Virus record (IMG/VR): IMGVR_UViG_3300045988_125893
Length of the DNA stretch: 64,000 bases
Source: a virus
Reading direction: 5' to 3' (one strand)
Shown here one piece after another: positions 1 to 64,000 of the stretch. The notes under the pieces are model-generated. The model had not been told where the DNA came from. It searched no databases and saw only the letters and a program-made list of their open reading frames with translations. Every line of letters starts with the position of its first letter. Position 1 is the stretch's first letter. The translations under genes were made by a program, and so were the position numbers.

Positions 1-270
1 ATGGACAATATGAACGTATATGATTTTGCACCTGATTTAGATTTAAGTAAAGAAGTAGCAGGTTCCATTTTTGGGGTAAGAGGAATGGAAGGTAGTGATG
101 GTATAGTGTATGCTAAGGTAGTTAGCTGTATAGACGTCAAGGATTACAGTTGTGAGAGATGTATTTTTTATGATTGTTATAAGGATACATGTTCGTTATG
201 GGGTAGTGATAGTTGTATAGATGGGGATTGGTTTTGTAGGTACGAACAGGCTGCCATAGAGGGGGAGTAG
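1..270 (+). CDS. hypothetical small Cys-rich protein (may be 5'-partial at window edge)
   Basis: ORF track; Cys pairs CERC..CYKDTC..C..C suggest metal binding. Confidence 0.5.
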   Translation: MDNMNVYDFAPDLDLSKEVAGSIFGVRGMEGSDGIVYAKVVSCIDVKDYSCERCIFYDCYKDTCSLWGSDSCIDGDWFCRYEQAAIEGE

Positions 271-275
271 GCGGC

Positions 276-332
276 GTCTTGGGCTAAGGCCTGCGGTTGT
301 AGGTGAAACGTAGGTCGGAGCAGAGCCGGGAC
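276..332 (+). other. imperfect long stem-loop E0 carrying the conserved loop motif GTGAAACGTAGG
   Basis: gtcttgg(276-282) pairs ccgggac(326-332) with G-U pairs; inner ctgc/gcag; loop motif shared with hairpins E1-E5. Confidence 0.35.
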
Positions 333-375
333 AGTTTATTGTGGAACGTAAAAATAAAAAGGAGGAGATAGCGAT

Positions 376-456
376 ATGAAAAAGGCATTTAAGATATTTT
401 CTATTATGTTCGTCATAGAAATAGTGCTGATAGCTATTTTAGATGCTATGGCGTAA
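376..456 (+). CDS. micro-ORF, 26 aa hydrophobic peptide MKKAFKIFSIMFVIEIVLIAILDAMA
   Basis: ATG at 376 preceded by aaaaaggaggagatagcgat (textbook SD, 7-nt spacer); lies in 330-nt structured noncoding region. Confidence 0.25.
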   Translation: MKKAFKIFSIMFVIEIVLIAILDAMA

Positions 457-497
457 GGGAGAAAAATTTCTTCATTAATTTTCTTATGCTTTAGACA

Positions 498-529
498 AAG
501 TGCTCCCGTCTGCGAAGATCGGAGCACTT
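498..529 (+). other. stem-loop E1: 9-bp stem aagtgctcc/ggagcactt, 14-nt loop cgtctgcgaagatc
   Basis: perfect complementarity read directly; loop shares CTG-GAAGAT core with E3/E4. Confidence 0.6.
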
Positions 530-534
530 GCTTT

Positions 535-603
535 ATGGGATTCATGGTGCGGTAGGTCGGTTCGATTCCGGCGATCTCACACAATATTAAAAACAAATGA
601 GGT
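535..603 (+). promoter_or_regulatory. tRNA T-arm/acceptor-like minihelix plus conserved leader, copy 1
   Basis: tgggatt(535-541)/gatctca(573-579) acceptor-like pairing around gtcgg-TTCGATT-ccggc T-arm; ~85% identical to 1806-1849; ends at ATG 604. Confidence 0.4.
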
Positions 604-1008
604 ATGTTAAAAGAAGAATTTGAAGACTTTATTAAAAGAGAGGTAAGTGATGAACTTTACAAAGATATAGAGGTGGTGTATAATGTTCTGCCTGAATATA
701 TGGATAAGTTGTATTTTGCAGACGCTATATTAAAAGATGTAGGGAAGACTGTAAATGTTTTGTCGGCTTTAGGAGTACACATACGTGAATTGAATAACGC
801 ACGCATAATCGAAAAAGAAAAGATTAGATCGTGTGCGTATGATTTGATACATAAGGCTCATGACGAAGATGATTTAACAGCAAGGGAGATTGCTGTTAAA
901 TTGATAGGAGAAAGGGAAACGGTAGCATATACTGTAAGGGAAGGTCTGCCATTATGGGAACAAGATAAAAAGTTTATAATAGAATTAATGAAGGAGGAAA
1001 GAAAATGA
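604..1008 (+). CDS. hypothetical protein
   Basis: ORF track 134 aa; SD-like tgaggt upstream. Confidence 0.6.
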   Translation: MLKEEFEDFIKREVSDELYKDIEVVYNVLPEYMDKLYFADAILKDVGKTVNVLSALGVHIRELNNARIIEKEKIRSCAYDLIHKAHDEDDLTAREIAVKLIGERETVAYTVREGLPLWEQDKKFIIELMKEERK

Positions 1009-1352
1009 AAGATGGCATTACATTGCATCCAGAACATGGATTGAACCCGTCTATAGAAGTCTGCATGATATGTGGTGCAGAGATGGGCATTGCCTTATTA
1101 GGGAATAATATTAAAGGTCAGGCGCCGCATCATATATGTACGGGCGGAGTATGTGACGATTGCAAAAAGATAATAGATGATGGTGGTTGTTTTATTATCG
1201 AGGTTGAAGATGGTTCAGATCAAAAGAATCCGTATCATACAGGAAGATATTGTGCGATAAAGAAAGGGGTAGCAAAGAAAATGTTTGGAAAGGAGCATAG
1301 TATTGTGTACATGGAAAAGTCTGCATTCAGTCAAATGATACCACAAAAATGA
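1005..1352 (+). CDS. hypothetical zinc-binding protein (CMICG...CDDC)
   Basis: ORF 115 aa; AAGGAGG SD upstream; ATGA overlap with previous gene. Confidence 0.6.
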   Translation: MKDGITLHPEHGLNPSIEVCMICGAEMGIALLGNNIKGQAPHHICTGGVCDDCKKIIDDGGCFIIEVEDGSDQKNPYHTGRYCAIKKGVAKKMFGKEHSIVYMEKSAFSQMIPQK

Positions 1353-1675
1353 AGAAGGATATGTTTACAAAAGAAGAAAGATTATTTATATGGAAACAAG
1401 TATATGATATAATCAATAGGTCAGAGAATGGGGAATACATATGCATTGCATTAAAAAATGTAGTATTTTATTTTTTCAAAAAACATAAAGAAATAGAAAT
1501 TATGAGTTTAGATGAAATGGTGAGAATATATTTCCCGGAATTGAGAGCAAGGAGAAGTATGGCTACAGAACCAGAGGAAATATGGAGGATATATGGATGG
1601 TTTGGTTGTATTAGTCCAGAAACGAAGGAGGTGAGACTGAATATTGTAAAAGATATTATAAAAGAATTAGAATAG
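1349..1675 (+). CDS. hypothetical protein
   Basis: ORF 108 aa, ATGA overlap. Confidence 0.6.
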   Translation: MKKDMFTKEERLFIWKQVYDIINRSENGEYICIALKNVVFYFFKKHKEIEIMSLDEMVRIYFPELRARRSMATEPEEIWRIYGWFGCISPETKEVRLNIVKDIIKELE

Positions 1676-1721
1676 TATTTTTGTTAACCTATTTTATTCA
1701 TCAAATTAAGTTTTGGGTTTT

Positions 1722-1759
1722 GGCATGTCGGTTCGTGAGGATAGGCATGCCTATTTTTA
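1722..1759 (+). terminator. stem-loop E2 (ggcatg/catgcc, 18-nt loop tcggttcgtgaggatagg) followed by tattttta
   Basis: perfect 6-bp GC stem plus T-run after gene ending 1675; loop motif GTGAGGATAGG. Confidence 0.55.
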
Positions 1760-1805
1760 TGTCATAGAGGGATGACGCGGCGTGCCGGCATGTATGTGCC
1801 GGTTC

Positions 1806-1849
1806 TGGTTCGATTCTGGGCATCTCACAAACAATAAAACAAAAGAGTT
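1806..1849 (+). promoter_or_regulatory. tRNA T-arm-like conserved leader, copy 2 (ctggTTCGATTctgggcatctcacaaacaataaaacaaaagagtt)
   Basis: near-identical to 556-603; preceded by hairpin gccggca/tgccggt (1784-1803); ends at ATG 1850. Confidence 0.4.
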
Positions 1850-2083
1850 ATGAGAATATACAAGAATGATATTATAAAGGCGTCAGCGATAAGCACCAGC
1901 GACGACAGGGGATTATTACTGTGTTCAATAACAGATTCGGGATTCACGTCTATAGCTGGTGTAATATCGGCTATTAAAGACAAGTTGCCAAACAAAGATC
2001 ATAAGAAGATGGTTTTTGAAATTTTGAATGATACGAAAAAAGAGTACGGAAGATATAATAATTGCGGAGGAAAAGTGTTATGA
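1850..2083 (+). CDS. hypothetical protein
   Basis: ORF 77 aa directly after conserved leader. Confidence 0.5.
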   Translation: MRIYKNDIIKASAISTSDDRGLLLCSITDSGFTSIAGVISAIKDKLPNKDHKKMVFEILNDTKKEYGRYNNCGGKVL

Positions 2084-2295
2084 GAAAAAATATAAAGAGC
2101 TTTTTATTGCCTTTAATATTGGCGAGTATGGTTGATGATCCTTATAGAGTAAGACGTATTCATAGTAACAATCATCCTAAACCAGTAAAAAGGGATGAAA
2201 AAAACAGGATAGAGAGGGAGTTTGATATTAATGGAAAGAAAATAATGGCTTATTCAAGAAAGGATGCCATTAAAAGATTAAAACATAAGAAGTAG
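2062..2295 (+). CDS. hypothetical basic protein
   Basis: ORF 77 aa. Confidence 0.45.
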   Translation: MRRKSVMRKNIKSFLLPLILASMVDDPYRVRRIHSNNHPKPVKRDEKNRIEREFDINGKKIMAYSRKDAIKRLKHKK

Positions 2296-2341
2296 AAAAC
2301 GGATTTTTATGTTAATGTTAGTTTTTTCATTTTTATTGAGA

Positions 2342-2382
2342 GGAGCGCCGGCCTGTGAAGGTATGCGCTCTTTGTATTTGTA
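2342..2382 (+). terminator. stem-loop E4 (ggagcgc/gcgctct, loop cggcctgtgaaggtat) plus ttgtatttgtat
   Basis: 7-bp stem with one G-U pair; 16-nt loop with conserved CTGTGAAGGTA. Confidence 0.55.
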
Positions 2383-2404
2383 TAATGCATAAAACAATAA
2401 TAAT

Positions 2405-2659
2405 ATGACAGAGAATAGTATAGACGTAAATATCGTACCTGTAAAGAATGGTATGAAACGTGTTGTGGTATCATATTACCATTATTCACGCAAGGAGAAA
2501 GATCGCATGAGTTCTCAAACGGATTACGTGTGGGAAACAGGGAATGAAGAGATGTTTAAATACTTTGAGGCCAGGAGGACAAAAGTATTTTATAGTCAGA
2601 TTCGTGCCATGTGTAGATTCTATGGCAAGAAAAATGTACGTAAATACAAAAAGCTATGA
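2405..2659 (+). CDS. hypothetical protein
   Basis: ORF 84 aa. Confidence 0.5.
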   Translation: MTENSIDVNIVPVKNGMKRVVVSYYHYSRKEKDRMSSQTDYVWETGNEEMFKYFEARRTKVFYSQIRAMCRFYGKKNVRKYKKL

Positions 2660-3465
2660 TATTAAAAACGACAACCAACGAGTTTTGTTTCATCAGCGTA
2701 AGTTTCTATGAAACAATAGCGGATCCTCGTCATTTCTTTGAACAGGATTATGAAGAGATGCCAGAATACGAGGAAGAAGCAGATTTTGATTTTGATTCTT
2801 ATTGCAATAAGTTTATTCCTTTTGTACAGGAATGGGCGAATAAGGTGGGCGAACACCTTTACGGATATGGTGTGAATAACATAAAGGTAACATCGGTCGG
2901 ACATCCGAGTGAATATAATTATGATACTGATTGGATGAATGTGGAGGTAGAATTTTGTGATAGATGGAGGCAAAGGATGTTATTTAATAGTGGTAAGATT
3001 GTCAATGATGATAAATGCAAGAAGTATATGGAAGCCAATTATAGGTCAGTATTAGGATACATCTTTTTAGGACCTGAAGATTTAAAGGAATTTGAAAAGG
3101 AAATAATAGAAAAGAAGTCGGATTCGAAATATGATATAACAATATTATTAAATATGTATCTAACTTTGGCTTTTGTAAAAGAATTTGGATTTGAAGCCGA
3201 AGAAGCGTGGAATGAAATAACAGGACATGCTTACGAATGTTTATCGTATTCTGATTTTGCAACAATAGAAACACTTATACCAGAAGGTTCGGAGTATTTA
3301 TTCAAAGACATTTACACGGCAAAGGCCGATGACTTATATCATCATGTCCTGGACAAATTTGGATGGGCGTGGCGTGATCCGAAATATAAGTCAGAAACAG
3401 AATTATGCGCGATGCTAAAGTGGGCAAAAGAAAAAGGCTTGACCATTGAAGAGTTAAGTATTTAA
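2656..3465 (+). CDS. hypothetical protein
   Basis: ORF 269 aa, ATGA overlap. Confidence 0.65.
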   Translation: MILKTTTNEFCFISVSFYETIADPRHFFEQDYEEMPEYEEEADFDFDSYCNKFIPFVQEWANKVGEHLYGYGVNNIKVTSVGHPSEYNYDTDWMNVEVEFCDRWRQRMLFNSGKIVNDDKCKKYMEANYRSVLGYIFLGPEDLKEFEKEIIEKKSDSKYDITILLNMYLTLAFVKEFGFEAEEAWNEITGHAYECLSYSDFATIETLIPEGSEYLFKDIYTAKADDLYHHVLDKFGWAWRDPKYKSETELCAMLKWAKEKGLTIEELSI

Positions 3466-3478
3466 TTGTTAAACATAA

Positions 3479-3525
3479 GGCAGTAGTGGTGCGTGAGTAT
3501 AGGTGCTGCCGTTAAATTATTTTAT
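3479..3525 (+). terminator. stem-loop E5 (ggcagta/tgctgcc, loop gtggtgcgtgagtatagg) plus T-rich tail
   Basis: 7-bp stem (one G-U); 18-nt loop with GTGAGTATAGG. Confidence 0.5.
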
Positions 3526-3528
3526 AAT

Positions 3529-3777
3529 ATGAAAAAGGAAGAGATTCAAACTATTTTATACACAATCAAAGAAGGAGACAGTATTAAGATCAAAGTACAA
3601 GACAAAAGTGAAGAAATAAGACTGCGGGATCATGTAAGAAGAACGCAGAAATACGGATACAGGTTTTGTTTGTCTCATTTGCATGATGGAATTTTCTATT
3701 TGGAGAAGTTGGAAGAGGGAGATAAAGATAAATACTATAGAGTAATCAACAGAGGAAATGGAAAGACCGGAGTATAA
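3529..3777 (+). CDS. hypothetical protein (start moved to ATG 3529; track ORF 3493 begins inside hairpin E5)
   Basis: ORF track frame; MKKEEIQ start after terminator. Confidence 0.5.
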   Translation: MKKEEIQTILYTIKEGDSIKIKVQDKSEEIRLRDHVRRTQKYGYRFCLSHLHDGIFYLEKLEEGDKDKYYRVINRGNGKTGV

Positions 3778-4051
3778 TAAGCTACGCAAAATGGCTAAGA
3801 CTACTCCAGGTCTGATAGTGGACGAGGCGCAAAACATGATGCGTGTATCGCTGTATGATAATGGAGAACTTAAGAAGATCGTAGTAGTAATGAAATGCGA
3901 TTCTTTTTTACAGTCAAAAAGTAACATAGAAAAGATAATGTTATTATCATCTTCTATAGAAGATAGAAAAAACAAAGAAAAAAATAAAACAAAATCAGAA
4001 AATGAACAGAATAACAAAAATAAGAGAAGAAATAGGAGGAAAACAGGTTGA
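3758..4051 (+). CDS. hypothetical Lys/Asn-rich basic protein
   Basis: ORF 97 aa; low complexity C-terminus. Confidence 0.4.
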   Translation: MERPEYNKLRKMAKTTPGLIVDEAQNMMRVSLYDNGELKKIVVVMKCDSFLQSKSNIEKIMLLSSSIEDRKNKEKNKTKSENEQNNKNKRRNRRKTG

Positions 4052-4385
4052 TTTGACCTTTTATGGGCGTTTTTGCAGCCTTATTGAAGGTGATAGAAAG
4101 ATAATACTAAAGGCAATAAAAAACGGTCGTAAGGAAGGTGTAATCGGAGCCATTCAGCCTGGAAGACATGATAGAATTTGGACCACATGGGCTATTGCTT
4201 TTGAGGATCTGAAGGTAGGGGATACGGTAGAGTTTAGTACATCCGGGAAATACAATCCAGGTTTTCATTCTACAGAAAAGTATGTAGGATGTGTAGAATG
4301 GATAAAAGGATCGGAATGTGCGATAAAAACCGGCAAAGGGATGGCAGTAGTATTAATTAAACACGTGGAAAGGGTAGTAAGATGA
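4002..4385 (+). CDS. hypothetical protein
   Basis: ORF 127 aa. Confidence 0.55.
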   Translation: MNRITKIREEIGGKQVDLTFYGRFCSLIEGDRKIILKAIKNGRKEGVIGAIQPGRHDRIWTTWAIAFEDLKVGDTVEFSTSGKYNPGFHSTEKYVGCVEWIKGSECAIKTGKGMAVVLIKHVERVVR

Positions 4386-4663
4386 AATTGAGAGAATTTG
4401 TAGAACTCTTTGATAAGAATGATGTAAAGGATTTGTTTAAGTCATTATCTTTATGTATGGAATATGTAAGGATAGATTTACATGTATTTAATGTAGGTGC
4501 TTATGTTACGTGCCTGTACAGTAATGATCTTGAACAGCTTTCAACGATGAAAGGGTGCGCTATATACGCGATAGTAGAAGTACCATGTTTATTTGAGGCA
4601 TTTATGGAATATGCTTCACCGGAATTGAAAGCATATTATGATAAACTAACGAAAGAAGTGTGA
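4382..4663 (+). CDS. hypothetical protein
   Basis: ORF 93 aa, ATGA overlap. Confidence 0.55.
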   Translation: MKLREFVELFDKNDVKDLFKSLSLCMEYVRIDLHVFNVGAYVTCLYSNDLEQLSTMKGCAIYAIVEVPCLFEAFMEYASPELKAYYDKLTKEV

Positions 4664-4664
4664 C

Positions 4665-5147
4665 ATGAAAGAGGAAGTAGAACGGATAAAGAAGTTGGTA
4701 GGCATAGATCATAATAGATGGGAGCAACCTTGTACATGTGATAAATGCAAGAACATGTGTAAGATTCCTTGTATTGGTACGCCAAAAGACATAGAGGCTA
4801 TCATAGATGCCGGATACGCTGATAGGTTAAAAGAAACAATGTGGATGGTAGGGTATCTTGCAGTGAAGGAAAAACCAATAGCGATGATCCAGCCGACAGA
4901 GAAAGACGGGTGGTGCGCATTCCGCCGGCCAGACGGTCTCTGCGAGCTGCATGACCGTGGACTAAAGCCGACCGAAGGAGTTCTGGCTTCCTGTAAGATG
5001 ATTGAAGAAGACAATGTTCCAACATACGAAACGTCTGTACTTAGAGCAGTGGCTAATGAGTGGGTTAAGGTGGAGAACTTTGGAGATATAATGAGGGTCG
5101 TTTTTAAATTTTTGCATGAAAATGAACGTAGAAAACAAATTAGATAA
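4665..5147 (+). CDS. hypothetical Cys-rich protein (CTCDKCKNMC...C motif, possible Fe/Zn chelating domain)
   Basis: ORF 160 aa; Cys cluster near N-terminus. Confidence 0.6.
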   Translation: MKEEVERIKKLVGIDHNRWEQPCTCDKCKNMCKIPCIGTPKDIEAIIDAGYADRLKETMWMVGYLAVKEKPIAMIQPTEKDGWCAFRRPDGLCELHDRGLKPTEGVLASCKMIEEDNVPTYETSVLRAVANEWVKVENFGDIMRVVFKFLHENERRKQIR

Positions 5148-5526
5148 AGTAGTTAAGATCCTAAAAGAAAAAGGATTTGTGGTATATAGAAAGGGCGGAA
5201 AGGAGCCGGGTGTATTTTACGCCAAAGAAGGTGACAGCCGGATAGGATTCGTTTATCCCAACAACGGATATATATATGATAGAATAAAAATGTGGTCTTT
5301 TTCAAGGATATATAAACCACATAAGAAAACCGGGTCTTCGTGTTTAATGAGCGTCAGCGACGAATTTACGATAGAGAATGCGATTAAGAACATAGAGGAT
5401 AGACTGTGGGTAAATTATGTAAAAGACGGTAACAGAAAACGACCAGAAGAATACAATAATATAAGAGAATTTGTTGGTAGCTTCACTAAATTCTACAACT
5501 CTGTAGAATTAGTTGAGGTTAAGTAG
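5116..5526 (+). CDS. hypothetical protein
   Basis: ORF 136 aa. Confidence 0.55.
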   Translation: MKMNVENKLDKVVKILKEKGFVVYRKGGKEPGVFYAKEGDSRIGFVYPNNGYIYDRIKMWSFSRIYKPHKKTGSSCLMSVSDEFTIENAIKNIEDRLWVNYVKDGNRKRPEEYNNIREFVGSFTKFYNSVELVEVK

Positions 5527-5547
5527 TTTTCCATGTAAGTTAGTTAC

Positions 5548-5583
5548 CGGCACTGGTCTGTGAAGATAGGTGTCGTTTTTTTT
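5548..5583 (+). terminator. stem-loop E3 (ccggcac/gtgtcgg, loop tggtctgtgaagatag) followed by T8
   Basis: 6-bp stem with one G-U pair, 16-nt conserved loop, tttttttt at 5576-5583. Confidence 0.7.
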
Positions 5584-5600
5584 AAGAAAGGAGGATAAAG

Positions 5601-5732
5601 ATGGAGAAAAGAGACAAGGAAATGCCTTACGAGGTAATCATACAGGAGAGAAACAAAGTGGATTTATACGGTAACGTAGTATATTATATCTATTGGTTTG
5701 ATAAATATGGGAACGATATTACAAACGAATGA
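5601..5732 (+). CDS. micro-ORF, 43 aa (MEKRDKEMPYEVIIQERNKVDLYGN...)
   Basis: ATG preceded by aaggaggataaag SD; not in track because <60 aa. Confidence 0.35.
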   Translation: MEKRDKEMPYEVIIQERNKVDLYGNVVYYIYWFDKYGNDITNE

Positions 5733-5939
5733 AAATTCTGGAGCAAGGGTCCGAAAAAGAAATATGATAGAGTCAATCGCTATTTAACGGATAGTTGGCT
5801 AAAGGAATACTGTAAGAACAACAATTTAAAAATAAGTAGAATAAAGGAATGAAGCCGGGAAAGCATGCTATGATAACAAACGAGTATGGTGTCTTGGATA
5901 TTATAAAAGAAAAATTTGACAACATAAATATAATGGAAT

Positions 5940-6308
5940 ATGGATCTAAATAAATTGTATAAAGAAATAGAAGAAGCGGAGGTCAATCTGAATGCAAAAA
6001 GATTAAAGTACATCAAAGAAGCATTAACGGAGAACGGTGGAAGCGTAAAGCTAAAATTTAAAGAGTTTAAAGAATGGCAAGAAGCTAATAACGTGTTTGA
6101 CTTTGATGATCAGTTTCCAGTGATAATAGAAATTGATGGAAATTCTATGTATTTAACGGAAGTGTATGTCAAAAAAAACGATTTTCGTGTAGTCATGCTG
6201 GATTATACTGATATGACTTTTTATGATTATAGCAATCCAGGGGAAAATGAACAGGTTGCTTATTTTATTAACTATTGCTTAAATCAAGACAAAGATGGGA
6301 AAGAGTAG
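5940..6308 (+). CDS. hypothetical protein
   Basis: ORF 122 aa. Confidence 0.55.
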   Translation: MDLNKLYKEIEEAEVNLNAKRLKYIKEALTENGGSVKLKFKEFKEWQEANNVFDFDDQFPVIIEIDGNSMYLTEVYVKKNDFRVVMLDYTDMTFYDYSNPGENEQVAYFINYCLNQDKDGKE

Positions 6309-6483
6309 AAAAGATTATGAGAAGTATCTTAACTCAATATCTCCAGATAGAGACGATGAGGCATGGATCATTGGAGGAAAGAACAGGTATTGCGGTAGAG
6401 AGAATTATGGCACTATGATCAAAAGGTATGATCCTATTGGTTTTAACGTGGGATACAGGGAGTGGGTGGAACAGCCAGAGTAA
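6295..6483 (+). CDS. hypothetical protein
   Basis: ORF 62 aa. Confidence 0.5.
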   Translation: MGKSRKDYEKYLNSISPDRDDEAWIIGGKNRYCGRENYGTMIKRYDPIGFNVGYREWVEQPE

Positions 6484-6485
6484 GG

Positions 6486-6539
6486 CGGAGCCCGCCCTGG
6501 CATGAGGTCAGCCTGGCTGTTTGTGGCCAGGCCCATATA
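6486..6539 (+). terminator. tandem GC hairpins (ggcgg-agc-ccgcc; gcctggc-tgtttgtg-gccaggc) with duplicated cctggc competing for one gccagg
   Basis: read directly; follows stop of 6295..6483. Confidence 0.5.
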
Positions 6540-6856
6540 TTAATCAGATAGTGAACAGCGAAAACAATATAAATATGAAAAATAAGTTAGTTCTTAATAG
6601 TGCAGAGGATGCTGAAATAATTTCAGTAAGATTAGATCCAGAGAGGTTTCCTATTGCATATGCAAACAAAGTAGAATGTTTGATGCTTTCCGGCTTAAGC
6701 GAAGAAGAAGCAAAGAAGGAGGCGATGATGCCAATAGACCTTGAATTGTATTATGAGGTAGGTGTAGGATTGATGGCCGTAGAGCCAGGGGCAGTAGAAT
6801 CTGGAACAATATACAGTCCATATACAAGAGAATTGTATGATAATGCAAAAGTTTGA
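6521..6856 (+). CDS. hypothetical protein (true start may be internal Met at ~6578)
   Basis: ORF 111 aa; first codons overlap the hairpin. Confidence 0.5.
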   Translation: MWPGPYINQIVNSENNINMKNKLVLNSAEDAEIISVRLDPERFPIAYANKVECLMLSGLSEEEAKKEAMMPIDLELYYEVGVGLMAVEPGAVESGTIYSPYTRELYDNAKV

Positions 6857-7332
6857 TAATTATGAGAGTAGAAGATTTAACTAAGTTTGAAGAAGAATGT
6901 CCCACCATAGTAGTATTTAATACATATATGGATATTAGGGTTCCACTAACGAAGAAATGGAAGAAAATCATTGACAAGAGAGAAGATAAGCCAAACACGT
7001 ATCATAATAATTTGATTAATTATATTTCAGAACAGATAGAGTTGTCCGGATTCAACATGAAAAGCGTCGGGAACCTATTAATAAAGAAAATAGTTTTCAA
7101 TAAAAACAATTACTACAGGTATAACAACATAGGAGGATTCCCTATAACTATCAACGATTTGGGATATTGGGATAAAAACAGAGTAAAGCTAAATGAAGAT
7201 TTTCACACTGTTAGGCTGTTTAATACGGTAAGTGTATATGGATTGATATTTGGATCCATAAAACAAAATAATTTCATTATGCTTGAAAACGATATAATGC
7301 AGATTAAGGTTGGCGGCATAACTTACATCTAA
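6853..7332 (+). CDS. hypothetical protein
   Basis: ORF 159 aa. Confidence 0.55.
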   Translation: MIIMRVEDLTKFEEECPTIVVFNTYMDIRVPLTKKWKKIIDKREDKPNTYHNNLINYISEQIELSGFNMKSVGNLLIKKIVFNKNNYYRYNNIGGFPITINDLGYWDKNRVKLNEDFHTVRLFNTVSVYGLIFGSIKQNNFIMLENDIMQIKVGGITYI

Positions 7333-7343
7333 AGGAATAGATC

Positions 7344-7811
7344 ATGAATTTATTATACGTAGTTGAATCAGGAGACTATAAGTACCTCGTCTTCGATGAA
7401 ATGCCTGATAAAATTAGTACAAAGTACGGAGATGATACCATTATTGGAAGGATAGGAGGTATATTCTATGATTTCCTTGCAAAGAGAAATGAGAGAAGAG
7501 AAGCTTTCGGAGGTAGAAAGTTCGATATCGTACTTGACAACGGAGAGATAGAGAAGTGTGAAGGGCAATGGTGGGATGCGGTGACAGAGAGAGCAAGAGA
7601 AGAATTGGAAAAAGAGGGAAATCCATTTTCCAAAATGATGTTGATTGGTGTTTCTTCAGTAGATAGATTATCGGATTGCTATGTGTATTATGGGTTATGG
7701 GCATCCAAAAGTAAGATTGAAGAAATGATAGCTGACTACAAAGGTCGTATATATGAGTATTACGAATTTAAGGAAGAGATCATTAATAAGATAAGGCAAT
7801 TATATACCTAA
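7344..7811 (+). CDS. hypothetical protein
   Basis: ORF 155 aa. Confidence 0.6.
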   Translation: MNLLYVVESGDYKYLVFDEMPDKISTKYGDDTIIGRIGGIFYDFLAKRNERREAFGGRKFDIVLDNGEIEKCEGQWWDAVTERAREELEKEGNPFSKMMLIGVSSVDRLSDCYVYYGLWASKSKIEEMIADYKGRIYEYYEFKEEIINKIRQLYT

Positions 7812-7822
7812 AATAATAGTTT

Positions 7823-8137
7823 ATGACATTCAAAGAATTTATGCAGGAGAACGGCTATGACCTAATAACCACCTTTTGGGGAGATTTCAGCATAGCCGAC
7901 AAGTATGGTATAGCAGGTGTCAAAGATACCTACAAAAGAGCGTTTAATGAATGGAAAGACGATTATAAGTTCTTTACAGAATTGACGCTGGTATTGAATC
8001 ATAAAATCTGGCAGCATTATGAAAGCAATCGTGAACTGGCTGCATTGTATGACCGGTTGTGGCGGGAAGCTGACGAGTATGCCATGAACAACTTTAAGGG
8101 AGAAGAGCTTGATTATTATTACAGAGTAACAGATTAG
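7823..8137 (+). CDS. hypothetical protein
   Basis: ORF 104 aa. Confidence 0.55.
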   Translation: MTFKEFMQENGYDLITTFWGDFSIADKYGIAGVKDTYKRAFNEWKDDYKFFTELTLVLNHKIWQHYESNRELAALYDRLWREADEYAMNNFKGEELDYYYRVTD

Positions 8138-8140
8138 AAA

Positions 8141-8599
8141 GTGATTATGAAAAATACGATAGTAACAGGTAGCCTAATTGTATTCAGTGACGGATTTGTT
8201 TGGAAAAGATTGTCCAACGAAAAAGCCTACAAGATATGGGTGTCGGCAGAAAATGAAGATTTTGAGTTATACAAGGTGAGAGTAGATGATGAGTCCGAGT
8301 CATTGATAGAAAGTTTGGAAGATTTACAGGATACCTTTAAACAAGGTCATCATGTATGTATAGAAGTAGGTAAGCTACCATATAGCATAGGTTTGAATTA
8401 CTTACGAAATCTACAAGAGTTATCGGTGGAAGCTGTGGAGTATCTAACAGGACCAAAAGGGTATAGCAGGGGACAGGCGTTTAACATCATTCGAGAGTGG
8501 GCTAAAGAGTTTACAGAGAAATATGGGAATTGTGATTTTGATGGATCATACTATGATGAAATAGATGAATTTATTGATAAAAAGTTAGGAACTATTTAA
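8141..8599 (+). CDS. hypothetical protein
   Basis: ORF 152 aa. Confidence 0.6.
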   Translation: MIMKNTIVTGSLIVFSDGFVWKRLSNEKAYKIWVSAENEDFELYKVRVDDESESLIESLEDLQDTFKQGHHVCIEVGKLPYSIGLNYLRNLQELSVEAVEYLTGPKGYSRGQAFNIIREWAKEFTEKYGNCDFDGSYYDEIDEFIDKKLGTI

Positions 8600-8610
8600 A
8601 ATATAAAGAC

Positions 8611-9453
8611 ATGGAAGACGGACTTATCACAACAAAAGAAGTAGGGAATTATCGTATAAAAATATACTATGATACTGACAGTGCATGTCCTTGTGAAAGT
8701 TGGGATATGGCAGCATGTTTCTTATGGGAATATAGCGATTTATCTCGACTGCAAGATGTGTGCGATTGGAGAGAAGTGTTTGGTAAATACGGAGATAGCC
8801 GACACTCACTTATAGATGCACTACATAAACTTATTAGTGAATATGTTGAATGGAAAGACTTGCTGAATTATTTTAAGAAAGGCAAGATTGACGGTTATCG
8901 AATGAGATATGATAACCATGATAAAATGCGGTATTTAGAATGGTATGACAATTACCAACACACTAAACATAAGGGATATAAAGAAATTTTTAGCATTTCT
9001 CCATCAGATCTTTACACGTATGATTATACGTATGAATTTATAGAAGACTTGGAACGAGAAGAATTGATTCAGATTCTTTCAAACTTAGGTAAGGATATAT
9101 TTGTCAAAGAATGGTCCACAAGAGGATATTGCCAAGGAGATTATATTGAAGGTATAGCTTTTTGTACAAAGGAAAGGTACACAAAAATGGTTAGTAATAA
9201 TACTTCCGATTGGGAAACCCAAATTGATAAATTGATTGATGATGAAGTGAAATCCATAGGTATGTGGATGTGGGGAGATGTAAAGGGGTATGTGCTTGAA
9301 AAGAAAGTGAAATTTGTCAAGAAATACGAAGATGAATCCAGGGAGGATGAAGAGGAAGAAGAATGGGAAGAGATTGATTCTTGTTGGGGATATTATATGG
9401 AAACAGACGAATTGATAGAAGAAATAATGGAAGAACATAACTTGAAAGAATAA
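8611..9453 (+). CDS. hypothetical protein with acidic C-terminal tail
   Basis: ORF 280 aa. Confidence 0.65.
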   Translation: MEDGLITTKEVGNYRIKIYYDTDSACPCESWDMAACFLWEYSDLSRLQDVCDWREVFGKYGDSRHSLIDALHKLISEYVEWKDLLNYFKKGKIDGYRMRYDNHDKMRYLEWYDNYQHTKHKGYKEIFSISPSDLYTYDYTYEFIEDLEREELIQILSNLGKDIFVKEWSTRGYCQGDYIEGIAFCTKERYTKMVSNNTSDWETQIDKLIDDEVKSIGMWMWGDVKGYVLEKKVKFVKKYEDESREDEEEEEWEEIDSCWGYYMETDELIEEIMEEHNLKE

Positions 9454-9457
9454 GGAG

Positions 9458-9850
9458 ATGGGGAGATCACGAGGGTGTATTATCAGAAAGAACACCAAAG
9501 AATTGAGAGAAAGCCTCATGTCATTAAGATATCGTTGGCTGGTGAAAGAAAAAGGAGCTAATTGCATAGTCACAAATCCAGAAATATTAAAATACATGGA
9601 ATTGCAAGAAAAATCAGCAAGAGCATGGAAGGATAAAGGATGGATAGATTGTGGAACCAATAATGATATGTTTCTGGCTATAGCAGCATTAGCAAATAAT
9701 ACTGACTTAGGTCAATGGCTGATAGTGACGGACGCCACAGGAGACAGGTGGGTAAAATGCGAAGAGTTCCGGTTCAGGGGAGACGCGGGCTGTATTACAT
9801 GGCGTAAGGCTACAGTAGATGAAATTATTGAACATTTTAAAAACAGATAA
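9458..9850 (+). CDS. hypothetical protein
   Basis: ORF 130 aa. Confidence 0.55.
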   Translation: MGRSRGCIIRKNTKELRESLMSLRYRWLVKEKGANCIVTNPEILKYMELQEKSARAWKDKGWIDCGTNNDMFLAIAALANNTDLGQWLIVTDATGDRWVKCEEFRFRGDAGCITWRKATVDEIIEHFKNR

Positions 9851-9852
9851 TT

Positions 9853-10266
9853 ATGGGATATATATGTACAAGATGTGGTGGAACAAATGTTGCCTGTGAA
9901 GCCATAGTAAATCCGAATACCGGAAAAATAATAGATTATTTTGATGGATCTTTCGCGCATGCTATTTGCGGGGATTGTGAAAACGAGGTGATAATATCCG
10001 ACATTGAAGAAGTCAAACATGAAATTGATTTAAGGTTTCATGAATTTATAGAAAGAACAGGTAGGGAGCCTGAATACGTAGAATGTCAGATTGTATGGAA
10101 AGGGACAGGAGATGATAAAAGAACGACAATCAAACTATCGCTGAGTATCAACGATGATGATAATGATGATGTTTTTTATTATTGTAATGGAATAGAATCG
10201 TTTAAGCAGCTTGCTGAATACGGGATGGGAGAATTTATCGTAACATATTGTTGGAGTTTCTTTTAG
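9853..10266 (+). CDS. hypothetical zinc-ribbon protein (CTRCGG...CGDC)
   Basis: ORF 137 aa. Confidence 0.55.
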   Translation: MGYICTRCGGTNVACEAIVNPNTGKIIDYFDGSFAHAICGDCENEVIISDIEEVKHEIDLRFHEFIERTGREPEYVECQIVWKGTGDDKRTTIKLSLSINDDDNDDVFYYCNGIESFKQLAEYGMGEFIVTYCWSFF

Positions 10267-10279
10267 AATTTATGCAAAT

Positions 10280-10639
10280 ATGAAAATAGTAAAAATTCCT
10301 ATCACAGAACAGAATAAAAAAGTATATTGGTCTAAAAATAAGAACAGTAATGCTTGGGAAAAGTTAGTAAGTGAATGCCCTTCTATGACGTCAGAAGAGT
10401 TTTGGAATAACGAATTGGAAGAATACGATAAGGGAGAAATGTATTGGTATTTTATCATCGGTAAACCTGAGTCGATAATAGATGAGTTGATTAATTTGAA
10501 GATAGGAGACACCGATATATCTTATCCATATATAAAGGAAAATAGACCTTGGGAAGTTGATAAAATGGATTGGTATGACCTTAGAGAACATGCTGATGCC
10601 ATGAGTGATTTTATTCAGAAATTATATAACTACATTTAA
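10280..10639 (+). CDS. hypothetical protein
   Basis: ORF 119 aa. Confidence 0.55.
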   Translation: MKIVKIPITEQNKKVYWSKNKNSNAWEKLVSECPSMTSEEFWNNELEEYDKGEMYWYFIIGKPESIIDELINLKIGDTDISYPYIKENRPWEVDKMDWYDLREHADAMSDFIQKLYNYI

Positions 10640-10651
10640 AAAAAATGCTTT

Positions 10652-11122
10652 ATGAATGGAATAATATTTGAATTAGAAGAAAAGTCAAAATATACAGGGA
10701 GATACATGGATGAGGAAATCTCCTATAATGACACATCTATAGATTACATGGAAGAAATACAAGAATGTGACAGAAATAGAGAGATTAAGGATTTACTAAA
10801 TGACCCTTGTCTTGGTAAAATATTTGACAAGGGGGAGATTGATGATGAAATTGTCTACAATGGTAACGTAGAGGATATAAAAGTAGACTGGATATGTGCT
10901 ATACAAAATGAGGTAGATAAAATGAATGCTGACAAAAGTATGACTAAACATAATATTATTAATGCAGTAAAATATGGGATTTGTGGATACCCATATCATT
11001 TTTACATTGATTCATATTCGGGATATATTGTAGAATACCCAATAACACTAATAGAATGGGTTCAAGGTTTAAAGCCTGGAACAGTCATTAAAATAGGAAA
11101 CGTATTCAGTTATCATTATTAA
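10652..11122 (+). CDS. hypothetical protein
   Basis: ORF 156 aa. Confidence 0.55.
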   Translation: MNGIIFELEEKSKYTGRYMDEEISYNDTSIDYMEEIQECDRNREIKDLLNDPCLGKIFDKGEIDDEIVYNGNVEDIKVDWICAIQNEVDKMNADKSMTKHNIINAVKYGICGYPYHFYIDSYSGYIVEYPITLIEWVQGLKPGTVIKIGNVFSYHY

Positions 11123-11133
11123 CAATATGCCTT

Positions 11134-11526
11134 ATGAAAACACAAGAAGAATATGCCCGTGAGATTGATGAGATTGTTCTCCGGGATGTAGAAAGTTGCC
11201 AGAGTGATTGGTTTAAGATTGATAAGGAAATATTTATGCTTCCTGAAAACAAGAACAAGATATTTATTTTGGGAACCAGAAAGACCGGATGCGATTTAAT
11301 TATGCTGGGTGGTACTAATTGTAATGAAATTACAATGGATAGAGTTTTTGGATGTCTTGGTAATGAGAAATTCTATGTTTGCCAACCAATATCTCTTTAT
11401 AAAACACAACAAAATATCCAGGAAAGACCTGCCTTGTACGTTTTTAAAATAGCGACCGCATATTTCAGAGAGCAGGGTTTGGTCCCTGTATTTGAAGATT
11501 GTCATTGTAAACTAATGAAGTTATGA
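11134..11526 (+). CDS. hypothetical protein
   Basis: ORF 130 aa. Confidence 0.55.
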   Translation: MKTQEEYAREIDEIVLRDVESCQSDWFKIDKEIFMLPENKNKIFILGTRKTGCDLIMLGGTNCNEITMDRVFGCLGNEKFYVCQPISLYKTQQNIQERPALYVFKIATAYFREQGLVPVFEDCHCKLMKL

Positions 11527-11759
11527 GTATAGAGATAATAATATACAGGCTTCCGGCTTATTGGGCTTGTGCTCTGATAAATGGTGATTATACTGGTTTA
11601 TCGGATGAAGAAGAAAAGGAAATTAATAATTTCTTGAAACAAGCAGAAGGATATCCCGTAGATGTAGACTGGGAAACAGAAGGATTTTATCGGTGCAATG
11701 ACGCTAATAATATAGCGGGAAATTGTGCCGATTTTATTTTTCACAAGTATAATGATTAA
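11523..11759 (+). CDS. hypothetical protein
   Basis: ORF 78 aa, ATGA overlap. Confidence 0.5.
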   Translation: MSIEIIIYRLPAYWACALINGDYTGLSDEEEKEINNFLKQAEGYPVDVDWETEGFYRCNDANNIAGNCADFIFHKYND

Positions 11760-11770
11760 ACTAAAATAAT

Positions 11771-12667
11771 ATGGAAACTGCAAACAAACTAATTTATTCA
11801 AGTACAAAATTCTTTACAGAAAACGGAAACGAATATAGAATACGAACCACAGTATTGTTGAACGACGATTGTCATAACAATATATGCGACTGGAGTATAA
11901 TAGCCGATATTAGATGGAAAAACAAATATGGAATATACGAAGAATACTTGAGTGGTTGCTATCACGATGTGATTATAAAACACTGCCCGGAATTAGCTAA
12001 ATTCATACCGTTGCATTGTTGTAATCATTATGGTGCTCCTCTGTATCCGGTAGAAAATGGAATATATCACGTTAAAAGAAGTGGCATGTCTGTGGCAATG
12101 AAGTATTTGCGTATATCAGAACAAGAATGCATAGAATTATATAAAGCCTATGAAGATAAGGTGTATTTCAAGTATATGCTTTTCAATCTTGGAATAGTGA
12201 ATAGATGGAAAAGAGAATCAGAAGAGCTTATTGCGGAACTTGAAAAGTTGTGTGGAAAGAAATGGGTAAATCCATATATGCCGGAAAAGGAAAGATTTAC
12301 CCTGACACTAACAGACGAGGAACGATCTCTTGTTGAAGAGTGCATTAAAGCAGGGTATTATTCCACAGAGAATATAGAAAAACGTAGGGAAGAGGCTCAT
12401 AAGGCAAAGATGATGAAAAAGCGTGCTGAAATTTGTGAGCGATACGATAAGAGAATCAGACAAGCAGAAGCAGAAAAGAAGATAATGCTCTGTGTGTTTG
12501 ATTATGGGTTGTCTACTGATAATGCTATATATTACCCTCATTCAAATACTTTATCTTTCAACTGGAATAATTGTGAAAACAAAATCACACAAAAAGAGTT
12601 TGATAATTTTGTAAATAACGTAAATAGATCTCAATTGTTGAAAGGAATCAAATTTGAACTTAAATAA
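11771..12667 (+). CDS. hypothetical protein
   Basis: ORF 298 aa. Confidence 0.65.
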   Translation: METANKLIYSSTKFFTENGNEYRIRTTVLLNDDCHNNICDWSIIADIRWKNKYGIYEEYLSGCYHDVIIKHCPELAKFIPLHCCNHYGAPLYPVENGIYHVKRSGMSVAMKYLRISEQECIELYKAYEDKVYFKYMLFNLGIVNRWKRESEELIAELEKLCGKKWVNPYMPEKERFTLTLTDEERSLVEECIKAGYYSTENIEKRREEAHKAKMMKKRAEICERYDKRIRQAEAEKKIMLCVFDYGLSTDNAIYYPHSNTLSFNWNNCENKITQKEFDNFVNNVNRSQLLKGIKFELK

Positions 12668-12678
12668 AAACATAGGAT

Positions 12679-12969
12679 ATGAAAAGATTGGATTTTGAAA
12701 CACTATTTCGTATTGTAAGATGGGATTATAATCGTTGTTTTAAAAATGAATCATTGGATAAGGATTTGTTCGTAGAAAAATACGGACGGGTAATGGGCGA
12801 GCATTATTACAACAAGTTTGTCCATGAGTTTGACGGAAATATCCTGAAGATGATTGGTTACTTCAGAGGTTCCGAAAAAGAGGGGCAAATCTTCTGCGAT
12901 ATGATAACCGAACGTATTGAAAAATACGAAAAGAGGGAGCAATACAACAGAAATGAGTTAAACAATTAA
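12679..12969 (+). CDS. hypothetical protein
   Basis: ORF 96 aa. Confidence 0.5.
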   Translation: MKRLDFETLFRIVRWDYNRCFKNESLDKDLFVEKYGRVMGEHYYNKFVHEFDGNILKMIGYFRGSEKEGQIFCDMITERIEKYEKREQYNRNELNN

Positions 12970-12981
12970 AAAGATACTTAT

Positions 12982-14046
12982 ATGAACAATTCAATGGTCG
13001 CTCACTTGTGGGCAAATGAAAGTCAAGAATCAGCAAATGGTAGTAACTTCTATTTTGAAGGAGAAAGTATTTACTCATATGGAAGGCATTTTGAGATTGG
13101 AAGAATCGTACGGAACAAGCGTGGGAGAAAGGCGTATTTGATTAATGATACATATTATTCTTCTACTACAAGCAAACATCAATATTATGTTCGTGAGGCA
13201 ATACCAACTGGTTCAAAGGTGTTCTTTGTTGGATATAATATGTCATATTATATCGGTAACATGATCTTTGTTACCAATAGGTTGGAATCTATTAAAGATG
13301 CTATTGAAAAATACAAGAAAGCCAGAACTGAATTGTCTTATCAGAATGTTTGGGGAGAGTTTAAAAATCTGATGAATTATATTGAGTTCTTCGATATGGG
13401 GACTCCCAAGAGTCTTCTTAAAAAGAGCGCAAACGAATGGTTTGGAAATAACCATGAATTATCATTGGAATCAGATAAGATTAAACGTGAACATGCCCGT
13501 GAATTGAAACGTATTTTCCAGATATTGTTGAATCATCAAGCACTGGAAGTCCTTGGAACCGTGAATGTGATTGTAGATGAAGTTTGTGGTGAAGGAACTT
13601 GGTTGAAATATCGGGAAAGAGTTGAAAAACATAGAATAAGTAGAGAAGTACAAGAGGTTGAAAAGTTAAGGAGACTGGGAGAAATAGAAGAAGAACGTAG
13701 TAGGGATTTCTATGAAAAATTAGAAAAATGGAAGTCAGGAGAACTTGATTTCTTGCATGCGTGTAGTCTTACTTCTTATGATAAACCAAATGTTTGGATG
13801 CGTATAAAAGGAGGGATTATTGAAACAAGCAAGGAAATAAAAATCGGGATAGAAGAGGCCAGAAGAATGTGGCAGGTTGTGTCACTGTTGCACCAGGGAG
13901 GTCAGTTCCGGCATGGCCTGGTAGAGGACGTAGACGGCAACAGGTGGAAAATAAACCGGTATGAAAACGATATGCTGACTGCTGGATGTCATCGTATTGC
14001 ATATAGCGAGATGGAAAGTATTGCGAAACAACTGGGATGGGTGTAA
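12982..14046 (+). CDS. hypothetical protein
   Basis: ORF 354 aa. Confidence 0.65.
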   Translation: MNNSMVAHLWANESQESANGSNFYFEGESIYSYGRHFEIGRIVRNKRGRKAYLINDTYYSSTTSKHQYYVREAIPTGSKVFFVGYNMSYYIGNMIFVTNRLESIKDAIEKYKKARTELSYQNVWGEFKNLMNYIEFFDMGTPKSLLKKSANEWFGNNHELSLESDKIKREHARELKRIFQILLNHQALEVLGTVNVIVDEVCGEGTWLKYRERVEKHRISREVQEVEKLRRLGEIEEERSRDFYEKLEKWKSGELDFLHACSLTSYDKPNVWMRIKGGIIETSKEIKIGIEEARRMWQVVSLLHQGGQFRHGLVEDVDGNRWKINRYENDMLTAGCHRIAYSEMESIAKQLGWV

Positions 14047-14066
14047 GTAACCCATCCTATTTTATA
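14035..14066 (+). terminator. hairpin ggatgggt-gtaagta-acccatcc plus tattttat (stop codon inside loop)
   Basis: 8-bp perfect stem read directly. Confidence 0.6.
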
Positions 14067-14088
14067 ATAACTAAAAACAAAAAAAAAT

Positions 14089-14826
14089 ATGGAAAATCCA
14101 ATTATTGTTCCGTTTGATTTAAATACGGCGAGAAAAATTAAAAGCGGAGAAATAGAAGGTTCGGTATTAATAAACAATATTGAAATAGAATTTGCATATG
14201 AGTCGAAAGACTGTGCAGATTCTTATAATTTACTTTTTGTAAAAAAAGATGGACGTGGAATAAGTGCTGTATATGCTAACACAGAAGGTTGCACTCTTGG
14301 TAACTCCACTCTGGAATTGAAAGTGGAGGCTGGAGCATATTTTAAGAAAGGAGATGTATTAACAAGTACTCAAGGATGTCAATTTATATATGATGGAATT
14401 ATTACCAAAGGGGTAATGGGATGTATATGCGGAATGACAGCATTTGGAGATATTGAATTTGGTTACAAATTATGGACTGATGTGTATAGCGAAGATAAAA
14501 ATCGGAATGTAAGAAAGGCTATAGAAGAAGAGAAGAAATTTTTAGCAGAAAAGATTATAAAAGTCGCAGACAGTAGAAAAATAGATATAATAAAACAATA
14601 TTTAAGCGAATATGAGTATCTATTAGATGAGATGCCGAAACATGACTTCAAACCATTTGAACGAGTCTTGGTAAGAAGAACTAACCAAGAGAGGTGGAAA
14701 TTGCATTTATTCTCCAGAGGATCAAGAACATATGACGAATATGAATGTTTGGGAGGCGTAACATTTAGTCAGTGTATCCCATACGAAGGAAACGAACATC
14801 TTTTAGGAACTAATAAAAACAAATAA
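14089..14826 (+). CDS. hypothetical protein, tandem paralog A
   Basis: ORF 245 aa; shares PFDLxTAxKIxxGE N-terminus and FKPFxxVLVR...CIPxEGNExLL C-terminus with 14831..15592. Confidence 0.65.
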   Translation: MENPIIVPFDLNTARKIKSGEIEGSVLINNIEIEFAYESKDCADSYNLLFVKKDGRGISAVYANTEGCTLGNSTLELKVEAGAYFKKGDVLTSTQGCQFIYDGIITKGVMGCICGMTAFGDIEFGYKLWTDVYSEDKNRNVRKAIEEEKKFLAEKIIKVADSRKIDIIKQYLSEYEYLLDEMPKHDFKPFERVLVRRTNQERWKLHLFSRGSRTYDEYECLGGVTFSQCIPYEGNEHLLGTNKNK

Positions 14827-14830
14827 GATT

Positions 14831-15592
14831 ATGGAACATAAAATGGTAACAATCCCGTTTGATTTAGAAACGGCAAAGAAAATAAGAAAAGGCGAAAGAT
14901 TAGGTCAGATTGTGGCAGAGAAAGGACGAAATAGAGCAGAAATAGTATATGAAGATGATTTGTGTAATGCATATCCTTTATTGGTTGTAATTCATTCGAT
15001 TCCTGTATTAGCGGATTGGTTTTCGTCCACGGGGAAAGCGTTTAACGACGCAAATCGTCTTCTTCTTGAAGTTCCAGAATATGTCACATTCAAAGATGGA
15101 GATGTGCTAAGCGACGAAGAAGGAAATTATATTTTTATCTTAAATACTAATGGGAAATATTTAACATCTTTGTATGCGAGTCTTGCAGCGGGAACAAGTC
15201 TTAATATATCGGATGATATTGCTGCAAACGAAAACAATATAGAACGTTATAGACTTGCAACAGATTCGGAAAAACAGAGGATAATTAAAGCGTTAAAGAA
15301 AAGCGAAAATCCTAAAGCAAAAAAATATCTAAAACGCTTCTTCGGAATTGAAGAAAAGCCGAAATGTGAGTTTAAGCCGTTTGACAAAGTGCTGGTAAGA
15401 AAAGAAGGAAATAAAAAATGGAATATCAGTTTGTTTGCAAGGGAAATTGTGGACGATTATAATGGATTGCCTTATAAGTATGAATGTTCCAATGGAACAT
15501 TATGGGACTATTGCATTCCTTTTGAGGGCAATGAATGTCTTTTAGAAACTGCTGAAAATCCAGAAAAAAATGAAAACGGTAAAATTATCTGA
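14831..15592 (+). CDS. hypothetical protein, tandem paralog B
   Basis: ORF 253 aa; see paralog A. Confidence 0.65.
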   Translation: MEHKMVTIPFDLETAKKIRKGERLGQIVAEKGRNRAEIVYEDDLCNAYPLLVVIHSIPVLADWFSSTGKAFNDANRLLLEVPEYVTFKDGDVLSDEEGNYIFILNTNGKYLTSLYASLAAGTSLNISDDIAANENNIERYRLATDSEKQRIIKALKKSENPKAKKYLKRFFGIEEKPKCEFKPFDKVLVRKEGNKKWNISLFAREIVDDYNGLPYKYECSNGTLWDYCIPFEGNECLLETAENPEKNENGKII

Positions 15593-15764
15593 TTTTTCTC
15601 CTTATGACAGAAACAAAGGAGGAATACAAGAATTGCATCATAAAATTGAGTCCAAAACACTTCAGTATTGGAGTGGAGATATTGGTATTCTGATTGGCAT
15701 CACTCCGATATATAAGAGACATTTGTGGAGCGAAGAAGTAAATGTTATAAATGATAAACAATAA
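15570..15764 (+). CDS. hypothetical protein
   Basis: ORF 64 aa. Confidence 0.4.
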   Translation: MKTVKLSDFSPYDRNKGGIQELHHKIESKTLQYWSGDIGILIGITPIYKRHLWSEEVNVINDKQ

Positions 15765-15766
15765 AT

Positions 15767-16045
15767 ATGAAAACAAGAACATACGAAGGAATACGGCATG
15801 GTGACTGGGTAAGATGTACTCAATGTGGAGCGCAAATGCTTCTTCCATGTGGAGCCGACAAGTGTCCCGAATGTTATGAATGTGGCACGTTGATGTGGGT
15901 AGACGAAGATAAGCAAGAAATGGACGATGAACATCTGGATTGTCTGGGTCCTATGCGTAAATTGAGACTGGAGGATTATTTGTCTTCAGACGTGTTGGCG
16001 ATAGAGTATAGTGAATATTACAGACAATTAAATAGGAGAGGATAG
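15767..16045 (+). CDS. hypothetical zinc-ribbon protein (CTQCG...CPECYECG)
   Basis: ORF 92 aa. Confidence 0.55.
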   Translation: MKTRTYEGIRHGDWVRCTQCGAQMLLPCGADKCPECYECGTLMWVDEDKQEMDDEHLDCLGPMRKLRLEDYLSSDVLAIEYSEYYRQLNRRG

Positions 16046-16050
16046 GTGAT

Positions 16051-16311
16051 ATGAAGAAGAAATATAATAAAGAATATATAGAACATTCCCGGAAACAAAT
16101 CCGGAATGTTCTGAACGATGAGGAAGAATATGATGATTGGACTCAGATTTGTTTCTCCATGAAAGATGTGGTTCAGGCGGCTGCGAACGTGTGGGGAATG
16201 TCCAGCGATGAAGAGATACATAAAATGCACAGATTCTTTCAGGAGTTGTGTTATATTGAACTAAAGCGTTTACAGACTTTTGATATAACCTTTAAAAAGA
16301 AGGAATCATAG
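16051..16311 (+). CDS. hypothetical protein
   Basis: ORF 86 aa. Confidence 0.5.
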   Translation: MKKKYNKEYIEHSRKQIRNVLNDEEEYDDWTQICFSMKDVVQAAANVWGMSSDEEIHKMHRFFQELCYIELKRLQTFDITFKKKES

Positions 16312-16346
16312 ATAAAACAAACATCGTGATATAATAGATAATTAAC

Positions 16347-16646
16347 ATGAAAATCGAATACATACAAAAATGTAAATGCGGAGCAGTCACTATCAGTTTT
16401 GATAATGGTGCTTCAAATAGCATGTTTTTGGAAACATTTGAAAAATTAGATTTGGATACTGGTGATGCCACATGGCTTCAACAGTCCTGCTGCTGCGATC
16501 ACTGCGTCAATCACTGGGGGATAGATCTGTGTGAGTGTGGATCAGGACAGAAGGTGGGAGAATGTGAATGTGGATCCCAAAAGGCACATGATACATTGGG
16601 AATTGAATATGATTCCTTTGGAGCAATTTTAAAAGCATTTAGATAG
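16347..16646 (+). CDS. hypothetical Cys-rich protein (CKCG...CCCDHC...CECG...CECG)
   Basis: ORF 99 aa. Confidence 0.55.
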   Translation: MKIEYIQKCKCGAVTISFDNGASNSMFLETFEKLDLDTGDATWLQQSCCCDHCVNHWGIDLCECGSGQKVGECECGSQKAHDTLGIEYDSFGAILKAFR

Positions 16647-16649
16647 ATT

Positions 16650-17132
16650 ATGTACATATTGAGTAAATATACAGCCCTTTTAGGGCAAAAAAAGTTAAAA
16701 GAAGATTTTGTAAAAGAGTTATCATTGATACTTTCAAAATCTGATGGATACCAAATAGTTCCAGGTAAATTAACTTTTGTGTATTTTTCGGAGTTAAAAG
16801 ATTGGTCAGTTAGAGATATGGGTAATCAAGGGAAATTATCAGAAGAAGATGAGGCTTTGATAAACAAAGTAACCCATATGTTATTTGATATCAATTGTGA
16901 TTTTGAATCTGTTATAAGAATGTTATACAGCTTTCGTAATGGTCCTAAATCGGGAATAAAAGTAGCGGATCCAGAAGATAACTACGAATGGACTAACAAG
17001 GATGGAAATGAAAAATATTCTACTAAGAATCTTCCGAAAGCACATTTTAGATGGAATTGGAGAAGATATACTTTATCAAAGGAATCTGTTGACAAAATAA
17101 CAGAGTTTGTAGACATTATATTAAAATCATAG
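16650..17132 (+). CDS. hypothetical protein
   Basis: ORF 160 aa. Confidence 0.55.
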   Translation: MYILSKYTALLGQKKLKEDFVKELSLILSKSDGYQIVPGKLTFVYFSELKDWSVRDMGNQGKLSEEDEALINKVTHMLFDINCDFESVIRMLYSFRNGPKSGIKVADPEDNYEWTNKDGNEKYSTKNLPKAHFRWNWRRYTLSKESVDKITEFVDIILKS

Positions 17133-17135
17133 CTT

Positions 17136-17540
17136 ATGAGAAACGAATTTAGAGAAATAGAAAAGACATTGCAATTAATCAACGAACAGAGAAAAGCGGC
17201 TGAAGAGAAGTTAAAATATATCGTAAACATGGCAATAGTAGATGCTTCGAAGGATTATCCTGTAAAGAGATTGGGACCAAATATTATATCAGTAAGGTTT
17301 TCAGATCTTATAGGGAATCCCTGGAACCAGCAGTATTATGACTGGGTGGAGGCTTCGAAAGTAGTAATGAAATATTTGAGCGAACAGGATGCCGACAAAT
17401 GGAAAGACAAATTGATCGAATTGTTGGGAGGAGACACAGAATCGAGAAAACCGGTTATGTTTAAAAACGGGAAAGGAGGATGCTTTTATCAAATACCAGT
17501 AAACAGAAAATTCATTGTTAAAATCATAGAGAAATTATGA
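17136..17540 (+). CDS. hypothetical protein
   Basis: ORF 134 aa. Confidence 0.55.
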   Translation: MRNEFREIEKTLQLINEQRKAAEEKLKYIVNMAIVDASKDYPVKRLGPNIISVRFSDLIGNPWNQQYYDWVEASKVVMKYLSEQDADKWKDKLIELLGGDTESRKPVMFKNGKGGCFYQIPVNRKFIVKIIEKL

Positions 17541-17791
17541 ACGAAGTAATTTTAAGCAACATGTTAGGATGTCAGACATATTGTATATCAGACAGTCCTT
17601 CGAATAGATACTGTCTTATTGGACCTATTGAGTGCAATGAGAAGTTAATAGAAATGTTTAAGAAGGGAATAATAGTAAAACTCAAACACGTGGAAAAACG
17701 GGTCCTGGATACATTTACGAATAATGGAATTGACCTGAGTAATTACACTCACTGTATTATTGTGAAGCGGGATTTTTATCTCGCCTGGTAA
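17537..17791 (+). CDS. hypothetical protein
   Basis: ORF 84 aa. Confidence 0.5.
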   Translation: MNEVILSNMLGCQTYCISDSPSNRYCLIGPIECNEKLIEMFKKGIIVKLKHVEKRVLDTFTNNGIDLSNYTHCIIVKRDFYLAW

Positions 17792-18029
17792 CAGAAAAAC
17801 ATAAATGACATGAACAATTTTGTAATAGATACTCCTGATAACTTCTGGCAAATAAGATGGCTTGACAAATACATGGAAGGTCATATAAGTATAAGGGATA
17901 TGGTTACAATACGTGTAGGGAGACAAAGAAAAAGCTTCTGCAAGCTCTTAAGGGTGTGAATGTAGAAGAGGAAGACGTATCTTTGTATGCTGATGGAGGA
18001 TAGGATTAATTGAAAAAAAATAGAATATT

Positions 18030-18866
18030 ATGAGTGCAAGTAAAGAATACAAAATAATAAGAAACTTCATATTAAATGAGCTTCACATTACAAAAGAAGA
18101 CATAATCAAAAACATAGAACCATTATTGGAAAAACTTGTAAAACAGTGTATGAATAATACATATGGGAATAACAATCAAATAGAGTATTGGATCAGATGT
18201 ATGGTTAATGACGAACTTAAACAAAGAGATTTTGATTTTGTAAGAAGAATATGTAAGGAGGTTATAAAAGATCATGTGTTGAATGAGTTGAACATAATTG
18301 TAAGTCCCAAAAATGAAAGATGCGTATGTGAAAATAGAGTACCATCAAGAAAAGATGGTTTGTATCTAATCTATGGAAACGGACACGCTGAGCCGTTTAC
18401 TAGAGAGAATTTCAAAAAGAATGTGTGTTATATCGGATTAAAACACAAAGACGTATCGTTTGCTATCTCGCTGACGGAGCATGATAGAGTACAATTGCTT
18501 GACGATGATAGCCGTAAAGAATCCGGAAGTGAGACATATTACGAACGTGAATGTGATGCGCTGTTTGACATTAATGGACGCGGCAATACGGAACGCCTTG
18601 TAGTCAGAAATCCAAAATTGAGAAATCTACTGAAAGATGGCGAATACATCCCTTCGTTGAGACAGCTCAATCTAATGGCGCATTACAAAGACAGTATAAA
18701 CGATGCGCTTAAATACATAGGCGCAGAACCGTTAGCCTCGGCGTGGTTTTGGTCCAGTACTGAGAGCAGTCAGTACAACGCGTGGTACGTGTACTTCTTC
18801 ATTGGCGACACGGGCAGCTACAGCAAGTACGGCAGTGGCAGGGTTCGGGCGGTAATTGATTTTTAA
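18030..18866 (+). CDS. hypothetical protein with DUF1566-like C-terminus (FWSSTESSQYNAWYVYFFIGDTGSYSKYGSGRVRAV)
   Basis: ORF 278 aa; C-terminal WSST..AW.V.F..G...K...VR.V pattern recalled from DUF1566 (Lcl-like) domains. Confidence 0.6.
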   Translation: MSASKEYKIIRNFILNELHITKEDIIKNIEPLLEKLVKQCMNNTYGNNNQIEYWIRCMVNDELKQRDFDFVRRICKEVIKDHVLNELNIIVSPKNERCVCENRVPSRKDGLYLIYGNGHAEPFTRENFKKNVCYIGLKHKDVSFAISLTEHDRVQLLDDDSRKESGSETYYERECDALFDINGRGNTERLVVRNPKLRNLLKDGEYIPSLRQLNLMAHYKDSINDALKYIGAEPLASAWFWSSTESSQYNAWYVYFFIGDTGSYSKYGSGRVRAVIDF

Positions 18867-18878
18867 AAAGGATTACAT

Positions 18879-19685
18879 ATGATAACATCAGTAAAAATAA
18901 AAGACAACACAAAAACTCCATTTGAATATGTTTCTGACATAGAGGCGTTTGAAAATGGCAGAGAATTTATTTTCAAGCCAGGAGTGAATGTGATTATAGG
19001 GAAAAACGGTAGTGGAAAATCAACTTTACTTAACATCATATCAATGTATGCGTTATGTGATAAGTCCATGTGCTCTGAAATGCCGGATGAGGCGCTGGAT
19101 TTTCCACCTATATTTGATGATGATGACAAGGTTCTTGATGGGATTGATATATCATCCGATTATATAGGGAAAGTATTCCGTTTATTGCCGTCAACGGAGA
19201 CAAATCGAGATAGTGTATTAAAAAACATCAGCAATTTCGATTTGTATGCGAATAGTATTCAAAAATCTTATGGGGAAAAAGTGGTGTTATCACTGGAATC
19301 GCTTTTCAATTTAATGTTCAACCAAAAGGATTATGCGTTTCCAATGCAAGATCTTGCAGAATACAAGAAAAAATCAAATGCGTTTTGGATTAAAAGAATT
19401 GACAACCTGTTGAAGTATTATAGAAGGAACTGCATAACATTAACAGAAAGCAGTTTTGAGTACACGGTTCTCATGGATGAGCCAGACAGGAACCTTGACA
19501 TTGACAACATAATGCAGATTCACAATGTATTGTCATTTCATAAACCACAAACACAAATTATAGCCATAATACACAATCCGGCATTGATTTACAAATTAAG
19601 CAAATTAGATTGTGTGAATTTCATAGAGATGACAGAAGGGTATCTAAAGGATATTACCAATTTTATAAACGAAACAAATAAATGA
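18879..19685 (+). CDS. compact ABC-type ATPase (RecF/OLD/AAA_21-like)
   Basis: Walker A GKNGSGKST; signature-like SYGEK; Walker B VLMDEPDRNLD; H-loop IIAIIHNP; 268 aa. Confidence 0.75.
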   Translation: MITSVKIKDNTKTPFEYVSDIEAFENGREFIFKPGVNVIIGKNGSGKSTLLNIISMYALCDKSMCSEMPDEALDFPPIFDDDDKVLDGIDISSDYIGKVFRLLPSTETNRDSVLKNISNFDLYANSIQKSYGEKVVLSLESLFNLMFNQKDYAFPMQDLAEYKKKSNAFWIKRIDNLLKYYRRNCITLTESSFEYTVLMDEPDRNLDIDNIMQIHNVLSFHKPQTQIIAIIHNPALIYKLSKLDCVNFIEMTEGYLKDITNFINETNK

Positions 19686-19691
19686 AAGATC

Positions 19692-20042
19692 ATGAGAAAA
19701 GAACTGAAAATGATAGGATCAAAAGATCGACACATATTCATAGCGACATTCATTCGTTTTGGATTTAGGGATGGGTATAAAGGATCCGTAGAGACAATAC
19801 TTTTGCAAGACGTGTTACTCGATGGTAAAGTGGTAACAGACCATTTGTGGTTTGATTTGACAAAAGGATTCAAAAGCGCCGATTTGTCACCAGGCGATGT
19901 GGTTGAGTTCTGCGCAAGGGTTAGTGTTTACGAGAAAGGATATAAAGGATACAGGAATGACGTATTTGATAGACCGATAGAAAAGGATTATCGATTGTCA
20001 AGACCAACAAAGATTAAGAAGATTGGGAAAAAATCAATATAA
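19692..20042 (+). CDS. hypothetical protein immediately downstream of ATPase
   Basis: ORF 116 aa. Confidence 0.55.
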   Translation: MRKELKMIGSKDRHIFIATFIRFGFRDGYKGSVETILLQDVLLDGKVVTDHLWFDLTKGFKSADLSPGDVVEFCARVSVYEKGYKGYRNDVFDRPIEKDYRLSRPTKIKKIGKKSI

Positions 20043-20065
20043 CATAAATAAAATCACTTATCGCA

Positions 20066-20449
20066 ATGGCTTATTTTGTCTTAATGGGAAGAAGAATCCC
20101 AAAACAAGCCGTAACAGGCTTCAAGTTTCAAAATGAAACAGATAACATTCGTCCTTTCCTGTCAATCAGGATAAGAGGGAAGGAGGAAATTATACCCCTT
20201 AAAGATAAAAGAGAAATACTGTCCGTGAAAGCACATCTGTGCTCTGTCTTCTCCGGGTTTGTGAAAATAGGCGACTGGTATCTCAAGATGTCGGAAGTTA
20301 AGGAATATAAGCCGGTGACTGCCGAAGACATGAACCCCTACATCTTGTTTAAGACATCTAAGTTCGGAAATATAAAAGTTCGTTTTCCGAAAGATGAAGA
20401 TATGAATGCGGAATTGTTGGTGCTAGATCAACTTTTTGACGTAGAATGA
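20066..20449 (+). CDS. hypothetical protein
   Basis: ORF 127 aa. Confidence 0.55.
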   Translation: MAYFVLMGRRIPKQAVTGFKFQNETDNIRPFLSIRIRGKEEIIPLKDKREILSVKAHLCSVFSGFVKIGDWYLKMSEVKEYKPVTAEDMNPYILFKTSKFGNIKVRFPKDEDMNAELLVLDQLFDVE

Positions 20450-20490
20450 ATTAGTAAGGTAATTATATACCTAAAATAATATAAAGAGAT

Positions 20491-20754
20491 ATGAGCAAAT
20501 ACAGAACAAAAGCCGGAATAGAATGCACGGAAGAAGAATGCAAGCTAATTGATTCATTTAAGAGGCTTGCCAAAAAATGGAAGAAAGATGGAAAACGATT
20601 GTGGATATATTCAGCAAGCGGAACATTACATGTAATGATGCATGGAGATACAAACTATAATCCCACACCGGAATTTACGCAATATGGAGGCAGTAACATT
20701 GAAAATAGTATAACCATCATTGATGGAATACCAAATGATGGCGGAGATTGGTAA
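20491..20754 (+). CDS. hypothetical protein
   Basis: ORF 87 aa. Confidence 0.5.
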   Translation: MSKYRTKAGIECTEEECKLIDSFKRLAKKWKKDGKRLWIYSASGTLHVMMHGDTNYNPTPEFTQYGGSNIENSITIIDGIPNDGGDW

Positions 20755-20781
20755 TAATATTCATTTTTAAAAGTTAGAGTT

Positions 20782-21018
20782 ATGAAAAAAGATTTAACAG
20801 ACAAAGAAAAAGAGGAAAGAATGAATTACCTTACCATCCATAAATGTAAAAACGAGGATGAACGTAAAGAGTTAAAAGAATTATGTGATTGGTATTTTAA
20901 GGATACTCCTACGTTAACTATGTCTTTTTCTTTAACAGAAGAAGATCTTTCGGGTAACAATGGAAGGGGACGTGGAGTTGTCGGCGGTAGTCGGAGCTGT
21001 GAAGCGTCAACACCTTAA
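20782..21018 (+). CDS. hypothetical protein
   Basis: ORF 78 aa. Confidence 0.45.
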   Translation: MKKDLTDKEKEERMNYLTIHKCKNEDERKELKELCDWYFKDTPTLTMSFSLTEEDLSGNNGRGRGVVGGSRSCEASTP

Positions 21019-21037
21019 GAAGAAAATTTGAAAGGTT

Positions 21038-21241
21038 ATGACTGACAGAGAACTTCTTGAAGAAAACAATAAGATGTTAAAGGAAATTCTAAGTTTTGTG
21101 AGAAAAGTCGATTCTACTGAATACAGGGATCATCAAGACTTTATGGAATTTCTTAGAAATGTGGCGGCCGATATATGGGTGGAATATACGGAGCCTGAAC
21201 AAAGAAGTAAGTTGTTTAATTTAATAAATAAAGAAAAATGA
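21038..21241 (+). CDS. hypothetical protein
   Basis: ORF 67 aa. Confidence 0.5.
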   Translation: MTDRELLEENNKMLKEILSFVRKVDSTEYRDHQDFMEFLRNVAADIWVEYTEPEQRSKLFNLINKEK

Positions 21242-21903
21242 AAACAGTTTTTGATTTAAGCAGAGATGAGATTACGGCATTGACAGACGAAGACATAAGT
21301 CTGTATATAGACAAAGAGCTTGCTAATAAAGGTATTCCAATTGAAGCTAAAAACTGGAATATAAAGAACAAAAAAGAAATCTCGTACCCCAAAACAGGAG
21401 TTCCATTATTTGTATTAAAAGATATCGGCATCGGTTTTAGAACCATAGAAGGTGCAACTGAGGTGGCCAATTTGCTTGTCAAGTATAATGCATTTAAAAC
21501 AGAATCGAGATATCTGGCAGGATCGTATGAACAGTTTTGGATCATGAAGGAGGGTGTTTGCCCGGCTGTTAAAGGAGAAACAGGATATAGCGAGGAAGAG
21601 TTTAATAAGATAGATGAGAAAAATAAAAACCCTGAATTGACAAGTATAAATACCTTCAATGACACCGTGAAAAAAGCCAATGAAATCAAAGATAGGGTAT
21701 TGAAATACGTGTACAATATAAAACAAGAGCGTTCATATAACAACGACATGGTTGGCATCTTTGAGAGGTATAAGGATATAGCAGATGGCGACATGGAGGT
21801 GGCTATGAATTTCATTAAGGAGGCTTATCCGTTTAATGAAGAAACAGAGGTATTTATCAGGAAAAAGTTCAACATGTCCATACCAGTTGAGCCAGAAGAG
21901 TAA
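21238..21903 (+). CDS. hypothetical protein
   Basis: ORF 221 aa, ATGA overlap. Confidence 0.6.
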   Translation: MKTVFDLSRDEITALTDEDISLYIDKELANKGIPIEAKNWNIKNKKEISYPKTGVPLFVLKDIGIGFRTIEGATEVANLLVKYNAFKTESRYLAGSYEQFWIMKEGVCPAVKGETGYSEEEFNKIDEKNKNPELTSINTFNDTVKKANEIKDRVLKYVYNIKQERSYNNDMVGIFERYKDIADGDMEVAMNFIKEAYPFNEETEVFIRKKFNMSIPVEPEE

Positions 21904-21982
21904 AAAAAATAAGCTAAATTAAGTTATTTAAAATCTTTTTTATTATCAAAAGACATATCTTTGTCCAAAAAAAACAAACAGG

Positions 21983-22237
21983 ATGGAAGAAAAAGAGATT
22001 AAAGAAGCCATGATTGAAGCCCTGACACATTTGGAGGGGTGTAAGTATTTCGTGGCTACGATAGTAAATGAAGAGGAAAGAAGATTTGATATGAGCCAAC
22101 GAATGTCACAGCATCAATTGGCGTTAGTTATAAAAGGTATCTTATCTAATAATGAGATGATGATGATGGACGTTTTGCAGTGGTGTTCTGAAAGATTTAA
22201 AAACAGTATAGAGAAAGGAAAGAAATCAACTAATTAA
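21983..22237 (+). CDS. hypothetical protein
   Basis: ORF 84 aa. Confidence 0.5.
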   Translation: MEEKEIKEAMIEALTHLEGCKYFVATIVNEEERRFDMSQRMSQHQLALVIKGILSNNEMMMMDVLQWCSERFKNSIEKGKKSTN

Positions 22238-22248
22238 ATATTAATACA

Positions 22249-22719
22249 ATGAATCGCTGGTTTGAAATTACGGTAAAAGCCGAGATTGATAATATCGAGA
22301 ACGGCAAAAAAAAGAAAGTAACTGAAAAGTATTTGGTAGATGCCTTTTCTTATACAGAGGCAGAATCAAGATCGTTGGAAATCTTTAAAGATTTGTACAA
22401 TTCTTTCGAGGTTGTAAAAATTAACCCTATTAAAGTGTCGGAAATCTTCTTCAACGGAGAAGCTGAGTACTGGTATAAGTGTAAGGTTAATTACATTACA
22501 CTGGATGAAAAGAAAGGTAAAGAAAAGAAAACGCCATGCTATATGTATGTCCAGGCCGGCAATCCGAAAGATGCTGAGGCTGTGTTAACTAAGGGCATGC
22601 AAGGTACGTTGGGCGACTGGAATTGCGAGTCTATTGCAGAAACGAAAATCATTGAAGTATTTAAATACGATCTGCAAAAAGGTGTAGAAAAATTGGGAGA
22701 AAAGAAAACTGATGAGTGA
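22249..22719 (+). CDS. hypothetical protein
   Basis: ORF 156 aa. Confidence 0.6.
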   Translation: MNRWFEITVKAEIDNIENGKKKKVTEKYLVDAFSYTEAESRSLEIFKDLYNSFEVVKINPIKVSEIFFNGEAEYWYKCKVNYITLDEKKGKEKKTPCYMYVQAGNPKDAEAVLTKGMQGTLGDWNCESIAETKIIEVFKYDLQKGVEKLGEKKTDE

Positions 22720-22942
22720 TGTTGTTTCCCGTGTAGCACTTGCGACGGCAATTGTATTATTGGTAGTAGCAGGTGCTACTTTGCTGATAGTGATTAAGAC
22801 CGAAGAAGTACCGAGATGGTTAATGAACTTACCATATACGTTATCTTTAACGGCAGTATCCTTTTCAATTATATCACTTGTATTGAAATATAGAGAGTGG
22901 AAAAGAAATTGTACGTCTGCGAAAGATGCGGACGAAAAGTGA
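22712..22942 (+). CDS. small membrane protein with two predicted TM helices (holin-like topology, unproven)
   Basis: ORF 76 aa; hydrophobic stretches ALATAIVLLVVAGATLLIVI and LTAVSFSIISLVL. Confidence 0.5.
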   Translation: MSDVVSRVALATAIVLLVVAGATLLIVIKTEEVPRWLMNLPYTLSLTAVSFSIISLVLKYREWKRNCTSAKDADEK

Positions 22943-23415
22943 TGATAAGAAGTCATGGCTTATGCCAGGCTTGCAGGAGTAAAGAGTTGACTCCGAAGAA
23001 AAAAGACAGAATTACATCCATTAAAAACAGCAGCAAGAAGAAAAAGTTAGAGAACCCGGATTTATCCGGGTTTTTTCGTCTTATGCTGGAAGAGTTAAAT
23101 AATAGTCGGATGTCTATGACCGGTAAGGCTATTCATTTTCCTACAGTATGTAACGTCTGTCACATACTTCCGAAAAGGATATATAAGTCGGTTGCTACTT
23201 GCAGGGATAATATAGTTTTCCTTCATGAATCGGAGCATACGGTATTCGACATGTATCTTGACCGGATGGAATTTGATAAACTTGAAACAGAATTTCCTTT
23301 TGTGTGGAAGTATGCGGTAAAGAAGGTACTGGATATGGAAAGCAGAGGAATGATCAAGGAAAGAGGTAGGTTGATTATTGAAATAATTGATAGGTATGAT
23401 AGAAGAAAAGATTAA
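22897..23415 (+). CDS. hypothetical zinc-ribbon protein (CERCG...CQAC)
   Basis: ORF 172 aa. Confidence 0.55.
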   Translation: MEKKLYVCERCGRKVMIRSHGLCQACRSKELTPKKKDRITSIKNSSKKKKLENPDLSGFFRLMLEELNNSRMSMTGKAIHFPTVCNVCHILPKRIYKSVATCRDNIVFLHESEHTVFDMYLDRMEFDKLETEFPFVWKYAVKKVLDMESRGMIKERGRLIIEIIDRYDRRKD

Positions 23416-24715
23416 AATATTAATAGATTTGGGGTTTGTACCTATGGTGGAAGGAGAAGGAAATACGTTGTTTAGAATGAACGACGTTGTGATGTCAGTA
23501 TCAGATCCTAACCAAACACCAGAGCAGTTGAAGAAGGAGGTTATGTCTTTAATAAAGAACAGAGACATAGCAGAAAGAGGCGGACAGGTTCCAGTAGTTG
23601 AAGAGCCGGCGCCTGAGCCAGAGCCGGTCCAGAAGGAGGAACCGGAAGCTCAGGCGGAGGAAGCCGCTCCTAACCCTGGAGAAGAAGATTCGAATCCGTT
23701 TACAGAAAATCAGGAAACATTAGAGCCGTTTTATATCTGTGATGAGTTAAAGAAGATTGAGACCCCCAAATTCGTAAGATTGACATTAGACGATAATCGT
23801 TTTTATGTAAGAAAGATGGATGATGGGACGGCTAAGATATATGCTTCGGTAACAACTTTAATCAAAGATGGGTATGTAGATGATAAGACAGCACTTCAGG
23901 AATGGAAGCAAGAGATAAAGATGCTTGGTCGCAATCCAGAAGAGGTAGCGCAGTATGAAGCCGATAAGGGAACGATCATGCACTACTTATACGGATTGTA
24001 CCTAACAGGTAGAGATATGGTCTTAAATCGAAGCTTTGTAGTTAAGACAGTGCAAGAAGGTAAGCTGAAGATATCGAAGAAAAATCTTGACCGATTCTTT
24101 AACAGCATAGATGATCTTGACGATATGATTGTCAGAGTTATGAAGTTTGCTAAATTTTGTTCGGAGTATAAGGTTAAGCCGATGATGATTGAAAGAATAT
24201 TGTCATTAGAAGATTATTTGGTAGCTACGCCGATAGATGCGATGGTTAAAATGACATTCAAATACAAAGAAGAAGGTTATTTTGGAGCCGTATATCAAAG
24301 GGCTACAGGGCAGTTCAAAAAAGGTGATCCGAAGAAGGAGGTAAGAGAAGTGGAGAAGGAAGAAGTGGTCATTCTTGACTTTAAATCGGGAGGAATATGG
24401 GAATCATATGCATTCCAATTGGAAGCTGAAAGAAGAATGGTTAAAGCATGGTATGGCATTGATGCACGTATTATGAACTTTTCTCCAAAAAGCACGAGCA
24501 GTAAAGGATATACGCTGAAAGAATGGACAGAAGACAGTGTGGCACTTGAAAAGGCGGACTGTGTGTTCCAACAAGGTATGTTGAATCACCTTAGAAAAGA
24601 TAAGAAGTTCAAAGTGAGAAAAGGAGTGTTGAATATCAATAAGCCGTACAATGAAGAAGATCATACGGTTGTATATGATATTGCAGAGGAAATGTCTAAA
24701 AGATTCGTAATATGA
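23387..24715 (+). CDS. hypothetical protein with acidic Pro/Glu-rich linker
   Basis: ORF 442 aa. Confidence 0.65.
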   Translation: MIGMIEEKIKILIDLGFVPMVEGEGNTLFRMNDVVMSVSDPNQTPEQLKKEVMSLIKNRDIAERGGQVPVVEEPAPEPEPVQKEEPEAQAEEAAPNPGEEDSNPFTENQETLEPFYICDELKKIETPKFVRLTLDDNRFYVRKMDDGTAKIYASVTTLIKDGYVDDKTALQEWKQEIKMLGRNPEEVAQYEADKGTIMHYLYGLYLTGRDMVLNRSFVVKTVQEGKLKISKKNLDRFFNSIDDLDDMIVRVMKFAKFCSEYKVKPMMIERILSLEDYLVATPIDAMVKMTFKYKEEGYFGAVYQRATGQFKKGDPKKEVREVEKEEVVILDFKSGGIWESYAFQLEAERRMVKAWYGIDARIMNFSPKSTSSKGYTLKEWTEDSVALEKADCVFQQGMLNHLRKDKKFKVRKGVLNINKPYNEEDHTVVYDIAEEMSKRFVI

Positions 24716-24945
24716 GCGATATTGTTATTCCTAAAGGAGATTATGTGGAAATCGTAAAACCGATACATATCAATCCTTTTGGTGATTATTTTATTAATAT
24801 CGAAAGGGGTTCGAGATTAAGATTATCGAAAGATTTGAGAATAGGAGATAAATATGCAATATGCGTACTTGCATCTCATAAGAAATATGGCAAGACCGTT
24901 GAAACAATAATGCCTATACTGGTCAGAAATACAAGAAGAGTATGA
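24712..24945 (+). CDS. hypothetical protein
   Basis: ORF 77 aa, ATGA overlap. Confidence 0.5.
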   Translation: MSDIVIPKGDYVEIVKPIHINPFGDYFINIERGSRLRLSKDLRIGDKYAICVLASHKKYGKTVETIMPILVRNTRRV

Positions 24946-25292
24946 AGAGAAAAATTAGAAAAACAGGAGAGATAATAGACGTAATCACCTTTAGTAGCTC
25001 AACTACAAGAAGCGACCATGACAGAATACAGTTCTATGGTAATAATGGGAGTGTGATAAGTGAGAGTTTAAATTTTTATCTCGATACCCTTCCTGTGGAT
25101 GATGAAAACAAAGATGTAGACTGGGAGCAACGTAGATTCGATCTTGTTAAGGCTTATTCTATTGAGTTTATTAAAGCACAAAATAGAAAAGGTGAAATAG
25201 ATTGCGGAGTATATGTACCGGATGTGGTGTCATGGTCTATAACTATAGCAGATAGAATCATAGAAGCAATGAGAGGAATTAAAAATGCTTGA
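24942..25292 (+). CDS. hypothetical protein
   Basis: ORF 116 aa. Confidence 0.55.
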   Translation: MKRKIRKTGEIIDVITFSSSTTRSDHDRIQFYGNNGSVISESLNFYLDTLPVDDENKDVDWEQRRFDLVKAYSIEFIKAQNRKGEIDCGVYVPDVVSWSITIADRIIEAMRGIKNA

Positions 25293-26298
25293 TTTTAGAA
25301 AATACGAAAACGTACCTCGGTTTCAACTTGACCGCAGGCCTGGCAGGAGCCGACTGAAGCTAACCTGCCCGGCTTGCGGGAAAAGCCGGTGCCTTACCCC
25401 TTATATTGATGTGGCGACCGGTCAGGTCGTTGGCAATGAGTTTGGAAGATGCGATCATGAACGAACTTGCGGTTATGATAAACGACCTACCGGCAAGGAT
25501 GTAGGTGACAAAGATCTTTGGATTTCGGGAAATAAGTGCATAAGAGCTTATCGTCCTCCTGTAAATCCTGACGTTGTAAATTACATACCTTTTAGCGAGT
25601 TTGAGAGGACTGTAGTTCCAGACGATAGAAACACCGTATTTAGATTTTTATCGTCTCTATGGGGAAAAGAAAGGGTATCTGACGTATTTAGAAGGTATCA
25701 TGTTGGAACAATGGACTTATGGGGATGGAAGGGGTGTTGTATATTCTGGCAGATAGATAAGGACTTTGTATGTAGAACCGGCAAGATTATGGATTTTTAC
25801 ATAAAGACCGACAGCCAGGGGAATGAGATTGATGTAAAAAGAGTGAAGGAAAAAGACGGTGACAATGAGCGGCCTCATGTTATGTTTTATCACTCGTTGC
25901 ATGCAAGAGACTTCTTGTTTAGACAATGCCTGTTCGGAGAGCATCTTTTAAGCCAGTATCCGGATAAGGTAGTTAATTTGGTGGAGTCAGAGAAGACGGC
26001 TATTATATGCGCCGTGAATAAACCGGATGAGTTATTTGTAGCTACCGGTGGGTTGCAGAACTTAAGACCGGAAGTGATAGATGTTTTAAAAGATAGAAAG
26101 ACTGTAGCTTTTCCGGACAAAGGACAAGCATTTGACACATGGAGTAAAAAGATAGATGGGATGATGATGAAGTCAAGGATAAAAGTATCGGACTATCTTC
26201 AGAGTGTTGAGAATGTAGGGGACGGAGATGATGTGGCAGATTTGATAATTAATAACAAAGTAAAAGAGAAATATTATGAGCCTGGACGTTTATATTAA
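25285..26298 (+). CDS. putative DNA primase (CHC2-type zinc finger plus Toprim-like region)
   Basis: N-terminal CPACG...C.HERTCGY; later LVESEKTAII and AFPDKGQA resemble Toprim E and D motifs; sits beside DnaB-like helicase. Confidence 0.45.
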   Translation: MLDFRKYENVPRFQLDRRPGRSRLKLTCPACGKSRCLTPYIDVATGQVVGNEFGRCDHERTCGYDKRPTGKDVGDKDLWISGNKCIRAYRPPVNPDVVNYIPFSEFERTVVPDDRNTVFRFLSSLWGKERVSDVFRRYHVGTMDLWGWKGCCIFWQIDKDFVCRTGKIMDFYIKTDSQGNEIDVKRVKEKDGDNERPHVMFYHSLHARDFLFRQCLFGEHLLSQYPDKVVNLVESEKTAIICAVNKPDELFVATGGLQNLRPEVIDVLKDRKTVAFPDKGQAFDTWSKKIDGMMMKSRIKVSDYLQSVENVGDGDDVADLIINNKVKEKYYEPGRLY

Positions 26299-26629
26299 GA
26301 GCAAGAAGAAAGAAGAGGATCGTAAATGGGTTGCAAACATCACCCACAACATGAACAAGATGGCACAAAAAATATTCGTATCAGAAAACAAAGAAACACT
26401 ATACGATTATGTTTGGAGACCGGAAGAATTGGGCAGGGAAATAGATACTAAGGAGATGGTGAAGATACTCACAAAAGGTATATATATTATGATCTCCAAG
26501 AGAAAGAGTCTTTTGAGATACGAACCAGAAAACGGATGGGGGTCTTATGATTCATTTCTTAAGTTTCTTATCGAATACAAAGAGGCATGTGAAGATAATC
26601 CAGGGTGTGTAATTGAAGCAAGCAGATAA
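26276..26629 (+). CDS. hypothetical protein
   Basis: ORF 117 aa. Confidence 0.55.
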   Translation: MSLDVYIKSKKKEEDRKWVANITHNMNKMAQKIFVSENKETLYDYVWRPEELGREIDTKEMVKILTKGIYIMISKRKSLLRYEPENGWGSYDSFLKFLIEYKEACEDNPGCVIEASR

Positions 26630-26888
26630 TATGGAAAATTACAAAAACACTTTAAATGAGGTAGTGGTGATCGAATCGTCACCAGAAACGTATTTTGTTT
26701 ACGCTATTCGTAATGCTATTCGTATCTCTAAATGTGCATATCCGACAGCCAAGAAAGTAATTTTCAAAAGAGAGGACGTAGAGGTAGAGATTTCGGAAAT
26801 GGAAACTGAAAGCAGTTTGTATGAAAAGTTTAAAGAAAAACAAAAGAATAGGGTATGGAACTTAATGAGCGCCAACAACGGGTTTTAA
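26613..26888 (+). CDS. hypothetical protein
   Basis: ORF 91 aa. Confidence 0.5.
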   Translation: MKQADNMENYKNTLNEVVVIESSPETYFVYAIRNAIRISKCAYPTAKKVIFKREDVEVEISEMETESSLYEKFKEKQKNRVWNLMSANNGF

Positions 26889-27421
26889 GAGGCGAAATTT
26901 GTCCTTATTGCGGAAAAGAAACCGAGCTGGTCAATGCCGATAAAATATATAACAGAAAAGGATTAGGGATGGTTATGATGTGTAAACCATGCAATGCTTA
27001 TGTCGGTGTTCATGAATCAGGGCCGAATAAGGGAAAAGCTAAAGGCCGGCTTGCGGGGCCATCACTGAGGTCTCTTAAGATAAGAGTCCATGCCGAACTT
27101 GACAGACTATGGTCTACGCCGGAGGAACGGGAAAGGATGTATAAAGATTTATCTGAATTTCTCTCTATACCGGAAGAGTACACACATATAGGTATGTTCG
27201 GAGAGAAGACGATGGGGAAAATCTTTCAGTTCTGTCATGTAAACAAAGAGCGATCAGGTTCGAGAATAGAATGGCATAAGCCTGGAGATAAGTGCCCTAA
27301 TAAGAACAACCAAATAGTGTCAGGCAGTAGCGCATGCAGAGGATGTCCTGAGTATCTTCATGATGAGAAAGACGGGTATGTCTGGTGTGATCCCGACATG
27401 AGCTACGGTAGGTTGAAATAG
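26855..27421 (+). CDS. hypothetical zinc-finger protein (CPYCG...CKPC; C-terminal CRGCPEY)
   Basis: ORF 188 aa. Confidence 0.6.
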   Translation: MELNERQQRVLRGEICPYCGKETELVNADKIYNRKGLGMVMMCKPCNAYVGVHESGPNKGKAKGRLAGPSLRSLKIRVHAELDRLWSTPEERERMYKDLSEFLSIPEEYTHIGMFGEKTMGKIFQFCHVNKERSGSRIEWHKPGDKCPNKNNQIVSGSSACRGCPEYLHDEKDGYVWCDPDMSYGRLK

Positions 27422-27450
27422 GGCGCGAATTGCCTATCTTTGTGCTATTA
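27417..27450 (+). terminator. imperfect hairpin atagggcgcgaattgcctatc plus tttgtgctattatt
   Basis: read directly after stop of 26855..27421. Confidence 0.4.
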
Positions 27451-27473
27451 TTAATCAAAAAAAATATAAGCAC

Positions 27474-27752
27474 ATGGGCAGATCAACAGAGTACTACAGG
27501 ACTCATCCCGAAGCCAGGAAGAAAAAGGCTAAAAAGGACAAGGAGATAAATGCCAGACCGGAACAGAAAGCCAAACGCCGAGAGCTTGGTCGTAAAAACT
27601 ACGAAACGGACAAGAAGAAGGGCAAGGGCTGGAGGAAAGGCAAGGATTGTTCTCATACCAAGAACGGTCTTAGGTATAAATCAGTAAAAGCTAATAGGGG
27701 ATCCAAATCGGATACAAAAGGTGACAAAAATGCACGAGGAGATAGCAAATAA
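27474..27752 (+). CDS. highly basic Lys/Arg-rich small protein (possible nucleic-acid binding)
   Basis: ORF 92 aa, >35% K/R; overlaps helicase start. Confidence 0.45.
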   Translation: MGRSTEYYRTHPEARKKKAKKDKEINARPEQKAKRRELGRKNYETDKKKGKGWRKGKDCSHTKNGLRYKSVKANRGSKSDTKGDKNARGDSK

Positions 27753-28848
27753 GATAGATATAAGAAGGATATTCAAGACCTCTAAACAGGTTATGGAGGA
27801 GGCGTATGAGAATATCTTGAAATACAGGCGGGGAGAGCTTATCCCCGCTAAAACCGGATACGATTATATTGATGAGGCTTTGCTTGGAGGTATTTTCCCT
27901 CAGCATGCTATTGCCATAGGAGCTCGGCCATCTGTGGGTAAATCGTATGTGGCTCAAAAGATATTGGAAAATGTGATGAATCCGATGATTAACCCGCAAG
28001 CAGAAGATTATTTTCTTGTCAATTGCGAGTTCGAAATGAATCCTCAAGATCTTCTTCTTCGTAGAATGAGCCAGGATATGAAAAAAAGAGCTCCTGAAAT
28101 ATTAAGAAGGCAGGAATCTAATACGATAGAAGAGACGAGAATGTTTGAAATCCTTCAAGGTGAAATCAGAAATAATATAATATACATTGATGCTCCATGT
28201 ACGGTAAAAGAGTTTGAGGCGGCTGTGTATCATATAGCTACCAAACACAAAGACAAACGTCTTATAATATTTAAAGTCGATCATATTGCTTTGATAAAAA
28301 GAATGGGATTGGATCCTAAGTCGGCTATAGATGATTTGGTGGCGGTTATGAACGAGGCTAAATTAGTGTATAAAAACATATTTTTTCTCATTATATCCCA
28401 ATTCAACAGAGAGATAGAAGGACGGATAAAAAGTCCCCAAGAGCAGCCTCCCCGTCTTTCTGACTTTTATCAGTCTGATACGCTGGGACAACTATGTACG
28501 TTAATGATAGGCTTGCATAATCCTCGCAGATACGGACTGGATAAGTATATGATATTTGGGAAAGATTGGTATCAGACTCTTGACCGGTTTAAAACTGAAA
28601 ACAAAACATCATTCAGGACAGCCGGACTGGTGTTTCATCATATACTGAAGGTAAGGCAAGTTAGTATGGAAGAGCTTACTAATACAATCCACCCAGAGAT
28701 CCTGCCGGGGCATGGATGGATGTACGGGGAGGGCGGGACGAAGTTCGTGAACCCCAACCAGCCGCCGACGCCGCCCAAGATCTATACTGTGGAAGATGTT
28801 ACGGACAATCAAGAACAAGAAACAAAGGAAGAACAGTCAGTATATTAA
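27721..28848 (+). CDS. DnaB-family replicative helicase (RecA-like C-terminal domain only)
   Basis: KTGYDYIDEALLGGIFPQHAIAIGARPSVGKSYVAQ matches DnaB linker plus Walker A (ARPSxGKS); 375 aa. Confidence 0.8.
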   Translation: MTKMHEEIANKIDIRRIFKTSKQVMEEAYENILKYRRGELIPAKTGYDYIDEALLGGIFPQHAIAIGARPSVGKSYVAQKILENVMNPMINPQAEDYFLVNCEFEMNPQDLLLRRMSQDMKKRAPEILRRQESNTIEETRMFEILQGEIRNNIIYIDAPCTVKEFEAAVYHIATKHKDKRLIIFKVDHIALIKRMGLDPKSAIDDLVAVMNEAKLVYKNIFFLIISQFNREIEGRIKSPQEQPPRLSDFYQSDTLGQLCTLMIGLHNPRRYGLDKYMIFGKDWYQTLDRFKTENKTSFRTAGLVFHHILKVRQVSMEELTNTIHPEILPGHGWMYGEGGTKFVNPNQPPTPPKIYTVEDVTDNQEQETKEEQSVY

Positions 28849-28860
28849 AAAAAGAAACGT

Positions 28861-29463
28861 ATGAGACTTACCGTAGAAGAAAACGAGTACCTGATAAGTA
28901 AGTTCCTTTTGGTTCTTACTGAGTTTGCAGGGGATGAGAGAGAGATGTTTTTAATCAACTCCATACATGACAAGGCGGTAGCGGATATGAATTATCGTCT
29001 TCCGTCTTTAATAAGCAGAGAGCGTAAAAGACGAGTCATTGAGCTTCTTAAAGAAGGAACCAGAATAATCAAGGACTTTTCAGGTTATGCAGGTGATATG
29101 GGTATGATTAACGAATACGATCGTCTAAAGAAAGAAATAGGAACCGTCCAAGACCAACTTGGTGACGTAGAAGGTCAACTTCGGGCAGCAGGAGAAGTTA
29201 TTAAAAAAGAACTTGATATGATTGCTGACCGAATAAAAGAAGATCTTCTTGATCGGGAACTGGCTAAAAGTAATGCCGAGGCTGAAAGAAAAGCCAAAGT
29301 AGATCCGAGATACGAAGTGGCTTTAGGCGATTACAAGGAAATGTTGGAAGTAATTTTTACAACCAGGAACAAGTATTCTACGGTAGATTCTGTACATGAC
29401 GATCTTCGCCAGTCGGTATCTACCGGTAGAAATTCGATTATTAAAGAAGGATACAACAGTTAA
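28861..29463 (+). CDS. hypothetical coiled-coil protein
   Basis: ORF 200 aa. Confidence 0.6.
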   Translation: MRLTVEENEYLISKFLLVLTEFAGDEREMFLINSIHDKAVADMNYRLPSLISRERKRRVIELLKEGTRIIKDFSGYAGDMGMINEYDRLKKEIGTVQDQLGDVEGQLRAAGEVIKKELDMIADRIKEDLLDRELAKSNAEAERKAKVDPRYEVALGDYKEMLEVIFTTRNKYSTVDSVHDDLRQSVSTGRNSIIKEGYNS

Positions 29464-29477
29464 AACAAGGAGGAAAT

Positions 29478-29675
29478 ATGGAAAAGAAGGAACTTAAAGT
29501 AGGAGAAACGTTTACTGCCGGATTTATAAGATTGAAATGTGTGGAAGGTGATACATGCGATGGGTGTATATTCGAAGATTACGATTCTTGTTCATGTACA
29601 GACATAATTATTGGTTCATGTGGACATATTGATAGACAAGATGGCAAGAATGTTATTTTTATTAAAGCTGATTAG
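29478..29675 (+). CDS. hypothetical Cys-containing small protein
   Basis: ORF 65 aa; AAGGAGG SD upstream. Confidence 0.5.
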   Translation: MEKKELKVGETFTAGFIRLKCVEGDTCDGCIFEDYDSCSCTDIIIGSCGHIDRQDGKNVIFIKAD

Positions 29676-29677
29676 GT

Positions 29678-30391
29678 ATGTACATCAATTTCAGACAACT
29701 TGCAGCATCAGACATGACTCCTAATGATCTTGCTAATCTTCTTGCCATAAGACAGAAGGATGCGGTTATGATCGAAGTCATGCCGGAAGAAGATGCTGGT
29801 AGATATATAGAACTTGGCCTGGTTGAGAAATTAAAATCAGGTGTGATGAGATTAACCAACAAAGGAACGTCTTTTGTGAATTATATAGAGACACCGGAAA
29901 TGACGGACGAGGTTCTGGAAACGTTGAAGATTATGATAGGAATGTACGAATCATATTCGAAAGACATAGGTGTCAGCAGAAAAGAAGCAGAATCCAGGTT
30001 ATGTTGGTTTATGGGTAATACTTCATTTAAGAAAGAGGTCATACTTCAGGTAACGGAGTCTTATATAGCAGAGTCAGGAGATTACACAATGAGCTTATGT
30101 AACTTCATATGGAAACCGCCTTCTCAAGCTTTTTCAGTCCATATGAACCTTAAAAACTCAAAGCTCTTTGACTTAATAGCTGAAAAATTTAAGATCGCTA
30201 CCGAGCCTTATTTGGAGCCTAAGAAGAATAAGGAAATGGATTGGTTGTTTGCTGTATCTAAATTGCCTACGCCTCCGGCTAAAGGCAATCCGGATTATTT
30301 GTTTACCGGAAGTTCGGAAACAGACAAAGAGCGATTGAAAAACATAAAAACGTATTTATTTAACAAAATTAGAAAGCAATGGAAAAAGTAA
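29678..30391 (+). CDS. hypothetical protein
   Basis: ORF 237 aa. Confidence 0.6.
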   Translation: MYINFRQLAASDMTPNDLANLLAIRQKDAVMIEVMPEEDAGRYIELGLVEKLKSGVMRLTNKGTSFVNYIETPEMTDEVLETLKIMIGMYESYSKDIGVSRKEAESRLCWFMGNTSFKKEVILQVTESYIAESGDYTMSLCNFIWKPPSQAFSVHMNLKNSKLFDLIAEKFKIATEPYLEPKKNKEMDWLFAVSKLPTPPAKGNPDYLFTGSSETDKERLKNIKTYLFNKIRKQWKK

Positions 30392-30732
30392 AAATCAGAG
30401 AGATAATAGAGGATATAGTTATTACTCATTTTCTCTATTCAGTAATAGAGCTGGTTCATGAAGAAGATGTATCATTTGAAGAGCTTGAATTAGATTCTCT
30501 TGATAAAATTGAACTTGTGGTGGAGGTAGAAAAAGAGTTTGGTATTCTTATTTATGATAACGAGATGGATAATATTAAATCCATTAAAGATATGACTGAT
30601 CTTGTTTACAAAATAAAAACAGAAGGACATGGGAAGTGGTATAATTTTATGCATGGCTTTGATAGCATCATTTGCTTTTATCATACAATTCTTACTATCG
30701 GTGTTAGGGTCCGATTTAGATACAGATATTGA
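30379..30732 (+). CDS. acyl carrier protein-like protein
   Basis: LELDSLDKIELVVEVEKEFGILIYDNE...SIKDMTDLVYKI aligns with AcpP [28 protein letters not shown]...TVQAAIDYI, including the DSL phosphopantetheine serine; C-terminal ~35 aa overlaps next gene. Confidence 0.7.
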   Translation: MEKVKIREIIEDIVITHFLYSVIELVHEEDVSFEELELDSLDKIELVVEVEKEFGILIYDNEMDNIKSIKDMTDLVYKIKTEGHGKWYNFMHGFDSIICFYHTILTIGVRVRFRYRY

Positions 30733-31123
30733 TATTGATGATGCTTCGGATTTAAGTATGTCCTTATCAGACATCATATCATTTAAAGGGATCACACATT
30801 TTATTCTTGGATATAGTTGGACCACATACTTTTCGGGCTCTCATTTGGTAGGGGTCATAATAGGGTCATTTTTCTTTATCGTTTTGTTTTATGTATATAA
30901 GTTGCTTCTTAAGCTAAAACAAGAAACAATATACGAATGTCCAGAAGATTTAAATGGTAGAGAAGTGGAAATAGTATTTAGATCAGGGAAAGATCATTAT
31001 ATGGTAAATATTACCAGAAATGGAAGACAGGAACAAATAAGAGTAAGATGCTTGTCTGGGAAAAATTACAAAAACGGTGACAAGGTGAATATAAAATACG
31101 AAGAAGGAGAATTAAGTATCTAA
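30629..31123 (+). CDS. NfeD-like membrane protein (YuaF/YqiJ-type partner of flotillin)
   Basis: two TM segments, acidic linker DLDTDIDIDD, C-terminal beta-barrel-like EVEIVFRSG..MVNITRNG..IRVRC..GDKVNIKYEEGELSI; directly upstream of SPFH gene; alternative start 30653. Confidence 0.7.
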   Translation: MGSGIILCMALIASFAFIIQFLLSVLGSDLDTDIDIDDASDLSMSLSDIISFKGITHFILGYSWTTYFSGSHLVGVIIGSFFFIVLFYVYKLLLKLKQETIYECPEDLNGREVEIVFRSGKDHYMVNITRNGRQEQIRVRCLSGKNYKNGDKVNIKYEEGELSI

Positions 31124-31157
31124 TTTTTTTATATCAACAAATTAAATTTTAAAAGTT

Positions 31158-32858
31158 ATGACAACAATTATGTACGTATCAGCAATTTTAGCTGTAGTGA
31201 TTATTTTGACGATCATCGGGATCTTATCAAGGTATCGTAGATGTAAGCCTAATCAGGTCTTGGTCGTTTATGGTAAGACAGGTGGGGAAAAGAAATCGGC
31301 GAAATTGTATCATGGTGGAGCGGCATTTGTATTGCCTATTATTCAAAGCTATGATATTTTGTCTATGGAACCTATGCAAATAGATTGCAGGCTTACCGGC
31401 GCTTTGTCATCTCAAAATATCAGAGTGGATGTACCTACTACTATTACGGTAGCGATCAGCACAAATCCTGAAATCATGCAGAATGCAGCAGAAAGACTTT
31501 TGGGGATGGATACTGAATCTACTGAAAATCTTATTACGGATATCGTTTATGGCCAAATGCGTTTGATCATTGCTGAAATGACGATTGAAAAACTTAATTC
31601 TGATAGGGATGAGTTTTTAGACAAAGCAAGAAAGAACATTGATAACGAGCTTAACAAGTTGGGTCTTTACCTTTTGAATATTAACATCAGCGACATCAGG
31701 GACGAAGCTGGCTATATCATGAATCTTGGCAAAGAAGCTGAAAGTAAGGCCCTGAACGAAGCACAGGCTAATATCGAAGAACAGGAAAAGCTGGGTGCTA
31801 TTAAAATTGCTGTACAACAGAAAGAAAAAGAAACGGCTGTAGCCAATACCCAAAAAGAACAAGAGATTCAAATTGCTTATACTGAAAAAGAAAAGGAAAC
31901 GGTAGTAGCTGAAACAAGGAAAGAAAAAGAAGTAGCTTTGGCTTTAACCGACAAAGAAAAACAGATTGGTGTAGCCCAAGCAGACAGAGATAGGGCTGCG
32001 GTTATTGCAAAGACTTTGGCTGACAAAGAATCGGCGATCGCAAGATCTAAGGCAGAACTTGAGGTAAACAAAGCTGAGGCTGAAAGAATGGAAGAAGTCG
32101 GGAAGAATAAGGCTGAGGCTGATAAACAAGCAGCTATAGCAATCCAAGATTCCGAAGCTCAGATCAAGAAAGCCGAAGCTGAGAAAAACGCATCTGTGGG
32201 TTATAACAATGCCCAGAAAGAGGTTGCTATATCAGAATCAGAATTACAGGTTATCAAAGCTCAATCAGAAAAGAAGGCCGGAGAAGAGAGAGTTAAGTCG
32301 GAAGCGGCTGTAAAAACGGCAAAAGAGCTTGCTGATAAAGAAGTGGAAGAGGCTAAGGCTGAGAAAGTTCAAGCTGCGCTTCGAGCTGAAAAGATTGTGC
32401 CGGCTGAAACCCAAAAGCAAGAAGCCATTCTGCAAGCTGATGCTGAAGCAGAAAAGATTAAACGCCGGGCTGCCGCTGAAGCAGCAGCTAATTTGGCAAA
32501 AGCAGAAGCCGAAGCAAAGGCTATTAAGATGAAGTTGGAAGCAGAAGCCGAAGGTAAGAAAAAGTCGTTGATGGCAGAAGCAGAGGGATTTAAGGCTATG
32601 GTGGAAGCAGCAGAATCGAATCCTCAGATTGCTATCCAGTATAAGATGGTTAATCAGTGGAAAGAAATAGCCGGAGAACAGGTCAAGGCATTTGAACACA
32701 TTAATCTTGGAAATATTACGGTATTTGATGGAGGTCAGAATAGTACCGGTAATTTCCTTAACAATGTTGTTAAAACCGTCGCTCCGGCATTGGGAGTAAT
32801 TGATCAGCTTCCTATTGCAGATACTTTAAAGAAGTTAAAAGGAGATGATAAGAAATAA
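31158..32858 (+). CDS. flotillin-like SPFH/band-7 protein (FloT/YqiK-like)
   Basis: N-terminal TM helix, SPFH core, long Ala/Glu/Lys-rich KEKE coiled-coil repeats; 566 aa. Confidence 0.85.
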   Translation: MTTIMYVSAILAVVIILTIIGILSRYRRCKPNQVLVVYGKTGGEKKSAKLYHGGAAFVLPIIQSYDILSMEPMQIDCRLTGALSSQNIRVDVPTTITVAISTNPEIMQNAAERLLGMDTESTENLITDIVYGQMRLIIAEMTIEKLNSDRDEFLDKARKNIDNELNKLGLYLLNINISDIRDEAGYIMNLGKEAESKALNEAQANIEEQEKLGAIKIAVQQKEKETAVANTQKEQEIQIAYTEKEKETVVAETRKEKEVALALTDKEKQIGVAQADRDRAAVIAKTLADKESAIARSKAELEVNKAEAERMEEVGKNKAEADKQAAIAIQDSEAQIKKAEAEKNASVGYNNAQKEVAISESELQVIKAQSEKKAGEERVKSEAAVKTAKELADKEVEEAKAEKVQAALRAEKIVPAETQKQEAILQADAEAEKIKRRAAAEAAANLAKAEAEAKAIKMKLEAEAEGKKKSLMAEAEGFKAMVEAAESNPQIAIQYKMVNQWKEIAGEQVKAFEHINLGNITVFDGGQNSTGNFLNNVVKTVAPALGVIDQLPIADTLKKLKGDDKK

Positions 32859-32865
32859 ATGTAAC

Positions 32866-32890
32866 GGCCCAAGGTTAAACTTGGGCCTAA
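32866..32890 (+). terminator. hairpin ggcccaag-gttaaa-cttgggcc after flotillin gene
   Basis: perfect 8-bp stem; weak T-tract. Confidence 0.5.
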
Positions 32891-33075
32891 TTGAAGAACT
32901 AAAAAGAGGGATTATAGATTTTATGCCAGCAGGAATAGTGATTTTTAGTGCTTCCTTATTTACGATATTTATAATATGGATTTCGGACAAGATTTAGAAC
33001 CAGAAGAACTAACTGAACATTATGATCAGTGTTATGATATTGATTTTGAAACAAAAGAAGTAGAAGAAGAGGAAT

Positions 33076-33384
33076 ATGACTGACGAGGAATTTGCATTAG
33101 ATAATAAAAATGATAAGATAATTATCAAGAAAAAGATATCTTACTTAAGTAAGGGTGATAAGGTGTGGATCGTGTCTTCGGATGGGTATCTGTTGCACAC
33201 AGACATTGTGCGTAGGGATCGTGGCAGATCTTATGTGGACATAGACGGAATACTGTATTGGAAACGAGGATTGGATGGCAAACATCGTAATCGTAGCAAC
33301 TATATGCAGTTTGCTATGACACCAGAAGACGGAAAGAAATATGTTACTTGTTATCCTGAAGGATTTAAAGATGATAGTTTATGA
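33076..33384 (+). CDS. hypothetical protein
   Basis: ORF 102 aa. Confidence 0.55.
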   Translation: MTDEEFALDNKNDKIIIKKKISYLSKGDKVWIVSSDGYLLHTDIVRRDRGRSYVDIDGILYWKRGLDGKHRNRSNYMQFAMTPEDGKKYVTCYPEGFKDDSL

Positions 33385-34400
33385 TAGTACCTAATACACA
33401 TCTGCTATATAAGGAATTTAATGGCATAAAACGTCTTGCTATATCTTATTCTCAGATAGATACGTTTTTAACATGCCCAATGAAATGGTATAAAACTTAT
33501 ATAGAAGGAAAGAGATCTACAGAAAAGCAGGAGGCTACATCTTATGGTACGGTCATTCACAAGACATTGGAATACTTTTTTAAAAACGGGAAACAGCCTT
33601 CTGGTAAAGATCTTGGGGAAGCTATAAGTTACTATGCTTACCAAGAAGACATACCTTGGCAATCGCCAGAGAATATGATGATAGCCATGAAGCAATCTGG
33701 AGAGCTTCTTGCTTGGATTGTGGATCTTTTTAAAAAAGACGGGAATAGGTTTATGATAGCTGATAGTGATCTTAATCCTTGTGAGAAACTTATAAGACAT
33801 GGTGATATAGTTGGAGTCGAAGAAGATTTTGTGCTGCCGTACCGCCTTCCTGAGCCAGTTGATATAAATGGGACCGTTCATACTCATGTGTATATAGTGG
33901 GGTCGGTGGACCTTCATCTGGCTATAAAAAGCAAAGGAGTGATCCATCATTATGTCATAGATTGGAAATCGGGGAATAAGGTTTTTGATTCTAAGAAGCT
34001 GGAAACAAATTTACAGCATCCTATATATTCGTTTTACATCTATAGAAGATATGGTGGGGTTCTACCAGATATGAACATCTATTTCTTTACCAGGACAAGG
34101 CAGTACCAAAAGGTTAAAGTAGATGAAGAACGTAAAATAAAATCTATAGAGATGCTAAATGACACTTTATCTAAAATGTATGATTTTGAAGATAATAGTG
34201 TAAAAACATTTCAAGCATACATCCAGGGAGCAGAAGGGGCCAGGTATAGCAAGCGGCGTGCCACCCTAAGCGAGCCTGTTCCGCAAAACAAGCTGCCCTG
34301 CCCGTCGGCACTGTGTTATTATTGCGATTTTGGATTACATAACAAAAATGAATGCCCTTTCTCTTCAGATTGGGATCCGTCTAAAAAGGTAAAACAATGA
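33381..34400 (+). CDS. Cas4-like / RecB-family PD-(D/E)XK exonuclease with Cys cluster
   Basis: N-terminal SYSQIDTFLTCPMKWY; VGSVDL, IDWKSG (D..K), QHPIY (QxxxY) motifs; C-terminal CPSALCYYC...ECPF matching the 1+3 Cys arrangement of Cas4-like nucleases. Confidence 0.65.
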   Translation: MIVPNTHLLYKEFNGIKRLAISYSQIDTFLTCPMKWYKTYIEGKRSTEKQEATSYGTVIHKTLEYFFKNGKQPSGKDLGEAISYYAYQEDIPWQSPENMMIAMKQSGELLAWIVDLFKKDGNRFMIADSDLNPCEKLIRHGDIVGVEEDFVLPYRLPEPVDINGTVHTHVYIVGSVDLHLAIKSKGVIHHYVIDWKSGNKVFDSKKLETNLQHPIYSFYIYRRYGGVLPDMNIYFFTRTRQYQKVKVDEERKIKSIEMLNDTLSKMYDFEDNSVKTFQAYIQGAEGARYSKRRATLSEPVPQNKLPCPSALCYYCDFGLHNKNECPFSSDWDPSKKVKQ

Positions 34401-34570
34401 AATACGAAGACATTCAAAAGTTAAGAACAAAATACCGGCAAGATCCGGAAGTTATAAACATAGAAGACATGCGAAACGTTGCTGTAAGATGCGGGAATTT
34501 CAAGAAAGCATTTGAGCTTCAAGAAAAGCTGGAGGATATATGGTTTAACTACTTAAAAGGAATACAATGA
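34397..34570 (+). CDS. micro-ORF, 57 aa (MKYEDIQKLRTKYRQDPEVINIED...)
   Basis: fills gap between 34400 and 34567, ATGA-type coupling on both sides. Confidence 0.35.
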   Translation: MKYEDIQKLRTKYRQDPEVINIEDMRNVAVRCGNFKKAFELQEKLEDIWFNYLKGIQ

Positions 34571-34887
34571 AAGAAGTTTTAATGGTTGGAGTAATGGCCT
34601 TTTTCTCATCATACTTGTTTATGACAGCTCTTATAAAAATAAGTAGAGCAGTAGATCGTTATAAGATGAAGAAGAAAACTGACAAAATCAAAGTTGGGCA
34701 ACGATATGAATCAAGAAACTTTTTTATGGATCCGTATGAAAGAGGGAAGCATATTGTTAGGATACTGGATATAAACAACGGATATGCGTTGTATAAGTAC
34801 GAATCTGGTTCTAATACGTTATATTCTACAGAACTTGAAGATATTGTTAAAAGATATGTTTTAATTACCGACGTTAAACACAAGTAA
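34567..34887 (+). CDS. hypothetical protein with N-terminal TM helix
   Basis: ORF 106 aa. Confidence 0.5.
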   Translation: MKEVLMVGVMAFFSSYLFMTALIKISRAVDRYKMKKKTDKIKVGQRYESRNFFMDPYERGKHIVRILDINNGYALYKYESGSNTLYSTELEDIVKRYVLITDVKHK

Positions 34888-34890
34888 GTC

Positions 34891-35268
34891 ATGAAAAAAG
34901 AAGTTACAATCAAGGAGGACATGGCTGCGTTTTATAGAAATGCAGGAAAGGAACTATGGATTTATAACGGACTTTTTAGAAACAAGGTATTGTCTATAAA
35001 AAAAGATAAAGCCATTATCATGTGTGAAACTGATGCTGAATATTCTGTGCTGATAGAAGATAATCAGTTTATTGCCGTAGCAAAAAACATGGATTATGAT
35101 TACTGCTGCGCATTCACATTAGGTAATGCCGAGGCTTATGGAGATCGTATGGGTATATCGTGCAGTGTATGCTTGCTTGAGGATAACGAAGATAAAGCAA
35201 GAGAGATGCTAAAGGAGGCAATAATAGAACTTTCAAAAAACAGTAAAATAGATTGCGATGGGCTTTGA
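34891..35268 (+). CDS. hypothetical protein
   Basis: ORF 125 aa. Confidence 0.55.
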   Translation: MKKEVTIKEDMAAFYRNAGKELWIYNGLFRNKVLSIKKDKAIIMCETDAEYSVLIEDNQFIAVAKNMDYDYCCAFTLGNAEAYGDRMGISCSVCLLEDNEDKAREMLKEAIIELSKNSKIDCDGL

Positions 35269-37627
35269 ACTTAGACCTTACCAAAAAGAGGCAGTAGATG
35301 CCGGGCTTAAGTTTCTTACAGGAAGATCTAAGAAGCCTGGCATAATAGTAGCTCCATGCGGATGTGGAAAGAGCCTTCTGATATCCAAGATAGCACATGA
35401 AATAAATAGACCGACGTTAGTGTTACAGCCCTCAAAAGAGATTCTGGAGCAGAATTATGCAAAGGCTGTATCATTCGGTTCTAAACCTACCATATATTCT
35501 GCCTCATGTGGCGTAAAGGAATTATCGGCTATGACTTATGCTACACTTAAAAGCATAAAGAAAGACGTAGCAAGGTTGAAAGATATAGGGATAGATACGA
35601 TCCTGATAGATGAATGTTTTACTGGAGATGTGGAGATATTAACCGAAAAAGGGTTTGTTCAATTTAATAAATTAGAACAAAATGTAAGGGTAGCTCAATA
35701 TGATAAAGGATTTATTGATTTTGTGATGCCTATCAGATATATCAACAAGCCGCACGATGGTGACATTTGTTTACTTCATATTAAACATGGAATAGATCTT
35801 CCAGTGACAAAGAATCATGATTTCTTGTTTTATGATAAGAAATACGGTAAATGGTATAAACAGAAAATATCTGAAGCTTCTTTTAAATCTGGGAAATGCA
35901 TTCCGGTATCAGGGATATCACGTGTAGATAGCGAAGGCGATTCCTTATCTGACATGGAGAGGTTGTTTATAGCAACACAAGCAGATGGAAGTATTCATAA
36001 CAAAAACGAAAATGACACAATTATATCTTTCTCATTTTCAAAAGAAAGAAAAATAAAAAGGATTCATTATTTATGTAAGAATGCAAACGTTGAGATATGG
36101 GAAGTTAAAGGAAAAATAGAAAAAGAAGGAAATACGAAAAACAGAAGAAGGTTTATGGTAAGAATGCCAAAGTTTACAACAAAGGATATTCGAAATCATA
36201 TATCATTCCCAATGTCTTACGAAAAAGCAAGATCGGTAATAGAAGAGTGTTCTTTATGGGACGGCAGTATTATAGGGAATACGATGCTTTATTATTCATC
36301 GACCGATAAAACGCAGGTGGATTTTTATAATTCTGTAGCCACAATAGCTGGCCACGGATGTTATGTTTCTATTGAAAAGGATGGCAGAAAAGAAACATAT
36401 TCGGATGTTTATAGGCTTTTTATAACAAAAGACAAAAAACTAAGAGGCACTAACTCTATGTATAAACGATATGAAAAATACACCGGACAAGTTTATTGCG
36501 TAGAGGTTCCATCTGGATGTATAGTACTAAGATATAAAGGATATACATTTGTTTCTGGAAATTGTCATTCAGGATATTCTCCTGAAGAAGGTTCTGAGTT
36601 TATAGAGTTTATGAGCGAGTTTCCCGAGGCGAAGGTGCTGGGCTTCACCGCCACTCCCTGCCGCCTCCGAACCTACAGTTCCATGCTGGAAGGAAACTAC
36701 AGCAAGCTCAATATGCTGACGAAAGACGAGCATAATTTCTTCAAGAAAATAGTTCATGTGACTCAAATACAAGAATTAACTTCTCAAGGGTTTTGGTGTC
36801 CACTTAAGTACGAACGATGGTCTTTTGATGAATCGGCTCTGATGTTGAACAGCACCGGAGCTGAATACACCAACGAATCTATTAAAGAAAGTATTGTACG
36901 AAATGGCTTAAACAACTCTATCTACAAGCGCCTTCTTCAACTTATGAACGAACGTAAAGCCATTTTGGTTTGCATGGATTCTATTGAATCATGTAATAGA
37001 ATATCAGAGTTCATGAATGCCAAGATGGGAGCCATAACCGGTGTCGTAACATCGCTAACAACCAAAAAGAAAAGAGAGCAAATTATATCCGATTTCAAAG
37101 AAGGAAAGTTGAAGGTGGTTTTTAATTATTCAACGCTTGCTACCGGATTTGATTTTCCTGAACTTGATTGCGTGATGTTTGGTCGCCCAACATTCTCATA
37201 TTCAACATATTACCAAATATTAGGCCGCGCCGTCCGCATCCATCCTGACAAGAAAGAGGCGCTGATAGTTGATTGCTGCGACAACATGAGGCGTTTTGGT
37301 CGGATAGAAGACTTGACAATCGAACAATTCCCTTCTAAGGGCTGGTGTATGTTTGCCGGAGATCAACTTCTGTCCAATATAAGGATGGGTGATATTATTA
37401 CCAAAGACGAGATCCTTCGCCGGGCAGCCTCGCTTAAATCTGTGAATGGAGATGGTAGGAGAGAAGACGATCTTGACAGTATAATAATGTGGTTTGGAAA
37501 ATATGAAGGAATTAGATTCAAGGACATACCGGTGTCGTATTTTAGGTTCTTGGCTGAGAATATGGCAATAAAACCAGGAGACAGGAAAGAAAAGATTATC
37601 GAATATTATAATAGGATAAAGGCATGA
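35258..37627 (+). CDS. SF2 DExH-box helicase (ResIII/UvsW-like) interrupted by an intein
   Basis: LRPYQKEAV (Q motif), APCGCGKS (Walker A), DE|CH motif II restored after intein removal, TATP motif III, QILGRAVR motif VI. Confidence 0.85.
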   Translation: MGFELRPYQKEAVDAGLKFLTGRSKKPGIIVAPCGCGKSLLISKIAHEINRPTLVLQPSKEILEQNYAKAVSFGSKPTIYSASCGVKELSAMTYATLKSIKKDVARLKDIGIDTILIDECFTGDVEILTEKGFVQFNKLEQNVRVAQYDKGFIDFVMPIRYINKPHDGDICLLHIKHGIDLPVTKNHDFLFYDKKYGKWYKQKISEASFKSGKCIPVSGISRVDSEGDSLSDMERLFIATQADGSIHNKNENDTIISFSFSKERKIKRIHYLCKNANVEIWEVKGKIEKEGNTKNRRRFMVRMPKFTTKDIRNHISFPMSYEKARSVIEECSLWDGSIIGNTMLYYSSTDKTQVDFYNSVATIAGHGCYVSIEKDGRKETYSDVYRLFITKDKKLRGTNSMYKRYEKYTGQVYCVEVPSGCIVLRYKGYTFVSGNCHSGYSPEEGSEFIEFMSEFPEAKVLGFTATPCRLRTYSSMLEGNYSKLNMLTKDEHNFFKKIVHVTQIQELTSQGFWCPLKYERWSFDESALMLNSTGAEYTNESIKESIVRNGLNNSIYKRLLQLMNERKAILVCMDSIESCNRISEFMNAKMGAITGVVTSLTTKKKREQIISDFKEGKLKVVFNYSTLATGFDFPELDCVMFGRPTFSYSTYYQILGRAVRIHPDKKEALIVDCCDNMRRFGRIEDLTIEQFPSKGWCMFAGDQLLSNIRMGDIITKDEILRRAASLKSVNGDGRREDDLDSIIMWFGKYEGIRFKDIPVSYFRFLAENMAIKPGDRKEKIIEYYNRIKA
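35615..36562 (+). other. intein (316 aa) with LAGLIDADG-like homing endonuclease core, inserted in helicase motif II
   Basis: begins CFTGDVEILTEKG (block A), VTKNH (block B TxxH), LFIATQADGSIH (LAGLIDADG-like), ends FVSGN followed by +1 Cys (CHS). Confidence 0.7.
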
Positions 37628-37980
37628 ACAACAAGAGAAGAAAAAAAATATCGGATGTTATTAACAACGTAAATAAGTATAAAACAGATTTTGAATACAT
37701 CAAATCAAAGTTATCGGAGTTGAAGTACAACATAAATTCAGCCAAGGATGATGTTGATATGATTTTAGATGAAGAGACGGAGGCGAGAGATAATATACCG
37801 GAATCGTTACAAGACTCAGAAAAATATTGGGAATCAGATCAGGCTGTAACTGATATGGAGGAGGTGGTTGATGACATGGAAAGTATTATAAATGATATAG
37901 ATGATGTGATTTCAACCATAGATGAGAGCATTAAAACCATAAATGGTTCTATAAAAGTGAATTTAGTAGGAGTGATGTAA
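37624..37980 (+). CDS. hypothetical acidic protein
   Basis: ORF 118 aa, Asp/Glu-rich. Confidence 0.55.
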   Translation: MNNKRRKKISDVINNVNKYKTDFEYIKSKLSELKYNINSAKDDVDMILDEETEARDNIPESLQDSEKYWESDQAVTDMEEVVDDMESIINDIDDVISTIDESIKTINGSIKVNLVGVM

Positions 37981-38016
37981 GTCCATAAAAAAAACACTAT
38001 AAGTAAAATTTAACAT

Positions 38017-38082
38017 AATACGCTTGTATTAAAATTACACAATCTATATTTTTACGTCGTGTAATTTTAATACAAGCGTATT
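38017..38082. repeat. 24-bp perfect inverted repeat (aatacgcttgtattaaaattacac / gtgtaattttaatacaagcgtatt) with 18-nt spacer
   Basis: read directly; intergenic between 37980 and 38104; T-rich tail follows. Confidence 0.85.
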
Positions 38083-38103
38083 TTATTAAATAATTTAAAG
38101 GGT

Positions 38104-38841
38104 ATGATTTCTAAAGACAGGTTATTGTATGGAGTGGTAATCAGACAGGACATTAAAACTTCCTTTATGTCATTAACTGGATTACAAGAGGCATATACAA
38201 GAAAAAGAGTGGAGATGGGGTGGAATGATAAGAGAATAGAAAATATTCTTTCGAACAAGGAGAGCGCAGAAAGGATATTTTATATTCTTAAAAAACAGAA
38301 ATACATAAAAAGTGAAACCCTGAAAGAGTTTATGGATATAGTGGAAAACAACTCTTTGATAAAAGTAATGAAGTGGTATAATGCCTATAAGACTACAGGA
38401 AGAGGAACAAACAGAAATGTTATGTGTGATCCCTACATATGGGTATTAGTCGCTATAGAATTAAATCCTATGCTGTATGCAGAAGTCACTGGATGGTTAA
38501 ATGATAAACTTATTTTGGATAGAATAGAGATAGGGGATAAATACAATACTCTTTCAAGGTCTGTATCAAAATTTGAAGATGTTGATTACATAGAAATGGC
38601 TGATAAATTAAACTGGATTGTATTCAATAAACATAAATATGTTTTAGATAACAGGGCAACTCAAGAGCAGTTAAAAGAACTTGAAATGCTTCAATCCAAT
38701 CTTGCATTTTGTATAGAAATGGGAACCATATCTTCTTTTTCTGATTTAATAAACATGATGGGGACTATATATAAGAAAAAGTGGGGATCGGGAGCAGTAT
38801 CTTCTAAAAATATAAAATCTTCAAATAATGAAAACAAGTGA
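38104..38841 (+). CDS. hypothetical protein
   Basis: ORF 245 aa. Confidence 0.6.
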   Translation: MISKDRLLYGVVIRQDIKTSFMSLTGLQEAYTRKRVEMGWNDKRIENILSNKESAERIFYILKKQKYIKSETLKEFMDIVENNSLIKVMKWYNAYKTTGRGTNRNVMCDPYIWVLVAIELNPMLYAEVTGWLNDKLILDRIEIGDKYNTLSRSVSKFEDVDYIEMADKLNWIVFNKHKYVLDNRATQEQLKELEMLQSNLAFCIEMGTISSFSDLINMMGTIYKKKWGSGAVSSKNIKSSNNENK

Positions 38842-39115
38842 ATTAAGGGAAATACTTAAATTGTATGGTCTTCAGCATGATGTTGTTATCAACAAAAGTT
38901 CAAAAAGGTATTCTATTGTCTTAGATAATAACATAATAGGAACCAATCACGCTGAAGATAGGGTGGTTGTATTCCGTCCTATACCAGAAGGGAAAAACAC
39001 GTTCTGCATGGAACGAGATAGGTTCTATACGGAGTTTGAAGAGGCTTTTGATGATGATAAGGCTATAGAAGCTGTAAGACAATATTTTGAAAACAACAAA
39101 AACAGAAAGTCATGA
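38828..39115 (+). CDS. hypothetical protein
   Basis: ORF 95 aa. Confidence 0.5.
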   Translation: MKTSELREILKLYGLQHDVVINKSSKRYSIVLDNNIIGTNHAEDRVVVFRPIPEGKNTFCMERDRFYTEFEEAFDDDKAIEAVRQYFENNKNRKS

Positions 39116-39459
39116 AAGAAAACGAAATATTTAGGTTGAAGGGCAGAATAGCCATATCTAACCTATCACGTGAGGATAAGAACATGATAAATAGCATCCT
39201 TGATGGTGTCAACAAAAAGGATGAAGAGGAAAAAGGATATGTCTATACCGTGAGAGTAAAACTAAACAACGGAAAGGTTGTACATGCTACTTTATTTTTT
39301 AAAGGCAAGACAGGTCCCACATTTGAAGAATTAAAGAAGGAGCTTGATGATATGGGAGTTAAAGATGATGATTATAGCAATAACGGCATAATTATCATTA
39401 ACCGCATTGTTATGAGCGGAGAAGAATTTGATCGCTTTATAGGCGAAGAAGAAAAATAA
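39112..39459 (+). CDS. hypothetical protein
   Basis: ORF 115 aa, ATGA overlap. Confidence 0.55.
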   Translation: MKENEIFRLKGRIAISNLSREDKNMINSILDGVNKKDEEEKGYVYTVRVKLNNGKVVHATLFFKGKTGPTFEELKKELDDMGVKDDDYSNNGIIIINRIVMSGEEFDRFIGEEEK

Positions 39460-39503
39460 TGGACTATATCATTATACTAATTGATTAAAACAACGATAAA
39501 ACG

Positions 39504-40070
39504 ATGAAAAAAATGGACAATAATACTAAAAACATCCTTTATCCAAAAGGATCTATTTTTCAAACACTGAGAGATGATAAGATAGATAAAAACATTATAA
39601 TATACAAAGGATCTTTAGTGACTTCAGCAACAAACATAAAAGAAAATGACAAGTTTGCTGAAGTTTATTACAATGGAGACGCAATTATTATAGAAACAGA
39701 CATTATGGAACTTATTCGTGTAGGAGATCCAGAAAAAAGTACTTCAATAAAATCAGTGAAAAATGACATCATTGACGACAAACTACGATGGGATTTGCTT
39801 CCGATGGAAGAGATTGAAGACATTGTAAGAGTCTATCATGCCGGAGCCAAGAAATATGGTCCTAATACTTGGCAGGATCTTGACGACGGATTTGAACGGT
39901 ATCGAGCTGCAATGTTTAGACACCTGATGGAATACATGAAAGGAGAAAGAGTGGATTCCGATACAGGATGTTTTCATCTTGCACAATGCGCATGGAACTG
40001 TATAGCTATGCTGTGGTATGACAAGCACGGAAAAGGGTTAATGCCTTTAAGTAAGGAGGAAAAGAAATGA
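39504..40070 (+). CDS. protein with C-terminal DUF550-like (dATP/dGTP diphosphohydrolase N-terminal-type) domain
   Basis: LRWDLLPMEEIEDIVRVYHAGAKKYGPNTWQDL...FRHLMEYMKGERVDSDTGCFHLAQCAWNCIAMLWY matches remembered GAxKYG..NW / RHL..GE.D.ESG.HLAH pattern. Confidence 0.5.
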   Translation: MKKMDNNTKNILYPKGSIFQTLRDDKIDKNIIIYKGSLVTSATNIKENDKFAEVYYNGDAIIIETDIMELIRVGDPEKSTSIKSVKNDIIDDKLRWDLLPMEEIEDIVRVYHAGAKKYGPNTWQDLDDGFERYRAAMFRHLMEYMKGERVDSDTGCFHLAQCAWNCIAMLWYDKHGKGLMPLSKEEKK

Positions 40071-40378
40071 CAATAGAACAACTAAATTATTTATTAAGAA
40101 AAGAGCTTCGTGCTATAAAAAACCATAAAGACAATATTGATAGAATCAAAAAAGAATATTTTGATTCCAATTATGGGTTAAAAGAAGGAGATAAGATCCG
40201 TATTTTACACGAAGCAGGAGATGAAATGATAGGCTTCTTGAAAAAAGTTGAAGTATGTGAAGACGGAGATCTGTACTTGACAATCCAAAAACAAAACGAA
40301 AAAGGTGACAGAGGCAGAGGAAAATGGAATATGTATCTATCATCAAAATTAATTAAAATAGAAAAATTATTAGATTAG
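40067..40378 (+). CDS. hypothetical protein
   Basis: ORF 103 aa. Confidence 0.5.
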   Translation: MTIEQLNYLLRKELRAIKNHKDNIDRIKKEYFDSNYGLKEGDKIRILHEAGDEMIGFLKKVEVCEDGDLYLTIQKQNEKGDRGRGKWNMYLSSKLIKIEKLLD

Positions 40379-40385
40379 CAACGAT

Positions 40386-40916
40386 ATGATTAGAGCAAGA
40401 TTTTACATTAAAAAATCCGACTGCGACAACGACTACCGTCCAGTCAAATGGCCTATAAAATATCCATATTGGTGTAGTGCAGAATCCGATAATTCATTTG
40501 TATTGGTAGCGTATGCTGAAGATGAAGACAGCATAAAAGAATTGTGGCCGGAGGCGTATGATATTAATGTCTTAGAGAAAGATACCGAAATTAGATTCAC
40601 ATTAAGATTTCCTAAGCCGGAATGGTATGAATTGTACGAAAAGGAATTAGAAAAATATAATAGATTCATATGGATTACAGATGCGTGCATGAGAGACGGT
40701 ATAATAAGAAAAGTAAAAGCTAAGATAGAAGAGTATGATGGTCTTTTGTTAGCCGACATTCCTGATAGGTTTACTCCTTATGAAATAGGAAGGGATGCTT
40801 TTGAGAGCAAAGAAGAAGCTTTAAAACATGCAGAGAAACGGAGAACGTACCTGATCGAGTCTACTAAGAAACAATTGAATGAACTTGAAAATCTAAAATT
40901 CGAATGTGATGATTAA
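40386..40916 (+). CDS. hypothetical protein
   Basis: ORF 176 aa. Confidence 0.55.
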   Translation: MIRARFYIKKSDCDNDYRPVKWPIKYPYWCSAESDNSFVLVAYAEDEDSIKELWPEAYDINVLEKDTEIRFTLRFPKPEWYELYEKELEKYNRFIWITDACMRDGIIRKVKAKIEEYDGLLLADIPDRFTPYEIGRDAFESKEEALKHAEKRRTYLIESTKKQLNELENLKFECDD

Positions 40917-41622
40917 CTACGCAGCAAAAGCAAGAAAAGCTTATTTGATAAACAATTTCGATAAGATTCTTAACAGTCTTAACACGCTTCATTCAACGGT
41001 TGAGACCATGACGTTGTTCGTAAACGACCAGGCTTATAATTACATTCTTAAGCTAAAGGAAGTAATTAAAACCAGTCCTATGTATAAGCACAATATCAAG
41101 CGTCTTTTAAATGATATGGACAAAGAGATAAAGAGGTACAATGCTTCTATCTACTACATAAATAAAGAGCGTAGTGAGGTTATAGCTGATATAACACAAG
41201 CGATGGAAGATTGCCTCATGCCATACATAGACGATCTGGCCGGCGCTATAAGGGCAGCCGTGTGGTCGAGGGGTGTGTCCGAGGAGCGGACGGAAGCGGC
41301 GGTACTGTCCCTAATCGTATCCTCCTTGGCCACGACATCAGGCAGACTTATCTCAGGTGGATATCAGATCATGAAAGAAATGGGTGGAGGCTTGGGTGGT
41401 AATCCATTTACGTTTATGAGCATTGATAAGATAAGACACTTATCTACATCATTGTCTGATGCTATTACCGGTGGAGAAATAGCTCTTGAAGAAAAAGAAG
41501 CCAATGACATAACTAAGGCAATGGATGTTTTTATTGAGAAAATGTCTGATTCGGATATTGTTGACAAGGTGATCAGCATACTCGAAGAGGCAGAACCTAA
41601 AAACAAGGAGGAACGATCATGA
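40906..41622 (+). CDS. hypothetical protein
   Basis: ORF 238 aa. Confidence 0.6.
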   Translation: MMINYAAKARKAYLINNFDKILNSLNTLHSTVETMTLFVNDQAYNYILKLKEVIKTSPMYKHNIKRLLNDMDKEIKRYNASIYYINKERSEVIADITQAMEDCLMPYIDDLAGAIRAAVWSRGVSEERTEAAVLSLIVSSLATTSGRLISGGYQIMKEMGGGLGGNPFTFMSIDKIRHLSTSLSDAITGGEIALEEKEANDITKAMDVFIEKMSDSDIVDKVISILEEAEPKNKEERS

Positions 41623-41810
41623 ATTACTTAGATGGGTACGTAGAAGAGGTTCTTTCTGAGCCGTACTATGATGATTACGGCTCTGGGATTTTTAGGTGGT
41701 GGGTGAAAGTATCTTACGTTTGTGAAGGCATAGGAGCTGTCACTACCTTAATGTTTGATACGAGAGAAGAAGCAGAGGCCGTAAAACCAGGTTACAAATT
41801 TTTATGCTGA
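41619..41810 (+). CDS. hypothetical protein
   Basis: ORF 63 aa, ATGA overlap. Confidence 0.45.
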   Translation: MNYLDGYVEEVLSEPYYDDYGSGIFRWWVKVSYVCEGIGAVTTLMFDTREEAEAVKPGYKFLC

Positions 41811-41817
41811 AAATAAT

Positions 41818-42051
41818 ATGAGGTATTTTGTTTTATTGATGGCACTTGTGTTATCATCATGTTCGCATGATATTCGGGTTAATGACAGATGGGTTATATA
41901 TGATCTACGTCCTTTAGATGGTGGATGTATAATGTATTATGGTGAAGACGGAAGATTTTCAATATTTAACAGTAATAGATTTATAAAATTCGTTGGATAC
42001 CAAGGGGAATACAATATCGGAGATTCTATTAAGATCGTAAAAGTGAAATAA
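41818..42051 (+). CDS. small putative lipoprotein (signal peptide plus lipobox LSSC)
   Basis: MRYFVLLMALVLSSCSHD N-terminus; 77 aa. Confidence 0.55.
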   Translation: MRYFVLLMALVLSSCSHDIRVNDRWVIYDLRPLDGGCIMYYGEDGRFSIFNSNRFIKFVGYQGEYNIGDSIKIVKVK

Positions 42052-42052
42052 T

Positions 42053-42532
42053 ATGGAAAAGAATTTAAAACTCGTATGCCCAAAATGTGGCACCCCTCAC
42101 CAGCCTCATTCTCCGCACACGATGGATGCAGATGGATTTGAAAGGTGTGAGATAAGAACTATCATGGAAGACAAGGGATGGTGCTACGAATGCTCTTTTT
42201 GGCAAAATATGTACGACAAGCACAAAGACGATCCTGGATGGATTAGGATAGACGGTGAAAGCTGGGTGCTTAAGCCTATGGTAGAAAACGTACCAAGAGG
42301 ATGGAATAGCCTTGGATGCGGTGGAAGAAAAATGTATGTCAATATCGAAGGGAAGGGTATTGTTGCATCAAACAATTGCTGGTGTCAGGGTGATGTTTCG
42401 GATGCATTTAAGGATCTGATGCCTGATAATGCTACTTGGGCTACGAAGGAGGAATTTGACAAAGCTCCTGTAGTAGGATATATTATGAATGGCGTTGGTT
42501 TAGTTTTTACGGATAGGGTACATTTTTTATAA
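42053..42532 (+). CDS. hypothetical Cys-containing protein
   Basis: ORF 159 aa. Confidence 0.6.
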   Translation: MEKNLKLVCPKCGTPHQPHSPHTMDADGFERCEIRTIMEDKGWCYECSFWQNMYDKHKDDPGWIRIDGESWVLKPMVENVPRGWNSLGCGGRKMYVNIEGKGIVASNNCWCQGDVSDAFKDLMPDNATWATKEEFDKAPVVGYIMNGVGLVFTDRVHFL

Positions 42533-42687
42533 ATCAATTAATTATTTACTTTTAAAAGTTACAATTATGAAAACATCAAAAGAAAATGGACAACAAGAAT
42601 TGAATCGTCTTATCAAAATGAGAGAAATTTGTAAGGAAAAACTTAAAAATTACGATTCTCCTCACGACCGAAAACTGCTTGATTCTA

Positions 42688-42996
42688 TCAATGATCTAAT
42701 CGCAAAGAAAGCAACATCATAGCGATATCCAATGAAATGTTTTGAGAAGGATAAGCATTAGGGATGTTTAAAATCTCATTTATTCTAAATTTAACAACAG
42801 TGTCTAATGGGCAATGTTCTTTTAAATAAAGCATTTCTATTTCCTCTGATTTATAAGGGTATTCTTTTATGAATGTTTTAACAGAAGATTCTATTTTTAA
42901 ACGCAATTTATCAACTTGTTCGATTGAGGTTGATGAACAAATTTTGGTAAGAAGATTTTTTATTTCTTCTTCAATTTCGCTTGAAAAATTTTCCAT
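42688..42996 (-). CDS. hypothetical protein, the only minus-strand gene inside the + array, just upstream of the IS1595 transposase
   Basis: ORF 102 aa; 3' end converges with a 51-aa + strand micro-ORF (42568..42723). Confidence 0.5.
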   Translation of the reverse strand: MENFSSEIEEEIKNLLTKICSSTSIEQVDKLRLKIESSVKTFIKEYPYKSEEIEMLYLKEHCPLDTVVKFRINEILNIPNAYPSQNISLDIAMMLLSLRLDH

Positions 42997-43019
42997 GATA
43001 TTAGTATTATTAAGTTAGA

Positions 43020-44080
43020 CAATCCTCAAAAATAGAAAAGAATTAGAAATTTAACAACAAAAAAAATAATTCGAAATCAGATATTCGATGAATTTAATTG
43101 ATTTTTAGTTGGTTATATGAATATATTTTTGTATTTTTATAATCCAATATAAAGATAAGAAGTATGTTCGATTTTAAATCACTTCCTGAATTTTCAAAAT
43201 TGTTTCCTGATGAGCAAGCGTGTATAACCTTTCTTGAAAAAGAAAGGTGGGGAAATCACGTTGTTTCTCCTTTTGATCCGGAATCTAAGGTGTATAAATG
43301 CAAAGGAAATAGGTACAAGTGTAAAAACACGGGTAAATACTTCAATGTTCGTACAGGAACGATTTTTGAAAATTCAAAGGTTTCATTACGAAAATGGATG
43401 CTGGCTTGTTATTTTGTTGTTGAAATGAAAAGAGGAGTATCATCTTTACAGTTATCTAAAATCGTGGGAGTAACACAGAAAACGGCTTGGTTTATGCTTC
43501 AACGTATTCACAATTGTTTTAGTATTGAAATAAAAGAGCCGTGTTTGAAAGGCGAGATTGAAGTGGATGAAACTTATATTGGTGGCAAAAACAAGAATAG
43601 ACATAGTAAGGATAAAGTTAAAGATGCACAGGGGAGATCTTTAAAAGATAAAACCCCTGTGTTTGGGACACTCCAACGAGAAGGATTTGTTGTCGCTTAT
43701 GTCGTTACAGACACAAAAGGTAAAACCTTACTTCCTTTGATATACAATATCGTTCATCCTAATTCTACCATATATTCTGACGAATGGTATGCGTATAACG
43801 GGATCGACAAAGAAAAGTTTGATCATCAAAAAGTATATCACAAAAAGGGAGCGTATGTAATAGGCAGAAGATCAACAAACACAATCGAAGGATATTGGAG
43901 CCATTTGAAGAAAATGATTTCTGGAACCCATTTCTGGGTGTCGAGAAAACATCTTCAAAGATATGTAGATTGCGAATCTTTCAGATATAACACGAAACAT
44001 CTATCGGAATCTGAAAGATTCGATGTATTTTTGCAGAATACCAAACGACGATTAAGGTATTCACAAATTAATTAATGCAA
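43020..44080 (+). mobile_element. IS1595-family element (boundaries not resolved; no terminal inverted repeats found by eye)
   Basis: transposase gene; A/T-rich upstream; next gene starts 4 nt after transposase stop, so right end may include a passenger. Confidence 0.35.
43164..44075 (+). CDS. IS1595-family (ISXO2-like) DDE transposase
   Basis: N-terminus FPDEQACITFLEKERWGNHVVSP...SKVSLRKWMLACYFVV...SSLQLSKIVGVTQKTAWFMLQRIH closely matches IS1595 transposase pattern; 303 aa. Confidence 0.85.
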   Translation: MFDFKSLPEFSKLFPDEQACITFLEKERWGNHVVSPFDPESKVYKCKGNRYKCKNTGKYFNVRTGTIFENSKVSLRKWMLACYFVVEMKRGVSSLQLSKIVGVTQKTAWFMLQRIHNCFSIEIKEPCLKGEIEVDETYIGGKNKNRHSKDKVKDAQGRSLKDKTPVFGTLQREGFVVAYVVTDTKGKTLLPLIYNIVHPNSTIYSDEWYAYNGIDKEKFDHQKVYHKKGAYVIGRRSTNTIEGYWSHLKKMISGTHFWVSRKHLQRYVDCESFRYNTKHLSESERFDVFLQNTKRRLRYSQIN

Positions 44081-45114
44081 TGGAAAAAATAGATAATAAA
44101 ATCAAGTACGAAGGAGAATTAGACCTCAATGGTTTAAAAATTCCTTGTTACGTTTTGGAGGATGGTAGAAGAGTCCTATCTACTACCGGAATGCAAAACG
44201 TTTTAGGACTTGACGATCCTAATGATAGATCGGGTACAAAATTAGTAAAAATACTATCCTCCAAAGCTATAAGCGACTGTATTCCAAATGGTTATTTATC
44301 GGTAAAAGATAAGTCATTTCCTTGTTTTAAAGGAAATAGAAGAATAATGGCTTATGAAGCTACAATATTACCTGATATTTGCGAAATCATGCTTAATGCC
44401 AGAGATTGTGCATTAAGCAAAAAAACATCTTTAGGTGTCAATCAACAAACAGTCATAAATAGATGTGATATAATTGTTAGAGCACTAGCGAAAGTTGGTA
44501 TCATAGCATTAGTGGATGAAGCCACAGGGTATCAAGAAGACAAAAATAGGGCGAAAGACGAACTACAGAAATTCCTAAATCAATTCCTTACAGAGGAAGC
44601 AAGTAAATGGGTGAAAACATTTAATGATAGCTTTTTTGAAATGATTTACAAGATGAGGGGATGGGATTGGGAAAATATACATAAGAGGCCCGCCGTTGTT
44701 GGTCAGTGGATCAATGATATTGTTTATAAAAGACTTGGACCGGGAGTTCTTGAAGAACTTAAGATAAGAAACCCTAAAAACGAGAAAGGGTATAAACCTA
44801 AAAAAGATCATCAATTCTTATCAGAGGATCTTGGAAAGCCTAAATTAAAAGAACATTTAGCTGCAATAGAGGCATTGGGAAGGGCTTCAGACTACAATTG
44901 GGATAAGTTCAAAGAAATGTTAGATAAGGCTTTACCAGTACAAGATAAGTTGTATGACGAGATAATGAGGGGAGAATGTGGAGATCCAAACATAGAAGAA
45001 GATATGAAGAGAATAGCTAAAGGCATATTTAGCTATAATCCCAAAACAGATCCTAACGACCCTCTTTTTGATAAAACCACCTCTAAAAAAGGTGGTAACG
45101 AAAAAGAATTTTAA
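44080..45114 (+). CDS. P63C-domain-like protein
   Basis: central region ...WVKTFNDSFFEMIYKMRGWDWEN..KRPAVVGQWINDIVYKRLGPGVLEELKIRNPKNEKGYKPKKDHQFLSEDLGKPKLKEHLAAIEALGRAS matches remembered P63C pattern; 344 aa. Confidence 0.6.
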   Translation: MEKIDNKIKYEGELDLNGLKIPCYVLEDGRRVLSTTGMQNVLGLDDPNDRSGTKLVKILSSKAISDCIPNGYLSVKDKSFPCFKGNRRIMAYEATILPDICEIMLNARDCALSKKTSLGVNQQTVINRCDIIVRALAKVGIIALVDEATGYQEDKNRAKDELQKFLNQFLTEEASKWVKTFNDSFFEMIYKMRGWDWENIHKRPAVVGQWINDIVYKRLGPGVLEELKIRNPKNEKGYKPKKDHQFLSEDLGKPKLKEHLAAIEALGRASDYNWDKFKEMLDKALPVQDKLYDEIMRGECGDPNIEEDMKRIAKGIFSYNPKTDPNDPLFDKTTSKKGGNEKEF

Positions 45115-45120
45115 CCATAT

Positions 45121-45170
45121 AAAACAGAAGCCGGATATACGTTAATCATTATCCGGCTTCTGTTTTATAT
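45121..45170. terminator. 17-bp perfect hairpin aaaacagaagccggata...tatccggcttctgtttt, bidirectional (A-run before, T-run after)
   Basis: read directly; between convergent genes ending 45114 (+) and 45416 (-). Confidence 0.85.
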
Positions 45171-45244
45171 AGATGGTGCAAAGTTGTATATAATCACCTT
45201 TATTTTTTTTTGCAAGATAGCATTTTTTTTTCATAACAAAAGAA

Positions 45245-45278
45245 ACCAGTTCTCTATCATCGCTGACTGAGAACTGGT
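45245..45278 (-). terminator. 10-bp hairpin accagttctc/gagaactggt with T-rich tail on minus strand
   Basis: read directly; downstream of giant minus-strand gene. Confidence 0.6.
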
Positions 45279-45415
45279 AAGAAAACAATTTCAGAAAAAA
45301 TTAAACCTACATAACCTTTAAAGTAAGAACAAAAAAACGTATAGTCTACTCTTTGACAATGCTAAGATAGCATATTAGAGCCATATTGTAGTAATATAAG
45401 CCCAATATTCTTCGT

Positions 45416-48400
45416 CTACTTGTAGCTCACATCATCGTCTCCTTCTGAATCAGGAGTGGCACCGATGAAAAACATCATTGACTTGTTGTTCGTCTGCTGC
45501 CACCAGTTATAGGCACGTGCTACGTCTTCCGGCGTCTTAATGTTATACCATTGTTTGATAAACGTCTGTTTAGCGAGTTGTCTAAATAACTTAGACTCAC
45601 CTTTATATGTACCAGATGTTACTTTATCAAGTGAGTAGTTCCTGAGATCGGTGAGATCCTTCAGTTTCCGTCCCATGACAAATGGGTCATTAATGATATC
45701 CACCACATTAAGCTCCATAATAAACGGCATCTGTGAAGCTATTTCATTTATGGTTCTAAATCCTACATAAGATCCGAATTGAGTAAGCCAGCTTTCCTCG
45801 TTTTCATCATCATCACGCCATCCGGCAAGAAGCATAGACACGGCCTGCATGATGAGGAACGTGCCGGCATAAACACTGAGGCGTTTAAGATTAGTCTTTT
45901 CCACCTCACCCATCTTATCTTTATTTTCGTTCCAGGCATCTATGATATTTTTCATACCAGGCTCGGAAGCTAAGCTAAATGTTTTAGCTATCATATTCTT
46001 TAACGTAATTGACAGCCCTTCCTCTTCTTGCATTGTCTGGAAATTGAATCCCCTTCTTTTCCACAGACGTTGAGCCGCCAGCACCAGCCATCCTCGGTGG
46101 GCAGTCATGAACCTGGCTATCCAGTTACGTGATGCGGCGGTTCGGTTTTCTTCATTCAAAGATCCGTTACATATCTGTGACAAGCTACGAACCTGATTAC
46201 GGGTTATAGCCATCTGGGTTTCAACTTCCTCAACAGTAACACCCGATCCTGGTTTCACAACCACCTTGCCGTCTACAACATCTACCATACTCCATAAAGT
46301 ACGATCTCTTAATGCATCCCATTCTCTTTTTATAGTGCTCTGTTCTTTATTGCGTTCTTTTTCCATCTTGAAATCCTGGAACGTGTAGAACCGACCTTTG
46401 TAATAACGAACGTTATCCATCGTAGCGATCATAACCTGCGGATCAAGAGGGTAGTTCATGATTTCCATAAAAGCATACATCGGTGAACGCATTAAGGTCC
46501 TGGCCGCCCTATTATATCCGGCACCATACATACGATTTCGGATATTGAATATCCCCATTCTCTCACCTATGACATATAATTTGCTTTTTCTATCTATGTC
46601 TCCGGTTTCTGCTATACAAGATGGCGCAAGACGTGAAAACTCAGCCGATGCGTATTTAAGGGAATCTTTGCTTATATATTGTCCTACGGCAGATTCCATG
46701 ATGAGGTTAATATGACCTGTCAGAGCGCCGGTAGCTGCCACAAACGGGGACAGCGCTAAGTTCATGACCGACATAAACCTTTCAACGGCCATCATAATTC
46801 TTGTAAGATCTATCGTGTATCCACCGATGTTAACCGTAAGTTTCTTGGTGTTCATCCTAATGCCATAATAATGGTCATTAAAGAAGTCTCTAAACATCTG
46901 GTATGCTTGAGTTGCCTCAGCTTTCTTACCGCCTTCAAATTGCTTATTCAGTAACATCTGCTCCAGTCCTTGGGCAAGCTCTATAGACTTCTGCTTTTCG
47001 TTGTATAACGATGATTGCATCATAAGCATCGAATAAGAATAACCAAAATCATGAGATACGTCATCTTGGTTCTCTAATTCATATATGTAGTATTTAGGTA
47101 TAGACCTAATCCTATCTTCTGGATCATATACTTCCCCTTGTCTGGTTTTACCGTATAGAGAATCGTCTACTCTGTCCAGACAGAGATCTGATACAAAATT
47201 ACGAACCGTATTTTTGAAGTTGATACCCAATCCCTCCATACGTTCTATATCTTGTTTGGATATCTGTGGAATAGCATACAAATTGGGGCTCTGCTCTTTG
47301 TATAAGGAAAGGGATTGTCTTTTTATTTCCTTAAGTTTTTGAATCATATTCCATTGCTCTACGTTTTTAGTAGCAATCTCATTACCATCAGCATCATATC
47401 TAATGCCGAAGTCATTGAAATACGATTCATCACGATACAGGCTCTTCTTGGGCATACGATAACCATACCCATGATCTTTTACATAATCTGGGTTACGACC
47501 GCTATTTTCAGCTTCAGATTCAGCCACCCACGCTCTTGCAGGGTCGAAAGATAGGTACGATATATTCATACCATAATCTTGTGTGGATGTCCCGTTCTGT
47601 ACGTCTTTAACCATCTGTGCCACGTCTATCTCACCTCGACCTATTTTACCAAGCATAGCCGCATATCCGGTAGGAGCCATGCGTTTGTAATATGAAAAGA
47701 CTTGACTTCTGGCAAATTCATTAACAATAGCATTAGCCTCTTCTATACCTGATTCTCTTGTGTTATTTAAAAACAAGCTGGCCATCTTAGTATTGACAGC
47801 ATTCCTAAAATCTCTACCGTCTAATTCTTTGTTTATTCCAAGCTTTTCTGACAAGTAGTTGGTTTCAGATACAGTAAACAAATATCGGTTATCAGCAGCC
47901 TTAAATAGTTTATCCCTTAAGGCTTGAATCCTTTTTGCTTTCTTTGCCGTAGTATGACGTTGCACAAACTTCCATTCCACTTCCTTGGAGTCAGCAAGAG
48001 CATTTAAATAAGATTGATTGACTTCGTTTTCAGCCTTACTGCTTTTAGTAAGGTATTTATCAATATCTTCAAGACCCACCATCTTAGCATAATCTATTAA
48101 AATAGCGTAATCGGTTTCAATAGCTTCAGATGCAGCCCTAAAAGCATCTCTTTCAGATGAGGTAAATGTCGCTTCATTGATTTCTCCGATGTCAGCCACA
48201 TCGCGGTTATTCCCAATTATTTCCTTGATGATAGCCCTGTTTTTTTCTATATCTTTCACAATAGCTTCTACGTCTGTCGCATCTCTATCACTTGTCGTAG
48301 AATTAATGATATCATGCGCCATTTTAAGATACGAAGCCTTGTTGTTTGATTCGGTGCGTGCCGACTGATCTGACTCTATATCATTCCAAAACTGATCATT

Positions 48401-51400
48401 AAAAGCCAGGTGTCCTCCTAACATAAGCGTTCTCAGTGCAGCCTCCCCTCCAGACTCACGCTGAATCGTTCTCAATCTTTCCAAAAATGATTCTGATACG
48501 GCATTAGTAACATTATTTGATTCTTTTCTCCATACTTCATTTATAGCTTGTATTTCTTTAGCCATCTTGAGTTGATCACCGGTTTTATCGACTCTTCTGG
48601 TTCCTACATATATGTATTCTGAAGCTGCTTCCTTACGTTGTTTACGAAGCAGTCCTTCTTCTTCATAATTACTGCTCTTGAAGTAAGCAACTTCATCAAA
48701 ATTACCATTGCTATCAATAAAAGGTTGCCTCAATATCCGTTTTTGCCGGGAAAGAGCATTAAGATATTCTTTAGTTGTTTGAGAAACCGGATACCCCAAT
48801 TCTTCTTCAGCCTTTTTGTATATGGATTCCATTCTTGTGGCATAACTTTCACTAAATTCCAGTTCTGAATTTTCAGCATCCCACTTCTCCATCTGTTCTG
48901 TATAAATCCTTTCCTGCTCGATGGTAAAGATGTCGGTATTAACCCTATCAGAAGAAGGTTTGAATTTAGCGTTCTCAGTAACCGTATTTCCATCCTTGTC
49001 AACTACTTCTCTTTTAAACACATAATTACGGTTATTGTCAACCACATCATTGATTTCTTCTTCTGATATCTCTATGTTCATGGCAGTTGCAAACGCTCGC
49101 ATCTGCGCCAGCTTCTTATTACGATCGTATTTAGCCATATCAAGAGCACTACGAAGATAATTAGAAGTCTTGCCGTCTACTTTCTGAAGCAGTTTTTCAA
49201 ATTCAGATTTATTGAAACCATGTTTTTTCGCATATGCCAGGAAGTCGGATATGGCTGGCTGGGCATTCACCATCGCATTATAATTGTCTTTGGCAATCAT
49301 AGCTCCAAGAGCGTTATTAAACGGGCTGGAAGAATGTTCTAATATACCAAACCACCTACTTATCCAGGACACATCGTGTTGAACTTTATCAAAGAACTCT
49401 TTTACTTTCTTTACCTTATCTGCCGGCACATGAAGTTCGTTCATTAACTTGTCAAGCAACGTACTTTCATCAAGATCTTGTACTGATTTAATATCAGACT
49501 GAATACCATTGATGTCGGCAATGACGGTATTGATCCTATTTGTATAATCTTGCTTTTCACGTTCGTCAAATTCGGTACTTCTGTTACGGATATATCCTCG
49601 AAGATCGTTCATGATCGGAAGAACCTGATTGTTGATAATATCTACGTTCTTTCGATCATTGGTATTGAAATGAAGTTTACCGTCTTTGGTATCACCATGA
49701 AGGATAGTATTTACTACATTGCTTAAGTATCTGACCTGAGCTTCGGCTGTGGAGATCATGCTATTCATGGCAGCCGCCATCTCATTTTTGTCTATTTCGG
49801 TCTCTACCTTATTTATCTTATCTTCTATGGTCTTAAGTTGAGCAAGGGTCATAGATGTAGTTACAGCCCTATCAGAGCTTATCTGACGTAAGTCTCTCAA
49901 TGTTTTTCTCAATGCCCGGATCTTAGACTCAAGAAACTTGTTCTTGTTCATAGAGGAAAGAGAGTATAATGTAAAATCATTATCCTTTAAAAGAGAAGTA
50001 TCAAATCCTTTATCTATGTCGGTAATAGCAAGATCACGAATGTTTTTAATAACGTTATTCAAATCTTGTCTTTGGGTAGATAAAGCTGATTTAAGCCAGT
50101 TTACGATTCCAGAGAGAAGCTGCCGGACGCGTCCCAGGAAGGAGGTGGGCTCTATGGGCGCCGTTCTGTCCTGCATCTCCCTGGCAAGGATCTTTCCAAG
50201 AATTTCTTTCCTAACTACATTGTCAAGTTCAGTTCCTTCATATACCTTACCGTATGTATTATAATACTGATTTGCATACTGATTCCATTCTTCAGTGCCT
50301 TCTACGTCTTGCAAAACAGATTCAACAGCATTCTGATCTCTGTACGCCTCTACAAGGAAGTGGGCTGTTTCTTCTACTAAGTCAGACAAAGTAGCATCTT
50401 CACCGACTGCTATTACGTTATTGGCAATATCCGCCAATGCTTTAGCAGAAGGTTCGTGTCCGTATTTAGTTTGGTACTTCTCTATATAATCGGTCATGCC
50501 AACGACACTAACGCCCAGCGTTTTCAGTATCTCAACAATAGAATTTCGTTGATTACGTTCCTCTTGGCTATAATCCGATACTATCTTAGCTTTAGTATCA
50601 GCATAAAGATCATTGTCTTCTAATATAAATGAAACTACAAGCGCATCAAAGTGATCGTATTTAGCATCCAATTCATTGTATCTTCCAGACTTAAGATCGC
50701 TCTTTATCTGCTCCTTGCTAACTCTTTCTGTTCCTCCGGTGGCGAGTCTCATAGTCACCTTACTATTATCCAATGAATTTATGGTTATCATGCCTTGATC
50801 ATTCATGGAAACATCAGAACTGAAATGATTACGAAGTTCGGTATAAGCTAAGGCTGAATTGAAAAGTCTAATTTGTCCTGCATGTCCTTCTCCTGTAAGA
50901 TAATAGCTTCTTGTTTCCGGATCGAATATCTTGGATCCTGACAAAAGACCTTTCTTTATAAGGTAGTTTATTATCCCACCTTTTGTTGATAAAGAAGTGG
51001 AAGCAGAGGCGGTCATAACAGGTATAAAAGATTTGGGGTTGTTAAGGACATACTTTCCAGCCTTGTAAGTAATGTCTGCCACGCCATCCCAGGCAGATTC
51101 TTGAACGGTGCCAGATAAGAATCCTATTCTGATATCATTCCCGCCAGAGCGAAGAGCTTCTCCGTAATCTTCAAATAATTGATTACGATCATTCATAAAA
51201 AACAAACGAGGTTCTCCAGTCTGATACGTTACACCCACAGGATTAGAATCTGTTTCTGGTAGCTCTTCTGGACTAAATATCTTAAGACCGTCTTTTATAA
51301 CCATATAATTAACATCATTATCCTGTACCATAGATACGGGAGTGAAGTCCGAAGATATAGCATCTTGTAGATACTGCCCTGAGTCTATTCCTGGTTCTTC

Positions 51401-51832
51401 CGGCACGGAGATCCTTGACGGAACCATAGCATCCACCAACATAATATTATCACCCAGATCTTGGCTATAGAATCCAAAGCCTGATTCTTGAATCCCATAA
51501 GGTGCATCTGATTTCGACACAAGAATAGGGTTGCTCATCTTAGAAGCCTTATCCAGCACCCTTTCTCTATAGGTCTCTGGAATAAGGCCGATGTTAGATT
51601 TTACCTTATTGTAAGCCTGTTTGTTGATAGGCACATTCCTTCTCCAGTCACCAAAAGCCTTTAAGAACTTATTAGAAAATACGGTTTTAAAAACAGTAGT
51701 AGCCCGTTCCCTATTTTCCATAAGAGGAATAGATGCTATCTTATCGAATAACATAGACCTGTCCCCTGATCTGGTAGAGACAGAAACAACTTTCTTTTTA
51801 TTATCTCTTTTAATAATACACGTTGATACCAT
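45416..51832 (-). CDS. giant 2138-aa protein, probably virion-associated (tape-measure/ejection/cargo-type); function unknown
   Basis: uninterrupted 6.4-kb ORF heading the minus-strand block with structural-like genes; no Walker or polymerase motifs recognised by eye. Confidence 0.9.
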   Translation of the reverse strand: MVSTCIIKRDNKKKVVSVSTRSGDRSMLFDKIASIPLMENRERATTVFKTVFSNKFLKAFGDWRRNVPINKQAYNKVKSNIGLIPETYRERVLDKASKMSNPILVSKSDAPYGIQESGFGFYSQDLGDNIMLVDAMVPSRISVPEEPGIDSGQYLQDAISSDFTPVSMVQDNDVNYMVIKDGLKIFSPEELPETDSNPVGVTYQTGEPRLFFMNDRNQLFEDYGEALRSGGNDIRIGFLSGTVQESAWDGVADITYKAGKYVLNNPKSFIPVMTASASTSLSTKGGIINYLIKKGLLSGSKIFDPETRSYYLTGEGHAGQIRLFNSALAYTELRNHFSSDVSMNDQGMITINSLDNSKVTMRLATGGTERVSKEQIKSDLKSGRYNELDAKYDHFDALVVSFILEDNDLYADTKAKIVSDYSQEERNQRNSIVEILKTLGVSVVGMTDYIEKYQTKYGHEPSAKALADIANNVIAVGEDATLSDLVEETAHFLVEAYRDQNAVESVLQDVEGTEEWNQYANQYYNTYGKVYEGTELDNVVRKEILGKILAREMQDRTAPIEPTSFLGRVRQLLSGIVNWLKSALSTQRQDLNNVIKNIRDLAITDIDKGFDTSLLKDNDFTLYSLSSMNKNKFLESKIRALRKTLRDLRQISSDRAVTTSMTLAQLKTIEDKINKVETEIDKNEMAAAMNSMISTAEAQVRYLSNVVNTILHGDTKDGKLHFNTNDRKNVDIINNQVLPIMNDLRGYIRNRSTEFDEREKQDYTNRINTVIADINGIQSDIKSVQDLDESTLLDKLMNELHVPADKVKKVKEFFDKVQHDVSWISRWFGILEHSSSPFNNALGAMIAKDNYNAMVNAQPAISDFLAYAKKHGFNKSEFEKLLQKVDGKTSNYLRSALDMAKYDRNKKLAQMRAFATAMNIEISEEEINDVVDNNRNYVFKREVVDKDGNTVTENAKFKPSSDRVNTDIFTIEQERIYTEQMEKWDAENSELEFSESYATRMESIYKKAEEELGYPVSQTTKEYLNALSRQKRILRQPFIDSNGNFDEVAYFKSSNYEEEGLLRKQRKEAASEYIYVGTRRVDKTGDQLKMAKEIQAINEVWRKESNNVTNAVSESFLERLRTIQRESGGEAALRTLMLGGHLAFNDQFWNDIESDQSARTESNNKASYLKMAHDIINSTTSDRDATDVEAIVKDIEKNRAIIKEIIGNNRDVADIGEINEATFTSSERDAFRAASEAIETDYAILIDYAKMVGLEDIDKYLTKSSKAENEVNQSYLNALADSKEVEWKFVQRHTTAKKAKRIQALRDKLFKAADNRYLFTVSETNYLSEKLGINKELDGRDFRNAVNTKMASLFLNNTRESGIEEANAIVNEFARSQVFSYYKRMAPTGYAAMLGKIGRGEIDVAQMVKDVQNGTSTQDYGMNISYLSFDPARAWVAESEAENSGRNPDYVKDHGYGYRMPKKSLYRDESYFNDFGIRYDADGNEIATKNVEQWNMIQKLKEIKRQSLSLYKEQSPNLYAIPQISKQDIERMEGLGINFKNTVRNFVSDLCLDRVDDSLYGKTRQGEVYDPEDRIRSIPKYYIYELENQDDVSHDFGYSYSMLMMQSSLYNEKQKSIELAQGLEQMLLNKQFEGGKKAEATQAYQMFRDFFNDHYYGIRMNTKKLTVNIGGYTIDLTRIMMAVERFMSVMNLALSPFVAATGALTGHINLIMESAVGQYISKDSLKYASAEFSRLAPSCIAETGDIDRKSKLYVIGERMGIFNIRNRMYGAGYNRAARTLMRSPMYAFMEIMNYPLDPQVMIATMDNVRYYKGRFYTFQDFKMEKERNKEQSTIKREWDALRDRTLWSMVDVVDGKVVVKPGSGVTVEEVETQMAITRNQVRSLSQICNGSLNEENRTAASRNWIARFMTAHRGWLVLAAQRLWKRRGFNFQTMQEEEGLSITLKNMIAKTFSLASEPGMKNIIDAWNENKDKMGEVEKTNLKRLSVYAGTFLIMQAVSMLLAGWRDDDENEESWLTQFGSYVGFRTINEIASQMPFIMELNVVDIINDPFVMGRKLKDLTDLRNYSLDKVTSGTYKGESKLFRQLAKQTFIKQWYNIKTPEDVARAYNWWQQTNNKSMMFFIGATPDSEGDDDVSYK

Positions 51833-51890
51833 GATAAAACATTTTTGTTATGAGACAAAGGTAGCCAAAAATCAAGCATATCATAAAAAA

Positions 51891-51930
51891 TTAAGCCATC
51901 TAACTTCTCAGTCTGATGGCTTAAAAATAA
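51891..51930 (-). terminator. hairpin taagccatc...gatggctta followed on minus strand by ttttttatga, upstream of giant gene start
   Basis: 9-bp perfect stem read directly. Confidence 0.6.
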
Positions 51931-51973
51931 TATGAAAAAAAATTATAATCTGACGCAAATCGTCAAGTTACGC

Positions 51974-52296
51974 TTATGCATTGTATTTGTACCCATTTCT
52001 ATGAATAAACCTTCCCGATTCAAAACGTTCAATATCTTCAGGGCAAATAGGGCCCGAATCTTCTCTCCTGGCTTCAAACCAAAGCCCTGGCTTGCGAAGT
52101 CGGCAAGTTATGATATAATTGAAGCAATTGTGTGTAAAATGGAAAACAGATCCTACAGGGAAATATCTATCAGCTTGAAATACGATTCTTTTTCGTTTAG
52201 TATCAAACGTGATATCCCCTACTATCTTAGCCACGTAATAGCTTCTGCCATTTAACGTTTCATCTGTTTGTGGTATCCAATAATAACCTTTTGTCA
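51974..52296 (-). CDS. hypothetical protein (start moved to internal Met MTKGYYW; track ORF start 52366 would span a terminator hairpin)
   Basis: ORF track frame. Confidence 0.45.
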
Positions 52297-52318
52297 TGCC
52301 ACAAATATATAAAAAAAG

Positions 52319-52349
52319 TCGGACAAGATACATGTCCGACCTTTTTTTA
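52319..52349. terminator. hairpin gtcggac-aagatacat-gtccgac flanked by A7 and T8 (bidirectional)
   Basis: read directly. Confidence 0.7.
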
Positions 52350-52529
52350 CTTTGATTCGTTTTCAAACCGCTTTATAAGAGAAGCAATATCATCACCACA
52401 AATAAACATCATTCTACGTTCTTCTTTTGGTTTATGAGACGTTGGGATGGTTTTGTTTATTTTAATCTGATTCGCCAGACCTCTGCCTAAACGAATATCA
52501 GCTTTTTTACCTTTAATGTTGAACTTCAT
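52347..52529 (-). CDS. hypothetical small basic protein
   Basis: ORF 60 aa ending at terminator. Confidence 0.4.
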   Translation of the reverse strand: MKFNIKGKKADIRLGRGLANQIKINKTIPTSHKPKEERRMMFICGDDIASLIKRFENESK

Positions 52530-52842
52530 AGATTATTTGTTTAAACAGACCAATTCCGTCTATTATAATATGACCGCTTCGCATACGACCATTATTAAGA
52601 TTGTAAAGGAAATTAAAACCACTTTCTTTTTCTTGTCTTTCAAAAGAACTGATATCCTTTCCTCTACGAGCTCTTCCAAAAGCCTTCTTGAACAACTTTC
52701 CTCTGAAGGTCTTGACAAGGTTCTTGGTAGCTTTATTACCGGCTCTTATCGTTACTTTCCTTGCCTGGTTTTCTGAGACAAAACTGCTTCGGAAAATATA
52801 CGATGCTGCTGCTTGTATATCTTGTTTAGTAATCATATGCAT
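52513..52842 (-). CDS. hypothetical basic protein
   Basis: ORF 109 aa. Confidence 0.5.
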   Translation of the reverse strand: MHMITKQDIQAAASYIFRSSFVSENQARKVTIRAGNKATKNLVKTFRGKLFKKAFGRARRGKDISSFERQEKESGFNFLYNLNNGRMRSGHIIIDGIGLFKQIIYEVQH

Positions 52843-53189
52843 ATGCCAAACATTTCTTTCAGAATACTGATCTTTATTCCGTATATCAATTTCATCTCAT
52901 CTCTATCATATACGTCAAAAAAGGATTTACTGGGGTCCTTTGGATTTGCGTTCAATTGAATTATGCAATTACCAGTATAAACCTTAAGCCTATAATTATC
53001 GGAGTATATATCCTGCATGGTCTCAAATGTCTCAATTAAATTTTCAACAAGAACTCTGTTAAATGAAAAAGATTCTTTGCCATCACCTTTAAATGTGATA
53101 TGATCTAAATTCTTGTTGTCAAATTCGTACTCTAACTGATTGCCGTCCATCATATCATAAAAGATTGACTTTTTGATTCTAAATCCCAT
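52833..53189 (-). CDS. hypothetical protein
   Basis: ORF 118 aa. Confidence 0.55.
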   Translation of the reverse strand: MGFRIKKSIFYDMMDGNQLEYEFDNKNLDHITFKGDGKESFSFNRVLVENLIETFETMQDIYSDNYRLKVYTGNCIIQLNANPKDPSKSFFDVYDRDEMKLIYGIKISILKEMFGICI

Positions 53190-53205
53190 ATTATTTTGTT
53201 TTTAG

Positions 53206-53511
53206 TTAATATAAATCTTCCGAATACAATTGTTCTCTAATGGCATTCCTATCTACTACCATTTCTTGATTATTGTTTCTAACAAGTTCAGATGCTTCCT
53301 CTCTTGTTAGAAACCGGTTCTTGCTTGTCAAAAATCCTTGAATACTACGGTTTTTATGGGCTATGCCATATGCAGCAAGTTGCGATATTATAGAACAGTG
53401 TCTCAATCCACAAAATACGGTTCCAGATGGTATATTTACGGGACCGTGAGGCTTGTTCTTGTGATCTTGAACCCATATAGCTGCGCATACAACAATTTCC
53501 TTATCGCACAT
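53206..53511 (-). CDS. hypothetical protein
   Basis: ORF 101 aa. Confidence 0.55.
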   Translation of the reverse strand: MCDKEIVVCAAIWVQDHKNKPHGPVNIPSGTVFCGLRHCSIISQLAAYGIAHKNRSIQGFLTSKNRFLTREEASELVRNNNQEMVVDRNAIREQLYSEDLY

Positions 53512-53514
53512 AAA

Positions 53515-53790
53515 TCAATAATTTAAAATACCGTTTTTACCAATATGCTTCTTTTCTTCTTCAGTAGGCCATTCTTTCTTGAACTTACCGTGCCACGTTC
53601 CAGGAACCACCACCAGTTGGTCTTCCTTATCATATTCAATAGCAGCACATTCAGAACAAAGAGGCTTGCCTTCATACCCTTTTAAAGATTCATCATAAAC
53701 ACGACCTATACAAGGTCTTATGAGAAACCAGTAATATGATGTGGCTGTATTATCTATACAGCCACACTTTGAACATACAAACAAACTCAT
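53515..53790 (-). CDS. hypothetical zinc-ribbon protein (CSKCG...CSEC)
   Basis: ORF 91 aa. Confidence 0.55.
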   Translation of the reverse strand: MSLFVCSKCGCIDNTATSYYWFLIRPCIGRVYDESLKGYEGKPLCSECAAIEYDKEDQLVVVPGTWHGKFKKEWPTEEEKKHIGKNGILNY

Positions 53791-54539
53791 CCCGCAATCT
53801 CCCAGTCATTAGACATAATATCATGTTCGGTTGGATTCCAATTTGATGCTACTTTTTGACCTGTATCTACCATCAATATATTTACGTCAGATTCTGCAAT
53901 AAACATACAGATATACTTTTTACCCCAATCGATTCTTTTTATCTTACGACCTAATTTAAGCTGTTCTAAAGCCTTTTCGAATGTCATGCCATGACGAGGC
54001 AGTTTGAGATACTTTTCAAGTCTGTCGGCGGCTTCATTTGGTGTATGGCCATCATATTCGAAAGCGGTTTCTCTTTCAGGAACATCAAACAAATCCCAGT
54101 ATTTGCTTTTATAGTGATTAGATACCTGACCGGTAGGCAGGATCGCCATCACAATAAACCAGTCATCAGAACCGAAGCATTTTTCTCCGTCGCTGTGTCT
54201 CCTTGATTTGCAAACTTCAACCTGTCCGTTTCTGGCTAATAGATTAAAGAAGGCAGCGTTGTACAACATGCGGTACCGATACAATTCATTGAAAGTATGG
54301 TATCCGTCAGAAACTTCTCCCATGTCTCCTGGTTCTGCTTTAGGTTCAGGATGATTAGGATAATAGTAGTCCACTGATGCTTCTAACACAGACTTGATGT
54401 GTTCTACTATCCTCGTAGCATCATCATGTCTTAAGAAATACTTGAATCCTTCAACGAATTTAATATCTTCATTGATTGTTGATTCGAACTCTTCTTTTGT
54501 CATTGCTCTAACTACATCTTTAAAATCTTTTAATTCCAT
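53787..54539 (-). CDS. fusion protein with C-terminal DUF2829 (Tad2-like, anti-Thoeris sponge family) domain
   Basis: C-terminal MTFEKALEQLKLGRKIKRIDWGKKYI ... NWNPTEHDIMSNDWEI matches remembered DUF2829 signature (MxFxEAL..LK.GKK..R..W ... W.PSQ.DLLAEDWEI); N-terminal 170 aa unknown. Confidence 0.65.
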   Translation of the reverse strand: MELKDFKDVVRAMTKEEFESTINEDIKFVEGFKYFLRHDDATRIVEHIKSVLEASVDYYYPNHPEPKAEPGDMGEVSDGYHTFNELYRYRMLYNAAFFNLLARNGQVEVCKSRRHSDGEKCFGSDDWFIVMAILPTGQVSNHYKSKYWDLFDVPERETAFEYDGHTPNEAADRLEKYLKLPRHGMTFEKALEQLKLGRKIKRIDWGKKYICMFIAESDVNILMVDTGQKVASNWNPTEHDIMSNDWEIAG

Positions 54540-54562
54540 AATTTGTTTTAAATTAGTTGTTA

Positions 54563-55195
54563 TTATGCTTTCTTTATCTTACAATACAAATCCCACAAAA
54601 ACTCAGCAGAAAAACCACCCCATGCATTATTCTGCCAAATATCTACTTTGTTAATAAACCAAGACCATGTAGGACCATCATATGAAGAATCAGATGATGA
54701 TCCCAATCCGATTTTCTCCATTTCATTCGCCACATCAGAATAAGGATCTAAATCGACTCCCCTAATCATGTTAATAATATCATCCTTGTCTAACGTAAAT
54801 TGAAACCGCTCCTCGTTAGTAGGCGGATCTTGATTCAATTTACCAGTCGCAAGCCATTCTCCATCATGATACAATTCGGCAAGTTTCTTTACCTTATTTT
54901 TAAGAAAAGAATACTCTTGTATGACTTCCATAAAGTCAGCTTCGTTAGCTTTACCCTCTATGAAGATAACGGTTTTGCTTCCAGGTCTATGATCGTCTAA
55001 GCTTGCCGGGATTCCCAATATCGTCCATCCTTTAAACTCAGCTATCTTAAAACGCATGACATCAAACACCTTATAGAAATCATCACAATCTACAGATTCT
55101 ATTACCTTAACATCCTCTTCCGTAAATTTACCTCGTATTGGAATAACGTGATGACCAGGGCAGCCATTGGTTCCGAAATATGCGATTCTAACCAT
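54563..55195 (-). CDS. hypothetical protein
   Basis: ORF 210 aa. Confidence 0.6.
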   Translation of the reverse strand: MVRIAYFGTNGCPGHHVIPIRGKFTEEDVKVIESVDCDDFYKVFDVMRFKIAEFKGWTILGIPASLDDHRPGSKTVIFIEGKANEADFMEVIQEYSFLKNKVKKLAELYHDGEWLATGKLNQDPPTNEERFQFTLDKDDIINMIRGVDLDPYSDVANEMEKIGLGSSSDSSYDGPTWSWFINKVDIWQNNAWGGFSAEFLWDLYCKIKKA

Positions 55196-55196
55196 A

Positions 55197-55400
55197 TTAT
55201 CTATAATATTTTAATTGTTCTGAAATCCTATATTTACTTATATCATCACACAAGTTACACCCTCCTGTGCATCCATAAATCGAACAATACGAGTCTCTTT
55301 CTGCCTTCGATCTGGATTGGAAATCTCTTACGGCTTTAATCCAGGTAGGAGAAACTATCTTACCAGAGAAAGAAGGTACGTTTAAAAGTAGTGTTTTCAT
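55197..55400 (-). CDS. hypothetical small protein with CxxxCxxC motif (CTGGCNLC)
   Basis: ORF 67 aa; separated from next gene by TAAtATG. Confidence 0.5.
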   Translation of the reverse strand: MKTLLLNVPSFSGKIVSPTWIKAVRDFQSRSKAERDSYCSIYGCTGGCNLCDDISKYRISEQLKYYR

Positions 55401-55615
55401 GATTTCGCTGAAACATTCGTATAATACGGTACATCTACCACATCTCTTCTATGAAGTTCCTTCTCAAAATAAGAAACCATATAGGTATTTTTACCTTCGT
55501 GATCAGGCCTGGGATCAAAGCATTCAAAAACGAATCTTGTTCTACCTTCAAGATGACCAAACATGAAAACAAACTCACCACCGTATCTTTTGTTAGCCAA
55601 TTCTTCTACTGTCAT
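55397..55615 (-). CDS. hypothetical protein
   Basis: ORF 72 aa. Confidence 0.5.
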   Translation of the reverse strand: MTVEELANKRYGGEFVFMFGHLEGRTRFVFECFDPRPDHEGKNTYMVSYFEKELHRRDVVDVPYYTNVSAKS

Positions 55616-55839
55616 AACCTGTCTCCTCCCAATCCCGAATTGATGCTAACGTACTTAACACGGACATCGTTTCCACGTCCAAGCTGACCCCAGCCGGGCG
55701 ATGGCGTTCCCTTTGCCGGAGCAGCGACAGCCCTAAGCCGAGGCCAGTCCTGATTTTGTCTTATGGCCTCCGCCTCTTTGTAATATTGGTTACACAGCTC
55801 TTGATCTTCGTACCCAATGTAATCTTCTTTATTTTCCAT
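55612..55839 (-). CDS. doubtful ORF; its 3' half is the GC-rich segment that may instead be the IS right end/omega RNA
   Basis: ORF 75 aa; second half Pro/Gly/Ala-rich from locally GC-rich DNA. Confidence 0.3.
   Translation of the reverse strand: MENKEDYIGYEDQELCNQYYKEAEAIRQNQDWPRLRAVAAPAKGTPSPGWGQLGRGNDVRVKYVSINSGLGGDRL
55665..55742 (-). ncRNA. candidate TnpB omega-RNA (reRNA) 3' scaffold / IS right end
   Basis: abrupt ~60% GC island in ~35% GC genome, 130-210 nt downstream of tnpB stop on same strand; position typical of IS605-family right end. Confidence 0.35.
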
Positions 55840-55872
55840 AGTTGGAAATTTTATAGTAAAACATAATAATTA

Positions 55873-57016
55873 CTACTCCATTATAGACGCTTCATTGAGA
55901 TTCGTAACCTCATCCCTCTGCATCCGATTATAGAGGATATCAACTCCTACCCTCTGTATGTTTATTGCAGCATTCAAATCTCTATCTATTTCAATGCTGC
56001 AATTTTCACACTTGAAAACTCTATCTGATAAAGTTAAGTCTTCTTTCTTCCATCCGCATTTGGAACACGTCTTTGATGATGGAAAAGAACCTGTCTATTA
56101 CGACAAGTTCTTTTCCATACCAATTACATTTGTATTCCAACATGCTTCTAAACATTGAGAAACTTGTATCGGATATAGCTTTAGCCAATTTGTGATTCGA
56201 TAACATTCCAGAAACATTTAAATCCTCTATACAAATAACATCATAATTATTTACAAGTGAAGTGGTAACATTATGAAGAAAGTTGTTTCTCTTATTAGCA
56301 ATCTTGTTATACAATCTTGCTATTTTTATTTTATTCTTTCTATGCCTGTTACTTCCTTTACTCTTTCTACTTAAATGTCTTTGTATTTTAGCTATTTCAG
56401 ATTGTTTCTCTCTGAAAAACTTGATATTATCAATCACAATTCCGTCAGACAATGTAGCAAAAGATTTCAATCCTAAATCTATACCAACCGTTTTACCAGT
56501 CTTTCCCTTGTGATGCATGACCGTATCTACGAGAATAGAAACAAAGTACTGATTGCAACAATTTTTAGATATCGTACATGACAGCATCTTTGAATTATTA
56601 GGTATATTCCTATCAATAGACATCTTAACCCATCCTATTTTCTCTAATCTTATCTTATTATCTTTTAATGAGAATTTTTGATTAGGTAATCTATAAGATT
56701 GGTTTCCAGATTTCTTTTTAAAAGAAGGTCTGCCTATTTTCTTCTTTCTTGTTTTAGAGAAAAACTGGTTGGTAATTTCTTGAAAATCCCTTATCTTTTG
56801 TTGTATAGCAGCGGCAGAGATTTCATTCAACCACGGCTTGTCAATTATTAAATCAGATTTAATAATGATTTTAGGTTTAGGATTACTATCCTTATCATAA
56901 GAATTGAAAGATTCGACATTAGCATTCCAAATTACACGAATACATCCAAAAGTCTTAGAAAGCAACCCCTTCTGAGACTTATTAGGATATATTCTGTATT
57001 TGAAAGCTTTATGCAT
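55873..57016 (-). pseudogene. tnpB: IS200/IS605-family tnpB (RNA-guided nuclease) disrupted by +1 frameshift in a T-run
   Basis: main frame MHKAFKYRIYPNK...VVIDRFF then SIIKDVF...*; alternate frame just downstream reads [42 protein letters not shown] (zinc finger plus RuvC-III); shift at ttcttttcc (~56088-56096). Confidence 0.8.
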
Positions 57017-57113
57017 CGTTTAATTATTTAAAAGCAAATATAGTTACAATTCTATGATTATACAATATTCATAAATTAATTAGATTTAAAATAATACAAT
57101 GTATATTAAAATA

Positions 57114-57150
57114 AAAACCCGATACGTTAAAGCATATCGGGTTTGGCATC
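57114..57150 (-). terminator. hairpin aaacccgata-cgttaaagca-tatcgggttt followed on minus strand by tttttatttt
   Basis: read directly; also plausible IS left-end hairpin. Confidence 0.6.
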
Positions 57151-57165
57151 AAGCATAAAACATAG

Positions 57166-57348
57166 TCAGATCTTAGGTAAAGATTCAAGATACTTTTTAA
57201 TGTCTTTATATTTAGGATCTTTATCTATTCTGTTTTTCAGTTCATGCAATGCCGAGTCCATAACTGTATTCGGTACGCCAATCAATTCTCCTATTAAATA
57301 CAAGGGGGTTTTATTCGATTTAGATTCGTATGCCATATTCATATCCAA
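57166..57348 (-). CDS. hypothetical small protein
   Basis: ORF 60 aa ending just before terminator. Confidence 0.4.
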   Translation of the reverse strand: MDMNMAYESKSNKTPLYLIGELIGVPNTVMDSALHELKNRIDKDPKYKDIKKYLESLPKI

Positions 57349-57509
57349 AAAAAAGTTATGTAAAACAAACCGGCCACGGGTATTCTATCGCCCGCCGACC
57401 GGTATCATATTTTTTTATTCTTTTTATTCCCTTTCGGGAAAAACGGGAATGCGGGAATCATATTTTTTACTATGGCTCCCGCACCGCCGGAAGGACTTGG
57501 GTCTGGATC

Positions 57510-57803
57510 TCAGGTCAGATCCTTCCAGCTTATTTTTTCGCCGAGGTAATCTTGCACGGCAAGCCATCTTATAAAGGCTACTCCTTCGGGGGCATCCGGA
57601 TCATTCAAATACATTAACGTAGCTTTCACCAGCTCGTTCTCACATTTGAAGATCTTCGGGAAGCCATCCGAATAGTACATTGCAAAGACATATTGGACAT
57701 CGCCCCATGTCGCTTTATCCGGCTTCTTCGCTCCGCACTTTTCAAAAATATCTTTTATCTCCGACTGCTTCCAGATCCTTTTAGATCCATCGACGTTAAC
57801 CAT
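57510..57803 (-). CDS. hypothetical protein
   Basis: ORF 97 aa. Confidence 0.55.
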   Translation of the reverse strand: MVNVDGSKRIWKQSEIKDIFEKCGAKKPDKATWGDVQYVFAMYYSDGFPKIFKCENELVKATLMYLNDPDAPEGVAFIRWLAVQDYLGEKISWKDLT

Positions 57804-57896
57804 TTTCTTAACCGCTTCGTCAGCAAGTTCATTAGAGAAATGATAGCCGTAAGTGTCTACATATTTCTGATAAGCTGGATCCTCTGCGTCTGCTCC

Positions 57897-58268
57897 TCAA
57901 TAAGAACGACCACGACCTCTTCCCCTACCTCTACGCATCTGGGGACCATCACCGTAGTATCTGTCGTCTCCATAATAATCGGTCGGGTAAGATTCGTAAC
58001 CCATCCTCCGGTATTCCCGGTCCTCCATTTCATGACGGCGTTCGCGTTCTTCGAGTCTTCTTTCTCTTTCTTCCAACTCGTTTTCACGTTCTTCCATCTC
58101 TTTCATTTTTTCATGCATACCATAATGGTCATAAGGAGGAAGGAATCCATGTCCGTAACCCATGTACGTCCCATCAGAACGACGACTACGACCTCTGCCT
58201 CGTCTATCTTCTATCTCGTCATATCCAGGATATTCTCTTTGTCCTGAATTTAAATCATATACTATCAT
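57897..58268 (-). CDS. low-complexity Arg/Glu/Gly-rich protein (RGRGRG tracts, ERERRLEERERR repeats)
   Basis: ORF 123 aa. Confidence 0.5.
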   Translation of the reverse strand: MIVYDLNSGQREYPGYDEIEDRRGRGRSRRSDGTYMGYGHGFLPPYDHYGMHEKMKEMEERENELEERERRLEERERRHEMEDREYRRMGYESYPTDYYGDDRYYGDGPQMRRGRGRGRGRSY

Positions 58269-58275
58269 ATTATAC

Positions 58276-58764
58276 TTATTTCAAACGTTCTACAATCAAC
58301 TTCTTTAAATCTTCAAATGAATCGGTAAGATCATTGACCTTATTTTCTATACCAGCTATTTTACGATCTTGCTCTCTTGTCTGTTTAAATGCTGGGTTAA
58401 CTTCTTCCAATATGGATTCACAAGCTTCGATCTTTGCACGATGAGTATCTACGCTATCTATTATTTCCTGACTGGTGTTTTTTATAGCATTCAATTCATT
58501 CATAATAGGATCTATGCTTGTAGACAATGTTATTCCCATTGCTTTAGCCACATTCTGGGATTCGGGAACTGTATAGGTCTTGGTTTCTCCTGTAAGCTCC
58601 ACTGTAAGATCCACCACGCGCGTCTGCATGGTCTGGTATTGTCCAGGCTGCGGAGGAAGGTATCTTGGTTCCGATACGGCTACCACTCTTCCCAATTCGT
58701 ATTTAGGTACTGTATTAGTATCAAGGGTATGTACCTGAAACCCTTTCTTTAAATCTGAAAACAT
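58276..58764 (-). CDS. hypothetical protein with C-terminal coiled coil (scaffold-like?)
   Basis: ORF 162 aa. Confidence 0.6.
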   Translation of the reverse strand: MFSDLKKGFQVHTLDTNTVPKYELGRVVAVSEPRYLPPQPGQYQTMQTRVVDLTVELTGETKTYTVPESQNVAKAMGITLSTSIDPIMNELNAIKNTSQEIIDSVDTHRAKIEACESILEEVNPAFKQTREQDRKIAGIENKVNDLTDSFEDLKKLIVERLK

Positions 58765-58792
58765 GACCGAAATATTTATCTGTTAGAAAAAT

Positions 58793-58830
58793 AGGGTGAT
58801 AGTCCCTATGACCAGGTTTATCACCCTACT
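58793..58830 (-). terminator. 9-bp hairpin agggtgata...tatcaccct followed on minus strand by tatttttct
   Basis: read directly, just downstream of 58836 stop. Confidence 0.7.
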
Positions 58831-58835
58831 AAAAA

Positions 58836-59249
58836 TCATTTGCTTACATTAGTTTCAGACGCCTGGGCTGCCGTAGTTGGAACACAGCAATCCATTAATC
58901 TTAACACGCCACGAACTTTATTGAAGTACAGAAGGCGTTCTGTGCCATTTACCATAGCAGCACCCGTTACAGCTACGTTAATAGGGTTCACGACATTCAC
59001 TCCCGTAACCGAGCAACAGGTGTCGGCTCCTACTGTTGAAACTGTGCTGTTTGCCGGGACCGCAATCTGTACCGGTAGAGCACTTCCGGCTGTGGGGACT
59101 ACTTGCCTTATCTTAAGAAGGATAAGACCCTCACACGGAAGGGCGATCCAAGCCCGTGGGTTAATACCGAAGATTGTATTTGTCGTACTGACAATAACAT
59201 TCTTCGTAACCATCTCATACAACGATCCTATTTTAGAAACACAAGCCAT
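58836..59249 (-). CDS. beta-rich Ser/Thr/Val-rich protein with two CC dipeptides (structural-like)
   Basis: ORF 137 aa; strong terminator downstream suggests high expression. Confidence 0.6.
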   Translation of the reverse strand: MACVSKIGSLYEMVTKNVIVSTTNTIFGINPRAWIALPCEGLILLKIRQVVPTAGSALPVQIAVPANSTVSTVGADTCCSVTGVNVVNPINVAVTGAAMVNGTERLLYFNKVRGVLRLMDCCVPTTAAQASETNVSK

Positions 59250-59272
59250 ATTAGCCTCCTCTCTTAATAAAA

Positions 59273-60280
59273 TCAGACAGCAGCGTTGTTATTGCAACAT
59301 CCGTTGTTACATCCACATCCGTTATTGCAGTAACCTCCTCCGAATACCTGTCCCCAAGAATAAGCCTGGTAAGGAGAACAAGAGGGGTAGGCTGGGACGG
59401 CCGTCGGGCGTAATTGACCAACGATATTCTGGGTTTGTTGCTGAGATAATGCCGAAGCTGTCAAAGCCGCTTTTTCTTCACGAAGTTGAGCAATAGTGTT
59501 CTGCATCTCCCTCATTTCCAACTGACAGAATTTGTCGTTGATCATAACGGTTTGAGCGTCAAGTTTCGCAGACAAGATATTGAATTGGCTTGTAGCTTGC
59601 TCACGATTGTTAGCCAGACCTTGGTTGAGACCGTTCTGCAAGATATTGGTTTGTTCCAACGTGCGAAGCTGGTTATCAAAACCTTGCTGAGTAATCATTC
59701 CCTGAGTCTGGCAAGTGCTTTGATTGATCAACGAACTCAGATTGCAGCAGCAAGAGCTGATTTGATTTCCGATTTCACAACCTTGTTGTTGAACTGCGTT
59801 GATAACAGCCTGAGAAGTCATACCTACCTGACCAGCTACTTTATCAATAGCACCCTGTACGTTGCAGATAGCGTTCTGAAGTTGAGTAGTAGAACAGTTC
59901 AAAGCAGAAGCGATCTGATCTATGGCACTGCGATTACCTTGAATTGCCTGCATCAAAAGTTCACGACCGTAATCGTTATTCAACTGAGCCGGCAAACCAT
60001 TGGCGCAACAATCACCACCATTTCCAAAACCGTTACCGAAGCCGCGTCCACCCCACAGCCAGAACAAAACAATTATCCAGAGCCACCAACCGTTAGCCCC
60101 ACCGAAACCGTCCTGGTTGTTACGACCGTTCATCAAAGCCGCCACCAGATTCGGATCCATTTTATTACCACCTATTAAATTAGCAAACATGCCGGGAATC
60201 ATTGAAAGAAGACCGTTAGCGGCTGCACCACCACCGTTAGCCCCGGCTCCATCTAAAAGGACGATTTTATCACCACCCAT
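59273..60280 (-). CDS. unusual Gly/Asn/Gln-rich protein: Gly-rich N-terminus, Trp-rich TM helix (WWLWIIVLFWLW), Q/N-rich coiled coil, C-terminal CNNGCGCNNGCCNNN
   Basis: ORF 335 aa; composition read directly. Confidence 0.65.
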   Translation of the reverse strand: MGGDKIVLLDGAGANGGGAAANGLLSMIPGMFANLIGGNKMDPNLVAALMNGRNNQDGFGGANGWWLWIIVLFWLWGGRGFGNGFGNGGDCCANGLPAQLNNDYGRELLMQAIQGNRSAIDQIASALNCSTTQLQNAICNVQGAIDKVAGQVGMTSQAVINAVQQQGCEIGNQISSCCCNLSSLINQSTCQTQGMITQQGFDNQLRTLEQTNILQNGLNQGLANNREQATSQFNILSAKLDAQTVMINDKFCQLEMREMQNTIAQLREEKAALTASALSQQQTQNIVGQLRPTAVPAYPSCSPYQAYSWGQVFGGGYCNNGCGCNNGCCNNNAAV

Positions 60281-60502
60281 AATTTATAGTATTTAATTGT
60301 TAAACATACGTGCATGAAGCACGTAACAAAGATCATGATTGTAGAGTGGAATACAGGTGTGTTTATTTCCTATAGAAGAGAAGTATTTTCAGCAAAAACG
60401 GAAGTATAATACACAATAATTAATTTTCCCCATTTAATGTGAAAACCTGATAATCAGAAACTTACGCTTTTCCCATTTTGGGTAAAGCGCTGTAAATCAA
60501 AC

Positions 60503-60528
60503 CAGGGCCCGCATCACTGCGAGCCCTG
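60503..60528 (-). terminator. hairpin cagggc-ccgcatcactgcga-gccctg with tttgattt on minus strand
   Basis: read directly, 75 nt downstream of small ORF 60605..60802. Confidence 0.45.
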
Positions 60529-60604
60529 ATCTCTAAACTAATACCATGAAAAAACTTAAATCTAAAAACTAAAGAATACACAAATGTATGAAAATGTACG
60601 CTTT

Positions 60605-60802
60605 TCACAAAGAATCTGTATCCTGTTCTTTTGTGTGATTCAAGACATGGGATATAGTTCTGATACTTAATCTGGTTTGATTTCGTATCAGATTATAAAT
60701 ATAGGATTTTGAAACTACAGTTCTTAATTGACCTAAATCATTCATAATGTCTTTATACATAAGATGAATGCTGTTGTTACGTTTGATGGTACTGATTCTC
60801 AT
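60605..60802 (-). CDS. hypothetical small protein
   Basis: ORF 65 aa within 740-bp noncoding stretch. Confidence 0.35.
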   Translation of the reverse strand: MRISTIKRNNSIHLMYKDIMNDLGQLRTVVSKSYIYNLIRNQTRLSIRTISHVLNHTKEQDTDSL

Positions 60803-60957
60803 TTCCTACCGTTATTAGTTACGTTCCGTTCTTACTTTTTCCCTTTTTCCATAATCCCTTCCTGAAACTAATATTGCAAACTTAATGAAAATAATCCAAA
60901 AACAACGAAAGTCTGACTTTTCTTGTATGTTGCTGATATACGTGCATATATAAGAAA

Positions 60958-60990
60958 AGTGAGACTTTAACAAGCCTCACTCCCAGAAGT
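60958..60990 (-). terminator. hairpin agtgag-actttaacaagc-ctcact followed on minus strand by ttttcttatatat
   Basis: read directly, ~45 nt downstream of 61025 stop. Confidence 0.55.
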
Positions 60991-61024
60991 GTAAATGTAA
61001 AAAACTAATTATATTACATGAAAA

Positions 61025-63283
61025 TTACCTACATTCTAATTTATTAAGATCACCTAATTCAGACTTGCTTACAGTCATGTCTTGCGTCAGACCGGATCTG
61101 TTTTGGTATGGAGCGTAATCGGTTTCTACTGTCTTAGCCTTCTGAGTAGAATCGTATTTCACCTCCGATTCGGTCCCTGTCAGATTTTGGTAGATAGATC
61201 CGGAACTGCTCTCGCTTACTTTAGACCATATCTTATTACCTACTCTTATAAAATTATCATAAATACCTTCGGCTGTTATAACACCATCTTGCTCTACGAT
61301 ATTAGGACCCGATTTTTCTTTTAACAAATACGGGTGCCTGGTGTAAAAATAGTGTTCAAAATCATTCCCGGCATACGAAGGGTCATACCTCTCTAAATAA
61401 AACAATTTTGATAAAGAAGGGTCGGTGCTGGTCATGCTATAATCAAACAACATCAACCTGTCTTTTCCAGATAAAGATAATTCTATTGATTTCAAAATAT
61501 CAGGATCATCAGAAATAAGACCCAAAGATGGACCAGGTTTGAAGTCAAGATACTTATAGGCATTATCATATAATTTTGTTTTATGGAGTTTGTTGTCAAG
61601 GTAAGATTGGTATAAATCGAATAAGGATAATGGGTTTTCGCTATCTTGTTTTTTGTTCATGTATCGACTATACTCCCGATCCACATCCATGTAAGAAACG
61701 TCAAGTACCGCCGGGTGCCCAAACGCCATCCTGGTCATTATCATGTCCTCCGTGTTCTGAGGATCCATGAACGATCTGACGTATTTTTTAATGGAATCCA
61801 TGAGCGTATTATCATCTACGTTCCGTACTTTCTCTTTATCCAAAACGCCGTTCTTAAAACAAGATTCAGGATATATTTTAGCAGGAAAGTGAGTTAGGTT
61901 GTGCTTGGCTAACACTGTTGATATTTGATACATCTCGTTAAGATCATCTTTGCTGATCCTTTGATATAGATTATCTCCTACCTTAAGCAATGAGTGTTTC
62001 TCAAATGCTTCTACTGGGTCTATATTGGATTCAGAATAAACGATATTCAAATTATCCATATACTCCGGTAATAATCCAAAATAATAATCTGTGCTATCAC
62101 CAAGAACATCATCAATAGAAGATGCCAACGTAGGAGCATAATTTACATCATTGAGCCTGGCCACATAAATATCAAGATCCAGCATCAAATTATCTATCTT
62201 AGCCAAAGATTCTTCTGTACCATCATAAGTCTCTGACGCCCCTACTATATCTATGCCAAACCACGTACAAGCCTCTTCTATATCCCATATCATGCTTCTT
62301 AAATCGGATTCAGTGTCAGCGTTAGCCCTATGTAAATAAGCTGATATACGATCTCTTAGGAACTCTATTTTGCCGGGATTGTAATAAGACAGATCTTGTA
62401 GCTTAGACAAGGATCTTCTCTTGCCTTCTACCACATCATCCCCTTCTATGTTTATTACCGGAATCTTATTCGTAGATGAAAACTCATCAAACATAGATTC
62501 GGCAAATTTTTTATCAGAAATAAATTTCTCGACCAGCTCAGGATACAGGTTCCTCAACGATTCAAAAGCAGATGAAAATTCAGAAAAGTTTTTTATGCCG
62601 CCTACTGTTTTGCACATAGCCCAATAAAGCTCAGAAGGATTATATGGTACTTTTTTACCAAATTGGTTAAACACTCCCTCCTTGTAAACAATAGGACCAT
62701 ACTGATAGTCAACAGACATAAAATAATTATCTTTTTCCCTATCATGTTCGTTATTGGAATAATCCAATAACTTCCTCATGGATGTCGAAACTTCATTAAG
62801 AACAGAAGGATCAGATAAGATTCTACTTATCTCTGTTTCATTATACAAGCCTGATCTTCTTAAATTCTGCTCATTCAGTATCAAACTACCATCTACATAA
62901 AAATAATGAAGAATGATGTTGGATAATGATGGTGCCGTATAAACACCATAGGTAGATAAAAGAAAATCCCTTACATCCTTAACATCCTGAGCCGTTAGAG
63001 GATTGGCAAAATAAGTTTGACGCTTCATATACGACAGTACGTCTTCTAAAAGAGGTTCACCATTGGAATCGGTATTAAACATCTCCCCTGGAGCCGGGTT
63101 ATTCCAATGACCGTAATACGACAAAAAACCAGGAGTGTAAGCCTTAGCCCATACCTGAAGAGCCCGCTCACTGTTTCCTAATAATTTTAAGGCACTTTCG
63201 TAAAGAACGGAAGACTCCCCGTTAGGAGACTCAACCCGTTCTATTTTATTTTCCTTCTTTTCTATCTGACATTTGACACCCAT
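61025..63283 (-). CDS. large 752-aa protein, structural candidate (portal-sized); no ATPase motifs
   Basis: uninterrupted ORF; no Walker A seen. Confidence 0.8.
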   Translation of the reverse strand: MGVKCQIEKKENKIERVESPNGESSVLYESALKLLGNSERALQVWAKAYTPGFLSYYGHWNNPAPGEMFNTDSNGEPLLEDVLSYMKRQTYFANPLTAQDVKDVRDFLLSTYGVYTAPSLSNIILHYFYVDGSLILNEQNLRRSGLYNETEISRILSDPSVLNEVSTSMRKLLDYSNNEHDREKDNYFMSVDYQYGPIVYKEGVFNQFGKKVPYNPSELYWAMCKTVGGIKNFSEFSSAFESLRNLYPELVEKFISDKKFAESMFDEFSSTNKIPVINIEGDDVVEGKRRSLSKLQDLSYYNPGKIEFLRDRISAYLHRANADTESDLRSMIWDIEEACTWFGIDIVGASETYDGTEESLAKIDNLMLDLDIYVARLNDVNYAPTLASSIDDVLGDSTDYYFGLLPEYMDNLNIVYSESNIDPVEAFEKHSLLKVGDNLYQRISKDDLNEMYQISTVLAKHNLTHFPAKIYPESCFKNGVLDKEKVRNVDDNTLMDSIKKYVRSFMDPQNTEDMIMTRMAFGHPAVLDVSYMDVDREYSRYMNKKQDSENPLSLFDLYQSYLDNKLHKTKLYDNAYKYLDFKPGPSLGLISDDPDILKSIELSLSGKDRLMLFDYSMTSTDPSLSKLFYLERYDPSYAGNDFEHYFYTRHPYLLKEKSGPNIVEQDGVITAEGIYDNFIRVGNKIWSKVSESSSGSIYQNLTGTESEVKYDSTQKAKTVETDYAPYQNRSGLTQDMTVSKSELGDLNKLECR

Positions 63284-63309
63284 AATAATTAACTTTTTTG
63301 CAAAGTTAA

Positions 63310-63849
63310 TTATAAAACCGACTTATACAATGACGGATCCCAAACTCCTTCTATATAAATCTCTGGAAAACTCAAACCACCATCACGAAGAGTAGTGACT
63401 TCCAAGCTGGGAATGTTGAAAACAGTGCAAACATCACCAAACTCACGGCTCAACTTAATAGCATTTCCGCTGTTATCAGCTTCATAATAACAATAACAAT
63501 AATTTTCATTAATGCTTGGATCATATTCGTACCAATATGTTAGATCTTGTATATGGTCTTCTATATTACCAATTTTATTTTCACCTAATATAAAAATGCC
63601 ACTATTGCTATGATGATAAACCATAGATTCATAACCACCATAATTCCAATCACTATTAAACATTATGTAACTAACATCGGAATCATGATCTTTTAATACA
63701 GGTCCTATATGTATATGAATTTTATTAAACTGACATACATAAGGTCTTTTTCCTCCAAGCCTTTTTATATCTTCATTAGATAACTTATTATAACATCCTC
63801 CCGCGAAATTATCCGTAGCATTAAAGAATCTCCTTCTCATACTCAACAC
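63310..63849 (-). CDS. hypothetical protein (start may be ATG at ~63837)
   Basis: ORF 179 aa. Confidence 0.6.
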   Translation of the reverse strand: MLSMRRRFFNATDNFAGGCYNKLSNEDIKRLGGKRPYVCQFNKIHIHIGPVLKDHDSDVSYIMFNSDWNYGGYESMVYHHSNSGIFILGENKIGNIEDHIQDLTYWYEYDPSINENYCYCYYEADNSGNAIKLSREFGDVCTVFNIPSLEVTTLRDGGLSFPEIYIEGVWDPSLYKSVL

Positions 63850-64000
63850 TCTTTGTTTAACTCATTTATCGAATCCGAATTATCAGAACCTTCTACAAGA
63901 TTCTTATTCCTATCTATCTCTTCCTGGCTCATGTTTCTTATCATGTTCTGTATTTCTCTTCCAGATTGTAATAAGGAACGTATAAATTCACTGGAACTTA
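63843..64000 (-). CDS. 3' end of a gene whose start lies beyond the window (...SINELNKEC*)
   Basis: open minus-strand frame to window edge; TGTTGAgtATGA coupling with next gene. Confidence 0.4.
   Translation of the reverse strand, partial: SSSEFIRSLLQSGREIQNMIRNMSQEEIDRNKNLVEGSDNSDSINELNKEC

Follow-up and report, generated by a model that had tools for sequence, protein, structure and literature searches.

The window, a 64,000-nt stretch of DNA, belongs to an epsilon crAss-like phage that is 89.6% identical to crAssE-Sib. It carries five related hairpins (E1–E5), one after another in the first 5.6 kb, in an operon with closely spaced ORFs. Two further copies, at 45248–45275 and 51894–51921 on the minus strand and with longer stems in the extents of Table 1, flank the gene for a 2138-aa virion protein, where minus is the coding strand (Table 1). 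The 45.2-kb copy lies between convergent genes, at the 3′ end of this one and with no gene downstream of it, and the 51.9-kb copy lies upstream of it and downstream of the ORF at 51974–52366. The family therefore extends beyond the first 5.6 kb, and the proposed restriction to the early transcription unit is not supported. All seven copies are intergenic and on the coding strand. Their placement between ORFs had been recognized correctly, but they stand 13–46 nt downstream of the stop codons and not directly after them. The hairpins are preceded, from −12 to −8, by a T-rich block that might be a promoter element.

Table 1 Family hairpins and tRNA-like elements in the window
Feature	Position	Strand	Structure	Downstream	Basis
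E1 hairpin	498–529	+	AAGUGCUCC/C/GUCU-GCGA-AGAU/C/GGAGCACUU	few U; tRNA-like element begins 6 nt downstream	fold; model scores 33.9 and 31.0 bits
E1t, tRNA-like minihelix	536–580	+	acceptor stem UGGGAUU/GAUCUCA with G3·U70; 13-nt linker; T-arm GUCGG-UUCGAUU-CCGGC; discriminator C; no anticodon arm		read from sequence
E2 hairpin	1722–1751	+	GGCAUGUC/G/GUUC-GUGA-GGAU/A/GGCAUGCC	UAUUUUUAUG	fold; covariance models
E2t, tRNA-like element	1768–1828	+	acceptor stem AGGGAUG/CAUCUCA, 1-72 = A·A; hairpin CCGGCA-UGUAUG-UGCCGG; T-arm UCUGG-UUCGAUU-CUGGG; discriminator C		read from sequence
E4 hairpin	2340–2373	+	9-bp lower stem, 2×2 loop (CG/AU), GCCU-GUGA-AGGU	GUAUUUGUAU	fold; covariance models
E5 hairpin	3479–3510	+	GGCAGUA..G/GUGC-GUGA-GUAU/A..UGCUGCC	GUUAAAUUAUUUU; next ATG at 3530; no tRNA-like neighbour	fold; covariance models
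E3 hairpin	5548–5575	+	CGGCACU/G/GUCU-GUGA-AGAU/A/GGUGUCG	U8	fold; covariance models
45.2-kb copy	45245–45278	−	..AGUUCUC/A/GUCA-GCGA-UGAU/A/GAGAACU..	UUCUUUUGUUAUG	20.7 bits with 5-seed model (copy not among seeds); 32.7 bits with R2
51.9-kb copy	51891–51924	−	..AGCCAUC/A/GACU-GAGA-AGUU/A/GAUGGCU..	UUUUUUAUG	21.5 bits with 5-seed model; 33.4 bits with R2

Five of the six elements originally reported (E1–E5) are real and have one common fold. Each folds as a stable hairpin in which a variable lower stem of 7–9 bp is followed by a 1×1 mismatch, R·A (once C·C), an invariant G·U pair, three covarying pairs and a GNRA tetraloop, giving a helix of 12–14 bp with the mismatch counted in. The stretch previously described as a conserved loop of 14–18 nt is this apex, i.e., the mismatch, the G·U pair and three base pairs capped by GUGA or GCGA. 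Folding yielded stable hairpins at exactly the coordinates proposed for E1, E2, E5 and E3, with −14 to about −18 kcal/mol and z of −2.7 to −3.4 for E3–E5; E4 is likewise a real hairpin, with its extent corrected from 2342–2371 to that in Table 1. The sixth element, E0 (276–332), does not belong to the family: its fold differs, the loop is 13 nt long, the covariance models did not match it, and the motif assigned to it, GTGAAACGTAGG, is not conserved, since relatives carry GTGGAAC or GTAGGGC.

Across ten paralogues, 97.3% of pairing is retained, compared with 32–42% in slid controls; 10 of 11 pairs show changes on both sides, G9·U20 is kept in all ten and the 3′ A of the mismatch is conserved. 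The lower stems have no common sequence and the apex features are invariant. Orthologues from 80 related contigs keep the fold via compensatory changes and always have a GNRA loop (GUGA, GCGA or GAGA). In the lower stem of E1, G-C is replaced by A-U and U-A by C-G, E5 shows GUAU to GCAU variants with pairing kept, and variants of E2 are also present. Covariance models found seven sites of at least 27.7 bits in the window, the next best scoring 11.8 bits, and a strict structural definition gave six matches versus 0.07 per dinucleotide shuffle. Around the 28-nt hairpin we found no further conserved context, and its flanks hold no conserved linear motif or boxA-like partner, either upstream or downstream. 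A search of the whole window against Rfam 15 at gathering thresholds returned no match, and at E up to 10 the intervals 1–7000 and 260–1850 gave spurious weak matches only, so that the suggested link to retrons or ribozymes finds no support.

The hairpin cap also occurs in at least 120 IMG/VR contigs, on many different lower stems. Complementary arms flank 107 of the 120 listed matches to the 16-nt apex, with at least 44 distinct 28-mers, where about 1.3% would be expected by chance by our own calculation. crAss001 has the cap once, with an apex identical to that of E3, 7 nt upstream of tRNA-Glu and without a U-tract; crAssE-Sib has copies without a U-tract 6–8 nt upstream of tRNA-Arg and tRNA-Met, and a copy (L083 7000–7027) that is antisense to both flanking genes. 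A copy 3′ of a Ro60-like gene has a U-rich tail, and no copy was found in the first 14 kb of phi14:2. The cap is further present in about 15 Bacteroidales genome contigs, where chromosomal copies mostly have U-tracts; host chromosomes rarely carry the motif, 108 kb of them yielding 1 extra copy. The hairpins thus constitute a structurally conserved RNA family that is without an Rfam entry and widespread in gut Bacteroidales phages. The original intuition of a recognized structured element, as opposed to a plain terminator, is borne out by an apex that stays the same on freely varying, compensating stems and that recurs in other phages, including crAss001, on dozens of unrelated lower stems.

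Non-Watson–Crick positions in 102 distinct lower stems are G·T in 106 cases versus A·C in 10. This asymmetry indicates that selection maintains the fold on the sense strand; the hairpins most likely act as RNA. It bears directly on the idea that they are single-stranded DNA promoters used by a crAss-like virion RNAP in the manner of the N4 virion RNAP, with a start a few nucleotides past the stem. N4-type promoters are template-strand hairpins with a 5–7-bp stem and a 3-nt loop, located upstream of +1. The fixed spacing of 4–5 nt to tRNA 5′ ends resembles this geometry, and the terminal early region holds five copies, oriented with transcription. No early promoters are known for the crAss-like virion RNAP. 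In vitro, the enzyme of phi14:2 transcribed denatured DNA (preprint 10.1101/2020.03.07.982082). Structure is, however, selected on the non-template strand, the template-strand apex would contain A·C and T·Y mismatches, and the loop has four nucleotides. The gene-less position of the 45.2-kb copy, the single copy in crAss001, the empty first 14 kb of phi14:2 and the terminator-like look of the chromosomal copies in Bacteroidales also speak against promoters of this type, which we consider very improbable.

Two kinds of sequence follow the hairpins, a U-tract or a tRNA(-like) RNA. By our criteria, which admitted distances of 0–11 nt, 32 of the 98 listed viral contexts have a U-tract only, 35 have a tRNA or a non-canonical tRNA-like RNA that begins 2–11 nt downstream (mode 4–5) and 31 have neither; these frequencies refer to matches listed and may be biased because a single apex sequence (GUCU/AGAU) was used to draw the IMG/VR sample. 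On inspection, the tRNA(-like) fraction in these contexts is higher than 35/98. An acceptor stem with a T-arm is found at 33 of 3000 random positions (1.1%), which corresponds to an about 30-fold enrichment of hairpins next to tRNA(-like) genes in the listed contexts. This tight coupling, absent from the original prediction, is the most informative feature of the family. The T-tracts that had been ascribed to most copies are clear for E3, E2 and the 45.2- and 51.9-kb copies, but that of E4 is moderate and those of E1 and E5 are poor; they are absent from the tRNA-cluster copies of crAssE-Sib and crAss001.

These contexts allow us to weigh the simplest explanation, namely that the hairpins are plain intrinsic terminators whose similar tops result from common descent, gene conversion and GNRA preference, with no special recognition. 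The hairpins are indeed stable, GC-rich and on the coding strand, as expected at the end of a transcription unit, several have good U-tracts, and E3 has the classic form of an intrinsic terminator. GNRA loops are common in terminators, and other GUGA hairpins lack the mismatch (for example 60503–60528 on the minus strand of the window, L083 44948 and L083 6402). Descent alone, however, does not predict an invariant apex on unrelated lower stems, nor does termination account for copies without a U-tract just upstream of tRNAs, for the enrichment beside tRNA(-like) genes or for the rarity of the motif in host chromosomes. Since ordinary terminators with other loops are also present in the window, the family is not merely this phage's terminator style. 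A simple terminator scan of positions 1–8000 found none, because the upper stem is shorter than 5 bp. Overall, we regard plain termination as unlikely.

The tRNA-like elements after E1 and E2, likewise missing from the original prediction, were rejected as tRNAs: of the cloverleaf, each has just the acceptor stem and a canonical T-arm with a UUCGAUU loop. ARAGORN reported 0 tRNA genes, calling neither E1t nor E2t, and RF00005 did not match 260–1850 even at E up to 10. In 14 variants of E1t, 98% of cells are still paired, with one-sided changes only; in 18 variants of E2t the value is 92%, and a T-stem change from CUGGG to CCAGG keeps both pairs. Neither set gives statistical support for covariation. 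Among relatives, the early region is mosaic, with cassette junctions just 3′ of the tRNA-like elements; a deletion in contig L045 fuses E1t to E2t within the T-loop, and contig L072 has a tandem duplication inside E2. Together with the TnpB genes of the phage, this mosaicism could suggest that cassettes of early genes are shuffled at the hairpins, which would then be recombination sites or belong to mobile elements (attC-like, REP-like or resembling IS200/IS605 ends). The junctions, however, fall in the tRNA-like elements and not in the hairpins, and the apex is conserved instead of the stem base as in attC. We saw neither GTTRRRY-type core sites nor, among the window ORFs scanned, an integrase or TnpA, adjacent or elsewhere. 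G·U tolerance and the tRNA and U-tract contexts fit RNA, and we give this explanation hardly any credence.

Because the hairpins stand at gene boundaries before a U run or a tRNA(-like) RNA, they probably mark transcript ends and processing points and are not plain terminators; the processing or regulatory role proposed for them earlier is plausible. Judged from sequence, the reading we favour, with a probability of roughly one half, is that of a boundary hairpin, a leaky terminator and 3′-end cap coupled to RNase P-type punctuation. The hairpins would be transcribed within polycistronic phage messages and serve as boundary modules. Where a U-tract follows, they would cause intrinsic termination; this has to be leaky, since the next ORF begins just 20–36 nt downstream, too close for a promoter to fit in between. 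If a tRNA(-like) RNA follows instead, RNase P would cut at the 5′ end of that RNA, so that the upstream product would end a few nucleotides past the hairpin. With either neighbour, the hairpin would cap the upstream RNA against 3′-exonucleases and would also keep neighbouring RNAs folding independently. If this is true, the early transcript would be divided into units that differ in stability. Alternatively, where a tRNA begins 4–5 nt past the stem, the hairpin could work for that RNA instead, forming its leader or a structure at its 5′ end.

The apex is not explained by stability alone, because it includes a destabilizing mismatch. Its conservation suggests specific recognition, and the apex is most likely a recognition surface for a putative factor of the host or the phage; a nuclease, a terminator or antiterminator factor or an RNA-binding protein would be examples. 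An overlapping explanation makes recognition primary over end-capping: the hairpin would be a dedicated regulatory site where a phage or host protein binds the GNRA/G·U/R·A apex and either controls read-through, by antitermination or by attenuating the serial early terminators, or directs endonucleolytic processing in the manner of an RNase III-type or other nuclease. Selection of the same invariant G·U, 3′ A and GNRA loop across distant phages, amid free covariation elsewhere, is in line with such a site, as are the mismatch, which terminator strength does not explain, and the five serial copies with ORFs too close for new promoters. No candidate binding protein was identified, however; the flanks lack a boxA-like partner, the stems are short for classical RNase III, and bacterial chromosomes and parts of the phage genome other than the early region have copies too. 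We therefore hold the dedicated protein site to be possible but doubtful.

Like lambda and P22 boxB, the hairpins are short GNRA-type-capped stems in early transcripts with a plausible protein-recognition surface, but boxB combines a 5-bp stem with a pentaloop, is paired with boxA, occurs about twice per genome and is not itself the terminator. We found neither an N-like protein nor boxA for the family, and a lambda-type nut site was rejected because the cap is a tetraloop whose 4-bp helix rests on a mismatch and because the flanks have no conserved linear motif. Group II intron domain 5 was also discarded, as no AGC is conserved in the lower stems, the 1×1 mismatch is symmetric and not a bulge, and group II introns have no Rfam match in the window. 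Promoter-early stem-loop (PeSL) cassettes, which Arbiol et al. reportedly described in T4-type phages in 2010, share with the family repeated regulatory stem-loops flanking small ORFs in a hyperplastic early region, and signs that cassettes were shuffled or deleted between repeated modules. Unlike PeSLs, the family has no established early promoter and spans distant phage lineages instead of one genome family, and recombination is seen between tRNA-like elements.

The T7 early RNase III hairpins (R0.3–R1.3) are likewise several related hairpins between genes of an early operon, with a conserved internal mismatch or loop, and there the cleaved or terminal hairpin stabilizes upstream mRNA. They have about 20 bp or more and larger internal loops, whereas the family has 12–14 bp, a 1×1 mismatch and a conserved GNRA cap; a T7-type RNase III site was rejected because the helix is too short. 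Intrinsic terminators with GNRA loops share the GC-rich coding-strand hairpin after genes and, in several copies, the U-tract directly 3′. They differ from the family, in which the G·U pair is invariant, the R·A mismatch lies exactly 4 bp below the loop and many copies stand without a U-tract 2–11 nt upstream of tRNA(-like) genes; nor can the family hairpins be full stops, because the next ORF is too near for re-initiation. The arrangement of a protective structure with a tRNA-like element only a few nucleotides behind it recalls MALAT1/MEN-beta and mitochondrial tRNA punctuation. The 3′ end of the upstream RNA in MALAT1/MEN-beta arises from RNase P cleavage of the tRNA-like mascRNA, as we predict here by analogy, and both here and there tRNA-like units separate the coding units of a polycistronic transcript. 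Those systems are eukaryotic and their protective element is a triple helix, not a hairpin; the likeness is one of logic and not of homology.

Folding of E1–E5, the five related stem-loops in the first 5.6 kb of the window, yields one shared architecture. A lower stem of 7–9 bp, unrelated in sequence between copies, is followed by a 1×1 mismatch that is mostly G·A (exceptions in the Table), a G·U pair, three more pairs and a GNRA tetraloop, which is GUGA in all but E1. What the original prediction had taken for a conserved loop of 14–18 nt is an upper helix with its tetraloop; we refer to the part from the mismatch upwards as the apex. Trained on the five copies, a covariance model recovers them at 33–39 bits and finds two further copies outside its training set, both intergenic, on the local coding strand and flanking the gene of a 2138-aa virion protein. 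The window therefore holds seven copies, and the family is not confined to the first 5.6 kb as had been assumed. Under a ten-member model these seven sites all score at least 27.7 bits and the next best site 11.8 bits, and a strict structural definition gives 6 matches in the window against 0.07 per dinucleotide shuffle; for several models, training and test sequences are related to each other. Rfam contains nothing relevant at gathering or permissive thresholds, and a simple terminator scan of window positions 1–8000 returned 0 sites, since an interrupted hairpin falls outside what it accepts as stem and loop.

Table. Coordinates of family hairpins, tRNA-like elements and Rfam matches
Feature	Coordinates (strand)	Characteristics
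E1	window 498-529	common fold; C·C mismatch, GCGA loop
E2	window 1722-1751	common fold
E4	window 2340-2373	common fold; 2×2 loop replaces mismatch
E5	window 3479-3510	common fold
E3	window 5548-5575	common fold
45.2-kb copy	window 45248-45275 (-)	not in training set; 20.7 bits, five-copy model
51.9-kb copy	window 51894-51921 (-)	not in training set; 21.5 bits, five-copy model
E1t	window 536-580	minihelix-type tRNA-like element, 6 nt after E1
E2t	window 1768-1828	larger tRNA-like element, 16 nt after E2: acceptor stem, one hairpin, T-arm
crAssE-Sib copies		orthologues of both minus-strand window copies
crAssE-Sib copy		3' of Ro60-like gene; U7 tail
crAssE-Sib copy		antisense to neighbouring genes
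crAssE-Sib copy		in the tRNA-Gln–tRNA-Arg spacer, 6 nt upstream of tRNA-Arg; no U-tract
crAssE-Sib variant copy		8 nt before tRNA-Met
crAss001 copy	crAss001 1880-1907	perfect copy, 32.7 bits; between tRNA-Arg and tRNA-Glu, 7 nt before tRNA-Glu
DUF2693-FD / RAGATH-1 matches	contigs L187 9281-9329, L089 9610-9658, L201 1229-1277, L099 5649-5733	Rfam matches in motif-bearing phage contigs

The sixth stem-loop originally counted with this group, E0 (276–332), is not a member: it folds differently, around a 13-nt loop, no model matches it, and its look-alike string is unconserved in relatives. E0 (window 268–340) forms a separate GC-rich conserved element with a long stem (GGCCUGCG/CGUAGGUC) and a variable 13-nt loop, in which we looked for covariation and found none; the string GUAGGUCGG is common to E0 and the tRNA-like element after E1. 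Three clustered GC-rich hairpins at window 6484–6532, 3' of the ORF ending at 6483, are likewise not family members (GGCGG-AGC-CCGCC, then GCCUGGCU-GUUUGU-GGCCAGGC) and are kept with variation in relatives.

Over its first 5.9 kb, the window is 89.6% identical to one end of the 151-kb linear genome of crAssE-Sib (OR575929), described as an epsilon crAss-like phage of human gut origin in a paper that makes no mention of hairpins, terminators or promoters. Genes run on the plus strand to ~45 kb and on the minus strand beyond, and coding-strand GC skew is very strong, reaching +0.39, its sign switching with gene orientation (window 1–45000, plus; 46000–64000, minus). An annotated crAssE-Sib coding sequence (4553–4837, equivalent to window 3493–3777) starts from a GTG within the GUGA tetraloop of E5, although translation more likely begins at the window 3530 ATG. 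Strong Shine–Dalgarno-like AAGGAGG sequences precede early ORFs at window 5586–5600 and ~360–376, which is unusual since the phage relatives infect Bacteroidales, hosts that make little use of such pairing. The 789-aa helicase (35258–37627, plus) carries an insertion of ~330 aa (residues 112–441), missing from the crAssE-Sib orthologue, that matches a segment which in Tenacibaculum phages is annotated as lying within a ribonucleotide reductase gene and is therefore probably an intein or homing-endonuclease insertion. An ORF for an IS200/IS605-type, TnpB-like transposase lies at 56021–57016 (minus; PHROG 506, 6.6e-97), and two TnpB genes are annotated in crAssE-Sib.

We compared ten non-orthologous copies, seven from the window and three from the rest of crAssE-Sib, and found 97.3% of cells paired and ten of 11 pairs varying on both sides, G9·U20 being invariant; the copies beyond the first five came from a structure-model search, which favours pairing, and sliding the partners as a control left only 32–42% paired. 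Among orthologues in 80 contigs, fetched from ~190 related IMG/VR contigs, lower stems change by compensation (for E1, GUGCUCC/GGAGCAC, AUGCUCC/GGAGCAU and ACGCUCC/GGAGCGU) and the loop is always GNRA. The conservation noted in the window is real, but its anatomy and the number of copies needed correction. In 102 distinct hairpins, chosen by apex and at least 5/7 Watson–Crick pairs, non-Watson–Crick positions comprise 106 G·T, 10 A·C and 18 others. Read from the complementary strand, these G·T pairs would be A·C mismatches; selection on the fold therefore acts on the sense strand, which points to a hairpin acting as RNA and makes sense-strand DNA less likely.

The covariance models find further copies in the complete crAssE-Sib genome (Table). 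One copy is present in crAss001, a member of a different family (Steigviridae), and its apex has the same sequence as in E3. Scanning IMG/VR with one 16-nt apex sequence, E3 orthologues excluded, gave at least 120 matches; among the 120 listed, 107 have flanking arms at least 6/7 paired and represent 44 distinct 28-mers, where we calculate a chance expectation of ~1.3% for such arms. By tblastx, 47 of these 120 listed fragments resemble neither of the reference crAss-like genomes, which makes it probable that other lineages carry the motif too. The apex occurs 24 times in 185,579 species genomes; ~15 matches fold as hairpins, all on Bacteroidales contigs and mostly with U-tracts. None of the matches in other phyla forms a hairpin, and one folding match sits in a phage tRNA-array fragment within a 'Spirochaetia' MAG. 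In 108 kb of these Bacteroidales loci only one extra copy was found, hence phages are enriched in the motif and hosts rarely carry it. Full-text literature searches on crAss-like terminators and hairpins, on Bacteroides intrinsic terminators and tetraloops and on the apex sequence turned up no description of it, and it is apparently an undescribed, widespread RNA hairpin motif of Bacteroidales phages. In five Bacteroidaceae MAG contigs, hairpin and U-tract are preceded by a second conserved hairpin (AGUAUUGGUAGAUUAAUACU), once in a divergent intergenic region (L229); the two together resemble the 3' end of a conserved small RNA that has escaped annotation, with no Rfam match at gathering thresholds in the four of these loci that were scanned. 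DUF2693-FD motifs and the RAGATH-1 hammerhead ribozyme, found by Rfam in motif-bearing phage contigs, do not adjoin the hairpins.

One attractive alternative is that the virion RNA polymerase of crAss-like phages uses the hairpin as a promoter in single-stranded DNA, in the manner of N4. No early promoter is known for this polymerase, and the enzyme of Cellulophaga phage phi14:2 worked on denatured DNA (10.1101/2020.03.07.982082), but the first 14 kb of phi14:2 lack the motif, crAss001 has just one copy, the 45.2-kb copy has no downstream gene, and the strand asymmetry also argues against such a role. No shared motif was found upstream of early phi14:2 transcripts (10.1101/2020.03.07.982082). 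Upstream of the hairpins we find just a diffuse enrichment in T between −12 and −8, a fixed-distance TAnnTTTG occurring only in a handful of related contexts, and the contexts scanned have no consistent sigma-70-like promoter 3' of the hairpins. A TTGACG-N13-TATAAT-like sequence with a small inverted repeat (window 51930–51975, minus), conserved in crAssE-Sib, lies ~20–45 nt upstream of the 51.9-kb hairpin; if it is a promoter, the 2138-aa gene would have this hairpin with its U6 as an attenuator close to that promoter. That gene was rejected as a DFDxD virion RNA polymerase catalytic protein, since it lacks a DxDxD motif and matches a PHROG 'virion structural protein'. Models of group II intron D5, attC/REP, boxB, RNase III sites and N4 promoters each fail on defining features. 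A Ro60/Y-RNA link, suggested by one crAssE-Sib copy, was dropped: the crAss001 TROVE locus has no copy, and the Ro-binding helix is presumably unlike the hairpin.

Two kinds of 3' flank recur among the hairpins, U-tracts and tRNA or tRNA-like RNAs. T-tracts, said to follow most copies, take the form of a U8 tail at E3 and of U-rich tails at E2, E4 and both minus-strand copies; the tails of E1 and E5 are not U-rich. E1 is followed by E1t, which combines a 7-bp acceptor stem containing G3·U70 with a T-arm bearing the canonical UUCGAUU loop and has no anticodon arm; neither E1t nor E2t is called by ARAGORN or RF00005, and ARAGORN predicts no tRNA in the window. Variation among relatives fits the helices (98% paired in E1t, 92% in E2t), with one-sided, statistically uninformative changes because the orthologues are too similar; a T-stem change from CUGGG to CCAGG retains both pairs. 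In viral contigs, 24 hairpins sit 2–11 nt upstream of ARAGORN tRNAs. With a heuristic detector of acceptor stem plus T-arm, 35 of 98 distinct contexts among the matches listed have a tRNA or tRNA-like RNA of 65–192 nt starting 0–11 nt downstream (mode 4–5), compared with 33 of 3000 random positions, and inspection adds further cases among contexts scored 'neither'. A U-tract alone follows in 32 of the 98, the next ORF usually lying 20–36 nt on; as the IMG/VR sample was drawn with a single apex sequence, these frequencies apply to the listed matches.

Directly 3' of the hairpin, seven other contigs of gut phages encode tRNA-like RNAs of non-canonical form, 73–192 nt long, each with a closed 7-bp acceptor stem and canonical T-arm and one ending in CCA; ARAGORN misses most and calls one as tRNA-Met with a 33-nt intron. 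In phi14:2, an ARAGORN-predicted tmRNA (4031–4500, tag GSSVQKLAMVA*) and a second T-arm at ~1826 lie within long non-coding early regions. A preprint describes the phi14:2 intergenic regions g004-g005 and g005-g006, in this part of the genome, as long and transcribed above most genes.

Mosaic gene cassettes among relatives suggested a recombination site: one contig (L045, ~711–880) lost three genes between E1t and E2t with the junction inside their shared GGTTCGATTC T-loop, and another (L072, ~5246) has a 23-nt tandem duplication within E2. The junctions, however, fall in or after the tRNA-like elements, outside the hairpins. Relative to window 490–1830, different cassettes start immediately 3' of CACA(A)ACAAUAAAA, the trailer conserved in the tRNA-like elements.

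All this agrees with a hairpin that marks boundaries in RNA, probably a terminator or processing hairpin in kind and tightly linked to tRNA and tRNA-like genes; from sequence we infer termination, cleavage and protection. U-tract copies have the anatomy of an intrinsic terminator, which must be leaky since the genes that follow are too close to fit promoters of their own. Copies upstream of a tRNA or tRNA-like RNA cannot be terminators; there, RNase P cleavage would create a new 3' end just a few nucleotides beyond the hairpin. In both contexts it could serve as 3'-end cap and folding insulator of the upstream RNA, a role that would also account for the copy at 45.2 kb, where a gene lies upstream and none downstream. 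Unrelated stems in distant phages carry the conserved apex with its destabilising mismatch and invariant wobble pair; stability cannot be the whole reason, which implies a specific reader. Ordinary terminators with other loops in the same window argue against a mere phage-wide terminator style. The apex favours a recognised element, read by a putative factor, over a plain terminator, as originally proposed.

To our knowledge, almost nothing is known about how early transcripts of crAss-like phages, among the most abundant human gut viruses, are delimited, processed and regulated. We tentatively propose, at roughly one chance in four, that gut Bacteroidales phages including crAss-like phages use a two-part RNA punctuation, in which a hairpin capped by GNRA/G·U/R·A would be read by a dedicated factor and a tRNA or tRNA-like module 4–5 nt on would be cleaved by RNase P; the two would determine where early messages end, how stable they are and in what dosage they appear over time, and would release stable tRNA-like RNAs. 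Alternatively, the hairpin may be the signal, either terminator or promoter, that the virion RNA polymerase of crAss-like phages recognises and that has long been sought. Since crAss001 is cultivable and carries a perfect copy, predictions of the punctuation model are directly testable. A discrete, easily recognised hairpin, common to distant Bacteroidales phages and a few nucleotides from tRNA or tRNA-like genes, offers a handle to annotate transcript boundaries, find tRNA-like RNAs missed by standard tools and fish for the cap reader. The proposed boundary role follows a logic similar to that of MALAT1–mascRNA 3'-end formation, of mitochondrial tRNA punctuation and of the RNase III hairpins in the T7 early region.

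Follow-up and report, generated by a model that had tools for sequence, protein, structure and literature searches.

The window analysed here, a 64-kb stretch of DNA, comes from an epsilon crAss-like phage of the human gut and is 90% identical to crAssE-Sib, the sole member of its lineage among GenBank phages. Two tRNA-like elements lie in its early-gene region, near a genome terminus. Both sit on the coding (+) strand between same-strand ORFs, about 22-25 nt 5' of ATG 604 and ATG 1850. Each is a mimic of the top half of a tRNA, with an acceptor-like helix and a canonical T-arm; the D-arm and anticodon arm are absent. We found the two elements and a third paralog in well over 100 related gut-phage contigs, at three copies per genome. 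The third paralog (#0) is located just 5' of the window; an earlier sequence-only reading of this DNA had suggested a search for more copies outside it. All of the window features described in the next two paragraphs are on the + strand.

Element 1 (537..579) was defined by its sequence, a descriptor match and covariation. It begins with an acceptor-like 5' strand, GGGATT (537-542), and a 13-nt linker (543-555). The T-arm follows, with stem strands GTCGG (556-560) and CCGGC (568-572) enclosing the loop TTCGATT (561-567), and the element closes with an acceptor-like 3' strand, GATCTC (573-578), and a discriminator-like A (579). An A-rich leader (580..603) ends at ATG 604 of an ORF of 134 aa (604..1008; PHROG 15742). 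The distance from element 1 to the start codon is 25 nt in the window and 23-32 nt in relatives, regardless of the ORF. The ORF cassette is absent from many relatives, and the deletion junction falls exactly at the leader/ATG boundary, joining window position 602 to 991; in one variant, element 1 is fused to the leader of element 2. A hairpin (498..529), detected by a hairpin scan and in the minimum-free-energy fold, ends 7 nt 5' of element 1. A 1x1 internal loop separates its 9-bp outer stem from a 4-bp inner stem capped by a GCGA (GNRA) loop, and the hairpin carries compensatory changes in relatives (AGTGC/GCACT, AATGC/GCATT, AACGC/GCGTT). Two other pairings at this locus were rejected. The minimum-free-energy fold extends the T-arm hairpin of copy 1 (GUG.CGG../..GAU.CAC), and we set this aside since the pairing is disrupted by GCAGCAA and GCAGCAG, both of them common linker variants. 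An anti-Shine-Dalgarno pairing of AUCUCA (574-579) with UGAGGU (597-602) is possible in the window only; copy 2 lacks it, as do relatives whose leaders differ.

Element 2 (1769..1827), defined by the same three lines of evidence, has the acceptor-like strands GGGATG (1769-1774) and CATCTC (1821-1826), a discriminator-like A (1827) and the T-arm TCTGG-TTCGATT-CTGGG (1804-1820). Between the 5' strand and the T-arm lie a 10-nt linker (1775-1784), an optional 18-nt hairpin, CCGGCA-TGTATG-TGCCGG (1785-1802), and a single T. A few relatives have lost this inner hairpin by a CCGG...CCGG collapse. The A-rich leader (1828..1849) ends at ATG 1850 of a 77-aa ORF (1850..2083). Nearly all relatives keep 22-24 nt between the element and the start codon, and two different ORFs occur 3' of the element; in crAssE-Sib and one further relative (L002), a different or extended ORF starts directly after the leader. 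The hairpin scan and the minimum-free-energy fold also placed a hairpin upstream of element 2 (1722..1751). It belongs to the family of hairpin 1, has a GTGA loop followed by TATTTTTAT, and ends 17 nt 5' of the element. One relative (L013) lacks this hairpin yet keeps element 2. T-runs follow the upstream hairpins.

The sequence-only reading had described two T-arm-like copies, about 85% identical, each just 5' of an ATG. Reading the sequence directly confirmed that both copies are real and lie on the + strand, that copy 1 holds the T-arm GTCGG/CCGGC around TTCGATT (556-572), and that the copies precede ATG 604 and ATG 1850. The start given for copy 2 moves from 1806 to 1804. The identity estimate agrees with the ungapped core (21/25, 84%) and is too high for the 48 gapped columns (77%). 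Six base pairs of the 7-bp acceptor helix proposed for copy 1 stand; the outer pair, T536-A579, belongs to copy 1 only and lacks support across variants (11/36).

Conservation and covariation of the helix

We scanned both strands of the window with a descriptor that asks for the loop TTCRANN on a 5-bp T-stem with a G-C closing pair, abutted by an acceptor helix of at least 6 bp. Exactly two matches were returned, both of them the elements, against a mean of 0.02 in 100 dinucleotide shuffles. A scan of the window for the T-arm alone recovered the same two elements and nothing else. The 10-mer GGTTCGATTC by itself was not significant. Both T-arms have a 5-bp stem, the G53-C61 closing pair and the loop T54-T55-C56-R57-A58, and the acceptor-like helix stacks on the T-arm to give a conserved helix of 6+5 = 11 bp.

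We removed the linkers and counted pairs on an alignment of the stems alone, because MAFFT misaligned the acceptor 5' strands of full elements. Across 36 distinct variants of the three paralogs, 92.4% of stem cells were paired; shuffles gave 75.5% (0/500) and slid controls 29-57%. Changes on both sides were seen in 8 of the 12 pairs. Examples of compensation include GTCGG/CCGGC to GTCAG/CTGGC and TCTGG/CTGGG to TCTGG/CCAGG. The acceptor strands are unlike between paralogs yet complementary within each (GGGATT/GATCTC, GGGATG/CATCTC and GGTTGT/GCAACC). Because every copy belongs to a single group of closely related phages, this covariation derives mainly from paralogs and wobble swaps.

Substitutions in the T-loop are confined to R57 and positions 59 and 60, with the exception of one variant (two contigs) at T54. 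Nucleotide diversity (pi) in the acceptor strands and T-loop of element 1 is 0-0.004, compared with 0.03-0.07 in the flanking coding sequences and 0.12 in the element 1 linker. Element 2 is under weaker constraint than element 1 by this measure. In some element-2 variants a G x A mismatch disrupts the innermost acceptor pair, and a T-loop is missing from one genome. Compensatory changes and tolerance of G.U pairs are seen for the + strand alone, the mark of an RNA. The spacing from element to ATG stays within 22-32 nt ahead of at least five different ORFs. The elements are presumably embedded in a + strand mRNA precursor and transcribed through. If the upstream hairpins and their T-runs were efficient terminators, transcription from upstream would not reach the elements.

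Tests of known RNA classes and relation to tRNA genes

ARAGORN at default settings called 0 tRNA and 0 tmRNA genes in the 64-kb window. The Rfam search returned nothing at the gathering score and no tRNA, tmRNA or YrlA match at E<=10 in the interval 200-2500. Relaxing ARAGORN to -ps80 gave no call for element 1, and nothing for element 2 beyond an aberrant call of 95 nt whose anticodon has 4 bases. A real or unusual tRNA with a full cloverleaf (RF00005) was rejected on these ARAGORN and Rfam results. A complete canonical tRNA here would have counted against the sequence-only reading, and relaxed ARAGORN and the Rfam models called none. Its picture of a minihelix rather than a cloverleaf is likewise borne out by these searches and by the covariation, although a bare minihelix does not describe copy 2, whose linker is 29 nt long and contains the 18-nt hairpin. 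In fold and position the elements resemble t-element- and mascRNA-type sequences: the acceptor-like stem is kept stacked on the T-arm, and the elements adjoin ORF starts on the coding strand.

Other classes were rejected in turn. A tmRNA in IG1, with the small ORF 376-456 ending in ...DAMA, received no ARAGORN call (default or -ps80) and no Rfam call; its 3' strand pairs locally and not with the 5' end of the region. YrlA, or bacterial Y RNA (RF02553), had no match at E<=10, and the elements have the normal tRNA order, lack a D-arm and lie about 75 kb from the place of rsr in crAssE-Sib. An alanine identity signal of the G3:U70 type exists in the 7-bp register of copies 1 and 2 only, is A-U in some variants and is missing in paralog #0. 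We searched for an attP core by scanning GGTTCGATTCYGGSSATYTCA, the 21-nt 3' part made of T-arm and acceptor, over one genome per species for 185,579 species. Seven of the eight matches were unrelated sequence; the eighth, the only true one, was a contig of a phage that had been binned with a Veillonella MAG. None of the eight lay in a tRNA gene, and the annotated genes of crAssE-Sib include no integrase, so we rejected the idea of an attP core taken over from a tRNA gene of the host. The paper describing crAssE-Sib was unable to establish integration (PMC11054128). A scan of metagenome contig assemblies for the CCA-tailed form of the elements gave 0 matches and was uninformative. Promoter prediction found no sigma-70-like promoter in or just 3' of either element.

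The real tRNAs of these phages are arranged in the same way. tRNA-Met and tRNA-Arg lie 6-7 nt 3' of the same GNRA hairpin, and tRNA-Cys is followed by an A-rich leader of about 18 nt and the ATG of the next gene. CCA is unencoded in all three. The real tRNAs follow the plan of the elements, with GNRA hairpin, 6-7 nt, tRNA, leader of about 18 nt, and ATG. Paralog #0 is about as long as a tRNA and degenerate, with a sub-threshold ARAGORN cloverleaf. The matching layout of real tRNAs and this nearly full-length, degenerate third paralog support an origin from tRNA genes, one of the possibilities that the sequence-only reading had raised.

A putative processing signal and its rivals

We propose that the elements are tRNA-derived "t-elements" that direct cleavage of a polycistronic early transcript by RNase P and RNase Z, and we put the probability of this reading at about 0.45. 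Host tRNA-maturation enzymes would recognise the elements, as with the t-elements of plant mitochondria or mascRNA. RNase P would cut at the 5' edges (~536/537 and 1768/1769), leaving an upstream RNA with a stable GNRA hairpin at its end. Past the discriminator-like A (~579/580 and 1827/1828), a second cut by RNase Z or a comparable 3' activity would free a downstream mRNA with a short, unstructured, A-rich leader of 22-25 nt. The released minihelices of 43 and 59 nt could gain a CCA tail. A tie to a phage CCA-adding enzyme was dropped, since most of the gene that bears this annotation in crAssE-Sib is deleted from the window. The benefit would be separation of the cistrons of a long early transcript. 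Early transcript 5' ends of the crAss-like phage phi14:2 share no common upstream motif (bioRxiv 10.1101/2020.03.07.982082), and processed ends would explain this. An early promoter motif for the phi14:2 virion RNA polymerase was likewise not found. Some observations count against processing: the helix has 11 bp where the canonical number is 12, the innermost pair is a G x A mismatch in part of the element-2 variants, the T-loop is gone from one genome, and the elements occur in a single phage group. Two other crAss-like lineages, BS162P1 and cr271_1, have no element near the homologous zinc-finger gene. Among the three functions suggested by the sequence-only reading, an RNase P/Z processing signal is tentatively the best fit.

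Decaying tRNA pseudogenes are a rival account, which we regard as unlikely. The copies would have no function of their own and would persist through the close kinship of the phages and their place at cassette recombination boundaries. They do form a graded series, from #0 at about tRNA length through element 2, with one inner hairpin that a few relatives have lost, to element 1, with none. The genome with the deleted T-loop, the cassette indels that start exactly at the leader/ATG boundary, and the fusion of element 1 to the element-2 leader also fit decay. Decay does not predict that stem substitutions are overwhelmingly pair-preserving, double compensatory changes included, or that T-loop variation avoids the tRNA-invariant positions. 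The helix and loop of element 1 are also less diverse than the neighbouring genes while the linker varies freely, and the top half alone was kept independently in three paralogs. Another rival is an uncleaved cis-acting structure in the 5' UTR, in transcripts that start at the element or are trimmed to it. Such a structure might act as a stabiliser, as an insulator that keeps the A-rich leader single-stranded, or as a translation enhancer. It would account for the spacing to the ATG, fixed at 22-32 nt regardless of the ORF. Every element opens with GG, and the conserved hairpin 6-7 nt upstream (17 nt for element 2) could belong to a start signal for the virion RNA polymerase, for which no common early-promoter motif is known in crAss-like phages (bioRxiv 10.1101/2020.03.07.982082). 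A plain hairpin would suffice for these roles, however, which leaves the kept tRNA-invariant T-loop positions and the real tRNAs in the same slot unexplained, and promoter prediction gives nothing just upstream. We consider a 5'-UTR role distinctly unlikely.

Highly doubtful is the notion that the released small RNAs act in trans, as decoys for host defence enzymes that target tRNA or as cofactors of the phage RNA-repair and Ro60 (Rsr) machinery. This draws on the gene content of crAssE-Sib, which encodes Rsr beside a YrlA-like RNA (Rfam YrlA, 28.5 bits, E=5.5e-4), a polynucleotide kinase/phosphatase, an NrnA-like phosphodiesterase and a gene annotated as polyA polymerase/CCA-adding enzyme, and on the early region near the genome terminus. 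Yet the elements have no Rfam YrlA match, D-arm or Ro-binding helix, rsr is about 75 kb away, and the nucleotidyltransferase-like gene that carries the CCA-adding annotation is largely deleted in the window. Every element is also coupled to a start codon, something an independent sRNA gene could do without. A signal acting at the DNA level, either a promoter for phage or host RNA polymerase or an attachment or recombination site with the 3' part of a host tRNA gene, seems very improbable to us. The conserved core of about 23 nt directly 5' of ORFs and the mosaic junctions that adjoin the elements would suit such a site. The + strand-specific variation points to RNA instead, and it speaks, with the lack of a predicted sigma-70-like promoter in or just after either element, against the repeated promoter put forward by the sequence-only reading. 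There are only three copies per genome, and both the species-genome scan for the 21-nt 3' part and the crAssE-Sib annotation argue against an attachment site.

If the elements are RNase P/Z sites, they would explain the origin of discrete early mRNAs and be the phage equivalent of tRNA punctuation in mitochondria and of t-elements in plants. They would also offer a compact, portable processing-plus-leader module for gene expression in Bacteroidales, and show tRNA genes whittled down to the part read by processing enzymes. If they are mere pseudogenes, the finding is a minor annotation note. A more ambitious version of the processing reading, which we rate a long shot, is that tRNA punctuation replaces internal promoters and terminators in an early operon transcribed by the injected virion RNA polymerase. 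The CCA-tailed minihelices would then double as trans-acting decoys against defences that read the acceptor and T-arm, or as partners of Rsr/YrlA RNA repair.

Comparison with known systems

We compared the elements with known tRNA-like and modular sequences. The PeSL cassettes of T4-type phages, reportedly a promoter plus a stem-loop in the account of Arbiol and colleagues from 2010, are also repeated short regulatory modules that flank small early genes and mark junctions of cassette gain and loss, but they have no tRNA-like part. Acceptor/T-arm minihelices are said to have served as model substrates in the work of McClain and colleagues (1987) and Shi and colleagues (1998). These substrates and the tRNA-like domain of tmRNA share with the elements a coaxial acceptor and T-arm helix and a short D-loop-like linker with GG. 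The phage unit differs in being natural, genomic and cis-linked to mRNAs, and in having 11 bp rather than 12. It has no encoded CCA, mRNA-like tag module or tmRNA call.

The mascRNA and MEN-beta tRNA-like RNAs of MALAT1 and NEAT1 are closer in arrangement. As Wilusz and colleagues reportedly described in 2008, the upstream RNA gets its 3' end from an RNase P cut, and the small RNA matures by RNase Z cleavage and CCA addition. In these transcripts a tRNA-like element lies directly 3' of a stabilising RNA structure; the phage counterpart is the GNRA hairpin 6-7 nt before element 1 and the real tRNAs. The eukaryotic RNAs differ as full cloverleaf mimics that act in the nucleus behind a triple-helix protector, and the phage elements have no Rfam match. 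YrlA RNAs are tRNA mimics, some of which are cut by RNase P and given CCA (Chen et al. 2014, PMC4201824). They resemble the elements in their canonical T-arm and acceptor-like stem and in their occurrence in phages that encode Ro60/Rsr, as this group does. However, YrlA RNAs lie beside rsr and carry a permuted T-arm, acceptor hairpin and D-arm within the Ro-binding helix, whereas the phage elements keep the normal tRNA order and lack the D-arm and enclosing helix; a separate YrlA-like RNA adjoins rsr.

In plant mitochondria, t-elements bearing GGTTCRANYCC steer RNase P/Z cleavage and form mRNA ends (Forner et al. 2007, PMC1920247). The phage elements belong to an early operon rather than an organelle, are 43-59 nt long without D-arm and anticodon arm, keep a tight spacing of 22-32 nt to the start codon and have no sequence homology to t-elements, and their cleavage is putative. 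The two are alike in their non-canonical tRNA-like folds with a perfect GGTTCRANYCC T-arm and an acceptor-like stem, and in having real tRNAs nearby that do the same job. t-elements adjoin ORFs on the upstream or downstream side, and border cleavage by RNase P/Z creates the mRNA ends. By this analogy, the phage elements may represent a cutting signal for host tRNA-processing enzymes that is unusual for a phage and resembles the signals of plant mitochondria.

Structure of two tRNA-like elements

Two elements on the plus strand of the window resemble the top half of a tRNA, in which an acceptor-like helix stacks on a T-arm and the D-arm and anticodon arm are missing. Element 1 (537-579) begins with the acceptor-like 5' strand GGGATT (537-542), followed by a 13-nt linker (543-555), the T-arm GTCGG-TTCGATT-CCGGC (556-572) and the 3' strand GATCTC (573-578). 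A discriminator-like A579 and a 24-nt A-rich leader then run up to the ATG at 604. Element 2 (1769-1827) opens with GGGATG (1769-1774) and a 10-nt linker. An extra 18-nt hairpin, CCGGCA-TGTATG-TGCCGG (1785-1802), and a single T separate this linker from the T-arm TCTGG-TTCGATT-CTGGG (1804-1820), the 3' strand CATCTC (1821-1826), a discriminator-like A1827, a 22-nt leader and the ATG at 1850. The region reads as a sequence-only reading had described it, with two T-arm-like copies each ahead of an ATG; the start of copy 2, placed there at 1806, moves 2 nt to 1804. The proposed identity of ~85% between the copies holds in the 25-nt core (84%) and drops to 77% over 48 gapped columns.

The descriptor used to search both strands of the 64-kb window combines a TTCRANN loop on a 5-bp stem, closed by a G-C pair, with an abutting acceptor helix of at least 6 bp whose 5' strand lies 6-75 nt upstream. 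Only elements 1 and 2 matched (mean of 0.02 matches in 100 dinucleotide shuffles), and a T-arm-only scan of the window returned the same two sites.

ARAGORN found neither tRNA nor tmRNA in the window, and Rfam gave no match there at gathering thresholds. At E<=10, Rfam returned no tRNA, tmRNA, YrlA, mascRNA or C4 match in 200-2500. Relaxing ARAGORN to 80% of threshold produced nothing at copy 1 and, at copy 2, only an aberrant call of 95 nt whose anticodon has 4 bases. Its mitochondrial mode yielded nothing in the window by default and flooded the region with calls when relaxed. Taken together, ARAGORN and Rfam rule out elements 1 and 2 as tRNA genes; no canonical tRNA was called, in keeping with the earlier view that the structure is not a full cloverleaf.

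Conservation, pairing and a third paralog

Over its first 6 kb the window shares 90% identity with crAssE-Sib (OR575929.1), an epsilon crAss-like phage of the human gut whose 151-kb genome encodes a phi14:2-like virion RNA polymerase and six tRNAs (PMC11054128). In that genome a block of small ORFs on one strand contains the elements, at distances of 1.4 and 2.7 kb from one terminus. A 23-nt core pattern matches at least 120 IMG/VR stretches; among the matches listed, most have the two copies, with copy 1 always first and a spacing of 504-2209 nt. Choosing loci by their downstream protein gave 79 that are unbiased by the motif; among them the strict motif is intact in 75/79 element-1 copies and in 65/76 element-2 copies. 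Most of these loci share only ~72% protein identity with the window in the downstream gene; their intergenic region is 91-100% identical. Across the protein-anchored loci, pi is 0-0.004 in the element-1 acceptor strands and T-loop, 0.03-0.07 in neighbouring CDS, 0.12 in the element-1 linker and 0.19 in its T-stem 5' strand (wobble positions).

The suggestion that further copies be sought outside the window proved fruitful. Running the descriptor over all fetched loci uncovered a third paralog, element #0, at 7820-7882 of one relative's locus (L002) and on the minus strand at ~500-580 of the crAssE-Sib record (L210). In relatives it precedes the first base of the window by ~1.4 kb and consists of GGTTGT, a 32-nt linker, TYCGG-TTCGATT-CCGGA, GCAACC and a 25-nt A-rich leader before an ATG. 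Element #0 is nearly of tRNA length yet degenerate: Rfam gave no tRNA match at this site, and ARAGORN called it only at -ps80, as a mismatched 71-nt cloverleaf.

Stem and loop columns of the three paralogs were taken from every locus via alignment to references, and the 36 distinct variants were scored in an ungapped alignment (A5) against a 12-pair helix. These rows are stems-only constructs; the genomes and paralogs behind them are closely related, and many of the changes amount to wobble swaps. In them, standard pairs filled 92.4% of cells versus 75.5% in shuffles, and the covariation score was 0.615 versus 0.287 (0/500 shuffles reached the observed value in either case). Sliding the 3' partners as a control left 29-57% of cells paired. 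Both sides had changed in 8 of the 12 pairs, and compensatory examples include GTCGG/CCGGC to GTCAG/CTGGC, TCCGG/CCGGA to TCTGG/CCAGA and TCTGG/CTGGG to TCTGG/CCAGG. The acceptor strands remain complementary though their sequences differ among paralogs. The outermost (7th) acceptor pair is unsupported (11/36 variants), which leaves a stack of 6+5 = 11 bp as the conserved unit. Tolerance of G.U pairs shows that the constraint acts on the plus-strand RNA. In the T-loop, substitutions are seen at R57, 59 and 60, and at T54 in one variant (two contigs), as expected of a working T-loop.

A layout shared with genuine tRNAs

In these phages, real tRNAs for Met, Gln, Arg and Cys form a cluster on the same strand, 8-9 kb upstream, and none of them encodes CCA. 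tRNA-Met and tRNA-Arg each lie 6-7 nt 3' of a hairpin of the family found upstream of copies 1 and 2, and an ~18-nt A-rich leader lies between tRNA-Cys and the ATG of the next gene. With genuine tRNAs the order is therefore hairpin, spacer of 6-7 nt, tRNA, short A-rich leader and ATG. The tRNA-like elements occupy the tRNA slot of this layout, 22-32 nt from the start codon and ahead of at least five different ORFs.

Members of this hairpin family occur in the window at 498-529, 1722-1751, 2340-2373 and 5548-5575 on the plus strand and at 51924-51891 and 45278-45245 on the minus strand. In each, an internal loop (1x1 or 2x2, often G/A or A/A) separates an outer stem of 7-10 bp from an inner stem of 4 bp that is capped by a GNRA loop (consensus about GWCWGNGAWGWTAG); a T-run follows most of them. 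Hairpins of this design stand ahead of the tRNA-like elements, of some ORFs and of real tRNAs in relatives (L002 ~545-575 and 763-788); they could terminate transcription, protect 3' ends or serve as a polymerase signal. Two members flank a 2138-aa ORF (45416-51832, minus strand). This ORF has no Pfam match, its crAssE-Sib counterpart is annotated 'structural protein', and coding strand and GC skew flip at it, near 45 kb.

Breaks from cassette gain and loss fall exactly at the leader/ATG boundary. Window 603-990, with the cassette ORF 604-1008, is absent from many relatives (junction 602/603 to 990/991), and others carry an insertion after 1844, right behind the element-2 leader. Indels also begin at a TATAAT box (2388) after hairpin 2340-2373. 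The fusion of element 1 with the element-2 leader in one relative points to recombination between the paralogs.

Other features of the neighbourhood include ORF 1005-1352, which encodes a C4 zinc-finger protein conserved in crAssphages. A GC-rich irregular hairpin of ~60 nt (271-335), directly 3' of the stop codon of ORF 1-270, is 96-100% conserved in relatives; it has no T-run after it and no Rfam match. An intergenic mini-ORF (376-456) with a strong GGAGG ribosome-binding site encodes a hydrophobic 26-aa peptide (MKKAFKIFSIMFVIEIVLIAILDAMA) that is kept in crAssE-Sib with amino-acid changes; some relatives have a ~230-nt insertion just upstream (349-363). Of a 220-aa protein whose annotation in crAssE-Sib reads polyA polymerase/CCA-adding enzyme, only residues 1-25 and 178-220 are left, in different frames, at 17810-18006; the window's phage has lost most of the gene. 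A 3.9-kb contig with elements #0 and 1 (NZ_DXLG01000138.1) is binned in a Veillonella sp. MAG and is probably a mis-binned phage contig, not a host clue.

Candidate function and precedents

We infer, with a probability of about 0.45 for this unproven function, that the elements are tRNA-derived t-elements cut by RNase P and RNase Z. RNase P would cleave the 5' edge of the element, leaving a protective hairpin at the 3' end of the upstream RNA. A second cut after the discriminator-like A, by RNase Z or an equivalent 3' activity, would free the downstream mRNA with a short unstructured leader, which would fit Shine-Dalgarno-poor Bacteroidales translation; CCA may then be added to the minihelix. 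Early transcript 5' ends of phi14:2 share no upstream motif, which processed ends would explain. Points against cleavage are a helix length of 11 bp instead of 12, occasional breaks in the innermost acceptor pair and the loss of the T-loop in one genome. Transcription might also terminate at the upstream hairpins with T-runs, a weak point of the mechanism.

Decaying tRNA pseudogenes at recombination boundaries would account for the graded series #0 > 2 > 1 and for the polymorphic loss of the inner hairpin, but the substitution pattern speaks against them and we consider them unlikely. An uncleaved 5' stabiliser or insulator seems a little less likely still. It is improbable that the elements are trans-acting tRNA decoys or Rsr partners, even though genes for Rsr, Pnkp, an NrnA-like protein, a nucleotidyltransferase and a YrlA-like RNA are present in crAssE-Sib: they agree with YrlA RNAs in no criterion, and most of the nucleotidyltransferase gene is missing from the window. 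A DNA-level promoter or attP is the least probable reading, as no host tRNA gene matches and the variation is of RNA type.

The YrlA-like Y RNA itself adjoins the rsr (Ro60-related) gene at 72601-72705 of the crAssE-Sib record (L211 22601-22705), outside the window, and lacks annotation there. Its order is T-arm, acceptor-like hairpin and D-arm (GAUC-AGUUGGUA-GAUU), with the closing helix GGAAGGUG/CACCUUCC; Rfam YrlA scores 28.5 bits (E=5.5e-4), under the gathering score of 69. Its motif GTGGTGATGG is repeated ahead of the neighbouring tRNA-Tyr and tRNA-Lys.

The crAssE-Sib paper gives six tRNAs and leaves tRNA-like elements unmentioned (PMC11054128). A full-text literature search for 'crAss-like' with 'tRNA-like' returned nothing relevant. 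As a kind, the tRNA-like processing signal is already known, with mascRNA as a precedent besides that from plants. Plant mitochondrial t-elements, which set the precedent for such a signal, were discovered through a GGTTCRANYCC screen (PMC1920247). The new features would be the occurrence in a bacteriophage early operon, the reduction to a bare top half and the tight coupling to start codons.

Follow-up and report, generated by a model that had tools for sequence, protein, structure and literature searches.

A solitary ABC-type ATPase in the early region of a gut phage genome and its exchangeable neighbours

The locus described here raises the question of whether a compact ABC-type ATPase and the three genes packed closely around it constitute a phage-borne defence or anti-defence module, as the sequence-only reading had proposed, and what the ATPase would do for the phage that carries it. 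The genes lie in a 64,000-nucleotide stretch of viral DNA (IMG/VR record IMGVR_UViG_3300045988_125893), called the window below. Its phage origin was borne out; the phage is from the human gut and has a genome of roughly 150 kb, and its host is probably Bacteroides. The block of four ORFs was found at 18030-20449 as had been described, with spacers of 12 nt between A and B, 6 nt between B and C, and 23 nt between C and D:

Gene A, 18030-18866, + strand: 278 aa, with a sub-threshold DUF1566/Lcl_C-like C-terminus
Gene B, 18879-19685, + strand: 268 aa, pI 5.0; stand-alone ABC-type ATPase
Stop codon of gene B, 19683-19685, + strand: TGA, with gene C in the same frame two codons on
Gene C, 19692-20042, + strand: 116 aa, pI 9.65; small basic OB-fold protein
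Gene D, 20066-20449, + strand: 127 aa; fold and function unassigned

The early region that holds these genes is an unbroken co-directional gene array. Genes for the virion are found over 25 kb away from gene B, on the opposite strand. No operon boundaries above shuffled controls were found in the early region, and promoter- or terminator-like sites are not enriched there relative to shuffles, the models of the tool omitting promoters of the Bacteroides type. Paralogues of A-D are absent from the window; searches of the variable zone at 11.7-22.7 kb and of the replacement segments in deletion variants gave only DUF4494, plus sub-threshold matches that are probably due to chance. Close gene spacing in a phage early array of this kind is not evidence for a functional module.

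The ATPase and its family

Gene B displays the Walker A, C-loop, Walker B with its glutamate, D-loop and H-loop of an ABC ATPase in canonical order, and each motif quoted from the translation is present with its key residues invariant:

Walker A/P-loop GKNGSGKST, 18999-19025, + strand: residues 41-49, from translation and alignment
Signature-like SYGEK, 19266-19280, + strand: residues 130-134, opening the helix 131-148 of the model
Walker B and D-loop VLMDEPDRNLD, 19467-19499, + strand: residues 197-207; Glu201 is the catalytic residue
H-loop (switch) IIAIIHNP, 19557-19580, + strand: residues 227-234

Across 16 relatives of 48-90% identity the invariant positions are G41, N43, G44, G46, K47, S48 and T49 in Walker A; S130, G132 and E133 in the signature; T196, L198 and D200-D207 in the Walker B/D-loop region; and Q226, I228 and H232 at the H-loop, where A229 and N233 are nearly so. 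Most of the key residues, the signature Ser and Gly included, also show no variation among 13 distant relatives, whose identity is only 25-34%. In its D-loop B has LD, like Rad50, SMC proteins and transporters; a canonical Q-loop Gln was not identified in B, and the corresponding strand ends in an invariant D94-Y95.

The modelled structure of B has the ABC nucleotide-binding fold, with a helical insertion of ~45 residues (helices 156-164 and 168-184) that follows the signature helix and precedes Walker B. The stretch from Walker A to the signature is only ~80 residues long, coiled coil is absent from the model, and the chain ends 34 residues past the H-loop with no extra domain; B contains no transmembrane, nuclease or coiled-coil module. 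The earlier description of B as a compact ABC ATPase holds up, its kind being that of Pfam SMC_N, AAA_23, AAA_21 and AAA_15. Two of these families score above threshold: AAA_23 at 38.7 bits (cut-off 27; residues 22-159 on profile positions 8-149 of 201) and AAA_21 at 28.8 bits (cut-off 27; P-loop only). SMC_N, at 39.5 bits, is below its cut-off of 40, and AAA_15, at 17.8 bits, is below 32.1. In NCBIfam no family is matched above its cut-off, the PHROG matches are uninformative, and PDB sequences searched by phmmer and by profile match B at its motifs only.

The family to which B belongs has been shown to be a large, uncharacterised and phage-restricted group of compact ABC ATPases, about 250-290 aa in length. 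Almost all members are single-domain proteins, and the claim that no nuclease is fused to the ATPase was borne out. Of the four genes, B alone is conserved from one phage lineage to another. The searches returned 684 homologues of B; family representatives number 2614, 659 and 183 at E<=1e-3, 1e-10 and 1e-30, the family counts at least 183 clusters at 50% identity, and single clusters at 90% identity hold hundreds to thousands of metagenomic copies. It ranks among the more abundant protein families of gut phages that are still uncharacterised. A back-translated DEPDRNLD pattern is specific for the family, as 92 of its 120 metagenome matches are family members.

All family contexts examined are phage-like. 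They range from temperate-phage-like genomes of roughly 40 kb, which carry SSB, Ant, portal and terminase genes, through a prophage-like region of a metagenome-assembled genome and 150-kb phages to jumbo phages of 200-350 kb, from human-gut and other environmental metagenomes. A scan of bacterial genomes gave, among the matches listed, three weak and irrelevant ones; a cluster look-up returned no names, and a literature search brought up no work on csAssE-Sib and none that links stand-alone phage ABC ATPases to anti-defence. The structure closest to B in the viral library is UniProt A0A384ZW49 of Dickeya phage vB_DsoM_JA13, annotated as an "ABC transporter domain-containing protein" (Foldseek E = 5.7e-9, TM-score 0.65/0.63). 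This 279 aa protein is likewise solitary and of similar length; the likeness is structural, with identity of only 19%, and as the protein is also uncharacterised no function is transferred from it.

Genes around the ATPase

The proposal that the four genes form one module fails on their distribution, which was followed in two sets of loci: 37 close loci chosen via the ATPase and 72 close relatives chosen via an independent neighbouring gene. The complete set A+B+C+D occurs in 8 of the 37 and in 14 of the 72; the commonest pattern in the latter set is A-B-D (51/72, irrespective of C). In this set 62 relatives have the ATPase and 10 lack it. The neighbours are lost or gained independently; some natural variants retain A and D although B is missing, others B and D although A is missing. 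In a clean case, L184, a deletion removes window positions 18987-20046, and with them B and C, while A and D are kept; further deletions span 14101-20758 (L160), 17883-21038 (L229) and 15565-20046 (L187), and the flanks of the deletion variants are typically about 80-98% identical. The ATPase is thus shown to be dispensable in nature, which fits an accessory role and does not tell which role this is. These near-isogenic natural variants with and without B, together with cultured related Bacteroides phages, make the system experimentally tractable.

Beyond the close relatives the arrangement dissolves: A and D are missing in a sister clade of 70% identity, and at 18 loci of greater distance, as in all of 19 further ATPase clades, neither A, C nor D stands beside the ATPase. 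Three rounds of neighbour clustering found no neighbour conserved between clades, and across 20 ATPase clades no gene family is consistently adjacent. The co-occurrence with a core gene across lineages expected of a conserved multi-gene system is lacking. The A-D block is shown by these data to be a lineage-specific juxtaposition of independently exchangeable genes, in which A, C and D are non-obligate for B. B itself stands alone as an accessory gene, lodged among small early genes whose array is hypervariable; the best reading of the ATPase is that of a horizontally mobile accessory gene. The phrog_874 family (about 200-225 aa, function unassigned) is found within a few kb of the ATPase in five clades, at variable offsets and never adjacent.

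Gene A adjoins B in 34 of 40 close loci, an adjacency that the other clades do not show. The DUF1566 pattern reported at its C-terminus is a real resemblance, although a partial one below the Pfam threshold: Lcl_C (PF07603) matches with E = 5.4e-5 and 23.9 bits against a gathering threshold of 34.9, and the C-terminal 40-70 residues align to the end of the profile, over no more than the final third to half of the domain. Four homologues of A show the match in the corresponding position (E 1e-5 to 2.5e-4), and all five proteins score 21.8-26.1 bits, below 34.9. The N-terminal 200 residues of A gave no match, and nothing was found for A in the PDB. Homologues of A with 34-40% identity occur in the cultured Bacteroides phages F1, F2, F4 and BS-TP1, from which the ATPase is absent; the BS-TP1 homologue is annotated as DUF1566 and that of csAssE-Sib as DUF3988. 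A is a lineage-specific neighbour of B and not its partner. D, too, is a lineage-specific neighbour: 31 of 37 close loci have it near B, whereas the other clades do not; a D homologue of 59% identity is present in MT835500, which is without the ATPase. As had been noted, C and D are unknowns, with zero matches in Pfam, PHROGs, NCBIfam and PADLOC, and for D the PDB gave none either.

Gene C has the five-stranded closed β-barrel and topology of an OB-fold and is comparable to the OB-fold nucleic-acid-binding domains of SSB, RPA, PriB, the MCM N-terminal domain and Ten1/Stn1. Its identification as an OB-fold protein in frame behind the TGA of B is new here, as are the fusions of the two genes and a Tad3-family neighbour of the ATPase in the sister clade. 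The in-frame TGA is seen in 12 of 13 close loci with C; in two relatives, P0003 (Arg) and P0007 (Trp), the frame runs through the TGA position and yields 388-aa B-C fusions. Recoding of this stop codon was considered and rejected, because this genome uses TGA as a regular stop codon, at the end of 19 of 57 long ORFs on the + strand and 5 of 14 on the opposite strand. The fusions were also considered as strong evidence of a B-C complex and were downgraded: those of the close clade are singletons, and fused and split forms in the sister clade differ by one A in a homopolymer (A7 versus A6), which could be an assembly error. C is an optional neighbour of B; it is not beside the ATPase in 26 of 37 close-clade loci, its adjacency to B is seen in only two clades, which are related, and could merely reflect shared ancestry, and its homologues occur elsewhere without the ATPase. 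In one such locus (L106) a C homologue is found beside NAD-salvage genes and an AcrVA2-like gene.

Possible roles of the ATPase

B is most likely an ATP-driven switch, since all of its ABC catalytic elements are invariant. By analogy, two B heads would sandwich two ATPs and the dimer would be reset by hydrolysis; to our knowledge such a two-ATP sandwich dimer is common to every characterised ABC ATPase. As B has no transmembrane, nuclease or coiled-coil module, its output would be the binding or release of something else. B is a complete ABC engine without a visible output module, and identification of its target would add a new use of the ABC switch. The target may be a nucleic acid or a nucleic-acid-bound complex, which is suggested by the recurrent basic OB-fold protein C directly behind B and occasionally fused to it.

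The overall reading, to which we give a probability of roughly 0.45, is that of a solitary phage accessory ABC ATPase serving as an ATP switch, with a leaning towards host takeover or counter-defence. This last part, that B takes part in host takeover or counter-defence and is not itself a defence system, is put forward tentatively and is slightly favoured over a helper role in DNA metabolism. Three observations point to it: the family is found only in phage contexts; an effector is never carried, and bacterial ABC-ATPase immune systems need one; and the gene sits in an early plasticity zone where the sister clade has a Tad3-family inhibitor gene immediately upstream of the ATPase (L017:3963-4736, Pfam Tad3 E = 4e-34). 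Tad3-Tad8 are inhibitors of Thoeris (PMC13243611). If the target does prove to be host immunity, B would represent a new anti-defence class. Against the favoured reading count the derivation of the role by guilt by association from one sister clade, the rarity of the fusions, the frequent absence of C and the possibly inherited B-C adjacency; the acidic character of B also counts against it, an acidic pI being atypical of DNA-binding ABC heads.

A helper in DNA replication, recombination or repair is the next reading, less likely than the one above and still worth weighing; here B would be a minimal ATP-dependent clamp resembling the head of RecF or Rad50, which with or without C would load onto the ssDNA or DNA ends of the phage, or shield them, in early replication. 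In small temperate-phage-like genomes the ATPase gene and SSB share an operon, which fits such a DNA-metabolism role equally well, and nothing diagnostic lies downstream of the ATPase there. B differs from the heads of SMC, Rad50, RecF and RecN in having no coiled coil, zinc hook, kleisin, or Mre11 or RecOR partners.

It is unlikely that B, alone or with C, is a phage-borne exclusion or abortive-infection gene that senses and blocks a competing phage, in the manner in which OLD excludes competitors for P2 and PARIS does likewise when phage-encoded. The accessory and horizontally mobile nature of B and its presence in prophage- and temperate-phage-like contexts would suit such a gene, and its N-terminal region resembles the AriA, PtuA, GajA, LmuB, mad3 and HEC-02A profiles, with best E values of 2e-16 to 1e-8 for B and down to 2e-17 for distant members. 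The kinship with the AriA, PtuA and Gabija/OLD ATPases that had been suggested therefore has a basis in profile matches, but these are almost wholly matches to the P-loop, nearly all of the best stretches covering only about 30-40 residues around it, and a partner nuclease is missing. PADLOC, run on the A-D proteins and 13 distant family members, returned P-loop-level ATPase matches only, and nothing for A, C and D.

Taken system by system, the likeness stays almost entirely within the P-loop segment. The PARIS AriA profiles align residues 33-62 of B to positions 26-55 of 253, and residues 36-102 to positions 1-83 of 304, and AriA from the PDB aligns to residues 34-56 only; AriA in solved structures is a protein of 464 aa (about 53 kDa), a length that B does not approach, and no AriB TOPRIM nuclease is adjacent, since A, C and D have no nuclease match in PADLOC or Pfam. 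The match to Septu/retron PtuA is confined to residues 28-60, and neither a PtuB HNH protein nor a reverse transcriptase is found among A, C and D. Gabija GajA matches the P-loop only, and B is without the C-terminal TOPRIM of GajA/OLD. The longest match is to Lamassu LmuB (residues 2-145), which spans positions 5-127 of 611, under a quarter of the profile; the long inserted coiled coil and partner subunits of Lamassu, SMC and Rad50 systems are lacking. MADS mad3 is the top PADLOC match (E = 2.3e-16), its best stretch covering residues 24-63 and positions 13-50 of 374, and the other MADS components are absent among A, C and D.

B is thus half the size of the antiphage ATPases or less, about half in the case of AriA, PtuA and GajA, and has no insertion domain, TOPRIM, or partner nuclease or helicase; no TOPRIM, HNH or other effector is fused or adjacent to it in any clade. 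Unlike the antiphage ATPases, its family is found in phages and not in bacterial defence islands, and it occurs frequently, too, in large, seemingly virulent and jumbo phages, which argues further against exclusion. The earlier statement that no described system fits the arrangement agrees with the Pfam, PADLOC and NCBIfam scans.

More speculative still is the idea that the family of B is a widespread and hitherto unrecognised class of phage counter-defence proteins, minimal ABC heads that poison host ABC-ATPase immune complexes or serve as decoys for them, or that strip sensors from phage DNA in an ATP-driven manner, with C as an optional DNA-targeting adaptor. Compatible with this are the resemblance of B to immune sensors in the dimerising ATP-binding core only, and its lack of an effector module, phage-only distribution, acidity, dispensability and proximity to a Tad3-family inhibitor in the sister clade. 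Candidate targets of a decoy would be PARIS AriA, Septu/retron PtuA, Gabija GajA and the SMC heads of Lamassu and Wadjet.

That A-D together make up one four-gene ATPase-powered defence or anti-defence system is highly improbable: the tight, co-directional spacing and the prevalence of the A-B-D pattern speak for it, but the complete set is a minority in both sets of loci, A and D are missing from the sister clade and all three neighbours from the other clades, natural variants lack B while keeping A and D or lack A while keeping B and D, A, C and D are each found elsewhere without B, and the early array is continuous, with no operon boundary above shuffles.

The assignments to housekeeping or terminase-partner families that would have counted against the earlier proposal did not materialise, the sole terminase-related match being phrog_800 (E = 1.4e-4, P-loop only). 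Likeness to transporter and ABCF domains (HmuV, EttA, VmlR) is limited to motifs, and B has no membrane partner and no tandem duplication; Pfam ABC_tran scores 24.6 bits against a cut-off of 25. The least probable of all the explanations, that B is a transporter's nucleotide-binding subunit with a metabolic use for the phage, or that it serves in packaging as a terminase-associated ATPase, can be set aside, as no permease, membrane protein or membrane-transporter Pfam gene lies beside the ATPase in the gene tables examined, no NCBIfam transporter model exceeds 36 bits where the cut-offs lie above 200, PHROG matches cover the P-loop only, the virion genes are distant and on the other strand, and the fold of B carries its ~45-residue helical insertion.

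Setting of the four genes

The stretch 18030-20449 contains four adjoining ORFs, at the coordinates assigned by the sequence-only reading, with spacers of 12, 6 and 23 nt (A/B, B/C and C/D):

18030-18866, + strand: A, 278 aa, with a DUF1566-like C-terminus
18879-19685, + strand: B, 268 aa, the compact ABC-type ATPase
19692-20042, + strand: C, 116 aa, a small basic OB-fold protein
20066-20449, + strand: D, 127 aa

The window is a phage sequence, and csAssE-Sib, a 151-kb phage genome from the human gut, is 89% identical to it over this stretch; the host is probably Bacteroides, since cultured Bacteroides phages carry A-like proteins. From 1 to ~45 kb the + strand holds small unknown early genes followed by a block for replication and recombination that encodes exonucleases, a DnaB-like helicase and another helicase; from 45.4 kb onward, virion genes occupy the - strand. 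The minus-strand block opens with a 2138-aa ORF (45416-51832, -) whose PHROG match is 'virion structural protein' (E = 8e-76); at the strand switch near 45 kb both GC skew and AT skew reverse sign, tracking the direction of transcription.

Catalytic core and family of the ATPase

B passes the AAA_23 and AAA_21 thresholds of Pfam, with SMC_N just under its cut-off, and the full set of ABC motifs is invariant in an alignment with 16 relatives of 48-90% identity.

Invariant residues of B in the 16-relative alignment
Walker A: G41-x-N-G-x-G-K-S-T49
Signature: S130-x-G-E133
Walker B and D-loop: T196-x-L-x-D-E-P-D-R-N-L-D207
Single residues: Q226, H232
C-terminal: E250...G254-Y255

Most of the invariant residues are kept in 13 relatives at only 25-34% identity. 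The AlphaFold model (pLDDT 82, pTM 0.83) displays an ABC fold with an additional helix pair (156-164 and 168-184) placed after the signature helix and ahead of the Walker B strand. The ABC catalytic core of B is complete and strongly conserved; the protein has neither an output domain nor an obligate partner. At 90% identity the family forms 684 clusters, some of which contain thousands of sequences; at 50% identity its representatives number 2614, 659 and 183 for E<=1e-3, 1e-10 and 1e-30, respectively; among the best 150 representatives, full-length matches are nearly all single-domain proteins of ~245-310 aa. The sole clearly longer member of these 150, P0261 (443 aa, metagenomic), has a ~170-residue acidic low-complexity C-terminal tail and no folded extra domain. 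The back-translated DEPDRNLD pattern is highly specific, as 92 of 120 metagenome matches belong to the family. Among viral structures, the one nearest to B comes from Dickeya phage JA13: an ABC protein of 279 aa, likewise solitary and uncharacterised; B is a new, uncharacterised variant within the very well-known ABC superfamily, and an orphan ATPase among phage early genes is unsurprising to a specialist.

PADLOC matches B to mad3, AriA, HEC-01A/02A, LmuB, PtuA and GajA; nearly every best stretch covers ~30-40 residues around the P-loop, with longer but partial stretches for LmuB (residues 2-145) and one AriA model (36-102). All 13 distant family members run through PADLOC match the same top profiles, and the one with alignments shown repeats the P-loop pattern. 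B is at most half the size of the AriA/PtuA/GajA/LmuB/mad3-type ATPases and contains no TOPRIM, HNH, helicase or coiled-coil segment; PADLOC gives nothing for A, C and D. On these grounds membership of B in a known defence system is rejected, in agreement with the earlier statement that no described system is matched, the partial ATPase matches in B being all that PADLOC returns for A-D.

Gene content around the ATPase

The 100 loci recovered through the ATPase are grouped by ATPase identity as close (>80%, 40 loci), sister (66-71%, 42) and distant (44-65%, 18).

Neighbours of the ATPase in ATPase-recovered loci
Close clade: A adjacent 34/40; C adjacent 11/37; D near 31/37
Sister clade: A adjacent 0; C adjacent 29/41; D near 0
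Distant loci: A adjacent 0; C adjacent 0; D near 0

All four genes occur together in only 8/37 close loci. The lineage was also re-sampled through the independent neighbour gene 21238-21903, which avoids selection via B and gave 72 contigs with enough upstream sequence.

Gene patterns in the 72 re-sampled contigs
A-B-D: 37
A-B-C-D: 14
B-D: 6
A-B-C: 3
A-B: 2
A-D: 1
D only: 1
None of A-D: 8

The ATPase is therefore missing from 10/72. Alignment of relatives to the window maps clean deletions, with flanks typically ~80-98% identical: L184 lacks 18987-20046 (most of B, and C) and keeps A and D, while L187 lacks 15565-20046, L229 lacks 17883-21038 and L160 lacks 14101-20758; these deletion/replacement variants within 14101-21038 could serve as ready-made isogenic comparisons. 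Bacteroides phages F1, F2, F4 and BS-TP1 all encode A-like proteins but not the ATPase; a D homologue occurs without B in MT835500, and C homologues without B in an element that bears an integrase and in a locus where NAD-salvage genes are found. ORF clustering around the ATPase (37 diverse loci, 20 ATPase clades <60% identity), like earlier rounds, found no consistently adjacent family. The region is a plasticity zone in which accessory genes are exchangeable independently, and B is a solitary gene; given the rarity of the full set, the neighbours without B and the lack of a cross-clade partner, the four-gene module proposed earlier is not a real unit, and A-D acting as one system is effectively excluded.

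The DUF1566-like C-terminus proposed for A recurs in A and four homologues as a reproducible match of the last 40-70 residues to Lcl_C/DUF1566, although below threshold; nothing matched in the rest of A, and D has no detectable relatives of known fold or function. C lies in the reading frame of B, with TGA and two codons between them; because this genome uses TGA as a normal stop, the window encodes B and C as two separate proteins. In the homologues P0003, P0007 and P0014 the TGA codon is replaced by Arg or Trp, giving one B-C protein of 388-390 aa, and the sister clade has a 391-aa fusion in 6 of 30 loci with adjacent C. These fusions are weak evidence for partnership, because those of the close clade are singletons and sister-clade fused and split forms differ as A7 versus A6: at the ATPase-C junction (locus position ~5790-5807), the length of the run AATAAAAAA(A)TAAG is the sole difference between L017, L072 and L092 (fused) and L058 and others (split). 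Assemblies often get such homopolymer lengths wrong; the difference may stem from misassembly, from true polymorphism or from a slippery site. Only two related clades have C next to B, an arrangement that may reflect no more than common descent.

A C homologue of 56% identity is found without an ATPase in L106 (contig of NCBI assembly GCA_001045155.1, 1-7127), adjoining an AcrVA2-like gene among NAD-synthase, NAPRTase, isochorismatase, CTP_transf_like nucleotidyltransferase-family and NUDIX genes, which looks like an NAD-reconstitution and anti-defence neighbourhood. Also in the variable zone of A-D is a 99-aa cysteine-rich protein (16347-16646) with several CxxC, CxC and CC motifs, conserved in the close clade, without a family match and probably metal-binding. 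The 49-codon ORF at 17810-17959 starts identically to a nucleotidyltransferase gene (MNNFVIDTPDNFWQIRWLDKYMEGH...) and then diverges; its csAssE-Sib counterpart is 220 aa, annotated 'polyA polymerase / CCA-adding enzyme', and the window therefore holds only a deletion remnant. An intact copy of this CCA-adding enzyme could matter for tRNA repair; the gene call in the relative P0012 places its N-terminus in frame with that of the ATPase protein.

Possible roles of the ATPase

All contexts inspected for the family are phage-like.

Phage contexts of the ATPase family
Small temperate-looking genomes, ~24-27 kb and upward, that encode SSB, Ant, portal and terminase
One prophage-like stretch of a metagenome-assembled genome
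Phages of ~150 kb
Jumbo phages of 200-350 kb

B is dispensable, sits with the early genes and has spread horizontally across very different phages. By analogy with established ABC ATPases, its heads would dimerise head-to-head upon ATP, hydrolysis would reset the dimer, and B may act through capture or release of a further macromolecule; C, as an optional neighbour with an OB fold, hints that this target could be nucleic acid. A role in counter-defence or host takeover is tentatively ranked first (probability roughly 0.35), because the family is phage-only and effector-less and the sister clade has an upstream Tad3-family gene. This gene (L017:3963-4736; also L018-L020, sister-clade phages of ~150 kb) encodes a 257-aa protein matching Pfam Tad3, the Type I Thoeris inhibitor (E = 4e-34), and only a 79-aa DUF2400-like fragment separates it from the ATPase; Tad3-Tad8 are Thoeris inhibitors (PMC13243611). 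The window proteins scanned include no Tad3 homologue. A RecF/Rad50-head-like helper of DNA metabolism is ranked second and is somewhat less probable; a phage-borne exclusion gene, ranked third, is unlikely, and a decoy or poison subunit against host ABC-ATPase immunity more unlikely still. A transporter or terminase ATPase is effectively excluded. Family size, the strict solitary architecture and natural variants with and without B make the protein a reasonable, if not urgent, target.

In one group of small temperate-phage-like genomes, L012-L016, the ATPase is immediately preceded, across a 9-nt gap, by a pair of radical-SAM genes (203-226 aa and 343 aa; ~3343-4991); their close relatives L002-L007 lack these genes and have an 81-aa ORF overlapping the ATPase start. 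Directly downstream of a divergent family member, L330:2617-11490 (-) holds six tandem paralogues of 405-434 aa with a leucine-rich-repeat-like pattern and a weak match to Pfam LRR_14.
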